64,000 bases of DNA from an uncultured Gammaproteobacteria bacterium. Its GTDB lineage: Bacteria > Pseudomonadota > Gammaproteobacteria > SZUA-229. Below, piece by piece: positions 1 through 64,000 of this stretch. The position numbers and the translations under genes were made by a program. The notes under the pieces are model-generated. The model made no database searches, was not told where the DNA came from, and was given only the letters and a program-made list of their open reading frames with translations. Numbering within the stretch: the first letter of the stretch is position 1; every line of letters begins with the position of its first letter. The stretch is taken from NCBI GenBank assembly GCA_913065105.1, contig CAJXZZ010000001.1, forward strand, positions 95,198-159,197, written 5' to 3'.

Positions 1-379
1 GCTGAATATGTGACTCATCGAACTCCCAGCAACCTTCATCAAAGTAGAACTTATTTTCACCCAGATGCGCCCTTAATGTTTCATACGGTTTAACTGATGG
101 GTTAATGAGTACTGCAGAGCCAGAATATTTTTCAGCGAGATAGGTCGCATAATAACCGCCCAGTGAACTACCGGCATAACTCAATTGGTGTTCATCTAGT
201 GTTTCTTCGACTAACTGCTCCAGAAACAACCTGGCTTCTCCTGGTACAGACGGTATCTGTGGACAGATAAGCAAATCCAGGCAACCCCTTGCATGCATAT
301 AACGTGTTATCAGTTGTGCCTTATGGGATTGTGGCGAGCTGTTAAAACCATGCAGATAGAGTAATTTTCTTGTTTTCAT
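1..379 (-). CDS. yqiA: YqiA/UPF0227-family alpha/beta-hydrolase (esterase), 3' end runs off the window
   Basis: Not in the ORF track. Manual translation from ATG at 379: MKTRKLLYLHGFNSSPQSHKAQ...AGSSLGGYYATYLAEKY...AVLINPSV, with the HGFNSSP and GSSLGG nucleophile motifs. Confidence 0.85.
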   Translation of the reverse strand, partial: MKTRKLLYLHGFNSSPQSHKAQLITRYMHARGCLDLLICPQIPSVPGEARLFLEQLVEETLDEHQLSYAGSSLGGYYATYLAEKYSGSAVLINPSVKPYETLRAHLGENKFYFDEGCWEFDESHIQ

Positions 380-388
380 TTGAGTAAT

Positions 389-426
389 AAAAAACCCTGC
401 AAAACAAAGTCTTACAGGGTTTTTTT
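389..426 (-). terminator. Probable intrinsic terminator after the HU-like gene
   Basis: AAAAAACCCTG...CAGGGTTTTTTT inverted repeat with A/T tracts, about 20 nt past the stop at 446. Confidence 0.65.
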
Positions 427-445
427 AGAAAAACATCAACGATGT

Positions 446-871
446 TTAACTGGCAGCCATGTCTTTGAGTGCTTTTAATGGCAGAACTTTTACAACCTTA
501 CGAGCTGGTTTAGCTGCAACATCCATGAACTCACCAGGGCGGAAAGGATTAGGTACATTCTTTCTTGCTTTGGTTGCAGGTTTTTTATTAACTTTTATTT
601 TTAATAAACCAGGCACTTTAAATTCACCTGCGCCACGGCTCTTAACATGACCATTGATGACATCACCTAATGAATCAAAAACCTTAGCAACTTCTTTACG
701 TGCCAAACCGGTCTCTTCAGAGATGTGTGCATACAACTGTGTTTTTGTAAAAGCGTCTTTTATAGCTTTGATTTGCTTTTCTGGTGCTGCTGTTTTTTTA
801 ACCGCTTTTTTTGATGCAACTTTCTTTTTTACTACTTTCTTTTTAGTGACTTTCTTTTTTGCTGTTGCCAT
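446..871 (-). CDS. HU/IHF-family DNA-binding protein with Lys-rich histone-H1-like N-terminal extension
   Basis: TKTQLYAHISEETGLARKEV...PGLLKI...KPATKAR...NPF..GE....AAKPA arm motif; N-terminus MATAKKKVTKKKVVKKK. Confidence 0.85.
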   Translation of the reverse strand: MATAKKKVTKKKVVKKKVASKKAVKKTAAPEKQIKAIKDAFTKTQLYAHISEETGLARKEVAKVFDSLGDVINGHVKSRGAGEFKVPGLLKIKVNKKPATKARKNVPNPFRPGEFMDVAAKPARKVVKVLPLKALKDMAAS

Positions 872-1119
872 TATCTGGTGCCCTTTGATGATTGATATAT
901 TTTATTAGATGATTTTATATTTTTTATCAGAGAAGTATCTTCAATTTTTTATCTGGAAATCACTCTCTGATCTATATCTGGTGACATGTTTCTACACACA
1001 AATTTTACGTGCAAAAACTGTGGTGATGTTTTATATCTTATATCAAGCAAAGTAAATACTTTTTTTTAAAAAAAGTCATTTTTTACTACAAATACAGTAA
1101 TAATATTGTTTTTAAGCAA

Positions 1120-1638
1120 TTAATCTGTATTTGTGTAAACCATTACAACAGTATGTACAGCAATACCTTCTTCTCTACCGGTAAAGCCTAATTTTTCCGT
1201 TGTTGTTGCTTTGATGTTGATCTGTGAAACGGTAATACCTAACACTTCAGCGACTTGTTGACGCATCGTCTGAATATAAGGAGACATCTTAGGTGTTTGA
1301 GCGATAATCGTCACATCGATATTAGCGATTGAATAATTTTCCTGATGCAAAATATCATTGCATCGTGTCAATAAAAGCCGACTATCAATATTTTTGTACT
1401 TTTCATCGCTATCGGGAAAATGTTGGCCAATATCACCCGCAGCAACACTACCTAATAAAGCGTCACATAAAGAATGGATTAAGACATCACCGTCAGAGTG
1501 CGCGACAAAGCCATAATGGTGCGGAATTTTCACCCCGCCTAAAACGATAAATTCACCCTCACCAAAACAGTGCACGTCATATCCGTGACCTATTCGATAC
1601 GCTGGCAACTGTGGCGTTTTATCTTTATTCATGGTCAC
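1120..1638 (-). CDS. ispF: 2-C-methyl-D-erythritol 2,4-cyclodiphosphate synthase
   Basis: RIGHGYDVH, HSDGDVLIH, DIGQHFPD and KATTTEKLGFTGREEGI motifs; follows ispD. Confidence 0.97.
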   Translation of the reverse strand: MTMNKDKTPQLPAYRIGHGYDVHCFGEGEFIVLGGVKIPHHYGFVAHSDGDVLIHSLCDALLGSVAAGDIGQHFPDSDEKYKNIDSRLLLTRCNDILHQENYSIANIDVTIIAQTPKMSPYIQTMRQQVAEVLGITVSQINIKATTTEKLGFTGREEGIAVHTVVMVYTNTD

Positions 1639-1641
1639 GGC

Positions 1642-2361
1642 TCACTGATCTACCTGAGTTTGAAGGTACAAGCTGGCCAGACGTAAATCATCAGGGCGGG
1701 TAATTTTAATATTATCCTCATTTCCCTCAACCAGTCTGGGTGAAAATCCGGCTAACTCCATTGCCGAAGACTCATCGGTTACAGGCAGATTGTTTTTCTG
1801 TGCTGCTTCTAATGCATGTTTAAGACTTAACGCTGGAAAGTACTGAGGCGTTAATGCGTGCCACAGGTTCTCACGTTCGACGGTTTCATTAACCGTCGTT
1901 ATTGCGCAATCATCTGTATTTTGTCGTTTCATGGTGTCTCGTACTGGCAAGGCAAGTAAACCACCGTCGTTATCAATAACGTCAGTGGCAAGCTTATTAA
2001 TATCCTGCTGACGCAAACACGGACGCACGGCATCATGAACCATAACCCAGTCAGACTCTTTATTGAAATGCGGGTATTGAAACAATGCGTTTATTGCGTT
2101 TAATACTGAATCAGAGCGTTGCTTACCACCAGTGGTCTGTAATACCGGTTTGTTAGACGCAATCTGTATATCAGGCCAATACATATCATCAGACTGGAGT
2201 GCAACAACCAATCCAGAAATGTTTTTATTTTGTAGTAAAGCGTTAATGGTGTGTTCGATAACAGGACGTCCATTAAGCAACATATATTGTTTAGGTATAT
2301 CCGACTGCATGCGTCTACCAATACCCGCTGCCGGCACGATTCCCCATATCGAATGTTTCAT
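1642..2361 (-). CDS. ispD: 2-C-methyl-D-erythritol 4-phosphate cytidylyltransferase
   Basis: VPAAGIGRRM, PKQY, VHDAVRP and NIKITRPDDL motifs. Confidence 0.97.
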   Translation of the reverse strand: MKHSIWGIVPAAGIGRRMQSDIPKQYMLLNGRPVIEHTINALLQNKNISGLVVALQSDDMYWPDIQIASNKPVLQTTGGKQRSDSVLNAINALFQYPHFNKESDWVMVHDAVRPCLRQQDINKLATDVIDNDGGLLALPVRDTMKRQNTDDCAITTVNETVERENLWHALTPQYFPALSLKHALEAAQKNNLPVTDESSAMELAGFSPRLVEGNEDNIKITRPDDLRLASLYLQTQVDQ

Positions 2362-2378
2362 AGATTTTTACCGAAAAT

Positions 2379-2402
2379 GTTCATTTGCGTTCATTTGCGG
2401 AA
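2379..2402. repeat. Half REP-like element, tandem GTTCATTTGC x2, overlapping the ftsB 3' end
   Basis: Minus strand reads TCCGCAAATGAACGCAAATGAAC and shares TCCGCAAATGAA with the palindrome at 36806-36847. Confidence 0.55.
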
Positions 2403-2686
2403 GATGAGTCTTTATCAGGTTCTATCACCTGATAGTAAACTTCACCCTTTTTAATCATGCCCATTTCACTACGAGCACGTTCTTCGATTGCGTCGAGTCC
2501 CTTCTTAAGGTCTTTTACTTCAGCATCCAGTGATGAATTACGTTCCTGTAATTGCTGTACTTCCGTTTTTACTTCTTCCACTTCATTCTGTAGTTGAATA
2601 ACCTCTGGAATACCACCGTCCTGCAACCAGATTTTGTATTGTAACCAGATCAGCAAAACCAGTAATACAGAGGCAATAATTTTCAC
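2381..2686 (-). CDS. ftsB: Cell division protein FtsB
   Basis: N-terminal TM helix, LQYKIW, coiled coil, IEERARSEMGMIKKGE; located between eno and ispD; GTG start. Confidence 0.93.
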   Translation of the reverse strand: MKIIASVLLVLLIWLQYKIWLQDGGIPEVIQLQNEVEEVKTEVQQLQERNSSLDAEVKDLKKGLDAIEERARSEMGMIKKGEVYYQVIEPDKDSSSANERK

Positions 2687-2717
2687 TGATCGTAGCTGCG
2701 GTCAATAACAGACCAGC

Positions 2718-4007
<1,290 letters not shown>

Positions 4008-4090
4008 TTAACGTAAATTATATTTCAAAATTCTTTAAACGTGTGCAGGCGTAAATTCATTAGAATCTATTTTACCTGTATCAATTTTTA

Positions 4091-4924
4091 TTACAGTTCA
4101 AGTTCGTGCATAGTGTTATTTTTTACCGTGGCATCTATCTGCATCAAAACAGATAACAGTGATTCCATCTTTTGTAACGGCCAGGCATTCGGGCCATCAC
4201 TTAAAGCATTCGCTGGGTCAGGATGTGTTTCCATAAACAGACCCGAGATACCAGCAGCAACCGCTGCACGTGCTAATACGGGTATATGTTCACGCTGACC
4301 GCCAGACGATGTGCCCTGGCCACCCGGCAGCTGTACTGAGTGCGTGCCATCATATACCACAGGGCAGTTACTTTCGCGCATGATGGCCAGTGAACGCATA
4401 TCAGAAACCAGGTTGTTATAACCGAATGAGACACCGCGTTCACAGGCCATGATATTCTCATTACCGGTGGAACGTGCTTTATCGATCACGTTTTTCATAT
4501 CACCCGGTGCCAGAAACTGGCCTTTTTTGATATTCACCGGTTTACCGGTCGCAGCAACCTTTAGAATGAAATTTGTCTGACGACATAAAAATGCTGGCGT
4601 CTGCAAGACATCGACCACACTAGCAACTTCATCCATGGGGGTATCTTCATGCACATCGGTCAATACCGGCACACCAACTTCATCTTTTATTTTTTGCAAA
4701 ATACGCAGACCTTCTTCTATGCCAGGGCCACGAAAACTTGTACCGGAAGATCGGTTGGCTTTATCAAAGGATGATTTATAGATAAAAGGAATACCCAGTT
4801 TTGAAGTGATTTCTTTTAATTGTGTCGAAGTATCCATCGCCATCTTTTCACTTTCAATGACACAGGGACCGGCGATCAAAAACAGCGGTTTGTCGAGACC
4901 TACTTCAAAATCACAAAGTTTCAT
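4091..4924 (-). CDS. kdsA: KDO 8-phosphate synthase
   Basis: [32 protein letters not shown] and [10 protein letters not shown] motifs. Confidence 0.98.
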
Positions 4925-4948
4925 TTAGTATTCCTATGCTGATAAAAA

Positions 4949-6646
<1,698 letters not shown>

Positions 6647-6858
6647 CTAAAAAAATGTTTGAGAAAGAAAAAAATGACGTGACCCGAACAATAATCTCGT
6701 GGCTTCATCACCTGCATCTGCTCGGGCGGTAATTCTAGCAAAATCAGCAGATAGCGACAACGAAAACATTGATTTAATATAGAATTCCCCAAACTATCCC
6801 GAAACTAAGTAGATATAAAATAATCACAGGTCGACAAAGCGCTTTATACACCCTGCAC

Positions 6859-7971
6859 ATGGCTTTAACTGAACATTACAAAACTTCCTTAAAACAACCT
6901 GACATGGTTCATGACGCCGCGCAGGAACAGGCCATTTTCAAGCTTGAAGTACTTAGCCGTAGATTAATAGCGCGCAATAAGAGCCCTGTACTGAATTTCC
7001 TGAGGCAGTTCTCACTACTGCAGATGCTTATACAGAAACACCAGCCACAGCCGGCACAGGGTTTATATCTATGGGGTGGCGTCGGTCGTGGCAAGAGCTG
7101 GTTGATGAATCTGTTTTACGAAGAACTGGCCATCGAAGAAAAAAATCGCATCCACTTCCATCACTTCATGCTCGATATTCATGAAAAACTGAGCACCCTA
7201 AATAAGCAAAAAAACCCCCTGCAACACATAGCGAAACAACTGGCAAAAAAATATAGAGTGATATGTATTGATGAATTTATTGTCACCAACATTACCGATG
7301 CGATGATACTGAGCGAATTACTTCACTCCCTGTTTAAACATGAGGTCTGCCTGGTGGTTACTTCCAACCGTGTACCGGATGATTTATACCTCAACGGTCT
7401 GCAACGTGAACGTTTTTTACCAGCCATCGAATTAATAAAAACACACACCGAAGTATTCCATCTAGATGGTGGCATTGATCACCGAAGCGCACTACTTGAA
7501 CTTTCCGATGTTTATTATTTTCCTGTTGTTGAAGACACATTTCAACAAATAACACAAAGAATGCAGGAGCTATCAATAACACCCGTCATTAAAAACAGAA
7601 CACTGAACATTCTAAAACGCGAAATTAAAACCATTCGCTGTAGCGATGAAATCGCCTGGTTTGATTTTGAAACTATCTGCTCAGCACCTAGAGCAGCTCA
7701 GGATTACATCGAACTGGCACAGCAATTTAATACCATTATTGTCAGTAATATTCCGATAATGGATGAATTTAGCGATGATAAGGCACGTCGTTTCATATAC
7801 TTGATTGATGAGCTATACGATAGAAATGTAAAACTCATTGCCACCGCAGCAGCTGAACCCGAAAAACTGTACCAGGGAAATATGTTAGAATTTGCCTTCC
7901 ATCGAACAAGCAGTCGGTTAATCGAAATGCGGTCACATCACTATTTAAGCCAATCGCACGAGCCTTTTTAA
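6859..7971 (+). CDS. zapE: Cell division ATPase ZapE (AFG1 family)
   Basis: GLYLWGGVGRGKS Walker A, CIDEF Walker B, TSNRVPDDLY..GLQRERFLP, RRFIYLIDELYD. Confidence 0.93.
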   Translation: MALTEHYKTSLKQPDMVHDAAQEQAIFKLEVLSRRLIARNKSPVLNFLRQFSLLQMLIQKHQPQPAQGLYLWGGVGRGKSWLMNLFYEELAIEEKNRIHFHHFMLDIHEKLSTLNKQKNPLQHIAKQLAKKYRVICIDEFIVTNITDAMILSELLHSLFKHEVCLVVTSNRVPDDLYLNGLQRERFLPAIELIKTHTEVFHLDGGIDHRSALLELSDVYYFPVVEDTFQQITQRMQELSITPVIKNRTLNILKREIKTIRCSDEIAWFDFETICSAPRAAQDYIELAQQFNTIIVSNIPIMDEFSDDKARRFIYLIDELYDRNVKLIATAAAEPEKLYQGNMLEFAFHRTSSRLIEMRSHHYLSQSHEPF

Positions 7972-8171
7972 TGAACCCCGAGCTTTCAAAAAATGCCCTG
8001 GATAAGATCGAAACACTCTGTGCTGACGGTTGCTCTGAGGTTAATCAATTATTGCACAGGGCAAAAAATGGAAGCTGCCTGGATGAACTGTCGGAGTTTA
8101 GCCATTCTGAGATTAAGCAGATCCTGGATGAACTAGACAAGATCATGTCTGTTTATGAAAAGCGAGATTAA
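7971..8171 (+). CDS. Small hypothetical protein (66 aa), translationally coupled to zapE
   Basis: ATG overlaps the zapE TAA (TAATG); CxxxC motif; helical C-terminus LDELDKIMSVY. Confidence 0.6.
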   Translation: MNPELSKNALDKIETLCADGCSEVNQLLHRAKNGSCLDELSEFSHSEIKQILDELDKIMSVYEKRD

Positions 8172-9052
8172 TCGTTAGATTCCAGTTCCTCTACCAGCGT
8201 TTCTTTAGCTATCATTTCGGGGGTCTCAAAGCTTAGAGGACCCAAAACACCACTACGTATCTCATGGATCAAAATTTCAGACGCGCGCTGTATATCGATA
8301 ATACCGCCAGCTCGTAAACAGCCACGCCTTCGGCCTAACTCTTCCAGTAATTCAATGCCTGTTTCCGGACATTGTTTTAATTTATAGCGATCAACAACCC
8401 GGTCACCATAAGCATCGATCAGGTAATCCGCGGCAAACACTGCAATATCCTCAAAATCGATAGCGGTGTTTTTTATCGCACCGGTAATGGCCAAACGATA
8501 ACTGCTGTTTTCATTGACTATCTTCGGCCACAGAATTCCCGGCGTGTCAGAAAGCGCAATGTCATCCTGCAGGATAATGCGTTGCTGTGCAGACGATACC
8601 ATTTTAGTCACTGCAGGCTCATCACCCACTTTCGCCAGTGTTTTACCTGCCAGGGTATTGATCAGTGTGGACTTACCGACATTGGGAATCCCCATGATCA
8701 TGACGCGTATATATTTAACCGCACCGCCACGTCCAGGCAGCAACTTGCGGCACAGCTCCGGCAAATTTCTTGTTCTCGATTTATCCTGAACAGACAGGGC
8801 CTGCGCTTTTACGCCCTGTTCTTTTTCAAAATGCTGCAGCCACATTTTGGTGATTTCAGGGTCAGCCAGATCACTTTTATTTAGAATTTTTATGCAGGGA
8901 CGATGCTGTCGCAGTTCAGCGACCATAGGGTTCTCACTACTAAAAGGGATACGCGCGTCCATCACCTCGATCACCAGATCGACATCAGACATGGTCTCTT
9001 TGATTATGCGGCGGGCTTTGTTCATATGCCCGGGATACCACTGAACTGCCAT
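8168..9052 (-). CDS. ylqF: Ribosome biogenesis GTPase YlqF/RbgA
   Basis: QWYPGHMNKA start, DARIP, NKSD (G4) before GIPNVGKS (G1) and DTPG (G3): circularly permuted GTPase. Confidence 0.95.
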   Translation of the reverse strand: MAVQWYPGHMNKARRIIKETMSDVDLVIEVMDARIPFSSENPMVAELRQHRPCIKILNKSDLADPEITKMWLQHFEKEQGVKAQALSVQDKSRTRNLPELCRKLLPGRGGAVKYIRVMIMGIPNVGKSTLINTLAGKTLAKVGDEPAVTKMVSSAQQRIILQDDIALSDTPGILWPKIVNENSSYRLAITGAIKNTAIDFEDIAVFAADYLIDAYGDRVVDRYKLKQCPETGIELLEELGRRRGCLRAGGIIDIQRASEILIHEIRSGVLGPLSFETPEMIAKETLVEELESND

Positions 9053-9151
9053 AATGTTTACTGCGTTGCGAATGAAAATGAAGTTTATCGTAGATATCTG
9101 TGTTTAGTAAGACATGCACGAGCTAACTATGACTTTAACAAAAGAAACATT

Positions 9152-9231
9152 TTACCGCGCAGGCGCAGAGGCGCAGAGGAAACAATAGATAATGTTTTTA
9201 AAACTCAGCGTTTCTCGACCTCTGCGGTTAA
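9152..9231. repeat. Degenerate REP-like inverted repeat of the CGCAGAG type
   Basis: Left arm TACCGCGCAGGCGCAGAGGCGCAGAG; right arm CTCAGCGTTTCTCGACCTCTGCGGTTA; AT-rich spacer; intergenic between maeB and ylqF. Confidence 0.55.
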
Positions 9232-9237
9232 TTCTGA

Positions 9238-11529
9238 TTATTCACGCATGGCATGTTCAACAGCCACAGCGCTCATGTTCACCAGGTTGCGCACGGTAAT
9301 CGCCTGTGCAACGACGTGGGCAGACTTTGACATGCCCATCAAAATGGGTCCTATAGTTACGCCACCACCCAGTGTTTTTAATAATGTGACCGAAATATTA
9401 GCGGCATCAGCGCTTGGCATAACCAATAAGTTTGCCGTGCCTTTTAATCTTGAGTCTGGATATAATCGATTTCGTATTTTTTCATTCAATGCGGCATCAG
9501 CATGCATCTCACCTTCTACTTCAAGTTCTGGAACCGTCTCATGCAAAATAGCCAGTGCTTCTCTCATCTTCACTGCAGACTCATCGTCCGATGCACCGAA
9601 GTTTGAATGTGAAACCAGTGCGACTTTAGGCTCGATGCCAAAAGATCGAATTTCTTCTGCCGCCAGCAAGGTTGTTTCTACCAGTTCTTCAGCCGTTGGA
9701 TTTTTTGTGACGTGTGCATCACAGATAAAAACGGTCTGTGCCGGCAGCAGGTGTGCGACCAGGGTGGATGCCTGCTGTATACCCTCTGCCTTATCGATGA
9801 CATCAAGGATATTGCCAAGGCTTCGCGTAAAACCTCCAGAAACACCGGCGATCATGGCATCCGCATCACCCAGTTTTACCATCAGGGCAGCCAGGATCGT
9901 GTTGCGGTTTCGAACGATATGTTTTGCTCCGCCGGGTGTTACCCCTTTTCTTCCCATTAACTGGTGATAATAAACCGCGTAATCAGCAAACAGGGGATTA
10001 TGCTGTGGGTCTATAATGTCAACATCAAAACCGTCTTTTATACGCAAACCAAGTTCGTCGATATTTGCAATGATGACATCACGATTACCAATTAACACAG
10101 GTCTTGCTATCTCATTATCGACCACCTGCTGCGCTGCCTGTAATACCCGTTGAGTCTCACCCTCGGCATAAACCAGCTTTTTATCGCTACCTTTGGCACG
10201 CTCCATAACCGGCCGCATAAAACTGCCGGAACGATAAACAAAGTCCAGTAATCTTTCACGGTAATCCTCAAAATCTTTTATCGGACGCGTTGACACACCA
10301 CTATCCATAGCCGCCCTGGCAACAGCCATCGATAGTTCAACGACCAGCCGAGGATCAAAAGGTTTTGGAATTAAATATTCGGCACCGAACTTATCTGGTT
10401 TACCCCCATAGGCCTGTAATACAGCGTCTGATACCTCTCTCTGCACAAGATTGGATAATGCATTGACACAGGCCAGCTTCATTTCTTCATTGATGGTGGT
10501 GGCTCCAACATCCAGCGCACCTCGAAAGATGAAGGGGAAACATAAAACGTTATTCACCTGGTTGGGATAGTCCGAGCGCCCGGTACAGATCAAGGCATCA
10601 GGCCGTACCTGTTTAACAAGCTCCGGTAAAATTTCTGGTACCGGATTGGCCAAAGCCAGGATCAATGGTTTGTTTGCCATCTTCATCAACATATCCGGTT
10701 TAACAACATTCGCCGCGGATAAACCAAGAAATACATCGGCATCTACCAGTGCTTCCTGCAGGTTTCGCGCTTTGGTCGCAGAGGCATAAACTTCTTTCCA
10801 TTGATCCATGTCCTCCTTACGTCCTTTATAAACGACACCCACCCTGTCCGTGACAATAATATTCTTAACAGGTAAACCCGCACTGACTAACTGATTCAAA
10901 CACGCCAGTGCTGCTGCACCCGCTCCAGACGTCACCAGTCGAATCTGTTTTAGATCTTTAGCGACCACTTTTAGACCGCTAAGTATCGCTGCGGTAACGA
11001 TAATTGCAGTACCGTGCTGATCATCATGAAATACAGGGATATGCATACGTTCACGCAAACGCTGCTCGATTTCAAAACATTCCGGTGCTTTTATATCTTC
11101 AAGGTTGATGCCGCCAAATGTTGGCTCCAGGGCTGCTACGGTATCGATAAACTTGTCGATGTCCGGCTGATCAATTTCGATATCAAAAACATCGATGTTA
11201 GAAAAACGTTTGAACAGTACCGCTTTACCTTCCATCACCGGTTTAGAAGCTAACGGCCCGATGTTTCCCAGACCAAGTACGGCAGTGCCATTGGTGATAA
11301 CACCAACAAGATTTGATCGAATAGTATAATCAGCGGCTTTTGTCGGATCAGCATGAATGGCCATACAGGCAGATGCAACGCCGGGAGAATAAGCTAGAGA
11401 TAAGTCATGCTGTGTTGTCAGTGGTTTGGTTGCGCTGATCTGCAACTTCCCCGGGGTGGGGAACTGATGGTAATCAAGCGCATCCTGATCGTTATTTTTC
11501 AGGTTTTTATTCTTATTATCGTCGGCCAT
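9238..11529 (-). CDS. maeB: NADP-dependent malic enzyme with C-terminal phosphotransacetylase-like domain
   Basis: [47 protein letters not shown] and a PTA-like C-terminal half. Start placed at MADD (11529); the ORF track extends to 11553. Confidence 0.96.
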
Positions 11530-11696
11530 ACTGTTACCATTTTTTGTGAGCATTTAACTGTTTTATAGACGAAGTAAGCAAAGGTTGGTTCATTTACGAA
11601 ATATATGAAACAATGCGCATATTATAACGTCGTTGCAAAGGTAGATTGGTTACCTCCTGCAGATAGACGAGAAACTCAACACGATTTCACAAAAAA

Positions 11697-11996
11697 ATGA
11701 AAACAATTAACTTGCCTTATCTCAGTCTAGCTTTAGGACTGTTTCTGCTAGTAGTGATAACCAGAGGCAGTGAAGCAGACAGCAGTGGTGCCACTGCCCT
11801 GCCATTATTAACCCTGCTCATCATTAACGAATGTGCTTTTTTCTTAAACCTCGCTGGCAGTTTTATCGGCATTAAATACCTTAAATCCATTAATTTTAAT
11901 ATCCGCCTTAAACCTTTATACACGATCACTACGGTGTTATGCGTTTTACTAACGATGCAATTCACCTTACTCGGCATTAAACTTTGGCCACTATAA
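11697..11996 (+). CDS. Hypothetical membrane protein (about 3 TM helices)
   Basis: Three hydrophobic segments; ends LWPL; first gene of a co-oriented run. Confidence 0.7.
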   Translation: MKTINLPYLSLALGLFLLVVITRGSEADSSGATALPLLTLLIINECAFFLNLAGSFIGIKYLKSINFNIRLKPLYTITTVLCVLLTMQFTLLGIKLWPL

Positions 11997-12012
11997 AAAA
12001 GACAAACTCTTT

Positions 12013-12504
12013 ATGACTAATAATGACATCCTGCGCCGTATCCGCTACATCTTCGATTTAAACGATACAAAAATGATTGCCATATTCGACCTGGCCGATT
12101 GCAAAGTAACGCGTGAACAGATCAGCGACTGGTTGAAAAAAGATGACGACCCGGCGTATAAAGCCTGTGACGACACTCAGCTAGCTATTTTTCTCAATGG
12201 TCTGATCAACCATAAACGTGGCAAAAAAGATGGCCCGCAACCGACACCAGAAAAAAAGTTAAACAACAACATTATTTTCAGAAAACTAAAGATCGCATTA
12301 AATCTAAAAAATGAAGACGTGCTGGAGATTCTACAACTGGCCGAATTACGCATCAGCAAACACGAATTAAGTGCATTTTTCCGCAGAGAAGATCATAAAC
12401 ACTACCGTGTCTGCAAAGATCAGATCTTACGAAATTTTCTAAAAGGTGTGCAGCTTAAATATCGTCCAGCAGCAAAACCAGATGCTGATTTCTCATGGGA
12501 TTAG
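12013..12504 (+). CDS. DUF1456 (YehS-like) protein
   Basis: MTNNDILRRIRY, FLNGLI..KRG, LNNNIIFRKLKIAL, ELSAFFR, CKDQILRNFL. Confidence 0.88.
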   Translation: MTNNDILRRIRYIFDLNDTKMIAIFDLADCKVTREQISDWLKKDDDPAYKACDDTQLAIFLNGLINHKRGKKDGPQPTPEKKLNNNIIFRKLKIALNLKNEDVLEILQLAELRISKHELSAFFRREDHKHYRVCKDQILRNFLKGVQLKYRPAAKPDADFSWD

Positions 12505-12576
12505 GAGCATTAAACACTGCCATCCTGAGCAATAGTGAAGACTTTTAAATTCGGAATATAAAACCATAGCAACAAC

Positions 12577-13965
12577 GTGAACACTAAGACCATCACACTA
12601 TTCTCCGGCCCATTAGCTGCACTGCTAATGTATTTTCTGATCATCAATACATCCGCAGCAGCTAACAACACGGCTTTGGCTATCACCGCCGCCGTTGCTA
12701 TATTATGTGTTGTCTGGTGGATCTTCGAACCGCTACCCATCCCTGTCACTTCTCTGCTACCTCTCGCTATCTTTCAGATAAGCGGCGTACTCACTGCTAA
12801 AGAAATCGGCCAGTCTTATGGTAGTCCGCTGATCCTGTTATTGCTCGGTGGTTTTATCCTGTCCAAAACGATGGAACGAAGCGGTACACATCTACGTCTC
12901 GCCCTGTTCATGGTCAATCTATTTGGTAGTACCAGTAGTAAACAGCTGGTACTCGGTTTTATGGTCACCGCAGCCATTTTAAGTATGTGGATATCCAATA
13001 CCGCCACCACCTTAATGCTGTTACCAGTAGCATTGGCAGTAGCCAATCAGGCCAAGGACAAACAGCTCGCTGTACCGCTGATGTTAGGCATTGCATTTGC
13101 CGCCAGTATCGGTGGCATTGGCACACCCATCGGCACGCCACCCAATCTGGTCTTCATGCAAGTGTATGAACAGCAGTTCAATAAAAACATTGGTTTTACT
13201 GAATGGATGAGCTGGGGCATACCCGTGGTACTGTGCATGATCCCCATAACCTGGTTATGGCTAACCAGAAAACTCAGCTACACGGGTGGTTTCGAGATGC
13301 CTGACGTAGGCAGATGGAGCACGACAGAAAAACGTGTAATGACAGTCTTCGTTCTGACGGCAAGCGCATGGATAACGAGGAAAGAACCTTTTGGCGGCTG
13401 GAGCAACTGGCTGGATTTACCGAATGCAAATGATGCCTCTGTGGCATTGATTGCGGTGATACTGATGTTCATCATATCCGATGGTAAAGGTAAAGGTGAA
13501 AAACTGCTCGACTGGGAAACAGCTGTAACGATTCCCTGGGGCATCCTTTTATTATTTGGCGGCGGCATCACTTTAGCCGCAGCATTTGGCGCTTCCGGTT
13601 TGAGCGCAACCCTCGCCGAAAACCTATCCGATTTATCAAGCTTGCCTGTCCTGCTGATGATATTTATAATCTGCCTGGGAGTTACATTTTTAACAGAAAC
13701 GACCAGCAATACCGCAAGCACAGTTTTATTAATGCCGGTATTAGCAGCTACTGCTATAGGTTCAAACATAGACCCTAAATTATTAATGATACCTGCTGCC
13801 ATCAGTGCCAGCTGTGCTTTTATGATGCCGGTAGCTACGGCGCCAAACAGTATTGTTTATGCCAGCGGTTTTTTTACTACCAGGAAAATGGCTAGTGAAG
13901 GTATCATTTTAAATGTTAGTGGAGCGATTATTATAACAACGCTCTGTTATCTTATTCTGGTCTAG
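12577..13965 (+). CDS. SLC13/DASS-family Na+-coupled anion (di/tricarboxylate or sulfate) symporter
   Basis: SMWISNTATT, TPIGTPPN, TETTSNTA and PVATAPN hairpin motifs; highly hydrophobic. Confidence 0.9.
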   Translation: MNTKTITLFSGPLAALLMYFLIINTSAAANNTALAITAAVAILCVVWWIFEPLPIPVTSLLPLAIFQISGVLTAKEIGQSYGSPLILLLLGGFILSKTMERSGTHLRLALFMVNLFGSTSSKQLVLGFMVTAAILSMWISNTATTLMLLPVALAVANQAKDKQLAVPLMLGIAFAASIGGIGTPIGTPPNLVFMQVYEQQFNKNIGFTEWMSWGIPVVLCMIPITWLWLTRKLSYTGGFEMPDVGRWSTTEKRVMTVFVLTASAWITRKEPFGGWSNWLDLPNANDASVALIAVILMFIISDGKGKGEKLLDWETAVTIPWGILLLFGGGITLAAAFGASGLSATLAENLSDLSSLPVLLMIFIICLGVTFLTETTSNTASTVLLMPVLAATAIGSNIDPKLLMIPAAISASCAFMMPVATAPNSIVYASGFFTTRKMASEGIILNVSGAIIITTLCYLILV

Positions 13966-14029
13966 TCCTTTAAAAATAAAATCACTTACAATTAAGAAAA
14001 ATTGCTTACGTTCACCGGGATTTAAATTT

Positions 14030-14632
14030 ATGTCACACCAACAATTCGACACAGCCATCACACTTATCGACGCGGCCAATAGCGAAGATCCAAATCTGGA
14101 AATAAGTGACGGCAAAGACTGGCCGAAGGAGCTGCTTTACTCTCACCGCATGTCTGACATGCTCGAACGCTATGACGCTGATGCTGACGAGGCGCAACGG
14201 CTGTCTGTCCGTGCTCAACATATCCAACGTTGGCAATCACCGCGCAGTAACTACCCGATGAATCGTAAAGGCTACTATCAGTGGCGTACTGATCTTTATA
14301 AATTTCATGCAGAGACTACCGCTGACCTGCTAGTAAAAGCTGGTTATAACGATGAGGTTATCGAGCGCGTGAAACAGGCAGTGGGTAAAAAGTCGATAAA
14401 GTCTAATCCGGACACCCAGCTACTAGAAGATGTTATTGCGCTGGTATTTATCGAACATTACATGTTGGGTTTTGCATCCAGGCATCCAGAATACAGCGAA
14501 GACAAATGGCTCGATATCATTGCCAAAACATGGAAAAAAATGTCAGATCGGGCGCAACAATTCACCCTCGATGGACATATCACACTACCCGAATCACTGG
14601 TCCCACTGATTCAGAAAGCAGTAGCCAGATAA
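14030..14632 (+). CDS. DUF4202-family protein
   Basis: IDAANSEDPN, ELLYSHRM, RAQHIQRW..PR..YP..RKGY.QWR, QLLEDVIALVF, KTWKKMS. Confidence 0.8.
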   Translation: MSHQQFDTAITLIDAANSEDPNLEISDGKDWPKELLYSHRMSDMLERYDADADEAQRLSVRAQHIQRWQSPRSNYPMNRKGYYQWRTDLYKFHAETTADLLVKAGYNDEVIERVKQAVGKKSIKSNPDTQLLEDVIALVFIEHYMLGFASRHPEYSEDKWLDIIAKTWKKMSDRAQQFTLDGHITLPESLVPLIQKAVAR

Positions 14633-14672
14633 AATCTGGCCATGTGTGATTTCTATAGCTTATAAGACGTTC

Positions 14673-15389
14673 TTATAATTCAGCATCATGATAAATATTC
14701 TGCACATCATCCAGATCATTTAGCATGTCTATAAACTTATCAAACATTTCTACATCATCACCTGTTATAGGCGTACTGCCTTTTGGCAGAAATTGAATTT
14801 CATCCACATCAAAGTCAAGCTCACCAAATGCTTCCATTAAAGCTTTCTTGACCTTAAAATATTCCGTATTAGGCGCAAATATTGTTATTTTTCCATCGTC
14901 ATTCTCAATATCGGTGACATCGACGTCAGCCATTAACAATGCTTCTAGAGCAGCCTCTTCATCATCACCTTTAAATGACAGAATGCATGCATGATCAAAC
15001 ATGTGACTGACGGTCCCTTCGGTGCCAATCTTACTTTTTGTTTTAGTAAAACACTGGCGCACATCGCCAAAGGTACGGTTGGGGTTATCGGTCAGGCAAT
15101 CGACGATCACCATACAACCACCCGGACCAAATCCTTCATAACGAGCGACGGAAAAATCTTCACCACCCGCACCCTGGGCTTTACTGATGGCTTTTTCGAT
15201 GACATGGCTTGGTACCTGATCTTTTTTTGCACGTTCGATCAGGCCTCGCAAGGCCAGATTACCGTCTGTATCAGAGCCACCCTCTTTAGCGCACATATAG
15301 ATTACACGGCCATATTTACTGTAGACCTTGGCTTTAGCGTCGGACGTTTTAGCCATCGACTCTTTGCGGTTCTGATAGGCTCTGCCCAT
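14673..15389 (-). CDS. YebC/PmpR-family protein
   Basis: [15 protein letters not shown]..., [26 protein letters not shown]. Start set at 15389 rather than 15482. Confidence 0.93.
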
Positions 15390-15595
15390 TACGCTTATGC
15401 TCCGTTGAAAAGGGTTAAAAATACAAAGTTTACAGATAAGTCTCCATATTTGGAATCCCATCAGATACCTCAAAATTATCATGTTTAGGAGAGATTAATT
15501 ATTAATTTACGCATACTCCCCTTTTAGTTTCAAAACTGTTAGGCTATGGGGGTGTAACACACTAATTAACTAATTTAAATTCAGGTAAAAGTTTT

Positions 15596-15799
15596 ATGGC
15601 TACAGGTACTGTAAAGTGGTTTAACGAATCCAAAGGTTTTGGTTTTATTTCTCAGGACGACGGCGGCGCAGACGTATTCGTTCATTTCAATGCAATTCAG
15701 GGTGAAGGTTTCAAAACTCTAAATGAAGGTCAGGCTGTTACCTTTGATGTTGAGAACGGCCCTAAAGGTCTACAGGCTAGCAACGTTATGCCTAAGTAG
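15596..15799 (+). CDS. Cold-shock domain protein (CspA family)
   Basis: GTVKWFN..KGFGFI (RNP1), DVFVHF (RNP2), [10 protein letters not shown]. Confidence 0.97.
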
Positions 15800-15821
15800 G
15801 ACTTATCGGAAATACCGATAT

Positions 15822-15850
15822 AAAAAACCTCGCCTCGGCGGGGTTTTTTT
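15822..15850 (+). terminator. Intrinsic terminator after the csp gene
   Basis: AAAAAACCTCGC-CTCG-GCGGGGTTTTTTT GC stem followed by a T7 tract. Confidence 0.85.
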
Positions 15851-15898
15851 ATGTATCATGATTTGCTTAATCTTCAATGTTCAAAGAATGCATCTATC

Positions 15899-16372
15899 AT
15901 GGAAAAACCCACACTGCTCATTACCGTTATAAGTAGCTTACTTTTACTCTGCAGCTATTCAGCCGATGCTGAAATCTACAAATGGATAGATGAACAGGGC
16001 AAGGTACACTTTACCGACAACCCGCCCAGTAACAAACAAGCTGAAGAAGTTAAACTCAAGATCAATACTTATTCTTCTGTAGAAATAAAACCGCTCGTAG
16101 AAAGACTGGGAAAGGCGAACAAGGTGGTTATGTATAGTGCTGAGTGGTGCGGCATTTGCAAACAAGCAAAACAATATTTTAGAAAAAATAATATCGCTTA
16201 CGTTTCTTACGATGTTGAAAAAAGCAGAACCGGAAAAATGGACTTTAAATTACTGGGCGGCAAAAGCATTCCTGTCATAATAGTTGGTAACAAAAGGATG
16301 AACGGCTTTAATATTTCAAAATTTGATAAGTTATATAAAGACCAGAAGAAACAGAATGCGACTGAAGGTTAA
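15899..16372 (+). CDS. Exported DUF4124 + glutaredoxin-like domain protein
   Basis: Signal peptide, IYKWIDEQGKVHFTDNPP (DUF4124-like), VVMYSAEWCGICKQAK (CxxC). Start set at 15899. Confidence 0.82.
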   Translation: MEKPTLLITVISSLLLLCSYSADAEIYKWIDEQGKVHFTDNPPSNKQAEEVKLKINTYSSVEIKPLVERLGKANKVVMYSAEWCGICKQAKQYFRKNNIAYVSYDVEKSRTGKMDFKLLGGKSIPVIIVGNKRMNGFNISKFDKLYKDQKKQNATEG

Positions 16373-16409
16373 ACCTACTCTGGCTGCCCTATCCCCATTT
16401 CGTCTTGTC

Positions 16410-16427
16410 TATTGACCTGAGTCAATA
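16410..16427. promoter_or_regulatory. FNR/CRP-family (FNR/Anr/Dnr-type) box upstream of the HIG1-like gene
   Basis: Perfect 7-4-7 palindrome TATTGAC-CTGA-GTCAATA; TAGAAT -10-like hexamer at 16447-16452, consistent with class II spacing. Confidence 0.65.
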
Positions 16428-16470
16428 ATATCCATGCTCATCTGAATAGAATAAAGATAGGAGGTGGATT

Positions 16471-16665
16471 ATGTCATTACTAACGATAACAATTATTTTA
16501 GCTCTAATAGCTACCATTATTACCCTCGTATGGGGTGTTGGCTCGATGGCCATGGGTGGGGCCTATGATGAAAAACACAGCGAGCAGCTGATGTTTACGC
16601 GGATTGGTATCCAGGCATTTGCCTTTGTTATGTTATTAGTTGCGGTTTACCTTACTGTCGCCTGA
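16471..16665 (+). CDS. HIG1-domain / twin-transmembrane-helix small protein
   Basis: Two TM helices separated by GVGSMAMGG.YDEKHSEQLM..RI..Q; strong RBS GGAGGTGG. Confidence 0.8.
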   Translation: MSLLTITIILALIATIITLVWGVGSMAMGGAYDEKHSEQLMFTRIGIQAFAFVMLLVAVYLTVA

Positions 16666-16939
16666 CGCTGGTTCGGACATCTGGGGTTATCACCGATGAC
16701 GAAAGTCATCGGAGAGGAGTTTTCGCACTCAGGAAAAGTATCAGGCTAGGTCTATTCACCGTCCATTCCCCTATTCACTGCACTAAGCAAATCTCAATGC
16801 CTGTGATATCAGCCCGATTTTATTTAATATGATTATGTTTTATAAGTATCATTTAAATTTGTATCTATAATCTAATTAAATTAATCACGGCTGCTTAGAC
16901 AATCACAGGCGCCTAAAGCAAGTATTAAGGGGGTTAAAG

Positions 16940-17311
16940 ATGGCAATGATCATACAAACGATAGATGGCGTAGTCACAAACAAATTTGATGTCGGCCAAA
17001 CCGCGCTTACATTTGGACGAACAACCGATAATCAGATACAGATTGATGATCTGGCCGTCAGCAATGAACATGCCCAGGTTATTTGCGAAGCCAATTCAAA
17101 AGGCGATGACGTTTATTTCCTCGAAGATCTTGGCAGTACAAATGGGTCTTTTATTAACGAACAAAAAATAACGAAACAACAGTTACATCATAAGGACAGT
17201 TTACGTATTGGCTGGAATGTTTTTACCTTCATCGATGAAGACGAGGTAGATCTTGAAAAAACCAGTAAAATCAAAAAAAGCTGGATACCGGGCATATACT
17301 ATTCAAAATAG
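16940..17311 (+). CDS. Stand-alone FHA domain protein
   Basis: FGR..DNQI, VSNEHA and DLGSTNGSFIN phosphothreonine-binding motifs. Confidence 0.9.
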   Translation: MAMIIQTIDGVVTNKFDVGQTALTFGRTTDNQIQIDDLAVSNEHAQVICEANSKGDDVYFLEDLGSTNGSFINEQKITKQQLHHKDSLRIGWNVFTFIDEDEVDLEKTSKIKKSWIPGIYYSK

Positions 17312-17374
17312 TAGATGTCGATCGCTAATCTGGCAGCAAACATGAGACATTGCATCTGAATAATTACTGCTGTG

Positions 17375-17959
17375 TTAACGCTGTGACATTGTAAGTAGCT
17401 GCTTCCAGGCAGACAAAACTGATTCTTCCACGTCCAAATTTTTATCGCGTCTCAACTCCTCTGGTATTTTTTTAAGATAAATAACACGATCAGGGTGACC
17501 TTTAGGAAACTCTGCCAGTTGATCAAAAAACAGGAATCCGTTTACCGGCACATTGGGTATACAGGCTGAAATTGCCTTTATCTGACAGTCAAGATCGCCC
17601 AACGGGTTTTTGAAACGGTAGCTTTTCTGTCCCAACATCTGCGTCCAATCATCGATATTATCGGCACAAAATATTTTACCCGGATACTGCTTGTAGACCA
17701 GCAAAGTGATGCCGTCATGGCGCAAGATTAGTCTATCAATAGTGAAATAATTACCCAAACCATCGGGCCATTGAAAGTTTGTCTTTTGTTTAAAACCCAG
17801 TCGATTCAGGCGATAACGTGTTTTGAAGTTCAGCCAGATGTGTTTGATTTTTCTGCGATTCAGCAAAACAACAGCAAGTAAACTTATGACCAATGCAACA
17901 GAAAATGCATACGGCTCTATTATTAGATTAACTGTTTGAAATATATCATTAATAGTCAT
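17375..17959 (-). CDS. NERD (nuclease-related domain) protein with N-terminal membrane anchor
   Basis: TM segment then IDRLILRHDGITLLVYKQYPG...WTQ...RFKNP, matching the NERD pattern. Confidence 0.72.
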   Translation of the reverse strand: MTINDIFQTVNLIIEPYAFSVALVISLLAVVLLNRRKIKHIWLNFKTRYRLNRLGFKQKTNFQWPDGLGNYFTIDRLILRHDGITLLVYKQYPGKIFCADNIDDWTQMLGQKSYRFKNPLGDLDCQIKAISACIPNVPVNGFLFFDQLAEFPKGHPDRVIYLKKIPEELRRDKNLDVEESVLSAWKQLLTMSQR

Positions 17960-18320
17960 GCAAATTTAAGGACTAGCCTTTCCATATAAACCATTCTTGA
18001 AAAATGAGAGATACTGATTTTAGCATGTTTGAAAACCACTCCGTTTATGGGTACTTTTAACACCAACTTAGCTGCTTTTCTGCTATTTAAGCATAAAATC
18101 ACTACCCACAATGCCATCAAAATATCACCAGAAATAATGAAGTCATTTAATAATATTGCTATATAATTAAACACTTATTATTAATTAGCATCTTGTAATA
18201 TTTTTTGTTGGCGGTATTGAGTCTAAGGATTCCCTATATTTTTCCGAAGTCTCAACAAAATGATTACCCATATAACCAATTATTTCAACCGGGCTGCTCA
18301 CTAACATCAGGTATTTAATT

Positions 18321-19166
18321 ATGTCAGAAAAAAAATCCGAAACAAAAACAACCACAAAGAAAAAAGTTGTTAAAAAAGCAGTACCAGCGAATGAAACCCA
18401 GCTAAAAGAAACCACGGTCAAAAAAGCAGCGAGCATCAAAAAAAAATCTGCGCCTAAAACTGCAACAAAAAAAGCTGAGGTCGATCAAAATATTATGCCG
18501 ACCATACAGGCCATTGTAGAAGAAATGGCTCAGGATCGTGAAAGCCGAGACAAACAGATCTCTTCGCTAATCAATGAAGTTCGTGATGGTTTCGGTACCC
18601 TGTCAGACAAGACCAACACACAAGGCAAAGAACACGAAAAAGAAATGACTGGTCTCTACCAGTCGCTACAAAATGCTTTTGGCAAAATCAAAGAAGGTAG
18701 CAGTAAGAGTGAGGACCGGAACCTGACTATTTTTAAGAGTCTGTCCGACTCGATCATGAAGGATCATGAGCAAACGTTGATGGAAGTCCATGAGCAGGAA
18801 AAGCTTCAGGACATGAAAATAAAATACATGGAAAAAATGCAGGAACAACGGTCTGGACGAAATCGTTTGATCGCTATTCCTGGTATGATTATCGCCATCA
18901 TTAGCATTTTTTACATGTTTAACATTGTAACCATCATGGAATCAGCTATGACCAATATGTCACAGGACATGCACAAGATTCAGTTATCGGTCGGTAATAT
19001 GTCAGAAAATGTAGCGACCATAAGCCAGGACACATCGAGTATGAATACTAATATGCAGCAACTTAATGGCAACATGAATCAGATGAGTAAAGACCTTAAT
19101 GTAATGACAAATAATGTCGCGCCAGCAATGCAAGGTATGCGCAATGTAATGCCATGGGCACCTTAA
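18321..19166 (+). CDS. Hypothetical bitopic membrane protein: Lys-rich N-terminus, coiled coil, one TM helix, Met/Asn-rich C-terminal heptads
   Basis: 281-aa open frame followed by a long terminator-like hairpin; no family recognised. Confidence 0.8.
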   Translation: MSEKKSETKTTTKKKVVKKAVPANETQLKETTVKKAASIKKKSAPKTATKKAEVDQNIMPTIQAIVEEMAQDRESRDKQISSLINEVRDGFGTLSDKTNTQGKEHEKEMTGLYQSLQNAFGKIKEGSSKSEDRNLTIFKSLSDSIMKDHEQTLMEVHEQEKLQDMKIKYMEKMQEQRSGRNRLIAIPGMIIAIISIFYMFNIVTIMESAMTNMSQDMHKIQLSVGNMSENVATISQDTSSMNTNMQQLNGNMNQMSKDLNVMTNNVAPAMQGMRNVMPWAP

Positions 19167-19205
19167 ACAGAGTCACTAAATTTAATCCATAAAGTTTGTC
19201 GCCGT

Positions 19206-19264
19206 AAAAAAGCTCGGCGCATAATGTTTCTGATTTTAGTAAACATTGTGCACCGAGCTTTTTT
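19206..19264. terminator. Long (24-bp, two non-Watson-Crick positions) hairpin with A/T tracts, probable bidirectional terminator
   Basis: AAAAAAGCTCGGCGCATAATGTTT ... AAACATTGTGCACCGAGCTTTTTT. Confidence 0.75.
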
Positions 19265-19466
19265 ATCGAACAATGAATAACGAAAGAAAAATTTCATCTC
19301 AAAGCTACGACACGTATCAACATTGAGATGGAGGCCCATGGTAACGAAAACAGAGATTCTCAATTTAAATCTATATATAGCTATACAGTCAATGGAGCAG
19401 AGACTTTCCTGACACATTCGCTTTTCATTGCTAAAATGACGTCCAAACCTACACTGGATAATCATT

Positions 19467-20855
19467 TTGACTCAACTTGCGTTTTCATCTCTTAAGCTAC
19501 ATGCCGATCTTCTAAAAAATCTATCGTCTCTTGGTTATGAGGTGATGACACCCATACAGGCACAGAGTCTACCTCATATTCTAGCGGGCAAAGATGTCAT
19601 CGCTCAGGGACAGACCGGTTCAGGTAAAACAGCTGCATTCGGGCTTGGTTTACTGGAAAAGTTAGAAGTAAAACGCTTTCGCATCCAGTCTTTGGTGCTC
19701 TGTCCTACGCGAGAACTTGCCGACCAGGTAGCCAAAGAAATTCGTCGACTGGCTCGAAGCATTCATAACATAAAGACGTTAACCTTATGTGGCGGCATGC
19801 CCTTTGGCCCACAGGTTGGCTCTCTTGAACATGGCGCCCATATTATTGTTGGTACTCCCGGTCGTATAGAAGAACACTTGCGCAAAGGCACGTTAAAGCT
19901 GAATGATTTGAAGATACTGGTGCTTGATGAAGCAGACCGCATGCTCGAAATGGGATTTCAATCTGCACTGGATGCCATCATCGAACAGACACCCGAGCAG
20001 CGTCAGACCTTGTTATTTAGTGCCACCTTCCCTGATCAGATAAAATCTATAACCAGTCGAATCATGCTCGATCCTGTACAGGTCGCCGTCACTTCCACAC
20101 ATGACGATACCAGTATCGAGCAACATTTTTACAAAGTAGATGACGACGAACAGCGTATGACTGCGCTGCGCCTGCTGTTGCTGCAGCATTCACCCGAATC
20201 TGCCGTAGTATTTTGCAATACCAAACGCGAAACACAGGATGTAGCTGACGAACTTGCCGATTATGGTTTTAGCGTACTGGCCTTGCATGGCGACCTCGAA
20301 CAGAGAGACCGGGACCAGACGCTGGTGCGCTTCGCCAATAAAAGTGCCGCCGTTCTCGTTGCTACTGATGTGGCAGCACGTGGCCTTGATATTGACGCCC
20401 TCGACCTTGTTATTAACTACCACATCGCTCGTGATACTGAAGTACATACTCATCGTATCGGACGCACAGGGCGCGCTGGCAGCAAAGGGGTTGCCTGTTC
20501 TATATACAGTGATAAAGAACATTATAAAGTTGCTTTACTGGGCGACTATCTGGACAGGATAATAGAAAGTGAACCGCTACCACCACGCAGCCTGTTAGAT
20601 GAATCACCCAGGCAACCGTCGATGACAACCATACAGATCGATGGCGGCAAAAAACAAAAAATTCGCCCGGGTGATATTCTTGGCGCTTTAACCGGAAAAA
20701 ATGGCATCACAGGAAAACAGGTTGGCAAGATTCATATCTTTGAGAACTGGGCATACGTCGCTATTGACCATAAAGTGATCAACCCTGCGCTGAAAAAATT
20801 AGTCGATGGAAAATTAAAGGGGCGTTCATTCCGTGTCCGACAACTACGCGGCTAA
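19467..20855 (+). CDS. dbpA: ATP-dependent RNA helicase DbpA
   Basis: TPIQ, GSGKT, PTRELA, DEAD, SAT and HRIGRTGR motifs; C-terminal GGKKQKIRPGDILGAL RNA-binding domain; TTG start. Confidence 0.95.
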   Translation: MTQLAFSSLKLHADLLKNLSSLGYEVMTPIQAQSLPHILAGKDVIAQGQTGSGKTAAFGLGLLEKLEVKRFRIQSLVLCPTRELADQVAKEIRRLARSIHNIKTLTLCGGMPFGPQVGSLEHGAHIIVGTPGRIEEHLRKGTLKLNDLKILVLDEADRMLEMGFQSALDAIIEQTPEQRQTLLFSATFPDQIKSITSRIMLDPVQVAVTSTHDDTSIEQHFYKVDDDEQRMTALRLLLLQHSPESAVVFCNTKRETQDVADELADYGFSVLALHGDLEQRDRDQTLVRFANKSAAVLVATDVAARGLDIDALDLVINYHIARDTEVHTHRIGRTGRAGSKGVACSIYSDKEHYKVALLGDYLDRIIESEPLPPRSLLDESPRQPSMTTIQIDGGKKQKIRPGDILGALTGKNGITGKQVGKIHIFENWAYVAIDHKVINPALKKLVDGKLKGRSFRVRQLRG

Positions 20856-21035
20856 GGAAATAATAACTGACTAATTCTGTATCCACAGCAGAAGCCAGGT
20901 TTCACAGAATAATTTATATATAAAAGTTCTTAACAGTTTCTGACAGACAAATTGATTACGCCTGTGTTTTTAACTCATAACAATAGACGACTGACAATAC
21001 CAGCCGTCTATCTGATGAAAACCAAATCCTGGTCA

Positions 21036-21914
21036 CTATTTTTTATCTTGTTCAGTAATCTCCCAACCATAAACGATGCCAGTGAGATATTTATAGTAGC
21101 CGTCATAATCTGTATTATCAGTAACTAGCATTTTGTCTGCCTTGGGTGTAAACCGCTTCAATGTAGGTGCGGTACTTTCACTAACCTCAGTCAGGGCAGC
21201 AGTAATTAACTTACGCCGCTCTTCACTAATCCTGCTACTTACAGTAATCCCTTGATTGGCTATAGGCTTACTCTTAAATATTATCTTTAATTTTTCACGT
21301 TCCTCTTCCGTGACTTTTTTCGTATAGAACTTATCACGCATTACAGCTGCTTTGCACTTACCATTTTTGAAAGCATTATAAACTCCTTTCATCCCGCCTT
21401 TCACACTTATCATCGCAGGCAAGCTCACAGGATCCTGATACTCGGCGAGCATAGTCAGTGATGACAGATTAGGGGCTGCGATAGAACAGACAGTCAGATT
21501 CTTAAGATCAGCGACACTATTAACTTCCCTGCCATTATATCCTTTAACATCTTTCGCAGTCACAACGATAAAACCAAGATTGCCCGGCAGTTTCGCCACG
21601 GGGGTGTGACCAAACTGCTTGATGCGCCAGGACATAAAGTGTGGCCCATCAAAAACGATATCGAATTTATCAGTACGCATATCTCGCTGGTAATAAAGCC
21701 AGCCTTTGGGTTGCTGATAAGTAACTTTTTCTCCTAATAGTTCAGTTAATTTTTCAGCCAGTGGGCCATATTGTTTCAAGCCATCAGCGGCACTCTCGCG
21801 TGGTGGTGCAGTCAGCACCAATTCAGCGTGTGCTGGTGTCAAAAAACAAGATAATAAAAAAATTATTAGTATATTTCGAGAAAGATATCGATTAGAAAGA
21901 TCGGTACAAAACAT
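21036..21914 (-). CDS. Phosphate/phosphite/phosphonate (PhnD-like) periplasmic binding-protein family, stand-alone
   Basis: Signal peptide; LTAPPRES...YGPLAEKL..LLG.KV, DIVFDGPHF, FKSKPIANQGITV. Confidence 0.65.
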   Translation of the reverse strand: MFCTDLSNRYLSRNILIIFLLSCFLTPAHAELVLTAPPRESAADGLKQYGPLAEKLTELLGEKVTYQQPKGWLYYQRDMRTDKFDIVFDGPHFMSWRIKQFGHTPVAKLPGNLGFIVVTAKDVKGYNGREVNSVADLKNLTVCSIAAPNLSSLTMLAEYQDPVSLPAMISVKGGMKGVYNAFKNGKCKAAVMRDKFYTKKVTEEEREKLKIIFKSKPIANQGITVSSRISEERRKLITAALTEVSESTAPTLKRFTPKADKMLVTDNTDYDGYYKYLTGIVYGWEITEQDKK

Positions 21915-22404
21915 TCTTTTACCCTGTAAGGAATTATTAGAAGTATAGGTTTGGTACCATTTATATAGAGACGATATGAGATCGTTTAGATTCCTTGCCC
22001 TAGTCTATAACTATCCTTATAAGCGTCTGCATTGTAGATGTATTACCAAACAAACACTAGTAACAATTTACAATTACTGCATGATGACAGGAAATTTTTT
22101 CACTTAACTATAAAACACAACTATTTTAAATAGCACTGTCAATTGATGATGCTATGTTGTTTCCTGTCAAGCATCAGGTAAACAACAGCTGTGTGGAGCC
22201 GAAAGACATCAAACTAGCCTCGCCGTAACTGATAGTTTAATATCATGTAACAGACAAACGGGCATCGAGTCAGTCGATTTTTAGCCAATTGTCTAGTATA
22301 TTCATCTACATACGCTATTATGGAGTGTAATTCATATAATAATACACAGATTGATTCAACAGGGAATTGTAACGAATCGTTATGATTAGAGATCACCCTA
22401 TTTT

Positions 22405-24918
22405 ATGTCTAAAAAAAAGAATGACCATAAATTACCCAGTCTGCGCAAACGCTACCTGACACTAGCCTCACTGGCGACGGCCGCACTATTAGTCGGTACC
22501 AGTATCGCCAGCTGGTATATTCATAAAGCCTCCAGTAACAGCGCATCTGCAATTGCCATCAATGAATCAGTAGAAATAACGACCTTTGAACTCGGCAGTG
22601 CGATGACCAGTATCGATATGACGTTGAACAACATGTTGATAAACCCGCAAGCTTCAGATGTGATTTCGCTTAAGCAGAATCTTCAGCTAGCACAACAGTT
22701 AAGTCTATCGCTGCTTTCGCATTCAGGTATTAGCTCTACCATTCTGAAACCACCCGTTACTCATCTCACTAAACTCATAACCACGTTAAACGAAAAAGTT
22801 CACTACCTGATTACCAAACGAAAAGATCCACAGTGGGTTTACCCTATTCTGCCCTATATAAATACTGAGTTGCTCTTACCACACCAAAACTTCATCTCTG
22901 CTGTCGAGCTCTCACTGGCTGAATATCAAGATGAGGACCTTGATATCGATGAAACGTATTTTCAGCTACAGATGTTAAGAAACCTGTGGCAGAATAAAAT
23001 TCTTAATTTCAGGGCCGTACTCGTCCGTTTTATCGGCCTCGATGTAACCGATATGACAGTACAGGAAGTACGAATTCAAGAATTACATGATCAGATCGAA
23101 GCCATACTCGCTCAATTAAAAATAAAACAGGACAAAGACGAACTTGAGCTGCAAGTAGATGCATCACTCAGTATTATGATCGAAGCATCAAGTCTTTGGG
23201 ATCAGAGCTGGCGCTCTGCAAAAAAGTTGAAAGAATCTAGCGCCTGGCGCGGTGACGTTGCCTATGTACATGATCATATAAAACCGGTTCAAATCCAGAC
23301 AACTTTAGCCCTGCAGGCCCTTGAAAGAATCATTCACGGCTGGTCATCACAGCAAACAGATAAACTTTCAACGGCAGCTCGACAGATCAGCGCTGAGTTA
23401 TGGCTGCTTACACTGTTGGCTATTTTGTTTGTTATCGCTGTGTACATGATGATCGAAAAGCTGGTGTTACGACCAACCACTCGTATCGCACAATCACTTT
23501 CACAAGAAAGGCAGGACAACTACTTTTATATCGAAGATAAAAGCAGTAAAGAGATTTTTTTGTTGACTGATGCTTTTAATAAAATGCGCAAACAGATCCA
23601 CCAACGTCAACTTGCGCTGGAGCATCAGGCATTACATGATGCGCTTACCGGCCTGCCGAACCGGATCTTACATAATGACAGGTTGAGTCAGGCCATTCAC
23701 ATCATGAAACGAACGCAAGATAAACTTGCCGTTTTATTGCTGGATCTTGACCGTTTTAAAGAGGTTAACGATACGCTCGGCCACCATGTGGGTGATCAGC
23801 TACTGCAACTTGTCGCTAAACGCCTGGAAAAAACCATCAGAAATTCAGACACAGTGGCCCGTCTGGGTGGTGATGAATTTGCCATTATCGCGCCCGATAC
23901 CAGCTCTGCTGAAGCACTTGATTTCGCCAATAAGATCAACGCCGCACTAAAAGGTGTTTTTACCATCGGCCATCAGAATTTATATGTCGGCGCAAGCATC
24001 GGCATCTCGATCTATCCAGACAATGGCATAGACAGCAACACCTTGATGCGCCACGCAGACACCGCTATGTACACCGCAAAATACAATAATGATAATACCG
24101 TATTGTATGCAGCGTCACAGGACAAACATACCGCCGATAATCTGTCGCTGGTGGGCGACCTGCGTAACGCCATTGAGAATAACAATGAACTGAGCATGTT
24201 CTACCAACCACAGGTCAATCTGTTGTCACTTGCAGTCGTGCAGGTAGAAGCACTGTTGAGATGGAATCATCCAACGCTGGGTTTTGTCCCACCTGAAGAG
24301 ATCATCAACCTTGCTGAAAAAACCGGTCTCATCAAAGATCTGACACACTGGATAATAGAAACTTCGATACGAGAATATATGCAGCATATATTCGAACATG
24401 ACATACGTCTGGCTATCAACCTGACTGCCTGGAATCTACAGGATCCAGATCTACATGCAACTGTTCAGGATCTACTGACACGCTATGAAATGCCTGCGGA
24501 GATGCTGACACTGGAAATCACCGAAACTACCATGATGAGCGACCCGGTGCAGGCAAGAGATGCCCTTAACAGGCTTAACAAAATGGGTATCATACTGGCG
24601 ATTGATGATTATGGAACCGGTTTCTCATCGTTAAGTTATCTCAAATTATTACCCATGCATGAACTGAAGATCGATAAATCGTTCATCTTTGACATGTTAG
24701 ATGATGAAAATGATGCCACCATCGTGAAATCAACCATCGAGCTTGCGCATAATCTTGGTTTTAAAGTAATCGCGGAAGGTGTTGAAAATCAGCAAACATT
24801 GTTACAACTTCGCTTGCTCAAATGTGACTCCGTACAGGGCTACTACCTGTCCAAACCGCAGGATATCAACGCGCTGACACAGTGGCTTCAAAACTATGAG
24901 GCAAAGATTGCGTTGTAA
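22405..24918 (+). CDS. Membrane-anchored GGDEF-EAL protein with periplasmic sensor and HAMP-like linker
   Basis: Two TM helices; HDALTGLPN, RNSDTVARLGGDEF, VEALLRW, DDYGTGFSSL, ELKIDKSF, AEGVE. Confidence 0.93.
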   Translation: MSKKKNDHKLPSLRKRYLTLASLATAALLVGTSIASWYIHKASSNSASAIAINESVEITTFELGSAMTSIDMTLNNMLINPQASDVISLKQNLQLAQQLSLSLLSHSGISSTILKPPVTHLTKLITTLNEKVHYLITKRKDPQWVYPILPYINTELLLPHQNFISAVELSLAEYQDEDLDIDETYFQLQMLRNLWQNKILNFRAVLVRFIGLDVTDMTVQEVRIQELHDQIEAILAQLKIKQDKDELELQVDASLSIMIEASSLWDQSWRSAKKLKESSAWRGDVAYVHDHIKPVQIQTTLALQALERIIHGWSSQQTDKLSTAARQISAELWLLTLLAILFVIAVYMMIEKLVLRPTTRIAQSLSQERQDNYFYIEDKSSKEIFLLTDAFNKMRKQIHQRQLALEHQALHDALTGLPNRILHNDRLSQAIHIMKRTQDKLAVLLLDLDRFKEVNDTLGHHVGDQLLQLVAKRLEKTIRNSDTVARLGGDEFAIIAPDTSSAEALDFANKINAALKGVFTIGHQNLYVGASIGISIYPDNGIDSNTLMRHADTAMYTAKYNNDNTVLYAASQDKHTADNLSLVGDLRNAIENNNELSMFYQPQVNLLSLAVVQVEALLRWNHPTLGFVPPEEIINLAEKTGLIKDLTHWIIETSIREYMQHIFEHDIRLAINLTAWNLQDPDLHATVQDLLTRYEMPAEMLTLEITETTMMSDPVQARDALNRLNKMGIILAIDDYGTGFSSLSYLKLLPMHELKIDKSFIFDMLDDENDATIVKSTIELAHNLGFKVIAEGVENQQTLLQLRLLKCDSVQGYYLSKPQDINALTQWLQNYEAKIAL

Positions 24919-24957
24919 AAAGCGCTGCAACTGACTAGAGCGGCTGTTCTATAAACA

Positions 24958-25173
24958 TCAGTCACTCAACTTCAGACGTAACGCCTCACCATTAAATTCG
25001 ATAATATCACCGGCAACAATTTTTTTGCGTTTGCGGGTTTCAACTTCACCATTGACCATCACATCACCCGATTCGATGGCTAACTTTGCAACACCGCCAC
25101 TTGGCACCAGACCTTCAAATTTTAGAATCTTATGAAGCTCTACTGGCTCAGTTTTTAAAATGACATCACGCAT
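24958..25173 (-). CDS. ybcJ: S4-domain RNA-binding protein (YbcJ-like)
   Basis: VELHKILKFEGL..SGGVAK..I..G.V.VNGEVETRKRKKI. Start set at 25173. Confidence 0.85.
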   Translation of the reverse strand: MRDVILKTEPVELHKILKFEGLVPSGGVAKLAIESGDVMVNGEVETRKRKKIVAGDIIEFNGEALRLKLSD

Positions 25174-25175
25174 AA

Positions 25176-26993
25176 TCAAACCACCATCTCTTTTTCTTCT
25201 TCCTGCTGTAATTTCCACAAGTGCGCATACAATCCTTCTTTCTCCAGTAATTGTTGATGCGACCCTTGCTCGACTACTCGACCTTTATCCAGTACAAAAA
25301 TAGTATCGGCATCGATTATGGTAGAAAGACGATGCGCAATAACCAATGTAGTATGTTTTTCTGCTACTTCTTTTAACGACTCAAGAATCAACTGCTCCGA
25401 ATGCGAATCCAGTGATGATGTCGCTTCATCAAAAACCAGAATACGAGGATTTTTAAGAATCACTCGTGCAATGGCGATACGTTGTTTTTCTCCACCAGAA
25501 AGTTTTAACCCACGCTCGCCGACAATCGTTTGATAACCGCCTGGCAGACTAGTAATAAAGTGATGAATATTCGCATGTTTTGCCGCTTGCTGAATCTCTT
25601 CATCACTCGCATCGAGTTTTGCATACCTAATATTGTGCTCAATCGAGCAATTAAATAACACCGTATCCTGTGGCACGATACCAATATTATCGCGCAGACT
25701 TTCCTGCGAGACGGCACTAATATTTTGACCGTCGATCGAAATACTGCCCGAATCGACATCATAAAAACGAAATAACAGACGAGCCAATGTCGACTTGCCG
25801 GCACCCGATGGCCCGACCACTGCCACTTTATGTCCATGCGGAATATCAAAACTTACTTTATCTAATATTTTTCTATCTTTATTATAATCAAAACAAACAT
25901 CCTCAAAACGCACGACGGCATCGCTGACTTTCAGCTCCTTCGCGTTTTCGACATCTTTAACATCTCTTTCTGTGTCCAGTAATTTAAGCATCATATCCAT
26001 GTCTGCCAGTGCATATTTCAACGCACGGTAGATAATGCCAAGGAAGTTTAACGGGATAAATAATTGCAGCATCATGGCATTGACCAGTACCAGATCACCC
26101 AATGTCATCTTACCGTCAACCACACCCTGTGCGGCAAAGATCATCATCAGTGTGACGCCGATAGCGATTACGGCACCCTGACCAAAATTGAGTAAGGACA
26201 TCGATGTCTGACTTTTTACTGCCGCGCCTTCCCATTTATCCAGCGTTTCGTCGTATTGTTTTAATTCATAATCTTCATTGGTAAAATATTTAACCGTTTC
26301 GTAGTTCAACATTCCATCAACCGCATAACTATTTGCCTGCGATTCATATTCATTCATCTTATGACGGTAATGCATACGCCAGTTGGTAACCATCAAGGTA
26401 AAAACGATATAAAAGGCCACGGTCGTAAAGGTGATGATGGCGAAATGCGGTTCGTATTTACCTAATAAAATGATGGCTACAAAAGTAAATTCTGCTGCAG
26501 TAGGAAATATATTGAATACCAGGTAATTTAATATCGAACTCAAGCTATTGGTACCTCGTTCCAGATCACGTGTGACACCACCGGTTTTTCTATCCAGGTG
26601 GTAGCTCAGTGAGAGCGAATACAGATGTTTGAGTACACGTAATGAGATACCGCGCATGGCGTGATAGCGCACGCGAGAAAAAATCGCATCGCGCAGCTCA
26701 TTAAACAGGCCAGCCATTAAACGTAAGGCTCCATAAGCCAGCAATAGCAACAAGGGTAATGTCAGGCTTGCCGCCTGCATATTATCCATAGCCAGTAACT
26801 GCTTACTATCCAGATTATCAACAATGTCTTTCAATATCAGCGGCATGCCGACGATAGCGATCTTTGATAAAATCAGGCAGCTTAAAGCTAAAGTCACACG
26901 ACCTTTAAAATCCCAGATATAGGGAAACAAGCGTTTAATATTCTGATAATCTTTACGATTACCATGTGGTTGAGATGTCGGTCGATGTATCAT
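25176..26993 (-). CDS. Atm1/HMT1-type ABC half-transporter (ABCB)
   Basis: TM domain with NYETVKYF and PLNFLG.IYR; GPSGAGKS, LSGGEKQR, DEATSSLD. Start at 26993 or 27011. Confidence 0.9.
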   Translation of the reverse strand: MIHRPTSQPHGNRKDYQNIKRLFPYIWDFKGRVTLALSCLILSKIAIVGMPLILKDIVDNLDSKQLLAMDNMQAASLTLPLLLLLAYGALRLMAGLFNELRDAIFSRVRYHAMRGISLRVLKHLYSLSLSYHLDRKTGGVTRDLERGTNSLSSILNYLVFNIFPTAAEFTFVAIILLGKYEPHFAIITFTTVAFYIVFTLMVTNWRMHYRHKMNEYESQANSYAVDGMLNYETVKYFTNEDYELKQYDETLDKWEGAAVKSQTSMSLLNFGQGAVIAIGVTLMMIFAAQGVVDGKMTLGDLVLVNAMMLQLFIPLNFLGIIYRALKYALADMDMMLKLLDTERDVKDVENAKELKVSDAVVRFEDVCFDYNKDRKILDKVSFDIPHGHKVAVVGPSGAGKSTLARLLFRFYDVDSGSISIDGQNISAVSQESLRDNIGIVPQDTVLFNCSIEHNIRYAKLDASDEEIQQAAKHANIHHFITSLPGGYQTIVGERGLKLSGGEKQRIAIARVILKNPRILVFDEATSSLDSHSEQLILESLKEVAEKHTTLVIAHRLSTIIDADTIFVLDKGRVVEQGSHQQLLEKEGLYAHLWKLQQEEEKEMVV

Positions 26994-27034
26994 TTCTTTG
27001 AAGTTATACAACTAGATGAGTTAAAGTTCGGGAC

Positions 27035-28189
27035 ATGATTATATCGAAAAAACAAACTCCCTTTTCAGCTATGTTTTCAGGCGCTCTATCATTAACACCG
27101 TTTGTGTCAGTGATCGTTCTCAGTCTGATCGTATCATCTTGTGACAACGCAGGCGATAACAACGTCAACAGTCCTCGGGGAGGGAAAACTTTACACCGTG
27201 TTGAAGTCATCAAGGTAGAGAACAAGCCGGTTTTTCTGAGCCAGACGGTTTCAGGCACACTGGAAGCCGTCACTAAAATTCGTTTATACAATGAAGAAAG
27301 CGGTCGCATTACGAAGCTCCCCTACCATGAAGGTGATCTTGTCAAACTGGGTACCCTACTGGTTCAACTGGACAACGAAGTATTAAAAACTGATGTTGCT
27401 AAAGCAAAAGCTGCCCGAGAACAGGCGGCAGTTGACCTTTCCCGTGTTAAAAAACTGTTACCGAAAAAGATAGCTACCGAAGAAGAAGTCGCCAGGGCGA
27501 GCACGGTACTGGATCTAGCCGTCGCCGAGGAGAAACACCAGCTTACCCGCCTGCAGCGTACCAGTATAAAAGCACCGATCGATGGACTAATCACCAGACG
27601 TTTATATGAACCCGGCGACTTACTTGCGCAACAGTCACATATCCACAGCATTATTGATCCGTCAGAGTTACGTCTTAAAGCCAGCCTGGCTGAACGCTGG
27701 ATTCCCCTGGTGAAAGCCAACCAGCCGGTCACACTACGTATCGATGCGCTGGGTCAGAAACCATTCAGCGCCAGTGTGGTACGAATACATCCAACCATTG
27801 ACGCCAGTACGCATAAAGGCATTATAGAAATCCTGCTCAACCCGGTACCCAAAGGTGCCAGTGTTGGACAGTTTTCTCGTGCTGAAATAGAACTCAAAGC
27901 AACAGACAGACTGGTCATCCCTGTGCACACCATACAATATGAACCTGAGGGCGCCTATGTGTTCCGTGTGATTGAAGATGACAACGGCAAAAGCATCGCA
28001 GAAAAAGTCTTTTTTGAACAGGGACAGCAGTTTGGATCGATGACCGAAGTGTTATCTCAATTAAAACCAGGAGACAAAATTGTCAGCCGTGGTTACCTCG
28101 GTCTGCGTAATGGCAAGCAAGTGGCCATCGCAGGTTCTGATAGCAGCACTCTACTAGCAAAACCGTCGGGTTCGCCTAAACCACAATGA
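27035..28189 (+). CDS. RND efflux periplasmic adaptor (membrane fusion protein), probable lipoprotein
   Basis: Lipobox-like LIVSSC, lipoyl-like repeats (GDLVKLGTLLVQLD, IKAPIDGLIT), helical hairpin; overlaps the RND gene start. Confidence 0.88.
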   Translation: MIISKKQTPFSAMFSGALSLTPFVSVIVLSLIVSSCDNAGDNNVNSPRGGKTLHRVEVIKVENKPVFLSQTVSGTLEAVTKIRLYNEESGRITKLPYHEGDLVKLGTLLVQLDNEVLKTDVAKAKAAREQAAVDLSRVKKLLPKKIATEEEVARASTVLDLAVAEEKHQLTRLQRTSIKAPIDGLITRRLYEPGDLLAQQSHIHSIIDPSELRLKASLAERWIPLVKANQPVTLRIDALGQKPFSASVVRIHPTIDASTHKGIIEILLNPVPKGASVGQFSRAEIELKATDRLVIPVHTIQYEPEGAYVFRVIEDDNGKSIAEKVFFEQGQQFGSMTEVLSQLKPGDKIVSRGYLGLRNGKQVAIAGSDSSTLLAKPSGSPKPQ

Positions 28190-31100
28190 AACAACGATTT
28201 CGTACTGGCGGCGTCGCCGCCTGGTCAATACATCACCCCGTCGGGGTCACCATGTTGACCTTGACCATCGTTATTCTCGGCCTGTTTTCTTTCAAACAAC
28301 TCGGTATTAATTTATTACCACACATCATTGCGCCTGAAGTTCGTGTGCGTATCCTGGATCCTGGTGTACCTGCCAGTATTATGGAAGATCGGGTAACCCG
28401 GCAACTGGAAGAACAACTGGCCATAACGGAAGATGCCATTGCTGTTGACTCACAAACAAGCGAAGGTCGTAGCGCGGTCACTTTGAGTTTTCCCTACGGT
28501 ACCGATATTAACAATGCGCTGCGTGACGCCAGTATTCGGCTTGATAGAGCAAAACGTTTTTTACCCGAAAATGATGAAGCACCAGTCATCTACAAACGTG
28601 ACCCATCGCAAATTCCAGTGATGGAGTTAGTAGTCAGCTCGGACAAGCTCAATTCAGTAGAACTACGTACCTGGGCTGACTATATCTTTTCCAAGTGGTT
28701 TTTAAATTTACCCGGCGTGGCAGCGGTAGAAGTTGGTGGCGGATTGGAAAGAGAGATACAGATCATTCCTGATCAGGAGAAATTGGCCAATATCGGACTG
28801 TCATTGCAGGATTTTGCGCAGCAGATCAATAAACAGAATACTGATTCACCCGGTGGCAGAATGATCGCCAAACATCAGGAAATCACCACTCGCTCTGAAG
28901 GTCGATTTAGCTCCCTTGAGGAATTAAAACAGTTACCTTTACAACCCAGCAACTCAAACAATGAAACACGCAGTATCGATAATACTATCCGGGTTAATGA
29001 TGTCGCTCAGGTTGTTGATAAACATAAAGATGAACGTTTACGTATTCGTTTAAATAAAATTCCCGGCGTTAAACTTTCGATTCAGAAACAACCGCAGGCA
29101 AATACCATTGCTGTGGTCAACGAGGTCAAACACCGAATCAAGAACCTGCAAACGCAACACGCTATCCCTGCAGACATCAAACTGGCCATCGTCGACGACC
29201 AATCTGTATTTGTCAGACATTCTATCTTTAACGCCTCCATCGCCGCCACCACTGGCGCACTGCTTGCGATGGTTGTTATCTACCTGTTTCTCGGCAGTTT
29301 GTTACGCACGCTTATTATCGGTACCGCCATCCCTATTGGCATATTGGTGACCTTTATCATCATGCAGATATTTGACCTCACCTTGAATATTATGACGCTG
29401 GGTGGTCTTGCACTTGGCATGGGGTTATTAATTGATAGCACCATTGTTATGTTAGAAAATATTACTCGCCATCAGTCCGAGGGAGAGACGTCAGATGAGA
29501 GCGCCATTGATGCCGCAGTGGAAGTGAACAGCCCTATTGTTGCTTCTACCAGCACCAATCTCGGCGCTCTACTGCCATTTTTATTTATTGGTGGCATGTC
29601 AGGCTTATTGTTTCAGGAACTCATCATCACCATCACCTCGGCCATGCTGGCTTCATTAGCCGTTGCTCTAACACTTGTACCAGCACTCGGCGCAAAAATT
29701 AAATACAGAAAAACAAAACCTAATTTTATCAGTAAGTTACTTAATGTATTTCAAGTAAAATATATAGAAAATGCAAGCCGATTTCTGAATAATCCAATAA
29801 AAACATTGCTCGTGTTTTGCCTGCTGCTCAGCGCTGCCATCTATCAGATCAATCTAACAAAACGTATCGAACTGCCACGCGTAGACGAAGGCAAGGTATC
29901 ACTATCAATAAATGGTGATGCCGGTATGCAGCTCGAAGAAATGGATAGCGCAGTCGATCAAATCGAGGATCTGCTATTGCAGCAAGAGGAAGTGGCCACC
30001 CTGTTCACCGTCGCCGGCGGCTCGATCTTTGGACGCTCTGAATTTGAAAACAGCAATCGCAGCTCAATCAAAATACAACTAGTTCCCTCTAATCAACGGG
30101 CGATGACTAGTGATCAGTGGACAAAACATATCAATAATAAAATACAGGCACTAAATCTCACCGGCTTTAAGCTGCGCTTTCGTGTTACTGGTGTTCGTGG
30201 TTTGCATATAGTGCGTGGCAGCGATGATGTCAGCATACATATACGAGGCGAGAACCTTGATACTTTACGAGAACTGGGCGATCAGGCTGTCAGCTTACTA
30301 GAACCGGTTGCCGGTTTAAAAAATCTCACCCATTCTTATGAAGAAGTAAAAGCCGAACTTAATATACGCATTGACCGTCAGCGCGCAGCAGAATTTGGCA
30401 TCGATGCTTCTGTTGTCGGTAGCGCATTAAAAATCGCGCTTGATGGTGAGATCATCAGCAATTATATCGACGGTGATAAAGACTTTGATATCCGTATACG
30501 GTTGCCGCGTGTGAACAGTTACAACCCAAACGCGCTACAAAATCTGATGGTTGATTATAAAAATGGTAATGCGATACGCCTTGGTGATATCGCTTATATC
30601 AACCGTGCACCCACTGCCAGCAGCATCGTAAGAAGCCACCAGCAACGTATCGCTGAAATATCTGCCTCGTATGACCCTGATTTCAGTCAAACTAAAGTGC
30701 TCGCTAACGTCATGGCTACACTGAGCGCCCTGGACTTACCTGAAGGTTATGTACTCTACGATAACGATACCAATAAAACTCTGGAAGATGGTCAGAAAAC
30801 AGGGCTGGCGATATTACTGCTCGCCATATTTTTAGTTTTCGTGGTAATGGCCGTACAGTATGAGTCACTGCTCAATCCATTAATCATAATGATAAGCATC
30901 CCATTTGCAGCCATAGGTGTCGCTCTGGGTCTACTGCTTAACACCGACATGAGCTTATCGATGCCGGTCTGGTTAGGTTTAATTATGCTCACAGGTATCG
31001 TCGTTAACAATGCAATCGTACTTGTTGAACAGATAGAAATTGAACGTGAAAAAACAGGTTTACTGGCTGAATCGATCAAAAAAGCCGCTGCCCTGAGGCT

Positions 31101-31293
31101 GCGACCTATCTTAATGACCACCTTAACCACCGTGTTTGGCATGATGCCACTGGCCATCGGATTAGGTGAAGGTTCTGAGATGTTACAACCACTAGCGTTC
31201 GTCATCGTCTGGGGACTGAGCTTTTCTTTATTTGTCAGTTTAATACTAGTACCAAGCCTGTATTCGCTATTTCACCAGCAAAAGACTGGATAA
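28186..31293 (+). CDS. RND efflux permease (AcrB/AcrD/AcrF family)
   Basis: 1035 aa; IDSTIVMLENI, GIVVNNAIVLVE, RLRPILMTT, PLAIGLGEGSE. Confidence 0.93.
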   Translation: MKQRFRTGGVAAWSIHHPVGVTMLTLTIVILGLFSFKQLGINLLPHIIAPEVRVRILDPGVPASIMEDRVTRQLEEQLAITEDAIAVDSQTSEGRSAVTLSFPYGTDINNALRDASIRLDRAKRFLPENDEAPVIYKRDPSQIPVMELVVSSDKLNSVELRTWADYIFSKWFLNLPGVAAVEVGGGLEREIQIIPDQEKLANIGLSLQDFAQQINKQNTDSPGGRMIAKHQEITTRSEGRFSSLEELKQLPLQPSNSNNETRSIDNTIRVNDVAQVVDKHKDERLRIRLNKIPGVKLSIQKQPQANTIAVVNEVKHRIKNLQTQHAIPADIKLAIVDDQSVFVRHSIFNASIAATTGALLAMVVIYLFLGSLLRTLIIGTAIPIGILVTFIIMQIFDLTLNIMTLGGLALGMGLLIDSTIVMLENITRHQSEGETSDESAIDAAVEVNSPIVASTSTNLGALLPFLFIGGMSGLLFQELIITITSAMLASLAVALTLVPALGAKIKYRKTKPNFISKLLNVFQVKYIENASRFLNNPIKTLLVFCLLLSAAIYQINLTKRIELPRVDEGKVSLSINGDAGMQLEEMDSAVDQIEDLLLQQEEVATLFTVAGGSIFGRSEFENSNRSSIKIQLVPSNQRAMTSDQWTKHINNKIQALNLTGFKLRFRVTGVRGLHIVRGSDDVSIHIRGENLDTLRELGDQAVSLLEPVAGLKNLTHSYEEVKAELNIRIDRQRAAEFGIDASVVGSALKIALDGEIISNYIDGDKDFDIRIRLPRVNSYNPNALQNLMVDYKNGNAIRLGDIAYINRAPTASSIVRSHQQRIAEISASYDPDFSQTKVLANVMATLSALDLPEGYVLYDNDTNKTLEDGQKTGLAILLLAIFLVFVVMAVQYESLLNPLIIMISIPFAAIGVALGLLLNTDMSLSMPVWLGLIMLTGIVVNNAIVLVEQIEIEREKTGLLAESIKKAAALRLRPILMTTLTTVFGMMPLAIGLGEGSEMLQPLAFVIVWGLSFSLFVSLILVPSLYSLFHQQKTG

Positions 31294-31305
31294 TTCAGGC
31301 CAAAA

Positions 31306-31342
31306 AAAAGCAACGCCTGCTGTATTAGCAGACGTTGCTTTT
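31306..31342. terminator. Bidirectional intrinsic terminator between the RND gene and ompW
   Basis: AAAAGCAACGCCTGC-TGTATTA-GCAGACGTTGCTTTT. Confidence 0.8.
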
Positions 31343-31366
31343 GTAAATCTTATTGGTCAAATCGAA

Positions 31367-32071
31367 TTAGAAACTGGTACCAACACCAACACCCAATACC
31401 AATGGGTTCACATCAAAGTCAACAGTTGCTGTATCTAAACCGTTAACTTGAATGGTTGCAGTGGTATCCAGATCAATGTACTTGGCATCAAATGTTACAT
31501 ACCAGTCTTTATTAATATCAATATTTAAACCTGCCTGTACGACCACACCAAACGCATCATCAACAGATAAACCAGTTGATGTAACACCCGGACCAGCAAC
31601 AGCATCAATCGTGTCGGTGAATTGACTAGTAGTGCTCTCGTTGAAGAACATGGTGTAGTTGATACCGGCACCCAGGTAAGGGCGTATATTGTTGCTAGGC
31701 ATAAAATGCCATACTGCGATTAATGACGGTGGTAACACAGTCGCCTCACCGATATCAACACCCGCAAGGTTACCGGTACCGCTGATATCGTGTGTAGATG
31801 TAGTATCTAACATTAATTCAATACCAAAATTGTTTGTCACCATATAGGTAATATCAATACCCAGTGAATTGGCAGAATCAACATCAATGCCTGCTGGTGG
31901 AGCAAACGGTGCGCCTGCGACCATAACCTGGTTGTCACCAATATCAGGAGAAATATCAAGAATACGAACATCAAGCAGGATATCCCCTTTCTCAACTGCC
32001 AGAAGCGGCGTGCTGACAAGCATTGCAGATAACATTGCTGTTGCGGTGGTTAGTTTGTTACAGCTTTTCAT
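31367..32071 (-). CDS. ompW: OmpW-family outer membrane protein
   Basis: Signal peptide; LPPSL...WHF, RPYLGAGINYTMFF, DAKYIDLDT.ATI, NPLVLGVGVGTSF (C-terminal Phe). Confidence 0.88.
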   Translation of the reverse strand: MKSCNKLTTATAMLSAMLVSTPLLAVEKGDILLDVRILDISPDIGDNQVMVAGAPFAPPAGIDVDSANSLGIDITYMVTNNFGIELMLDTTSTHDISGTGNLAGVDIGEATVLPPSLIAVWHFMPSNNIRPYLGAGINYTMFFNESTTSQFTDTIDAVAGPGVTSTGLSVDDAFGVVVQAGLNIDINKDWYVTFDAKYIDLDTTATIQVNGLDTATVDFDVNPLVLGVGVGTSF

Positions 32072-32141
32072 TTATAAACTCCAGTTGATATTGGTACAAA
32101 AAATTGAGACAGGAGATTATCAGTAGAATAATCAGGATAAT

Positions 32142-32155
32142 TTGACATTAATCAA
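32142..32155. promoter_or_regulatory. FNR-type box upstream of ompW
   Basis: Minus strand TTGAT-TAAT-GTCAA (one mismatch to TTGAT-N4-ATCAA); GATAAT -10-like hexamer at 32121-32116 on the minus strand. Confidence 0.6.
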
Positions 32156-32321
32156 GAATGTCATTGAGCTACCCATATAGGAATAGCAAAACTGTTAAAC
32201 CGTGTGTACAAAATAGATAGATGCTAGTAGAGATGGCGTATTAGAAATTACATTTTCTATTTAGCGGTATGATGAGTGTGTATAGATGCGGTATAACTAT
32301 GACCGTTGAGACGAGGTACTA

Positions 32322-33569
32322 TTAACGCCATTCACTCTCATTCATCCAACACATTAAATCATCACATGGCATGGGTTTCGCCATGTAATAACCCTGGGCA
32401 TAATCACAGTTCATGTTTCGTAATATATCCAGCGTTTTTTCATCCTCAACACCTTCGGCAACAATCTGCAGACCTAATGTGTGTGCCAGATCAACGGCAG
32501 CCTTAACAATGCTTGCATCTTTTTTGTCATTTGCCATATTCATCACAAAAGATTTATCAATTTTAATTTCATCAGCAGGAAGGTTTTTTAAATAGGCCAG
32601 TGAAGAATAACCCGTTCCGAAGTCATCGATAGATACACCAAAACCAAGTTGATGAAACTCATGAAGTATCTCAAGACTTTTTACAGGATTCATCATCATC
32701 GCACCTTCGGTGACTTCCAGCACCAAACTCGACGGTTCAATTGACCAGATTTTTACAGCATTAGCAACGACTTCGACAATACTGCGATTAGTTAACAATG
32801 ATGGTGATAAATTAACCGCCACTGTAAAATCAGGAAGTATTTGCTGGTAGCGAATACATTGCCTTAATGCACCGTTTAATACCCAGTTTGTCACTGGCAT
32901 TAACGAACTGCTACCTTCTAATATGTCGATAAAATATTGCGTATTTACAAAACCAAATTTTTTACTATTCCAACGAATTAATGACTCACCACCATAGACT
33001 TTATTACTCGTTAAATTAATTTTCGGCTGACAGAACAGACTAAATTCATCATCATCCAGCGCAACCTGTATTTCATTTTCCAATATTAGACTAGGGGGTA
33101 AATTATCACTTGAAACCTGATGCAACAGATAATCTTCATTATTTTTCTCAGCATGTTGTAACGCTAAAGTTGCAGCATGTAATAACATATCAAAGGTATC
33201 ACCATGCTCAGGTTTTACCGCAATACCTAAAACTAGTTTGGGTGATATTTTAGAACCGCCGATATCAACAGAATGTTTAAATTCAGAGACGATTTTATTT
33301 GCTGCTAATAATGCGTGAGATGTATTGTTTAACGCTGGTAACAATATGCCATACTCATTATCACCAATTCGACCAACTAGATCATCTGGCCTTATTATTT
33401 GTTGTAATCTTTCTTCGACATACGCAAGAAATGCATCACCTTTTTCAAAGCCATAGGTGGTATTTATTTCTTTAAAGCGGCAAATCTTAACAATTACAAA
33501 AGCAATATTTTTATCACTTTCTAAAATTTTTGATGAGATAGTACTAAAAAAATTTTGACGGGATTCCAT
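32322..33569 (-). CDS. Degenerate-GGDEF + EAL protein, probable c-di-GMP phosphodiesterase
   Basis: RPDDLVGRIGDNEY (GGDEF degenerate, RxxD retained); ESLIRW, DDFGTGYSSL, EIKIDKSF, AEGVE. Confidence 0.88.
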   Translation of the reverse strand: MESRQNFFSTISSKILESDKNIAFVIVKICRFKEINTTYGFEKGDAFLAYVEERLQQIIRPDDLVGRIGDNEYGILLPALNNTSHALLAANKIVSEFKHSVDIGGSKISPKLVLGIAVKPEHGDTFDMLLHAATLALQHAEKNNEDYLLHQVSSDNLPPSLILENEIQVALDDDEFSLFCQPKINLTSNKVYGGESLIRWNSKKFGFVNTQYFIDILEGSSSLMPVTNWVLNGALRQCIRYQQILPDFTVAVNLSPSLLTNRSIVEVVANAVKIWSIEPSSLVLEVTEGAMMMNPVKSLEILHEFHQLGFGVSIDDFGTGYSSLAYLKNLPADEIKIDKSFVMNMANDKKDASIVKAAVDLAHTLGLQIVAEGVEDEKTLDILRNMNCDYAQGYYMAKPMPCDDLMCWMNESEWR

Positions 33570-33599
33570 TTATACACTCTTAGTAAATAATACGCCTGT

Positions 33600-34829
33600 T
33601 TATAGGTAGTATTCAGTAGGGTCAATTCCAAATGCGCCAGGATCCAGTCCGCGAAGAATATTTAATGGGTAACCTTCAGGATCTTCAAACATCTTAGCCA
33701 GATCAATTGTTTTATATTCAGCAAAGTGTGCCTTGTCCTGGTCTAGCAACAACATGATTTTAGGCCGCATTCTCTGCGTTAAATTTTGTGAGAGAACGAT
33801 ACCAATCTCACCGTTAGTCATCTCAACAATTGACCCCGTAGGATAAACACCCATGCATTGTAAAAATTGTTCGACTAGTTCAGGCTGGAATGCACTGCCG
33901 CGCCAATTATAAATATTCTGCAACGCCGCATAAGGTGATTTAGCTGCACTAAACGGCCGCTTACTTGTCATTGCATCATAACAGTCAATAATTGCTGCCA
34001 TGCGACCATAGACAGGGATATGAGCACCCAGCAAGGCGTTTGGATAACCACTGCCATCAAATCGTTCATGATGTGTCAGCGCAATATTTACTATATCTTC
34101 ATTCATGCCTTCCGTTTCTCTTAAAATATCGACACCATGCCTGACATGTTTTTTCACAATCCTATATTCTGTTTCTGTCAGCCTCCCCTTTTTATTTAAA
34201 ATCTGTTCAGGAATTTTAACATTGCCCATATCCATCATTAACAGTCCGATTGCCAATGTCTGCAAATCTTTTTTAGGCAAGCCCATATAGCGTCCAAAAG
34301 CAATCGCTAAGGCACAATTATCAACTGAATGTGAGTAAGTGTAAGCACTCTTTTTCTGCATCATCGAAAGCCAGAGGTAAGCTTCAGAATTCCGGATGAT
34401 ACTGTTTAATATCGGCTGAACAACACCTCTGACTGCTTCGATATTTAAATTCTTACCTTCCTTAACATCATCCATAATGTGAGCCACCTGATTACTCGCG
34501 GCTTCCATCGCGATTTGTGCATCAGGTAGTTCTTCTTTAGTTGTTTTTACATCTTCGTACTCTACTTTTTTCTTGTTGTCCTGTAGAAATCTTTCAAGAT
34601 AAGCGTTCGTTTTTAAACGAGGAGGAGCGTCATCGATATATTCCTCGGCATTGATACCGCGATCTGTATCTATGAATACGTAAGTGCAGTGTCGAGCTAA
34701 AGTGGTGATATCATCTTCAGTTTCTATTACAAAACCTTCTAATAAAAAAGGCGTATCAATCCACGGTCGATCAAGATTTGATACATACATTCCTATTTTC
34801 AAGTAAGAGACGTTTACCTTGAGATCCAT
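33600..34829 (-). CDS. HD-GYP domain protein with DUF3391-like N-terminus
   Basis: LKIGMYVSNLDRPWIDTPFLLEGF; YTYSHSVD, HHERFDGSGYP, IDCYDAMTSKRP; the HD dyad reads MD. Confidence 0.88.
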   Translation of the reverse strand: MDLKVNVSYLKIGMYVSNLDRPWIDTPFLLEGFVIETEDDITTLARHCTYVFIDTDRGINAEEYIDDAPPRLKTNAYLERFLQDNKKKVEYEDVKTTKEELPDAQIAMEAASNQVAHIMDDVKEGKNLNIEAVRGVVQPILNSIIRNSEAYLWLSMMQKKSAYTYSHSVDNCALAIAFGRYMGLPKKDLQTLAIGLLMMDMGNVKIPEQILNKKGRLTETEYRIVKKHVRHGVDILRETEGMNEDIVNIALTHHERFDGSGYPNALLGAHIPVYGRMAAIIDCYDAMTSKRPFSAAKSPYAALQNIYNWRGSAFQPELVEQFLQCMGVYPTGSIVEMTNGEIGIVLSQNLTQRMRPKIMLLLDQDKAHFAEYKTIDLAKMFEDPEGYPLNILRGLDPGAFGIDPTEYYL

Positions 34830-35072
34830 ATTAAATACTGCGCTTTTTTATTAGGTGACAATCAGAAAATAATTCATTCACACAATTATAGTTTAGTAAT
34901 GAGTCCTAATCTCGTCTATCTATAGAATATTTTTAATTACTCTGACAAGTGCCAGATAATTCAAGAAATCACCCATTATCCTTATGTTTTGTATAGGTTT
35001 ATTTCATAAGTAATCTATTTTAAAACATGGTATTATGAGTCCATTATTGTAGTCACCAGGAGGAGAACTTAA

Positions 35073-35450
35073 ATGTCTCAAGTTCAATTTAACACACAAC
35101 TAACTGATCAAATTAATGTTTCTAATGAAGCTGTTAAACAACTGCTTGCCCTTACTGAAAATGAAGATAATGTAAATGGTGTGCGAATCTTTGTTTCAGG
35201 TGGTGGTTGCGGCGGCATGTCATACGGCATGACATTTGTAGACCAGCCTACTCAGTTCGATACAACCCTGGAAAAAGATGGCCTTAAAGTACATATTGAT
35301 GCCGTTGCATTAGGTTTTCTTGAAGGTGTAGAAATTGATTACCAAACTGAAGGCGCAAATGCCAGCTTTGTTTTCAAAAATGTCTTCGCAAACAGCACTA
35401 GTGGCGGCTCGTGTGGCGGTTGCGGCTCGTCTGGTGGCGGTTGCGGTTAA
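35073..35450 (+). CDS. HesB/IscA-family (A-type) Fe-S carrier with Gly/Cys-rich C-terminus
   Basis: VRIFVSGGGCGGMSYGMTF, FLEGVEIDY, FVFKN; tail GGSCGGCGSSGGGCG; RBS AGGAGA. Confidence 0.88.
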   Translation: MSQVQFNTQLTDQINVSNEAVKQLLALTENEDNVNGVRIFVSGGGCGGMSYGMTFVDQPTQFDTTLEKDGLKVHIDAVALGFLEGVEIDYQTEGANASFVFKNVFANSTSGGSCGGCGSSGGGCG

Positions 35451-35495
35451 AAAAGCTTGCTACGTTGTAGCAACACCAGGGGAAAAACCAAACAG

Positions 35496-35528
35496 GGTGA
35501 GTCATAGTAATATGACTCACCTTTTTTT
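35496..35528 (+). terminator. Intrinsic terminator between the iscA-like and ATP-grasp genes
   Basis: GGTGAGTCAT-AGTAAT-ATGACTCACC followed by T7. Confidence 0.75.
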
Positions 35529-35561
35529 ATTTGTAGCTGAATGCTGGGCGACTCACCAAAA

Positions 35562-36809
35562 ATGTCACGTTTAAAAAATAAACGACTATTACTTATATCC
35601 CACCATAATAGTTATCGTATTGCTCCCTACATAAAAGCAGCCAAAAACCTCGGCCTTAGTGTAACCATTGCATCACAGGGTAAACATTCACTTGTTACTG
35701 AAGTGGCCAACGGCATCCATATTAATTTTGATGATGTCGATTCTGCCCTAGATGAAATAGTAAAAGAAAATAACAATACAGCATTTGCCGGCATACTCGG
35801 TAGCGATGACCAGACCGTTGAACTGGCCGCTTATGCGGCTAAAGCGTTAAATTTACCGCATAACCCACCACAGGCGGCTTTGTATTCACATCGAAAGGAT
35901 CTGGCCCGTGCTGAACTGGCTTTGTCTGGCTGCCCGGTGCCCATCCATTGTTTACTGAACCTGCATCAACCTGTGGAAAAGCAAATAGCCGGTCTGCCCT
36001 GGCCCTGTGTTGTAAAACCATTGAATATGTCAGCTAGTCGCGGTGTCATACGAGCAAATAATGAACATGAATTTTTAGCCGCCTGCGAACGTTTACGCCC
36101 TATTCTTGCCACATCACAAGGTGAACTGGAGCAGAGCCATGTTTTAATCGAAGAATATATCCATGGCATTGAAATTGCCTATGAAGGTTTTTTACAAAAT
36201 TCTGTGTTAGAAACAATAACTATTTTCGATAAACCTGATCCGCTCATTGGCCCTTATTTTGCAGAAACCATCTATGTCACCCCTTCAACATTAAGTAAAA
36301 AGCTACAACAATCTATAAAAGAGGTCATACAAAAAGCCTGTACTGTTTATGGTTTAACCACGGGCGCTATTCATGCCGAATGTCGTATTGATAAAAACGA
36401 TAATATATGGATTCTTGAAATAGCCTCACGCACCATCGGCGGTGACTGCGGCCGGATACTGGACAATGAGCAATCTGGTATCGAAGAACTGGCTATTTCA
36501 CTCGCCATCGACCAGCCAGTAAAATTTAACATGCCTGAACAGGCCCGCGGCGTGATGATGATACCGGTTAAAGAGAAGGGATTATTAAAACGTGTTGAAG
36601 GTCTGCTTGAAGCCAATAAAGTAAATCACATCGATAAGATCGATATTATTATCAGCCAGGGCCACGAACTTGTGCCACTGCCGGAAGGCAATCAATATTT
36701 AGGTTATATCTTTGCCAGTGCCGATACGCCTGAGCAGGTAACCTCTGCTATTCGACAGGCTTATGCAAAACTGAAATTTATTGCTGCACCGGTGTTCAAT
36801 ATCGTTTAG
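35562..36809 (+). CDS. ATP-grasp domain protein (amino acid ligase-like, substrate unknown)
   Basis: HRKDLAR, PCVVKPLNMSASRGV, LIEEYIHGIE, IHAECR, WILEIASRTIGG. Start set at 35562. Confidence 0.88.
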   Translation: MSRLKNKRLLLISHHNSYRIAPYIKAAKNLGLSVTIASQGKHSLVTEVANGIHINFDDVDSALDEIVKENNNTAFAGILGSDDQTVELAAYAAKALNLPHNPPQAALYSHRKDLARAELALSGCPVPIHCLLNLHQPVEKQIAGLPWPCVVKPLNMSASRGVIRANNEHEFLAACERLRPILATSQGELEQSHVLIEEYIHGIEIAYEGFLQNSVLETITIFDKPDPLIGPYFAETIYVTPSTLSKKLQQSIKEVIQKACTVYGLTTGAIHAECRIDKNDNIWILEIASRTIGGDCGRILDNEQSGIEELAISLAIDQPVKFNMPEQARGVMMIPVKEKGLLKRVEGLLEANKVNHIDKIDIIISQGHELVPLPEGNQYLGYIFASADTPEQVTSAIRQAYAKLKFIAAPVFNIV

Positions 36810-36847
36810 TCCGCAAATGAATTCGAATGTCTTCATTTGCGGACTAA
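36806..36847. repeat. Perfect 16-bp palindrome (CCGCAAATGAA family) between convergent genes
   Basis: TTAGTCCGCAAATGAA-N10-TTCATTTGCGGACTAA; the left arm contains the ATP-grasp TAG stop. Confidence 0.85.
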
Positions 36848-36854
36848 TTCAGCG

Positions 36855-37145
36855 CTATTTTTTACCGCCACCGCCGCCAGCCTGAAATCCTGCGGGAGCC
36901 TGTCCATGATCACCTTCATTGAAGAAGAATCCAACCATGTGTTTTTCGATTAATTCGATATTTTTTGGGTCTGCAGTATTTAAGCCATTTTCATTGATGA
37001 TAGTAGTCAATCGCTCAAGCCACTGTTTCCAGCCTTCTTTTGATACGTTTTCAAATATACGCACACCCAGATCACCTGGATGTGGTGGTGTATCCATTGC
37101 TTCTGCTTCGATTTTTAAAACCACACACTGAACTGTATTCGCCAT
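36855..37145 (-). CDS. yggX: YggX-family Fe(II)-trafficking/oxidative-damage protection protein (divergent)
   Basis: N-terminal Cys (VQCVVL), HPGDLG.RIFENVSKEGWKQW, IINENGLN, M..FFF. Confidence 0.82.
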   Translation of the reverse strand: MANTVQCVVLKIEAEAMDTPPHPGDLGVRIFENVSKEGWKQWLERLTTIINENGLNTADPKNIELIEKHMVGFFFNEGDHGQAPAGFQAGGGGGKK

Positions 37146-37158
37146 TGTAATCCTCTAA

Positions 37159-38208
37159 CTATTTCTCTTCGTACTTTTTCAACAATACACCTTCATCACC
37201 ACAGCAACTCGCCGCACACTGTTTAATCTGGTGTAATTCTTCTGCCGTGCTATTAAGATAAACCTCGACCGGCTGATTATCGGTTGCACAGTCACATCCT
37301 TTATCATTATACACGTAAACCTTATTTAGCCCTGCACGTTTTGCCTGCGCTTCTGCTTCAAACAACATATGTTCAGGCGTCGCCGGCACATGGCTGAGCT
37401 TATACGCCGGGAAAAAGCGCGTCACATGCCATGGGCTGTCAGCCCCGAGATTATCGCGTATCCAGCAGGCAATCTTATAATGTTCTTCAGGATCGTCATT
37501 TTTACCGGGTATGATATTAGTGCGAGTTTCGACATGGATCCCCAGGTCCTGCGCTTTTTTAATGGACGCCAGAATCTGTTCGACTTTCGCTGGACGACAG
37601 ATCTCCTTATAAAAATCATCAGACATACTCTTAATATCCGAGCATAGAACATCGATCTTACCGGCAATCAGTTCCAGTGCCTCATCAGTAACAAAACTGT
37701 TAGAGACATAAACCGTGTACAAACCCGCCTCATGGGCCAGCTCACAGACATCGAGTACATATTCCAGCCAGACTGCCGGTTCTGAATAGGTGAACGCTAT
37801 GCCCTGAACACCGGCGTTGATGGCCGCATCAACCAGTTTCTGCGGTGGTACCCAGACTTCGGTGGACTGGCCTTTAGCGAGATCATCCAGGGTTTCAACA
37901 CCCCAGGAAATGTCCAGATTGTGACAACCGCCACAGCGAAAACTACAGCCATAGCTGCCGACCGACATAACTTTGGTACCAGGACGATAATGTTTAACCG
38001 GCTTGGATTCTATGTCATCGATATCGATCGCTGAGATAATACCGTAAGAAAGATTATACAAAGTACCGTTACGGTTAACGTGTGCCTGACAGAAACCACG
38101 TTGCCCATGACTGATCTTGCAGCGCCATAAACATAAATTACAGCGGGTGGTGCCGTTTTCAAGTTTTTCCTGCAAACGGGTTTCGACGAGCTGGTACTGT
38201 TCTGACAT
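37159..38208 (-). CDS. Radical SAM enzyme of the AmmeMemoRadiSam/PFL-activase-like type with Cys-rich C-terminal tail
   Basis: N-terminal CNLCLWRC...C; CSFRCGGC; IAFTYSEP, ETRTNIIPG, SPWHVTRFFPAYKL. Confidence 0.85.
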   Translation of the reverse strand: MSEQYQLVETRLQEKLENGTTRCNLCLWRCKISHGQRGFCQAHVNRNGTLYNLSYGIISAIDIDDIESKPVKHYRPGTKVMSVGSYGCSFRCGGCHNLDISWGVETLDDLAKGQSTEVWVPPQKLVDAAINAGVQGIAFTYSEPAVWLEYVLDVCELAHEAGLYTVYVSNSFVTDEALELIAGKIDVLCSDIKSMSDDFYKEICRPAKVEQILASIKKAQDLGIHVETRTNIIPGKNDDPEEHYKIACWIRDNLGADSPWHVTRFFPAYKLSHVPATPEHMLFEAEAQAKRAGLNKVYVYNDKGCDCATDNQPVEVYLNSTAEELHQIKQCAASCCGDEGVLLKKYEEK

Positions 38209-38235
38209 GCTAAGAAAACCGGTAAATGAATTGAG

Positions 38236-39090
38236 TTACAGTTTAGCAGTGTATGTTGCTATTAAAACACCAGCATTGCAGGGTATATAGAGCGTATCAC
38301 CCTTCACCTCAGCGTCAGGCAGGCTATCATTATTATCGTAATCGACGGCTTTATCGAGCAGGTAGTTGTAAGAATCGACCTGGCAGAGGTAACCATGGCC
38401 AAACGCCTCAGTTGCACGCATAAAATTGTAAATATGCTGCGCTGTCCATGAAGGTTCAATAACAAAATCCTGTTTGTCAGGATAAGGATAATAACTTGCC
38501 AGTTCAGGATCCTGCGTTGTCATTACAAGTGAGTCGGCTAATAGATCTGACAGTAACATCAGCATTAACTCTGCGCCCTTTTCTGCCAATTGTTGATTTA
38601 TCTGTGGGTAGCTTAAGCCATCGTCCAGTTTTATGTCTTGCTGCGTTACCACATCACCAGCATCTAAATCATGGACCACCCTGTGCCAGCTCACGCCAAC
38701 ATCACTTGCCTGTTTCATCTGCCAGAATATTGGTTCCGGGCCACGATACCGAGGCAATAATGAGGGATGCATATTAAAACAACCTTTAGTGGCGAGTTTT
38801 ATCACTTCATCTGGTAGACGTTTGCTGTAGCAGGACATCAGAATGACATCGATAACGATATCTTTGCACTGCTCAAGAATATTATTAATGGGTCTGGATA
38901 AATCAATCAGCGGGATATTTAGCTGACTAGCCGACAGAGCCAGCGATTCATTCTCTAGAGCAATAATTTTACTAGTAAATTTTATCGGGTTGAACACCCC
39001 GACAGCTGTTATTGAATGTTTCGAAGCTAAGAGTGTTCGGAAGGGATTTAATGACAACGCGCCTGAAGAACCAATGTACAGGATGTTCAT
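38236..39090 (-). CDS. Formyltransferase (Fmt-like paralogue, 10-formyl-THF dependent)
   Basis: CFNMHPSLLPRYRGPEPIFW and LDAGD motifs; not adjacent to def. Confidence 0.82.
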   Translation of the reverse strand: MNILYIGSSGALSLNPFRTLLASKHSITAVGVFNPIKFTSKIIALENESLALSASQLNIPLIDLSRPINNILEQCKDIVIDVILMSCYSKRLPDEVIKLATKGCFNMHPSLLPRYRGPEPIFWQMKQASDVGVSWHRVVHDLDAGDVVTQQDIKLDDGLSYPQINQQLAEKGAELMLMLLSDLLADSLVMTTQDPELASYYPYPDKQDFVIEPSWTAQHIYNFMRATEAFGHGYLCQVDSYNYLLDKAVDYDNNDSLPDAEVKGDTLYIPCNAGVLIATYTAKL

Positions 39091-39132
39091 CAGACACGTT
39101 TCACTATAAATTTTACAACAATTATCTTTAGG

Positions 39133-42099
39133 TTATAGATGCACGACTTCTAGACCCAGGTCACCGATCTCAGCATGTATAGCAGCACTTGTTATCACAG
39201 CGACACTAGCCTCACCATTTTTCAGATACGTTTCAGTCACACGTTTTAAATCATCCAGGCTAACTGCAAGTATATTTTTACGGAACTGCTGTAACTTTTC
39301 TCTGGTTCTACCGTGCAGGCCATCATGAAATGCTGATTTTGCTTCACCTGCGGGCGAACCTGGCTTATCCATACTACCGATGACGCCTAGAATCGCTTCT
39401 TCTAGCTGATACTCTTCATGTTGATTCTCAAGCATCCAGTCGATCGCTTTATCAAAATCTATTAGTGTTTCAGCAAGGCGCGGATCACGATATGAATAAA
39501 ATTTAAATGCTGCAACATTTGCATCTTGCGTTGCACCACCACCATAAGCACCACCCTGTTCACGGATGGCAGTATGCAGATAACCATTTCTTAAAAAACC
39601 ACCAAGTACCGATAAAGCAGCAGAGTCAGCATGTTCCATGGTGACCGTAGGGTAAGCTTTTGCGCAAAAATTAACCTGCGTATTGGCGATCCACATCTGC
39701 CTGGTCTGTTGTTTTATTTCAGGTAATGTAAAAGCATCATGAGGAGTACTTTCAGTTTTCTGCCACACCGCATCAAATTCCGCTATCGATTCATCAACCT
39801 TATCCGCTTCAAGCGTCAACATATAAGATTTAGCTACCGCTTTAATTTTTTCGTGGATGGAAGCAAATAATTTTGCGGTTTGTTTGATCGAAAGCGGCTC
39901 TTTATGAGAATCATCCAGTGTTTTGATTGCTTTAATTCCAGCAAGGCCACCAAATTTATGGTTGAGTGAAGCCATCGGGCTTAGACCACTCGCGGCGGCT
40001 GTCATTGCCAGGGTATGACCGCTGCCCGTGACACTACGCTCACGACGGGTACGCATCTGTGTGATCAGTTCGGCAATGCGTTCTTCTTCATCAAAACGAA
40101 CATTATTAATTGTCTGCCACATTAACTCTGCTAGTTTCTTATTATTTCTCTGCAATGCTTTGCCACTAAATAGATAATAAGCACGTAATTTCTGGGCATT
40201 ATCAGTAAAGCCACGGATGCTCTGCTGTGCATGAATACCACCGCTTACACTAGATTGCCATTCCTGCATCTGCAGATAATCTTTGTCGCCACAACCAAGT
40301 TCGGCTAGACAAGATGAATAGTATGGCAGTACCGCCAGCTCATCGTCACTCAAGGCCGGTAATAAACAATTTATTTCATGATAAACGAGGCCGTTAGTTC
40401 CCTGTTTATAAACTGTTGAATCAGTTCCTGCTATCGTCAGCTTTGTGGCATGTGGTATTTTTACTTCAGCAGGAACATCGTCAAGTCCAACCTTCGGTAA
40501 CAACTCAGGGTCGTCTTCCTGCGTCTGGCGTTCAGCTAAAGCTTTTGCACGTTGAATGATTGACTGCTTTTCGTCTTCACTCATCGCAGCATTGATTGCT
40601 GCAAGCTGTGTTTTCTCGGCAAGTTCTTTACGCTGACTTAAGTTTTCATCAGGACGCAGAGTAAGACGGACACGATGTTGATTGTCGAGTAACAATTCAG
40701 ACACGAGGTTTTTTATGAAATCAGGATCTTTGATATCTTCACGTAATGCGTCAATAACAGGATCGAGATTAAGTAACGATGCTGGATCGCTTCGATGGAT
40801 CGCAGCCGTTAATCCGTTCAGTATTAACTGTAAACCAAAGGGATAACTGTCACCGCCTACTTCTCGTTGACTTAACTCCAGCTGATGTAATACTGCTTCA
40901 AGTTTTTCATGCGGTATGCCGTCACTGGCGACATTATTTAATACGTCTAAAACAAGCTTTTCGAATGCCTGTGCACTTTCAACCTTACTGCCTTCGATGC
41001 CACATAAAAAACACATCTCATAATTAGAATCTTCCAGCCCGCATAACGGTGAAGGAGCGGCACCTAAATCTGATGTTTCCAGTGCCTGACGTAACGGCGA
41101 TGAACTGTTATCTAATAAAACCTGTGATAACAGGTTAGCTTTCATCATGTCGTTAAGTGAAGTACACGGCCCAAGTAACCAGCTCATCACATGATGTGTT
41201 TTATCCTCAGTACTCTCTTCGCCGACGACATCGTAGGCATAAGCTTCTTCTATTACCACGGGCGCTAAATAACGTTTTTCTGGTTTTACAGAAATCTCTA
41301 CATCGAGTTTTTCGAAATGACTTAACGCCTGATCTTCGAACTTCTGCTGATGCTCAAACACAGGTACATCGCCAAAAGTCATAAATATTGCATTACTTGG
41401 ATGATAATGCATTTTATGAAAATCTTTTAACTGCTGGTAACTTAAGTCAGGGATATCCTGTGGTTCGCCACCACTATTATAGTGATAGGTAGATGTTGGA
41501 TACAGATATTTACTTACTTCCTGCCACAACACACTGACAGGCGAACTCATCGCGCCCTTCATCTCATTGAATACGACACCTTTGTATTCGAGTTCACTCG
41601 CTGCATTGTTAGCTTCTTTGAATTCGACGCGATGTCCTTCCTGTAAAAAATCCAGCTCATCAAGACGGGTAAAAAATACCGCATCAAGATAGACATCCAG
41701 TAAGTTATTAAAATCTTTTTTGTTCTGGCTGGCAAAGGGATAAGCGGTCCAGTCACTGCTGGTAAATGCGTTCATAAATGTGTTTAGTGAACGACGTATC
41801 ATCATAAAAAAGGGATCGCGCACCGGATACTTTTTACTGCCGCACAACGCTGTATGTTCGAGAATATGTGCAACACCTGTAGAATCCATCGGCACCGTTC
41901 TAAACGCAACCAGAAATACATTTTCTATATTTTCAGCTTCCATATGATAGTGCAAGGCACCAGTTTTTATATGCTGAAATTCCTGCAGGGTTAAATTCAG
42001 TGAGTCAATACGTTCACTACGCACCCACCTAAATGAGGGGTGATGATTAACAGCCTGCTCAGTATTGATTTCGCTTGTTACTGGATTAGTTGATGACAT
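39133..42099 (-). CDS. M16C-family zinc metallopeptidase (presequence protease/PreP-like)
   Basis: TGVAHILEH (HxxEH), RDPFF.M, MNAFT..D.T.YP, GVVFNEMKG, IREQGGAYGG, YSYRDP. Confidence 0.93.
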   Translation of the reverse strand: MSSTNPVTSEINTEQAVNHHPSFRWVRSERIDSLNLTLQEFQHIKTGALHYHMEAENIENVFLVAFRTVPMDSTGVAHILEHTALCGSKKYPVRDPFFMMIRRSLNTFMNAFTSSDWTAYPFASQNKKDFNNLLDVYLDAVFFTRLDELDFLQEGHRVEFKEANNAASELEYKGVVFNEMKGAMSSPVSVLWQEVSKYLYPTSTYHYNSGGEPQDIPDLSYQQLKDFHKMHYHPSNAIFMTFGDVPVFEHQQKFEDQALSHFEKLDVEISVKPEKRYLAPVVIEEAYAYDVVGEESTEDKTHHVMSWLLGPCTSLNDMMKANLLSQVLLDNSSSPLRQALETSDLGAAPSPLCGLEDSNYEMCFLCGIEGSKVESAQAFEKLVLDVLNNVASDGIPHEKLEAVLHQLELSQREVGGDSYPFGLQLILNGLTAAIHRSDPASLLNLDPVIDALREDIKDPDFIKNLVSELLLDNQHRVRLTLRPDENLSQRKELAEKTQLAAINAAMSEDEKQSIIQRAKALAERQTQEDDPELLPKVGLDDVPAEVKIPHATKLTIAGTDSTVYKQGTNGLVYHEINCLLPALSDDELAVLPYYSSCLAELGCGDKDYLQMQEWQSSVSGGIHAQQSIRGFTDNAQKLRAYYLFSGKALQRNNKKLAELMWQTINNVRFDEEERIAELITQMRTRRERSVTGSGHTLAMTAAASGLSPMASLNHKFGGLAGIKAIKTLDDSHKEPLSIKQTAKLFASIHEKIKAVAKSYMLTLEADKVDESIAEFDAVWQKTESTPHDAFTLPEIKQQTRQMWIANTQVNFCAKAYPTVTMEHADSAALSVLGGFLRNGYLHTAIREQGGAYGGGATQDANVAAFKFYSYRDPRLAETLIDFDKAIDWMLENQHEEYQLEEAILGVIGSMDKPGSPAGEAKSAFHDGLHGRTREKLQQFRKNILAVSLDDLKRVTETYLKNGEASVAVITSAAIHAEIGDLGLEVVHL

Positions 42100-42157
42100 A
42101 AATTTTATAACTCTCTGAAATGCTTCTCAGCTTAAGATGCACTGTTAATTTGTATGT

Positions 42158-42850
42158 TTATTTTTTTTGGTTGTTACGTGTTAGTTTATATACCGTTTCT
42201 ACCAGTGACGTTAAACCTCGACCTTTCATCCTGGGCTCATCATCGATGGTGTCTTTAAAACACAACTTTTCGATAGAAAAGTAATCCGCATACAAATCAT
42301 TGACCTGGTCTTCTGACACAGAAAACGGTGGGCCGTTCATTTGACTTTGATCATAGCTAAGCGTGACTAATAATGTGCGGATACCGGGATTCTGTAACTC
42401 GGCCATTTTTTCAGCATATCGTTTACGCATCTCCACTGGCAGCGCCACCAGGGATGCTCTGTCAAAAATGTCAGTCATATTATCCAGGTCATTTTTCTGT
42501 AAAGAGAAAAAATCACCCTGAAATATTTCAATAACGGAAGCCTGATCACTTGTCTGGTAGAAGCTGTGCTCATCCTTTTCTGCATGTTTGTAATTTAATG
42601 CGTTTTCTTCAAAAAAATCCTTCACCGCACGTTCACTACACTCTACGCCAAACACCTTATAGCCATTTTGTGACAACCAGAGCATGTCCCTGCTCTTTCC
42701 GCACAGCGGCACAAAAACTTTCAACTTTTCTCGCTGCTCAGCGGCAGGTCCCTTATCACCATAAAAATACGCAAGATACGGGTTCATAGTCTGCTGATGA
42801 AATCCTATTTCATTTTTGCTCCAGCGTTCTAACCAAAAATCAATTTCCAT
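42158..42850 (-). CDS. tpm: Thiopurine S-methyltransferase family
   Basis: FWLERW...IGFHQ, VFVPLCGKSRDMLWL, QGDFF, DRASLVALP, GPPFSV. Confidence 0.92.
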   Translation of the reverse strand: MEIDFWLERWSKNEIGFHQQTMNPYLAYFYGDKGPAAEQREKLKVFVPLCGKSRDMLWLSQNGYKVFGVECSERAVKDFFEENALNYKHAEKDEHSFYQTSDQASVIEIFQGDFFSLQKNDLDNMTDIFDRASLVALPVEMRKRYAEKMAELQNPGIRTLLVTLSYDQSQMNGPPFSVSEDQVNDLYADYFSIEKLCFKDTIDDEPRMKGRGLTSLVETVYKLTRNNQKK

Positions 42851-42881
42851 AATGATTATTTAATAAGGCAGATAAACACTA

Positions 42882-43157
42882 TTAGCTATCACCCGGTTTC
42901 CAGACACCAAAAGCATCTTCAGCCGGTTTCATGTCCTGTTCCACCTGATCGAGTACCTGCCCCATAAAATGTGATAAATCACCCAGTAGTCCTTTTTTAT
43001 CGACACCGGCCTGATCTTGATGTGCCAGAACATAACCTGTTACGGCAGATAAATACTGCATAAAATATAAATCGTTATCGGCTGCAGGGTCATGTTTTGC
43101 AATAACAGCTTTAATGTCTGAAATCATCTCAGACGACAATTGAATACCACCACTCAT
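42882..43157 (-). CDS. Small acidic hypothetical protein
   Basis: Open frame with helical pattern ending AFGVWKPGDS; start set at 43157 (ORF track 43196). Confidence 0.7.
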   Translation of the reverse strand: MSGGIQLSSEMISDIKAVIAKHDPAADNDLYFMQYLSAVTGYVLAHQDQAGVDKKGLLGDLSHFMGQVLDQVEQDMKPAEDAFGVWKPGDS

Positions 43158-43248
43158 AGTGTTTGTTCCTGTATGTGTAATTGAATTTCGCGTCAAATTA
43201 TAATGGTGGTAGTCTAAGCTATTTCAAGGTCACCGAACAGGACAAGCC

Positions 43249-43560
43249 ATGTATAAAATCTGTGTATATGTCCCTGAAAACTCTGTGGAAAAAGTCAAAC
43301 AGGCACTGTTTGACGTGGGCGCAGGCCGAATGGGTGACTATGATAGTTGTTGCTGGCAAACTGCTGGCAGTGGGCAGTTTCGGCCTTTAGAAGGCAGTAA
43401 TCCTGCGATTGGTTCACTTGATGAGGTTGAATCTGTGCGTGAGGTTAAGATTGAGCTGGTCTGTGAGGATGATTTAGTGAAAGTAGCCGTTCAGGCGATT
43501 AGAGATAGTCATCCTTATGAGGTACCGGCGTTTGATGTATGGAAGTTAGCTGAGTTTTGA
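43249..43560 (+). CDS. NIF3/YqfO-like small protein (PII/CutA-like fold)
   Basis: MYKICVYVP, KQALFDVGAG..G.YDSCCWQ..G.GQFRP..GSNP.IG, HPYEVPAF. Confidence 0.85.
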   Translation: MYKICVYVPENSVEKVKQALFDVGAGRMGDYDSCCWQTAGSGQFRPLEGSNPAIGSLDEVESVREVKIELVCEDDLVKVAVQAIRDSHPYEVPAFDVWKLAEF

Positions 43561-43627
43561 TTTGCTGGTTTCACGTTTCAATGCTCCCGTGGAATACATA
43601 GTTTCTTAGTTTTGTTGTTTTAAAATT

Positions 43628-43691
43628 ACTCGTTACTTTTAATTAGGCATTGCGGGTCTCGCCCCGCAATGCCTAATTAAAAGTAACGAGT
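43628..43691. repeat. Perfect 29-bp palindrome (REP-like) between convergent genes
   Basis: ACTCGTTACTTTTAATTAGGCATTGCGGG-TCTCGC-CCCGCAATGCCTAATTAAAAGTAACGAGT. Confidence 0.9.
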
Positions 43692-43742
43692 TAATACTAT
43701 GAAAAAATTCCCACACGATCCGTGGGAAGGATATAAGAAAAA

Positions 43743-44513
43743 CTACCGAATCCAGCCGCGTTCACTGGCATCAAGAAAATCCATCATCATCCGAACGTTT
43801 TTGTCCCGCCCGGCTAACTCCTCTACCTTTTCCAGTGCTACTTTATGTGAACAACTGGATTTGATCAGAAGTTTAAAAGCCTCTTGCAATGCACGAATCG
43901 TTTCAGGCGAAAAATCACGGCGTTTCAGGCCTTCTTTATTGATGCCTATCGCACGTGCCCGGTTTCCCGCTACCGTAAAAAAAGGTAATACATCACGATC
44001 AATTGCAGTAGAAAAACCGGTGAAAGCATGCGCGCCAATCCTGGTAAATTGATGCACCGTAGTATAACCGCCGAGAATGACATGATCTTCAACCACAACG
44101 TGGCCGGCTAATGCCGTGGCATTTGCTAAGATGATGTGATTACCTAATATACAGTCGTGAGCGACATGACTGCTTGCCATAAATAAATTATCGTTACCGA
44201 TCCGTGTTACACCGCCACCACCTGGGGTACCACGATGTAATGTTACATATTCACGAATAGTATTTCGATCACCGATGACGAGTTCTGTCGGCTCATCATT
44301 GAACTTTAAATCCTGAGGTTTTTCACCGACTGAAGCAAACTGAAAGATGCGGTTATCCTTACCAATTTTTGTCGGGCCATTGATGACCACATGTGATGCC
44401 ACGGTTGTTCCTGAACCTATTTCGACATCTGCACCAATAACAGTAAATGGACCTATACTGACATCATCTGCAATTTTTGCAGTTGGATCTATAATCGCCT
44501 GAGGATGGATCAT
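43743..44513 (-). CDS. lpxA: UDP-N-acetylglucosamine O-acyltransferase
   Basis: MIHPQAIIDP, hexapeptide repeats, PQDLKF, IREYVTLHRGT, HVAHDC. Confidence 0.98.
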   Translation of the reverse strand: MIHPQAIIDPTAKIADDVSIGPFTVIGADVEIGSGTTVASHVVINGPTKIGKDNRIFQFASVGEKPQDLKFNDEPTELVIGDRNTIREYVTLHRGTPGGGGVTRIGNDNLFMASSHVAHDCILGNHIILANATALAGHVVVEDHVILGGYTTVHQFTRIGAHAFTGFSTAIDRDVLPFFTVAGNRARAIGINKEGLKRRDFSPETIRALQEAFKLLIKSSCSHKVALEKVEELAGRDKNVRMMMDFLDASERGWIR

Positions 44514-44532
44514 AAGATGGCTCTAATCGTCG

Positions 44533-44982
44533 TTATTCATCTTTGGGTTTGGCCGCGCACAACATATCAGCCGCCGTACACAATTCACCATTAACACTTG
44601 CTTCACAGGAAAACTTCCAGATCACCTTTGAGCGACGTACCACTTTAACTTTTAACATCAACTGGTCACCAGGCACTACCTGACGTTTAAAGCGGACGTT
44701 ATCAACACCGACAAGCATATAAAGAACATCATCTCTAGGCTCTTCACTCATGGTACGAAAACCTAATAATCCGGTCGCTTGAGCAAGTGCTTCGATAATC
44801 AATACGCCAGGCATTAAAGCCTGTTCTGGAAAATGGCCGGTAAAGTGAGGTTCATTGATCGACACATTTTTGATCGCCGTTAAACTTTCGCCAGGAACAC
44901 ACTCTAATACACGATCCACAAGTAGAAAAGGATAACGGTGTGGCAGAAACCTTCTTATTTCTTCGATGTACATCTCACTCAA
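44533..44982 (-). CDS. fabZ: 3-hydroxyacyl-ACP dehydratase
   Basis: LPHRYPFLLVDRV, KNVSINEPHFTGHFP, PGVLIIEALAQ. Confidence 0.98.
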   Translation of the reverse strand: MSEMYIEEIRRFLPHRYPFLLVDRVLECVPGESLTAIKNVSINEPHFTGHFPEQALMPGVLIIEALAQATGLLGFRTMSEEPRDDVLYMLVGVDNVRFKRQVVPGDQLMLKVKVVRRSKVIWKFSCEASVNGELCTAADMLCAAKPKDE

Positions 44983-45080
44983 TGGATCTCTCCTGTTCTC
45001 TTAACAGACATATTTTACTGAATACACAACCCAGTAGGTTTATTTAAAGACACTATAAAAACCATAGTCACGCGATAGTT

Positions 45081-46097
45081 TTATTTTTGCTGGGCATCTT
45101 TTTCCAGTTTTTTTACTCGTTTATCTAGTTCATTGAGACGTTTAAACCGCAGGGCATTTTTTCTCCAATTGCTCGTCGTATCAACTAACATACCGGATGA
45201 ATATGAGCCTGGTTCTGTTAACGATGATTGCACAACAGTTCTACCCGTTAACATCACATTATCGACAATTTCTATATTATCGCGAATAGAAACGACACCG
45301 CCGATCAAGCAGTATTCACCGATTTTTGTTGAGCCGGCCACACCTGACTGTGCAGATATTATTGTATGTCTGCCAATCACGACGTTATGTCCAATCTGCA
45401 CGAGATTATCGATTTTTACGCCATCGCCAATAACCGTATCATGCAAAGCGCCACGGTCGACGGTTGAATTAGCCCCGATTTCGACATCATTGCCTATGCG
45501 AACATTACCTATCTGTGGCACTTTCAGATAAGCCTCACCATCTCTTTCATAACCGAAACCGTCCGCACCGATAACAACCCCAGAGAAAAATATGCAATTA
45601 TGGCCGATATGGGTATTTCGCCCTATCGATACATTAGGATGTATCACTGTATGATCACCAATTGTCACATCACTTGAGATAACACAGCCCGCACCGATCT
45701 GTGTGTTCTCACCCAGGATAACACCAGACTCGATGACAACATTCGGCCCTACATACGCAGACGCAGGTACGGTTACACCTTCAGCAATAACAGCCCCTTT
45801 AGCGACACCGCTTTGATTTCTTTTTTCTGGATTTAATAACCGAGTTGCCTTAACAAACGCAAGTCGCGGGTTTTGTGCAACCAGTGCCGGTTTGTCGCAA
45901 TCTTTCAACCACTCTTCTTTAATTATAATTGCAGAAGCATTGGTTGTTGCCAGTCTATCAAGATATCTTGGATTATAAATAAATGCCAACTGCCCTGCTT
46001 CAGCATCGTTAATATCTGCAACATTCTCAATTAAACAATCTTCGCCTAATAAACGACAGTTTATTTTTTCTGCAAGCTCAGAAAGTTTTATTGACAT
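45081..46097 (-). CDS. lpxD: UDP-3-O-(3-hydroxyacyl)glucosamine N-acyltransferase
   Basis: Hexapeptide repeats; [25 protein letters not shown]. Confidence 0.98.
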
Positions 46098-46119
46098 AAA
46101 GACTGATTTTTTAAACTAT

Positions 46120-46635
46120 TTATTTTTTCTTCTTGAATGCAGCTTTCATTCTATCAAGTACTTTATCGGTAATATCCAGCTTGTCATCAGCGTAGGCAAC
46201 GCCTTCACTCAATATCAGGCTGTATTTATCTTTTTTAGCGATATCATCAATAATGCCTCTCACCTGCTGCTGCAATACTGCCAGTTCCTGATTCCTGACC
46301 GTAGTCACTTCCTGCGTTAAAACTGATTCTCTTTGTTTCAGCAACTGTATTTTCCCGATGATCTCTTTCTTCAGATCATTTAATTTATCTTCTGTCATCA
46401 CCAGTTCGTTGCGTTTGTAGTTTTCCTGCATCTTGGTGATTTCTTTTTCTAAATTTTTCAGCTCATCACGCTGCGGGCCAAATCGTTCCAGCATGGTGGT
46501 ATTAACCGCATCGACCTGAGGTGCTTCGGTTAAAATTCTTTCAACACTTACCACGCCAACTTTCAACTCTGCCGCAATAACATTTGTTGATACCAGACCT
46601 GCTAACAATACTAAACTAATAACTAACTTTTTCAC
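46120..46635 (-). CDS. skp: Periplasmic chaperone Skp/OmpH
   Basis: Signal peptide, KVGVVSVERIL, coiled coil, DITDKVL; GTG start with AGGAGA RBS; between bamA and lpxD. Confidence 0.93.
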   Translation of the reverse strand: MKKLVISLVLLAGLVSTNVIAAELKVGVVSVERILTEAPQVDAVNTTMLERFGPQRDELKNLEKEITKMQENYKRNELVMTEDKLNDLKKEIIGKIQLLKQRESVLTQEVTTVRNQELAVLQQQVRGIIDDIAKKDKYSLILSEGVAYADDKLDITDKVLDRMKAAFKKKK

Positions 46636-46647
46636 TTTATTTTCTCC

Positions 46648-49008
46648 TTAGAAGAATGAACCAATACTAAACTGGAATGATCGCAGATCATCGCCGCGAA
46701 TATAAACACCGTCTTCATCAGTGGTGCCAGGCACTGCGTTAATTGTCTCAGCATAACTGAAGCGTAATGGACCGATCGGTGAGATCCACACCAACGATAA
46801 ACCATACGCGCTTCGTAACTGATCTGCCTGGAACCCATTTGTGCCTAAAGGCGCATCAAAGGTATTAAAATTGTTCAAAAACACATTACCTATATCAACA
46901 AAGGCGCTTAAGCGTACCGAACTTGGCGGTTTCTCGATAAATGGTATAGGAAATATGTAGTCTGCGCCAGCGGTAACACGCATATTACCACCAACTGCAA
47001 AATCAGACTCTGGATCCCTTGGGCCTAAGGAATTTGATTCGTAACCACGAACGGTGCGAATACCACCGGCAAAATACCGCTCGTAAAACGGCAGAGACTC
47101 AGTATCGCCATAACCATCACCATAAGCGAGGTTTGAACGCAATAATAAGGTTGTTGCACTGGTCACGCCAATATAAGTATTGGTTATATAACTCGCTTTG
47201 TAGTATTCCAGGTCACTGCCCGGAAATGTCATATTCATACCAAATGTCTGCTGCGAACCTGCGCTAGCAAACACGGTACGGTTCCTGGTATCGTGAGAGA
47301 AACTTGCATTTAACGTCAGGCTGGTAAATGATGATTGACCATTATTATCTTCCAAAAATTTTTCAACATCCGCAGAAGGGTTAACCGATGAAGGCAGGAT
47401 TTTGATATAACTTAACCCATATCCCAGTCCAAGAGTGTTGAATTCAGATAATGGCACACCATAATTAATCGCAAGATCGCCTGAATTTGTCTGGTAATTA
47501 TTGATCTGTTCTTCTGCAGCATCCCTTTCGCGGAATGAAACACTCACCGTCCGACTGATACCATCGATAGTGTAATAAGGATTGGTATAAGCCGCACTAT
47601 AGATAGTATTAGCACGGTCTGTATTAATATTTAAGGAAAGACGTTTACCGGTACCAAATAAATTTTCCTGTGTCAGGCCAATATTAAACAGCAAACCTTG
47701 AGTTTGTGAGAAACCCGCACCGATATTAAAACTGCCCGCCAGTTTTTCTACAATCTCTGCTTTTATATCTACCTGATTACTTGCTCCGGGTACTGGCGTT
47801 GTAGTGAGATTAATACTTTCTACAAATGGAAGACGTTGGATACGCGTTTTAGAACGTTCGAGCAGATCACTCGCCAGCACCGACCCTTCCATCAAACGCA
47901 TCTCACGTCTGAAGACCTGGTCTTGTGTACTGTCGTTACCATGAATATTGATACGACGGACATACACTTTTTCACCAGGGATAGCGTGATAGGTCAAAGC
48001 CACTTTTTTATCCACGTCATCGATTACTGGAGTAACTTTAACTTCAGAAAAAGCATATCCGATTCGACCCATCTGATTTTCCAGACGTTTTTTGCTGGTG
48101 GTCAACAAACTACGTGAAAAATACATGCCCTGTCTCGTCAATATCTGCGATTCCATGGTCTGACGATTCACTACCAGCTCGCCCGTTAAATCTGATGAGG
48201 AAATTTTATAACGACTACCTTCTGATACATTTATCGTTATGTAGATGTCCTGTTTATCCGGTGTTAAAGATACCTGTGTCGATTCGATAGAGAATCTTAT
48301 ATAACCCCGGTCAAGGTAATAAGAACGAATCTTTTCCAGATCACCATTAAGTTTAGGTTTTGAGTATTCATCTATTGAAGAAAATAGTGCCCATGCTGAT
48401 GGCACGCCAGAGTCCAGTTCATCAAGTAAGTCATCATCATCATAAACATCATTACCAACGATATTTATATGTTTGATCAGCGCCACCTGACCTTCCGAAA
48501 TGGTCATTTCAATATCAACTCTGTTTTGGTCGAGATCAGTAACTTCTGATGCAATTTTTACACCGTATTTACCCTGACTGAAGTAAACACGCTCCAGTTC
48601 AAGCGTTAGCTTTTCAAGCAAGGAACGGTTATAAATTTGTCCGCGCGTTACACCAATCTCGAGCAGAGCACCTTTTAATGCATCGTCATCAACATCAGAA
48701 TTACCTGAAAATTTCACATCAGAAATTGAAGGTCTCTCTTTGACACGAATCACCAAAACATCGTCATCACGAAAAAATTTTACATCCGCAAAAAATCCCG
48801 TTTTATATAATTCACTAATTGCATAGGTTATCTGATTATCATCAACCGGATCACCCACTACGATAGGTAGATAATTTAATAAAGTTCCATCAGGTAGTCG
48901 TTGAAGACCTTCGATCTTTATCTCACTAACGGTAAATGAGTCAGCATAGGCAGACACAATGCAGGCGCTGTTAAGAAAAACAATAAATAATAAACGGATG
49001 AATGACAT
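46648..49008 (-). CDS. bamA: Outer membrane protein assembly factor BamA
   Basis: POTRA repeats (IKIEGLQR..., YFSQGKY), YTNPYYTIDG, GGIRTVRGY, GPLRFSYA, FQFSIG C-terminus. Confidence 0.97.
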   Translation of the reverse strand: MSFIRLLFIVFLNSACIVSAYADSFTVSEIKIEGLQRLPDGTLLNYLPIVVGDPVDDNQITYAISELYKTGFFADVKFFRDDDVLVIRVKERPSISDVKFSGNSDVDDDALKGALLEIGVTRGQIYNRSLLEKLTLELERVYFSQGKYGVKIASEVTDLDQNRVDIEMTISEGQVALIKHINIVGNDVYDDDDLLDELDSGVPSAWALFSSIDEYSKPKLNGDLEKIRSYYLDRGYIRFSIESTQVSLTPDKQDIYITINVSEGSRYKISSSDLTGELVVNRQTMESQILTRQGMYFSRSLLTTSKKRLENQMGRIGYAFSEVKVTPVIDDVDKKVALTYHAIPGEKVYVRRINIHGNDSTQDQVFRREMRLMEGSVLASDLLERSKTRIQRLPFVESINLTTTPVPGASNQVDIKAEIVEKLAGSFNIGAGFSQTQGLLFNIGLTQENLFGTGKRLSLNINTDRANTIYSAAYTNPYYTIDGISRTVSVSFRERDAAEEQINNYQTNSGDLAINYGVPLSEFNTLGLGYGLSYIKILPSSVNPSADVEKFLEDNNGQSSFTSLTLNASFSHDTRNRTVFASAGSQQTFGMNMTFPGSDLEYYKASYITNTYIGVTSATTLLLRSNLAYGDGYGDTESLPFYERYFAGGIRTVRGYESNSLGPRDPESDFAVGGNMRVTAGADYIFPIPFIEKPPSSVRLSAFVDIGNVFLNNFNTFDAPLGTNGFQADQLRSAYGLSLVWISPIGPLRFSYAETINAVPGTTDEDGVYIRGDDLRSFQFSIGSFF

Positions 49009-49184
49009 ACAGCTATGAATCTCTAATTAGTTCTGAGTCACTCAGATGCAAAATGAAAATTGTACAAACCAAAGCGAGAATCACTGTGAATAATTTTTTT
49101 ATTCATCATGTTCTCAGCGATACGTTGAAGTGTTTTGACAGCTAGATATTTATTCATGAATTGGTTGCAGATCTCGTTACCTGG

Positions 49185-50555
49185 CTACTGTATCAAACGT
49201 TGTATATCATTAAATATAGCAACACTCATTAATAATCCAAGAATAGCAATACCGACCTGTTGTCCTCGTAGTTCGAATGCCTCAGAGACAGGTGAGCCTT
49301 TAATTATCTCGATAAGGTAATAAAACAGATGTCCGCCGTCCAACATGGGAACAGGTAATAAATTCAGTACGCCAAGGCTAACTGAGATTACAGCAAGAAA
49401 AGACAGGAAAGAAACCAGGCCGACACTAGCAGTAATACCAGCGTAAGTTGCTATGGTAATTGGCCCCGAAATATTAGATAACGAAGCCTCACCAGATACC
49501 ATCTTCCATAAAACACGGAGTGTCAATGTCGACATATCCCAGGTTTTCAGGGTCGCGTGCTTCATCGCAGCGGCCGGCGAATACTCTACGCGAGCGATCA
49601 GCATCTGCCTTACCTCTTCAGGTAAATGTTGATATGCACCAATAAAGCCCTGCTCACCATCTTTGGTTTTACGGCTTTGCGGTATGACCGTAAAAATCTC
49701 CTCTACACCGTTACGTAACACAACAAACTGCATGGCTTTATTTGGTTTTTCACGAATCATGTTTACCAGAGTAATCCACTGATCAACTTCAACACCATCG
49801 GCCTGAAGGAAAATATCACCTTTGCGTAATCCGGAACTTTCAGCTGCGCTATTTTCCATGACGCCACCGATTTCAGCTTTCAACTCTGGCAGCCACTGAT
49901 TAAACCCTATGAGCTTAAAGATATCGCCTTCATTTTCCAGTAAACGTGTATCACCGAGGGCTAGCACACGTGTATAGTCAATATTGTCGCTGCCTCTGAC
50001 CATTATCTGAAGATCGCCACCATCCAGCCCCTGATCAAGAACTTCCAGTCTAAATTCATTCCATGAATTAACCTTGCTATCACCTACCATCAATACTTCG
50101 TCCTGAACTTTAAAACCAGCACTCGCAGCGATGCTTTCAGGTTCAGCTTTACCAATAAATGGTCGATCGACGGTGGTGCCCATCATGAACACCAGCCAGT
50201 ATAAAAAAATGGCTAATATGAAATTGAATGCCGGGCCGGCAAAAACGATAGCAATACGTTTTGAGATGTTCTGATTATTGAAGGCACGTTTCTTCTCAGC
50301 ATCTGGTACATCAGCTTCGCGCTCATCAAGCATTTTGACGTAACCGCCCAGAGGAATAGCAGCGATGACATATTCAATCTCATCACCCTCTGCTGATTTT
50401 TTTACCCAGCTGAATAATGGCCTACCAAATCCAACGGAGAAACGTAAAACTTTTACGCCGACTTTACGCGCCACCCAGTAGTGGCCGAACTCATGAAAAG
50501 TTACCAGCACACCAATAGCGACTATAAAGAAAAAAATGTTATGTATTATGTCCAT
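49185..50555 (-). CDS. rseP: RIP metalloprotease RseP
   Basis: HEFGH, IPLGGYVKM, AGPAFNF, two PDZ domains, NLLPVPMLDGGH. Confidence 0.97.
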   Translation of the reverse strand: MDIIHNIFFFIVAIGVLVTFHEFGHYWVARKVGVKVLRFSVGFGRPLFSWVKKSAEGDEIEYVIAAIPLGGYVKMLDEREADVPDAEKKRAFNNQNISKRIAIVFAGPAFNFILAIFLYWLVFMMGTTVDRPFIGKAEPESIAASAGFKVQDEVLMVGDSKVNSWNEFRLEVLDQGLDGGDLQIMVRGSDNIDYTRVLALGDTRLLENEGDIFKLIGFNQWLPELKAEIGGVMENSAAESSGLRKGDIFLQADGVEVDQWITLVNMIREKPNKAMQFVVLRNGVEEIFTVIPQSRKTKDGEQGFIGAYQHLPEEVRQMLIARVEYSPAAAMKHATLKTWDMSTLTLRVLWKMVSGEASLSNISGPITIATYAGITASVGLVSFLSFLAVISVSLGVLNLLPVPMLDGGHLFYYLIEIIKGSPVSEAFELRGQQVGIAILGLLMSVAIFNDIQRLIQ

Positions 50556-50587
50556 AGAATTTAGTAATAATTAATGTAATAAATAAT

Positions 50588-51811
50588 TTAATGTATTTCT
50601 GCGATACATTTTTTTGTAATCATTCTTGCTAAAGCATCTGCTTCAAGTATCAGCTCTACCGAACTAACGTCTTCGGTAATGATTGCTAAATTTAACGTCT
50701 GCTCAATTAAATTCGCTATATCGGTAAAACCTATTTTATCATCCAGGAAAGCGGCAACAGCAACCTCATTTGCGGCATTCAACACAATCGTTGCTGAACC
50801 TCCCCTTTTTATTGCCTCATAACATAATCGCAAACAGGGAAATCGATCTAAATCTGGCTGTTCAAACTCTAGTTTTGCGACATCAAATATATTTAGTGGT
50901 TCAACCCCGGACTCAATTCTTTCCGGCCAGGCCAGTGCATGTGCGATAGGTGTGCGCATATCCGGATTACCTAACTGCGCTAATACCGAACCATCACTGT
51001 ATGTCACCATTGAGTGCATGACACTTTGCGGATGAATAACCACATCAATATTTGCGATATCCATATCAAACAGCCAGTAAGCTTCGATCAGTTCCAGCCC
51101 TTTATTCATCAGGGTTGCGGAGTCTACTGAAATCTTTTTCCCCATATCCCAGTTAGGATGATTTACCGCCTGCTCTGGCGTAACATCGTGTAACTGATCT
51201 GCCGAAAAATCTCTGAACGGCCCACCACTAGCGGTTAATAAAATACGTTCAATGCCAGACTTTACCTGTCGGTTAGTCATTTTAACCGATGAATGATATT
51301 CCGTCAGACAATCTGGCAAACATTGAAAAATAGCATTATGTTCGCTGTCAACAGGCATCAATACTGCATTATTTTCTCTCGCCGTATCGATAAACAGCTT
51401 GCCCGTCATTACCAGCGTTTCTTTATTAGCAAGTAGCACACGCTTGCCGGCTTTAGCTGCTGCTAGCGTTGGAAGCAGACCAGCCGCTCCAACGATGGCG
51501 GCAACTACACAATCTACAGCTTCATCCTCAACAACCTGTAGCAGACCAGACTCGCCGCTGAGCACTGTCGTTTGAATATTTTTGCGTTTTAGTCGCTGAG
51601 CTAGATCAGATGCTGATGTTTCATCATTCATCACAGCGTAACGTGGCGACCACTTCTCGCATAAAGCGAATAAAACATCAACATTGGTATTTGCTGTTAG
51701 CGCATGCACCTGGTAGCGATCTGGGTGCCGAGATATCACATCTAATGTACTACTACCAATACTGCCAGTTGCACCCAACAATGTGATTCGTAATTCTCCG
51801 GATTGCGTCAT
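50588..51811 (-). CDS. dxr: 1-deoxy-D-xylulose 5-phosphate reductoisomerase
   Basis: [48 protein letters not shown]. Confidence 0.98.
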
Positions 51812-52644
51812 ATTATGCTGGTGTAAATCAACCAGTTAAAACCAATGACAAATACCGGCATTGCTGCCAATACGCTATCTATTCTATCAAGTATCCCACC
51901 ATGGCCAGGCAAAATACTACCACTATCTTTCACACCTGCTTCACGTTTTAAAAAGCTGAAATACAGATCACCACTGATAGAAACAAGCGTTAATATTAAT
52001 GACAACAACACGAGTAAAGCGGCTCTTTCAGTGTTCAGGTCAAAATAATAACTGGCGAGCAGAGTATATAAGGATGTTGCCACCAAAGCACCCACCAGCC
52101 CTTCTTTTGTTTTACCTGGGCTAATATTAGGTGCCAATTTATTTTTACCAAATTTTTTGCCAGAAAAATAAGCGCCTGTGTCTGCGACCCATACCAGAGA
52201 CAAGGCGTAAAACAACCAGGCCGGACCTTGCCAGTCAACACCTATATACATCGAATGTATCTTTTCCATAGACAGCGCAGCGGCTGGAAGAACAATAAAT
52301 GCAATCAGCAACTTATCTATTTTTAGCGTTGAAGTCGGTGGTTTGGGTTTTGCATATTTAAGATAATAGCTAATACTAAACCACCACAAGACAGCCACAT
52401 AGATAGTCCATAAAATATAATCGGCCGCATACTGGTATATAGCCCAGGTAATAGCGGTGATAACGATTGCGAATACAGACCTTATATAAATATTATTTAC
52501 GCCAGACAACTTCGCCCATTCGTAGCCTGAAATCAAAACTATAAATAGGACGAAATAGAAGAAAACGGATGTTGGCTGAAAAAAAATCATCCAGCATACG
52601 AATGCCGCGAGTGGTATTGCTGTCAATATTCGTTGGTATAACAT
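51808..52644 (-). CDS. cdsA: Phosphatidate cytidylyltransferase
   Basis: [46 protein letters not shown]. Confidence 0.97.
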
Positions 52645-52714
52645 TCTATAGTCTTTTTAATGTTTAATTATTATGTTCATAGTAACGTCTGTTTTTCAGA
52701 CAGGGGTTATTTTA

Positions 52715-53467
52715 CTATTTCTCTTCGACGACCTGCTTCCCGGTTTTACCAAATCGTCTCTGCCTGCCTGCAAACCAGCTTAATGCTGCAGCAAAATGTT
52801 CGTCCGAAAAGTCAGGCCACAATGTGTCAATAAAATATAATTCGGTATATGCCAGTTGCCATATTAAAAAATTACTGATGCGCTGTTCACCGCCGGTACG
52901 AATAAACAGATCAGGTGCTGGAACATCATTCAAAGACACGAAGGAATCAAATACGCCCTCATCAATTTCTTCTATTGTCCTGTTATTATTCTGTATCTCG
53001 GTCATTAATAGCTTACAGGCATTGACCACATCCCAACGACCACCGTAATTTGCTGCAATATTTAAATGTAAACCCGTATTGTTTACTGTTAACGCTTCAG
53101 ACTCATTGATACTGTTTTGCAATTTCTCAGAAAACCTGGACCTGTCACCGATAAATTCCACGCGAACGTTTTTCTTATGCAGTTTTTTTACTTCGCCGCT
53201 TATGGTCGTTATAAACAAAGCCATTAAGTTGCTAACTTCTGTTTCAGGACGATTCCAGTTCTCGCTGCTAAAAGCAAAGATAGTCAACGCCTGTATTTTA
53301 TTTTTCGCGCAATTCTCGACAATTTTTCGCGTCGCATTAACGCCAGCCTTATGTCCAGCAGCGCGTGGCAGATGTCGTTTGTTTGCCCAACGTCCGTTAC
53401 CGTCCATTACCACTGCTATATGCCGGGGTAATAATTTATCGTTATTTTCTATATCTATATTCATCAA
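52715..53467 (-). CDS. uppS: Undecaprenyl diphosphate synthase
   Basis: HIAVVMDGNGRWA, FAFSSENWNRP, DLFIRTGGEQRISNFLIWQ. Confidence 0.98.
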   Translation of the reverse strand: MMNIDIENNDKLLPRHIAVVMDGNGRWANKRHLPRAAGHKAGVNATRKIVENCAKNKIQALTIFAFSSENWNRPETEVSNLMALFITTISGEVKKLHKKNVRVEFIGDRSRFSEKLQNSINESEALTVNNTGLHLNIAANYGGRWDVVNACKLLMTEIQNNNRTIEEIDEGVFDSFVSLNDVPAPDLFIRTGGEQRISNFLIWQLAYTELYFIDTLWPDFSDEHFAAALSWFAGRQRRFGKTGKQVVEEK

Positions 53468-53563
53468 TGCAATTAGAAAAAACCAGTCGCGAACACTTTA
53501 CAGAACAATACAACATCTACGTATATTCTTAGTAGCTATATCTATCCTGCAATAAACAGCAGA

Positions 53564-54121
53564 TTAGATTTCCATCAATTCTTTTTCTTTCACCGCAATC
53601 ACTTCATCGACACCAGCAACATACTTGTCAGTAATCTTCTGTACATTATCTTCAGCTTGTCGACTTTCATCTTCAGAAATTTCTTTTTCCTTCAATAGTT
53701 CTTTCAGATCACTGTTAGCATCTCGCCTGATATTACGAACTGCTACTTTTGTGTTTTCACCTTCATTCTTTACCACTTTCACCAATTCGCGACGTCGCTC
53801 TTCCGTCAGAGGCGGCATTGGTATACGAATCAGATTACCTGCCGTTGAAGGATTTAAACCTAAACCTGAATTCATAATGGCTTTCTCAACAACAGAAACC
53901 ATTTGCTTTTCCCATGGTGCCACCGCAAGCGTTCTCGAGTCTTCAACCGTAACGTTAGCTACCTGATTGATCGGTGTATCAGTACCATAATAATCAACCA
54001 CTATCTGGTCGAGCAAACTTGGGTGTGCACGCCCTGTTCTTATTTTTATTAATTCGGAGCGTAATGAATCAACACTTTTTCCCATACGTGTTTCTGCGTC
54101 AGTAAGAATTCCGTCAATCAT
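53564..54121 (-). CDS. frr: Ribosome recycling factor
   Basis: [30 protein letters not shown]. Confidence 0.98.
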
Positions 54122-54852
54122 TGCTTATCCCCCATCAAAACTGTTGTACCAATTGATTTATCTTTCATGACCGCCGGTAAGGCGCCCACTTTATTTAAAT
54201 TAAATATTCTTAATGGTAGCTTATTGTCGCGACACAAGACTATAGCCGTTGCGTCCATCACCTTTAAGTCTTTATCGAGCACTTCATTAAATGATAAAGA
54301 CTCATAACGTACCGCATCTGGATTTGTTGCAGGATCAGAGTCATAAACGCCATCTACTTTGGTCGCTTTAAGTACAATATCAGCACCAACCTCTATGGCA
54401 CGTAAACATCCAGCTGTATCCGTGGTGAAAAATGGATTACCAATGCCTGCCGCAAAGATAACAATTCGGCCTTTCTCAAGATGCCTGATCGCACGGCGCT
54501 GAACATATTCTTCGCACATTCGATTGATTTTTATTGCCGACATAACGCGACAGCTCATACCTTGCTTCTCCAGCGCATCCTGCATAGCGAGACTGTTTAT
54601 AACAGTAGCCAACATACCCATATGGTCGCCGGTAACACGATCGATACCAGACTGTACCAGACCGGCGCCGCGGAAAATGTTGCCACCGCCGATAACCAGC
54701 GCCACCTCTATTCCCATATTAACGACTTCTGTAATCTCCGATGCAACACGTTTTAACATTTCTGCATCAATACCATAATCGAGCTCACCCATTAAGGCTT
54801 CACCGCTCAGTTTTAGTAATACGCGTTTATAGTTAGCCGGTGTTGTCGTCAT
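54118..54852 (-). CDS. pyrH: Uridylate kinase
   Basis: [30 protein letters not shown]. Start set at 54852 with an AGGAG RBS upstream. Confidence 0.98.
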
Positions 54853-54909
54853 CGTTATGTCCACTCCTACTTTTTAATTAGTTTATTTTTATAATTCTGT
54901 TCTGTACAC

Positions 54910-54934
54910 AAAAAACCGGGAGATGTCCCCCGGT
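54910..54934 (-). terminator. Probable intrinsic terminator/attenuator after tsf
   Basis: Minus strand ACCGGGGGACATCTCCCGGT followed by a T tract. Confidence 0.55.
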
Positions 54935-55088
54935 ATTTTGTTAACAATATATATTATCCATTGCCTATAAAGATAAGTATGAATTTTTCATACAGACCAT
55001 CTATATGTTCGCTATCTATATATATGTTATGACTCATTTATAAATATTTATCCTGTATTTATAATTTCCTGGTTCAAGCTGTTTAGAC

Positions 55089-55973
55089 CTAACCGTTTAC
55101 CTGAGCCATTACTTCATCAGCAAAGTTTTCTACTTTTTTCTCGATGCCTTCTCCAACTTCAAAACGAACAAAGGTATTCACGGTAGCACCGGCATCTGAA
55201 AGTAGCGTTTCAACTGTGATATCTGGATTTTTGACAAAAGCCTGACCAAGCAGTGTTATTTCAGCAAGATATTTACGAATACGACCCGCCAGCATCTTCT
55301 CAACGATGTCTGCGGGTTTACCGCTTTCTAGCGCCTGGGCACGTAGAATATCTTTTTCTTTCTCAAGCAGCTCAGCTGAGACATCAGCTTCACTAACACA
55401 GACGGGATTACTCGCAGCGATATGCATAGCAACATCTTTGATCAGATCTTCGTTGCCATTTTCCATCTCAACCAGCACACCCATGCGCGCACCATGTAGA
55501 TAGCTGCCAAACATTCCATTTTCAGTCGAAAGTAACTCGAAACGACGAAGCTGAATATTCTCACCAATTTTAACGATCTTAGCTTTACGTGCTTCTTCAA
55601 TTGTTTCAGAAGATCCGTCTAGTGTCATTGCTGATAAAGCATCAATGTCCGCTGGTTGGGTATTTAGAGCCGTATTCGCAATAGCGGTGACAAAAGAAAG
55701 AAAATCCTCTCCACCTGAAACAAAGTCCGTCTCACAGTTTACTTCTACTACCGCAGCTTTTTTACCATCTTCGCTTATCGCGATGACTACGCGGCCTTCA
55801 GCAGCAATACGTCCTGATTTTTTATCAGCCTTTGCCATACCAGATTTACGCATATTTTCGATTGCTACATCGATATTACCTTCTGCTTCCTGCAGCGCTT
55901 TTTTACATTCCATCATGCCTGAACCTGTACGTTCACGCAGTTCTTTAACCATTGAAGCTGTAATTTGCATCAC
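55089..55973 (-). CDS. tsf: Elongation factor Ts
   Basis: [40 protein letters not shown]. Confidence 0.99.
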
Positions 55974-56027
55974 AGTAACCTCTTATAAAATTTCTTAAAA
56001 ATAATGTGTAGAAAAAATTACAGACTT

Positions 56028-57035
56028 TTATTCCGCATCTTTAGCAGCAGCTTTCTTTTTAGGCGCTGCTTTTTTCTTCACTGCTGCTTTCTTTTTAGGC
56101 GCAGCCTTTTTCACTGCAGCTTTCTTTTTAACTGCTGCTTTTTTCACTGGTGCTGCTTTTTTCTCTGGTGCTGCTTCTTTCTCTGGCGCTGCTTGTTTTT
56201 CTGGTGCTGCTTCAGCAGATACCTCGGCAACTTTTTCTGGCTCAGCTACTTCTTCAGCAGGCGCTTCTTTAACCGCTTCTACTTTAGGTTTTGCGGCCAC
56301 TTTCTTGGGTGCTGCTTTCTTTTCTACCGGCTCAGCTTTACGCTGTATCACGGCTGATGCACGGCCTTCGATGATGGCATCTGCAATCCCTTGAGCATAT
56401 AACTGGATAGCTTTAATGGCATCATCGTTACCAGGAATAACGTAATCAACACCATCAGGTGAATTGTTTGAATCGACAACACCAAATACCGGGATACCTA
56501 AAGTATTGGCTTCATTAATCGCGATATCCTCATGACCTACATCGATAACAAAAATTGCATTTGGCAGACCTTTCATGTCTTTAATGCCGCCTAGTACTTT
56601 TTCTTTTTTAATCATCTCACGAGTCAGCGTCAACTGCTCTTTTTTGTTCAAACGGTCAAAACTACCGTTTTCTGACATCTCTTCCAGTTCTTTCAAACGT
56701 GATATTGATTGACGAATTGTTTTGTAGTTAGTCAACATGCCACCTAACCAGCGATGACTAACATAAGGCATGCCGCAACGTCGTGCCTCTTCAGACATAA
56801 TACCTCGCGCTGCGCGCTTAGTACCAACAAACAGGATGCTGCCGCGGTCAGCCGCGATTTTGCCGAGCATATTCACTGCATCGTTATACATAGGCAGTGT
56901 TTTTTCTAAATTGATAATGTGAATTTTGTTTCGTGATCCAAAAATGTATTCAGACATTTTAGGGTTCCAGAAACGAGTTTGATGACCAAAATGCACGCCT
57001 GCTTCAAGCATCAGACGCATAGATACGTTAGACAT
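56028..57035 (-). CDS. rpsB: 30S ribosomal protein S2 with long Lys/Ala/Pro/Glu-rich C-terminal extension
   Basis: [29 protein letters not shown]; about 100-aa low-complexity tail. Confidence 0.99.
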
Positions 57036-57051
57036 AGATATTCTCCAGTTA

Positions 57052-57158
57052 GGGTTAAGCCTCCATACACCCCATGCAAAAAACTGTTTAAGCCGATACT
57101 TTCTTAAGTATTTTTGCTTAAATCAGCACCCAATCACATGTGTCGGTATATGTGCGTA
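57052..57158 (-). ncRNA. t44: rpsB leader (t44 / S2 autoregulatory RNA)
   Basis: Minus strand CGCACATATACCGACACATG..GGGTGC...ATGGGGTGTATGGAGGCTTAACCC resembles the conserved gammaproteobacterial rpsB leader; located between map and rpsB. Confidence 0.85.
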
Positions 57159-57369
57159 TTTAAATAAGATATAGTTAGCCCTTATGACAATATTTGACCA
57201 AAACACTGATTCAAAACATTGCCGAATGCATAAAAATATCACTCGGTTGCGCTAAGTTTTCTCAGCGCGGGCGCTTTATACCATATGTAACCGAAATAAA
57301 CAACGATATTTTATCGCGCCAACACCCCAAATTAAACGATAACCAACTGATTATAAAGAACAATTCTAC

Positions 57370-58137
57370 ATGACCATATTAATTAAAGATTCACAGGAAA
57401 TAGAAAAAATGCGTATCGCTGGACGACTTGCTGGCGAGGTCCTGCAGATGATCCGTCCGCATATTAAAACCGGTATCACGACCAACGAACTCGATAAGAT
57501 ATGCCACGATTATATCGTCGATGTGCAAAAAGCTATTCCCGCGCCTTTAAATTATCACGGTTTTCCAAAATCCATATGCACCTCAGTCAATCATCAGATC
57601 TGCCACGGTATACCGAGTGATAAGAAATTGAAGAAAGGTGACATCATAAATATCGATATCACCGTCATTAAGGACGACTATCATGGCGATACCAGCAAAA
57701 TGTTTTTTGTCGGAGAACCACCGATACCCGCCAAACGCGTCAGTCAGATCGCGCATGAGTGCATGAAACTGGGAATCGATCAGGTTGAACCAGGGGCGCA
57801 TCTGGGTGATATTGGTCATGTTATCCAGCAGCATGCAGAAGCTAACAATTTCTCGGTGGTCAGAGAGTACTGTGGCCACGGCATAGGCAAAGGTTTTCAC
57901 GAAGACCCGCAGGTTTTGCATTATGGCAAAGCCGGCACCGGTATTATCCTCGAACCCGGAATGATCTTCACCATTGAGCCGATGATTAATGCCGGCAAGC
58001 GTCACGTCAAATTACTCAATGATAACTGGACTGTGGTCACCAAGGATCATAGTGCGTCAGCCCAGTGGGAACACACTATTCTGGTAACCAATGATGGCCA
58101 CGACGTTCTGACGCAATGCGAAGGTGATGAGGTTTAA
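57370..58137 (+). CDS. map: Methionine aminopeptidase type I
   Basis: FPKSICTSVNHQICHGIP, NIDIT, GDTS, CGHGIG, FHEDP, TIEPM, QWEHT. Confidence 0.99.
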   Translation: MTILIKDSQEIEKMRIAGRLAGEVLQMIRPHIKTGITTNELDKICHDYIVDVQKAIPAPLNYHGFPKSICTSVNHQICHGIPSDKKLKKGDIINIDITVIKDDYHGDTSKMFFVGEPPIPAKRVSQIAHECMKLGIDQVEPGAHLGDIGHVIQQHAEANNFSVVREYCGHGIGKGFHEDPQVLHYGKAGTGIILEPGMIFTIEPMINAGKRHVKLLNDNWTVVTKDHSASAQWEHTILVTNDGHDVLTQCEGDEV

Positions 58138-58197
58138 GTACCTATATAAAAACTGATTAAATAAAAGCTGATTAAATCGAAGAACCTCAGATCAATC

Positions 58198-58263
58198 TCT
58201 CGCATAGGCGCAAAGTGCGCCAGGGATAAAAAAATACTTTGCGTTCTTTGAGCCTATGCGAGA
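58198..58263. repeat. REP-like palindrome (CGCAAAG type) between map and glnD
   Basis: Perfect 12-bp outer arms TCTCGCATAGGC / GCCTATGCGAGA with degenerate inner GCAAAG../..CTTTGC units. Confidence 0.75.
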
Positions 58264-58320
58264 AAAACACAGATTCCTTAATTGACCCGTAGCGTAGCCC
58301 GACAGTAATACAAAAAAATT

Positions 58321-62164
<3,844 letters not shown>

Positions 62165-62270
62165 TGATATTCAATTTTCAATTGGGGTCAAAGGGACTGA
62201 ATTACCCATATAACTTGCTTGCTCTGCAGTGTTACTATATTAATTAAATAAACAATACGAGGGATAAATT

Positions 62271-62654
62271 ATGAATCGTGAAAAGGTATGGTTTAGCTTT
62301 TTTATGATCCTGGCGCTAACGCTAAATTTCGGCTTCTTCTATGGCGAAATTGACGATCCGATACACCACAATGTCTATGAATTATTTGCTGTAATCGTGG
62401 TTAATCTTATCGCGACGATAATGAAGTTTGGTGATAAAACACAGATGGGCGCCATGTTGCTGGCAACCAGCCTGGTTGCAGTGGTACAACTTTTTGCCGC
62501 ATCTTTTGTCTGGATATTCGCCGAACACATCCAACAGACCGGTCTCACCGCCACCAGCATGTCCACCATCGTGGCTTTAAGCGGTGGTGCGATGTTAGCT
62601 AACATTATTTCAGTTATTCTGCTTATGATTGAAGCATCACGGTTTGAAAGATAG
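62271..62654 (+). CDS. Small membrane protein (about 4 TM helices, DUF6394-like)
   Basis: FFMILALTLNFGFFYG, NLIAT.MKFGD.TQ.GA.LLATSLVA; family assignment from memory only. Confidence 0.7.
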   Translation: MNREKVWFSFFMILALTLNFGFFYGEIDDPIHHNVYELFAVIVVNLIATIMKFGDKTQMGAMLLATSLVAVVQLFAASFVWIFAEHIQQTGLTATSMSTIVALSGGAMLANIISVILLMIEASRFER

Positions 62655-62706
62655 ACGATTAACGCGCCTCTGTTGCAGCAAAACATTCTAAACGTGAAGT
62701 CACATC

Positions 62707-64000
62707 ATGAATGAAGTTACCGCATTATTTTTACGGCGAATCAAAGCGCCATTAATATTAATGGTAACCGTTTATAGCATTGCCATCTTAGGTATGATTT
62801 TAATACCCGGCATTGATGAAAATGGCGATAGCTGGCATATGAGTATATTCCATGCTTTTTATTTCGTCAGTTACACAGCAACAACTATCGGCTTTGGTGA
62901 AATCCCCTACCCCCTGACTGAAGCGCAACGACTGTGGACAGTTTTTATTATCTACATGACTGTTATTTCCTGGTTTTATGCACTAGGGACTGTGATCAGT
63001 CTATACCAAGATAAAGCTTTTCAAACTGAACGAAAAAAATCAAGATTTAAACGTGATGTCAGGAATGTTAATCGCCCTTATTATGTCGTCTGTGGTTATG
63101 GTGAAACCGGCAAAGCAGTTGTTGATGCATTACTCGATGAACATTTTGGCGCGGTTGTTATCGAACAGATTGAAGATCTAAGTGAGATCAGTATTCATGA
63201 CAAACTTGTGCATGTGCCATACCTAACTGCAGACGCTTCCAAACCCGAAGTATTAGAGTATGCGGGCGTACACCAGGATAAATGCCGAGGTGTTATTGCA
63301 GTAACATCATCTGATGAAACAAATCTAATCATAGCCATCAGTAGCAAATTATTACATCCCAATGTAGTAGTTATCTGTCGCTCAGATAATAAAGAACATG
63401 AAGATAATATGCTCTCATTCGGTACCGACCATATTATCAATCCGTTTGAAAGTTTTGCAGAAGTTTTCAGAATGAGTTTGCACTCACCCTCTATGGAATT
63501 GATCTATGACTGGTTAACAGGCGCGCCAAACACCTCGTTAAGCACGCCCCTAAATATAGAATCAGGGCACTGGATCTTATCTGGCTATGGCCGTTTTGGA
63601 AAACAGCTGCACAAAGAATTGCGCATAAAAAATATCCGCACTGTCATCATAGATCCACGAAAAAAAATCAAAACAGAGTTCTTTAAAAATAATCAAACTG
63701 ATGATGATTTCATTATCGGCACTGGCACCGATGCAGAAACTTTAACTAAAGCAGGCATAGATACTGCAGCAGGTGTCATCGCAGGTACTGACAACGACTC
63801 AAATAATCTTTCGATCATCATGACTGCACGGCAACTTAATAAAAATGTCTTTGTTATTGGTCGTGAAAATTCTTATAAAAATAAATTGTTATACAAAAAA
63901 GTTAATGATCACTACCAAACAGACATCCACAGAAACATCGAGGACATTTCAACTGTCGCACATCTGACCATGCAACCCAGTGAAATCATTGCCAGAGAAA
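62707..64000 (+). CDS. Potassium channel with tandem RCK/TrkA-N domains, runs off the window
   Basis: Not in the ORF track. Manual translation: MNEVTALFLRR...FYFVSYTATTIGFGE (K+ selectivity filter), VVCGYGETG and WILSGYGRFG Rossmann motifs; no stop seen in the in-frame stretches checked. Confidence 0.92.
   Translation, partial: MNEVTALFLRRIKAPLILMVTVYSIAILGMILIPGIDENGDSWHMSIFHAFYFVSYTATTIGFGEIPYPLTEAQRLWTVFIIYMTVISWFYALGTVISLYQDKAFQTERKKSRFKRDVRNVNRPYYVVCGYGETGKAVVDALLDEHFGAVVIEQIEDLSEISIHDKLVHVPYLTADASKPEVLEYAGVHQDKCRGVIAVTSSDETNLIIAISSKLLHPNVVVICRSDNKEHEDNMLSFGTDHIINPFESFAEVFRMSLHSPSMELIYDWLTGAPNTSLSTPLNIESGHWILSGYGRFGKQLHKELRIKNIRTVIIDPRKKIKTEFFKNNQTDDDFIIGTGTDAETLTKAGIDTAAGVIAGTDNDSNNLSIIMTARQLNKNVFVIGRENSYKNKLLYKKVNDHYQTDIHRNIEDISTVAHLTMQPSEIIARE

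Follow-up and report, generated by a model that had tools for sequence, protein, structure and literature searches.

The window (the 64,000-nt stretch of DNA from an uncultured Gammaproteobacteria bacterium that was analysed) displays eight tightly packed genes at positions 35073–43157 (Table 1). All open reading frames listed in the original prediction are present, and its intergenic gaps of 31, 58, 42, 27 and 13 nt in the minus-strand string are reproduced exactly from the coordinates. Its family assignments are borne out by Pfam and NCBIfam profile matches, and its 16-nt palindrome at the convergent junction is present as described. Only three DNA metagenome runs contain the sequence. The loci used for comparison, 80 related and 11 outgroup, all come from related, uncultured Gammaproteobacteria.

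Table 1. Genes and sequence elements of the locus (positions in the window)
Feature	Position	Strand	Profile matches or remarks
Conserved dyad-like element TATCCTTATGTTTTGTATAGG	34977–34997	+	candidate operator
Extended −10 promoter element TGgTATTAT	35028–35036	+	predicted for the IscA-like/ATP-grasp operon
IscA-like variant A-type carrier	35073–35450	+	PF01521/TIGR00049
Predicted intrinsic terminator or attenuator	35494–35530	+	13-bp stem then U7
ATP-grasp enzyme, L-amino-acid-ligase (LAL) type	35541–36809	+	PF13535, PF18603, PF18130
Perfect 16-nt inverted repeat, 10-nt loop	36806–36847		arms 36806–36821 and 36832–36847
YggX	36855–37145	−	NF003817
Radical SAM enzyme	37159–38208	−	TIGR04337, PF04055
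Fmt-like formyltransferase paralogue	38236–39090	−	PF00551
M16C peptidase, PreP-type	39133–42099	−	PF08367/PF22516/PF00675, PF05193
TPMT (Tpm)	42158–42850	−	NF009732, TIGR03840
Small hypothetical protein, 91 aa	42882–43157	−	ATG start as in orthologues

Transcription signals

An element of the TGnTAnAAT type is found about 40–50 nt upstream of the ATG of the IscA-like gene in nearly all 58 orthologous upstream regions; examples are CATGCTAAAAT, CGTGCTAGAAT and CATGTTAATAT. Approximately 75–95 nt before the start codon of the IscA-like gene is TATCCTTATGTTTTGTATAGG, the sole copy within the window, which is a candidate operator for a regulator. Close relatives (L002, L003, L004, L007 and L012) have a related sequence in the equivalent place, and looser versions are found in L006, L009, L024 and L032. 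The match of TATCCTTATGTTTTGTATAGG to the E. coli IscR consensus is no better than that of shuffled sequence.

The spacer between the IscA-like and ATP-grasp genes folds at −30.1 kcal/mol (z −4.4). Clade A relatives have equivalents of this hairpin with its T-run, as do clades B and C in sequences of their own; the hairpin is absent from outgroup loci where the two genes nearly abut. The junction palindrome overlaps the ATP-grasp stop codon, and for both strands its folding energy is about −24 kcal/mol (z about −6; none of 200 shuffled sequences folds as well). It has no U tract, and is probably a bidirectional transcript-end hairpin.

The YggX, carrier and ligase genes

The IscA-like protein matches PF01521 (61.4 bits, cut-off 26.3) and, at the subfamily level, TIGR00049 (84.4 bits, cut-off 58.8), and is below the equivalog cut-offs for IscA (68.2 vs. 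150.6), SufA (70.7 vs. 136.2) and ErpA (78.4 vs. 117). It shows Cys46 and a C-terminal FVFKNVFAN-x6-C-G-G-C-G sequence with a Gly-rich ...GGGCG tail. The C-G-G-C-G motif, which is C-G-A-C-G in some orthologues, is kept in 50 orthologues and in the outgroup partners and departs from the canonical C-G-C pattern. One outgroup locus (L088) encodes a canonical CGCG carrier separately.

The carrier gene is always directly upstream of the ligase gene. In the ligase the ATP-grasp_4, ATPgrasp_N and LAL_C2 domains score 107.8, 39.2 and 48.2 bits, respectively, all above cut-offs, and among solved structures the L-amino acid ligase BL00235 is closest (PDB 3VOT, E-value = 2.9e-31). Scores fall well short of the equivalog cut-offs for BacD and DdaF. 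LAL enzymes usually join free amino acids. YggX matches NF003817 with 98.4 bits (cut-off 74; an outgroup partner gives 89.7), its tail, EGD-x-GQAPAGFQAGGGGKK, is conserved in orthologues and outgroups, and its N-terminal Cys is conserved as well.

Adjacency of these three genes is kept in at least four gene arrangements and spans sulfur-oxidiser-type Gammaproteobacteria. Among outgroup ATP-grasp relatives (~42%–50% identical), an IscA-like gene and yggX adjoin the ligase gene in 11 of 11 contigs, and the radical SAM gene is absent from 10 of these. The outgroup arrangement is divergent after recO (six loci) or beside a suf operon (L087), convergent without a radical SAM gene (L086, L088, L090), or convergent with one (L091). 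The flanks of the trio also vary among loci (recO, suf, tatC, amtB/P-II and RND genes). The window clade and the outgroups share both signatures, NVF..GG.G.C-G-x-C-G in the carrier and LP[AP]GF...KK in the tail of YggX. In the window clade the carrier–ligase unit and the yggX unit are convergent, not co-directional. Here the 10 kb around the radical SAM gene include the ATP-grasp gene at 62 of 65 scorable loci and the IscA-like gene at 59 of 62; three loci of 65 have the radical SAM–yggX pair and no carrier–ligase pair within 9–10 kb.

By this distribution, YggX, the variant carrier and the ligase are the most widely conserved unit. The radical SAM enzyme is an add-on to it and not its centre, because the trio exists without a radical SAM gene in 10 outgroup loci. 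The expected co-location in relatives was found for YggX, IscA, ATP-grasp and radical SAM genes, but the small protein, TPMT and M16C genes are missing from whole clades. The original prediction also recognised no named pathway here, and the association of radical SAM, YggX, variant IscA and ATP-grasp genes, though conserved across loci, matches none by name. A literature search yielded no description of the trio and nothing tying these gene families together. An iron-handling protein, an unusual Fe-S carrier, a LAL-type enzyme and a radical enzyme remain together across bacteria, as a module for which that search gave no description.

The radical SAM gene and its neighbours

At all 75 scorable loci yggX directly follows the radical SAM gene, and the two are predicted to form one operon in the window's clade. 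The enzyme resembles the PFL activase, is 76%–96% identical across the 80 loci and displays 14 invariant Cys residues. Three form the SAM cluster (C88/C92/C95, within the invariant motif C88-SFR-C92-GG-C95). The 11 further residues comprise an N-terminal group (C23/C26/C30/C40), two isolated residues (C189 and C204) and a C-terminal CxC...Cx3CC tail (C305/C307/C331/C335/C336). The sequence gives 74.3 bits with PF04055 and contains the CX3CX2C motif; its TIGR04337 score of 224.5 bits exceeds the cut-off of 220 by a small margin and covers model positions 2–291 of 349. No SPASM or twitch domain is matched among Pfam and NCBIfam profiles. The only solved relatives, by sequence (E-value = 4e-7) and by fold, are structures of pyruvate formate-lyase activating enzyme (PFL-AE, PflA), with a best TM score of 0.70 normalised to the target (PDB 3C8F/3CB8/8FO0). 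The AlphaFold model is unreliable exactly in the Cys-rich N- and C-terminal parts, thus any number of clusters is a guess.

At 35 of 68 loci the Fmt-like gene immediately precedes the radical SAM gene, a distribution with nine changes on the tree. It occurs in several clades, including loci without the M16C gene. Residues N106, H108 and D143 and the HPSLLPxxRG sequence are at least 95% conserved in the 35 orthologues, such that the catalytic triad and the SLLP folate motif are both present. Scores are below the equivalog cut-offs for fmt (102 vs. 201.5) and ArnA (95.6 vs. 777). The protein is thus a distinct paralogue of fmt/ArnA with an intact catalytic triad. A DsrE/SaoD-like gene is found in relatives at 24 of 65 loci; it and the Fmt-like gene appear to be variable accessories of the radical SAM gene. 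The original prediction had placed the Fmt-like gene in the pathway, and it does recur beside the radical SAM gene, but as an optional partner.

The small protein gene is the first of the same-strand string; the longest open reading frame at this position begins at a TTG (43196). The 91-aa protein has no Pfam or NCBIfam match. Orthologues are found in 30 loci, always with the TPMT and M16C genes, and TPMT likewise always occurs together with the other two. TPMT gives 250 bits with NF009732 (cut-off 213) and 248.5 with TIGR03840 (cut-off 223.2), and looks like a Se/Te-detoxifying thiopurine methyltransferase, an ordinary housekeeping neighbour. In the M16C peptidase all four Pfam domains score above cut-offs and the translation contains the zinc motif HILEH (HxxEH).

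Of 56 scorable loci, 38 have the M16C gene on the upstream side of the radical SAM gene. In the other 18, which include entire clades, the 5–10 kb preceding the radical SAM gene contain no small protein–TPMT–M16C block. Presence or absence of the block requires only two changes on the radical SAM tree. The block travels with bamA–lpxA and is always accompanied by lpxA. These counts and its absence from whole clades suggest that the block is most likely inherited synteny, and the M16C peptidase is probably a housekeeping neighbour. In many relatives the M16C gene is set apart from the radical SAM unit by 144–469 nt and other genes (DsrE-like, DUF503-like). One clade, where this gap is only −1 to 14 nt, makes co-transcription and perhaps a functional tie conceivable, and the M16C gene may be co-transcribed with the radical SAM unit here.

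Possible role and comparison with known systems

The best explanation, with fair probability, reads the 8.5-kb stretch as a mosaic of three units (core trio, clade-specific radical SAM addition and inherited neighbour block) and not as one pathway. The trio would act in iron and Fe-S supply or repair and would be dedicated to a cluster-rich radical enzyme. The two short transcription units would belong together: the carrier–ligase unit, which has an extended −10 promoter of its own and an internal attenuator, and the yggX unit. YggX would supply or buffer Fe2+, and the CxxC-tailed A-type carrier would hold an Fe-S cluster and then pass it on. Together they could build or regenerate additional and perhaps sacrificial clusters in the radical SAM enzyme, which would itself act on an amine-bearing substrate that the Fmt-like enzyme could formylate. 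The ligase may make a small peptide ligand for Fe-S/iron traffic, or modify the Gly-rich tail of the carrier. A-type carriers and NfuA mature or regenerate auxiliary clusters of radical SAM enzymes (PMC8593673); it is from this knowledge of carriers and NfuA that we infer the direction of Fe-S traffic, the sacrificial clusters and the role of the ligase. It is not obvious what the LAL chemistry, ligation of free amino acids, would contribute to Fe-S delivery, and this counts against the model, as do the convergent layout of the two units in this clade and the three loci with no carrier–ligase pair near the radical SAM–yggX pair.

The ligase is also at the centre of an unlikely alternative, in which it acts like RimK or tubulin-tyrosine ligase on the Gly/Cys-rich C-terminus of the carrier or the Gly-rich tail of YggX. 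It would activate or extend the tail (acyl-phosphate, amino-acid addition or thiocarboxylate-like chemistry), with the carrier as substrate and the radical SAM enzyme as downstream user. Both small proteins do end in conserved, flexible Gly-rich tails, and the carrier gene is invariably immediately upstream of the ligase gene, with a leaky terminator between them in three clades that would give an excess of the first product, i.e. abundant substrate and scarcer enzyme. However, the closest solved relative (3VOT) joins free amino acids, and carriers differ in their last residue (G, A, S, Q, H, R, M or V), several orthologues lacking the final GGGCG altogether. Fusions in the wider ATP-grasp family are instead with sulfotransferase, methyltransferase and GNAT domains. 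A slightly less likely proposal is that there is no functional module, and that independent housekeeping genes are adjacent by slow decay of gene order in one lineage. The convergence of the two units here, the origin of all loci from related, uncultured Gammaproteobacteria and the silence of the literature on any tie between the families are consistent with this. Against it, the trio stays adjacent while its internal arrangement and both flanks differ, the family-specific signatures of the partners co-vary with the association, and at every scorable locus the radical SAM gene and yggX make up a predicted operon.

The original prediction of a single dedicated pathway, built from all eight genes and maturing a peptide, cofactor or small molecule, is very improbable. 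M16 would cleave, the radical SAM enzyme modify, the Fmt-like enzyme and TPMT decorate and the ATP-grasp enzyme ligate, with IscA and YggX feeding the Fe-S enzyme. Six same-strand genes with gaps of 13–58 nt and no convincing internal terminator would fit this pathway, as would the frequent position of M16C upstream of the radical SAM gene and the near overlap of M16C stop and radical SAM start in one clade. The single pathway is contradicted by the M16C block, which tracks lpxA/bamA, changes twice on the tree and is missing from 18 of 56 loci, and by the intervening DNA and genes in many relatives. TPMT reaches the Se/Te methyltransferase equivalog cut-off, the PreP-type peptidase is complete, no SPASM/twitch domain is matched in the radical SAM enzyme, no precursor-like small open reading frame was seen (the search was not exhaustive), and the outgroup trio occurs without M16C, TPMT and small-protein genes.

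The same pathway resembles the PqqE/PqqF logic in that a radical SAM gene is downstream of an M16-family peptidase gene on the same strand. Unlike PqqE/PqqF, the peptidase here is PreP-type M16C, the radical SAM enzyme is without SPASM, no precursor gene was seen in that non-exhaustive search, and the pairing is absent from many relatives. Thus a SPASM enzyme, a precursor and an M16 peptidase always occurring together, as in PqqE/PqqF-like RiPP systems, was not found.

PflA shares the partial TIM-barrel radical SAM core, but the window enzyme has about 100 extra residues bearing the 11 additional invariant Cys, is far below the PflA equivalog cut-offs, and has no glycyl-radical enzyme gene nearby. 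The AmmeMemoRadiSam enzyme (AmrS, TIGR04337) has the same N-terminal four-Cys segment and CX3CX2C core; its match ends at model position 291 of 349, and the C-terminus here is the five-Cys tail. AmmeMemoRadiSam radical SAM genes occur with AMMECR1 and Memo-like genes, whereas the invariable partner here is yggX. The AMMECR1-type motif [LIVM]RGC[IV]G is absent from six-frame translations of the window and the 80 loci, and the AMMECR1 Pfam family from the called genes of L091.

In common with IscA, SufA and ErpA (ATC-I/II; reviewed in PMC8593673), the carrier has the Fe-S_biosyn fold and a GGGC context around its first ligand Cys. The canonical carriers have a C-G-C ligand pair. The variant instead has NVF-x6-C-G-x-C-G, in many cases with a Gly-rich ...GGGC(G/A) tail behind it, and is always paired with the ATP-grasp ligase and yggX, not with isc/suf genes. 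The ligase has the three-domain ATP-grasp architecture with LAL_C2 of the L-amino acid ligases BL00235, BacD/YwfE and DdaF, but its context is Fe-S/iron and not an antibiotic gene cluster. E. coli YggX (Fe2+ trafficking/oxidative damage protection) fits the same equivalog model, NF003817, and its gene is normally in a mutY–yggX operon. In contrast, yggX in the window has no mutY neighbour, displays the distinctive tail EGDxGxxPxGF...KK, and is tied to the carrier–ligase pair and predicted to be co-operonic with the radical SAM gene.

The eight genes and their setting

The original prediction placed eight genes in this locus, and all eight are reproduced by the open reading frame list and the translations, with the families confirmed by Pfam and NCBIfam. 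The open reading frame coordinates give the same minus-strand gaps that had been claimed (31, 58, 42, 27 and 13 nt), and the palindrome described at the junction is a perfect 16-nt inverted repeat. It overlaps the stop codon of the ATP-grasp gene and folds at approximately -24 kcal/mol on both strands (z about -6). No convincing terminator was found within the six minus-strand genes. The TPMT and the PreP-type M16C peptidase are full family members.

Genes and sequence elements of the locus and its flanks
Feature	Position	Strand	Basis
ABC transporter (MsbA/Atm1-like) and RND adaptor-pump pair	25176-31293
c-di-GMP signalling pair	32322-34829
Dyad-like element	34977-34997
Extended -10	35028-35036
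IscA-like (carrier)	35073-35450	+	ORF, Pfam/NCBIfam
Intrinsic terminator	35494-35523 plus U7 (to 35530)
ATP-grasp (ligase)	35541-36809	+	ORF, Pfam/NCBIfam
Junction inverted repeat	36806-36821 / 36832-36847
YggX	36855-37145	-	ORF, Pfam/NCBIfam
Radical SAM	37159-38208	-	ORF, Pfam/NCBIfam
Fmt-like	38236-39090	-	ORF, Pfam/NCBIfam
M16C peptidase	39133-42099	-	ORF, Pfam/NCBIfam
TPMT	42158-42850	-	ORF, Pfam/NCBIfam
Small protein	42882-43157	-	ORF
P-II/CutA-like	43249-43560	+	weak Pfam matches only
Terminator-like hairpin	43728-43708

Upstream of the six-gene string is the housekeeping string bamA-skp-lpxD-fabZ-lpxA, also on the minus strand. A terminator-like hairpin closes it, and lpxB-rnhB-dnaE do not come next (region 43249-44513). 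The P-II/CutA-like gene (103 aa) lies between lpxA and the six-gene string. The far side of the IscA-like gene is occupied by a pair of c-di-GMP signalling genes, a gene for an OmpW-like protein, the two RND efflux genes and, divergent from the RND pair, an ABC transporter gene. The c-di-GMP pair encodes a GGDEF-EAL protein and a response regulator whose domain is HD-GYP-like. It sits between the OmpW-like and IscA-like genes, is found only in the five closest relatives and is thus a recent insertion beside the module. The ABC/RND set keeps synteny with the carrier-ligase side of the module across many loci, with the RND pump found in 24 and the ABC transporter in 13. The nearest relatives of the window come from uncultured Gammaproteobacteria of marine sediments and vents, with the labels Thiotrichaceae, Thiohalobacter, Thiogranum and Methylomarinum. 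The window sequence was detected in three DNA metagenome runs only (about 5% of sampled words) and in no RNA runs.

Conservation of the gene associations

A pattern scan with one genome per species detected closely related radical SAM enzymes at 434 loci. The best 80 of the 434 were used (76%-96% identical); all loci compared here are from related Gammaproteobacteria and most are metagenome-assembled. The 80 loci were analyzed by tblastn with all window proteins, by clustering of all open reading frames and with a radical SAM tree.

Association of genes with the radical SAM gene among the best 80 loci
Gene	Position relative to radical SAM gene	Present/scorable loci	Tree changes
yggX	directly downstream, same strand	75/75	0
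ATP-grasp	within 10 kb	62/65	3
IscA-like	within 10 kb	59/62	3
Fmt-like	directly upstream	35/68	9
DsrE/SaoD-family (NF040913; not in window)	directly upstream	24/65	12
M16C peptidase	upstream	38/56	2

In most loci the ATP-grasp and IscA-like genes lie convergent and directly alongside, and in some 3-8 kb of unrelated genes intervene. The M16C gene is always accompanied by the genes for the TPMT, the small protein and the P-II-like protein and by lpxA. Insertions between M16C and the radical SAM unit vary among relatives: the gap is 144-469 nt before DsrE-like-Fmt units (several relatives), 31-469 nt where the Fmt-like gene alone comes next (42 nt in the window) and only -1 to 14 nt between M16C and radical SAM genes in one clade, and in some relatives a DUF503-like gene is interposed. 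The Fmt-like and DsrE/SaoD-like genes are also present upstream of the radical SAM gene where the M16C block is missing. This pattern of presence, tree changes and variable gap indicates that the radical SAM gene has genuine, if optional, partners in the Fmt-like and DsrE-like genes and that the peptidase block is an inherited neighbor, which may be co-transcribed with the radical SAM unit. To count the M16C, TPMT and small-protein genes as members of a biosynthetic cluster, as was originally proposed, is over-broad, as the block is inherited with lpxA and is absent from two whole clades.

The SaoD/DsrE-family protein has 112 aa with two CxxC motifs; it is encoded at positions 3684-4022 of one compared locus (L061) and in 24 other loci, often between the M16C and the Fmt-like/radical SAM genes. 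This NF040913 branch tends to adjoin metal-handling genes (bioRxiv 10.1101/2022.07.06.499078). In another locus, L068, an additional yggX, which lacks the PAGF...KK tail, and an additional IscA-like gene lie directly upstream of the Fmt-like-radical SAM-yggX unit, which shows that paralogous pairs of YggX and carrier coexist in one genome.

YggX, the carrier and the ligase form a trio that extends beyond the radical SAM clade. A profile-free search of the full library with the ligase as query yielded 446 representative clusters (E-value = 1e-30 or less), and the nearest of these share no more than 53% identity with any ligase of the compared loci. One nearest cluster (P0244) served as a new query, and 11 of its relatives on long contigs were inspected (outgroup loci L081-L091). 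The IscA-like gene precedes the ligase gene and yggX adjoins in 11/11. In L081-L085 and L089, recO is followed by an opposite-strand yggX that diverges from carrier-ligase; yggX and carrier-ligase also diverge in L087, where an Rrf2-sufBCDS-sufU-type operon lies next to them. Carrier-ligase is convergent with yggX, with no radical SAM gene, in L086, L088 and L090, and L091 has the arrangement of the window itself, with radical SAM, DUF503, M16C and TPMT genes. The contig of L086 bears the label Kaarinaea lacus, which the NCBI taxonomy lists as a cyanobacterium; the contig has yggX, tatABC and a his operon in a proteobacterial-looking order, and thus that assembly may contain it as a contaminant.

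Two signatures follow the association. The outgroup carriers have in common the unusual motif NVFQSVGG-x-G-x-C-G-x-C-G, and the outgroup YggX proteins the tail EGD-x-G-x-LP-x-GF...KK. (L088 encodes an extra, canonical carrier, ending NPNAVTTCGCGASF.) Together with the adjacency in all 11 loci, these signatures indicate that the trio is the evolutionarily stable unit. As a clade-specific addition, the radical SAM enzyme was inserted in such a way that its operon takes in yggX.

Elements of the carrier-ligase operon

An extended -10 sequence (TGgTATTAT in the window) is found approximately 40-50 nt before the carrier ATG in nearly all orthologous upstream regions. Upstream of this promoter is a dyad-like element, TATCCTTATGTTTTGTATAGG, common to close relatives and present as a single copy in the window. 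Control of the carrier promoter by IscR was considered and is not supported: in a crude test of 69 upstream regions with the E. coli consensus sequences, best matches were 16.2 vs 15.9 in shuffled sequence for type-1 sites, and 15.9 vs 15.6 for type-2. By the same crude consensus test the dyad-like element is no closer to E. coli IscR sites than is shuffled sequence. L087 displays one plausible IscR half-site.

The carrier-ligase spacer contains a strong intrinsic terminator, and functionally equivalent hairpins of different sequence are present in three clades. This suggests attenuation that sets the carrier:ligase ratio, with the carrier in excess over the ligase. A 13-nt unit (approximately TTTTAGTACATAG), repeated in tandem at least six times, fills the spacer of one compared locus (L049).

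Protein features and possible role of the trio

The radical SAM enzyme scores just above the AmmeMemoRadiSam cut-off, and the match ends at model position 291 of 349. A motif search found no AMMECR1-type motif in the window or the 80 loci. The enzyme has 14 Cys that are invariant in 13 orthologues: an N-terminal C-x2-C-x3-C-x9-C, the SAM motif, two isolated Cys and a C-terminal CxC...Cx3CC. The PFL-activating enzyme is its sole solved relative by sequence and its top fold match. In the AlphaFold model, whose mean pLDDT is 65, only the barrel core is good, and the Cys-rich N- and C-termini have values under 50; a fold search recovered only the generic PFL-AE/viperin/NifB/LipA core. The ligase is an ATP-grasp of the L-amino-acid-ligase (LAL) type (match to PDB 3VOT, E-value = 2.9e-31). 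Domain fusions were considered as a clue to its function, and were set aside as uninformative: the long relatives fused to sulfotransferase, methyltransferase or GNAT domains are generic LAL paralogues. The Fmt-like protein falls well short of the NCBIfam cut-offs for Fmt and ArnA. Among solved structures it is closest to ArnA, Fmt and sugar N-formyltransferases, and the Asn-His-Asp triad and folate motif are kept across orthologues only 31%-41% identical to the window protein.

The locus is probably best read as a mosaic with a core module. One alternative, that all eight genes form a single pathway, has in its favor the short gaps of the minus-strand string; given the separate inheritance of the peptidase block it is very unlikely. 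A RiPP reading was rejected: the radical SAM enzyme gives no SPASM or twitch domain hit, a limited look showed no precursor-like small open reading frame, and the M16C block is missing upstream of the radical SAM gene in 18 of 56 loci. The other alternative is pure coincidence of adjacency. Inertia alone is hard to reconcile with an adjacency of the trio that outlasts changes of internal orientation and of both flanks, and coincidence is improbable.

The associations and the sequence signatures are conserved, and the mechanism suggested for the core module draws on the established roles of A-type carriers and YggX. A-type carriers deliver clusters and help to regenerate the auxiliary clusters of radical SAM enzymes, and YggX participates in iron handling (PMC8593673). 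The trio would be an accessory iron/Fe-S supply or repair unit, with the cluster-rich radical SAM enzyme as client in the window clade. The Fmt-like and DsrE-like accessories tentatively suggest that the substrate bears an amine and that sulfur or soft metal is transferred. The weakest point is the ligase, which might make a small peptide ligand or modify a Gly-rich tail, either the carrier's or that of YggX; tail modification, a sub-hypothesis of the mosaic reading, is unlikely. As a tentative proposal, the trio may be an ATP-dependent system for handling iron/Fe-S (or sulfur or soft metal) with the Cys-rich, PFL-activase-like radical SAM enzyme as dedicated client, e.g. with an auxiliary cluster consumed in turnover and rebuilt by the trio.

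In full-text literature searches YggX and an ATP-grasp protein were linked in no paper, and AmmeMemoRadiSam, or YggX together with radical SAM, was mentioned only in passing. YggX is tied to iron trafficking and to oxidative protection of Fe-S enzymes; no defined partners are known for it so far, nor is a substrate for AmrS-type radical SAM enzymes. If the trio does serve this client, partners and a client would be defined for YggX for the first time, and an AmrS-type radical SAM enzyme would be placed in a biochemical context. The association, which outlasts rearrangements, binds YggX to a distinctive carrier, to an ATP-using ligase and, in one clade, to a cluster-rich radical enzyme, and the trio could be a previously unrecognised system.
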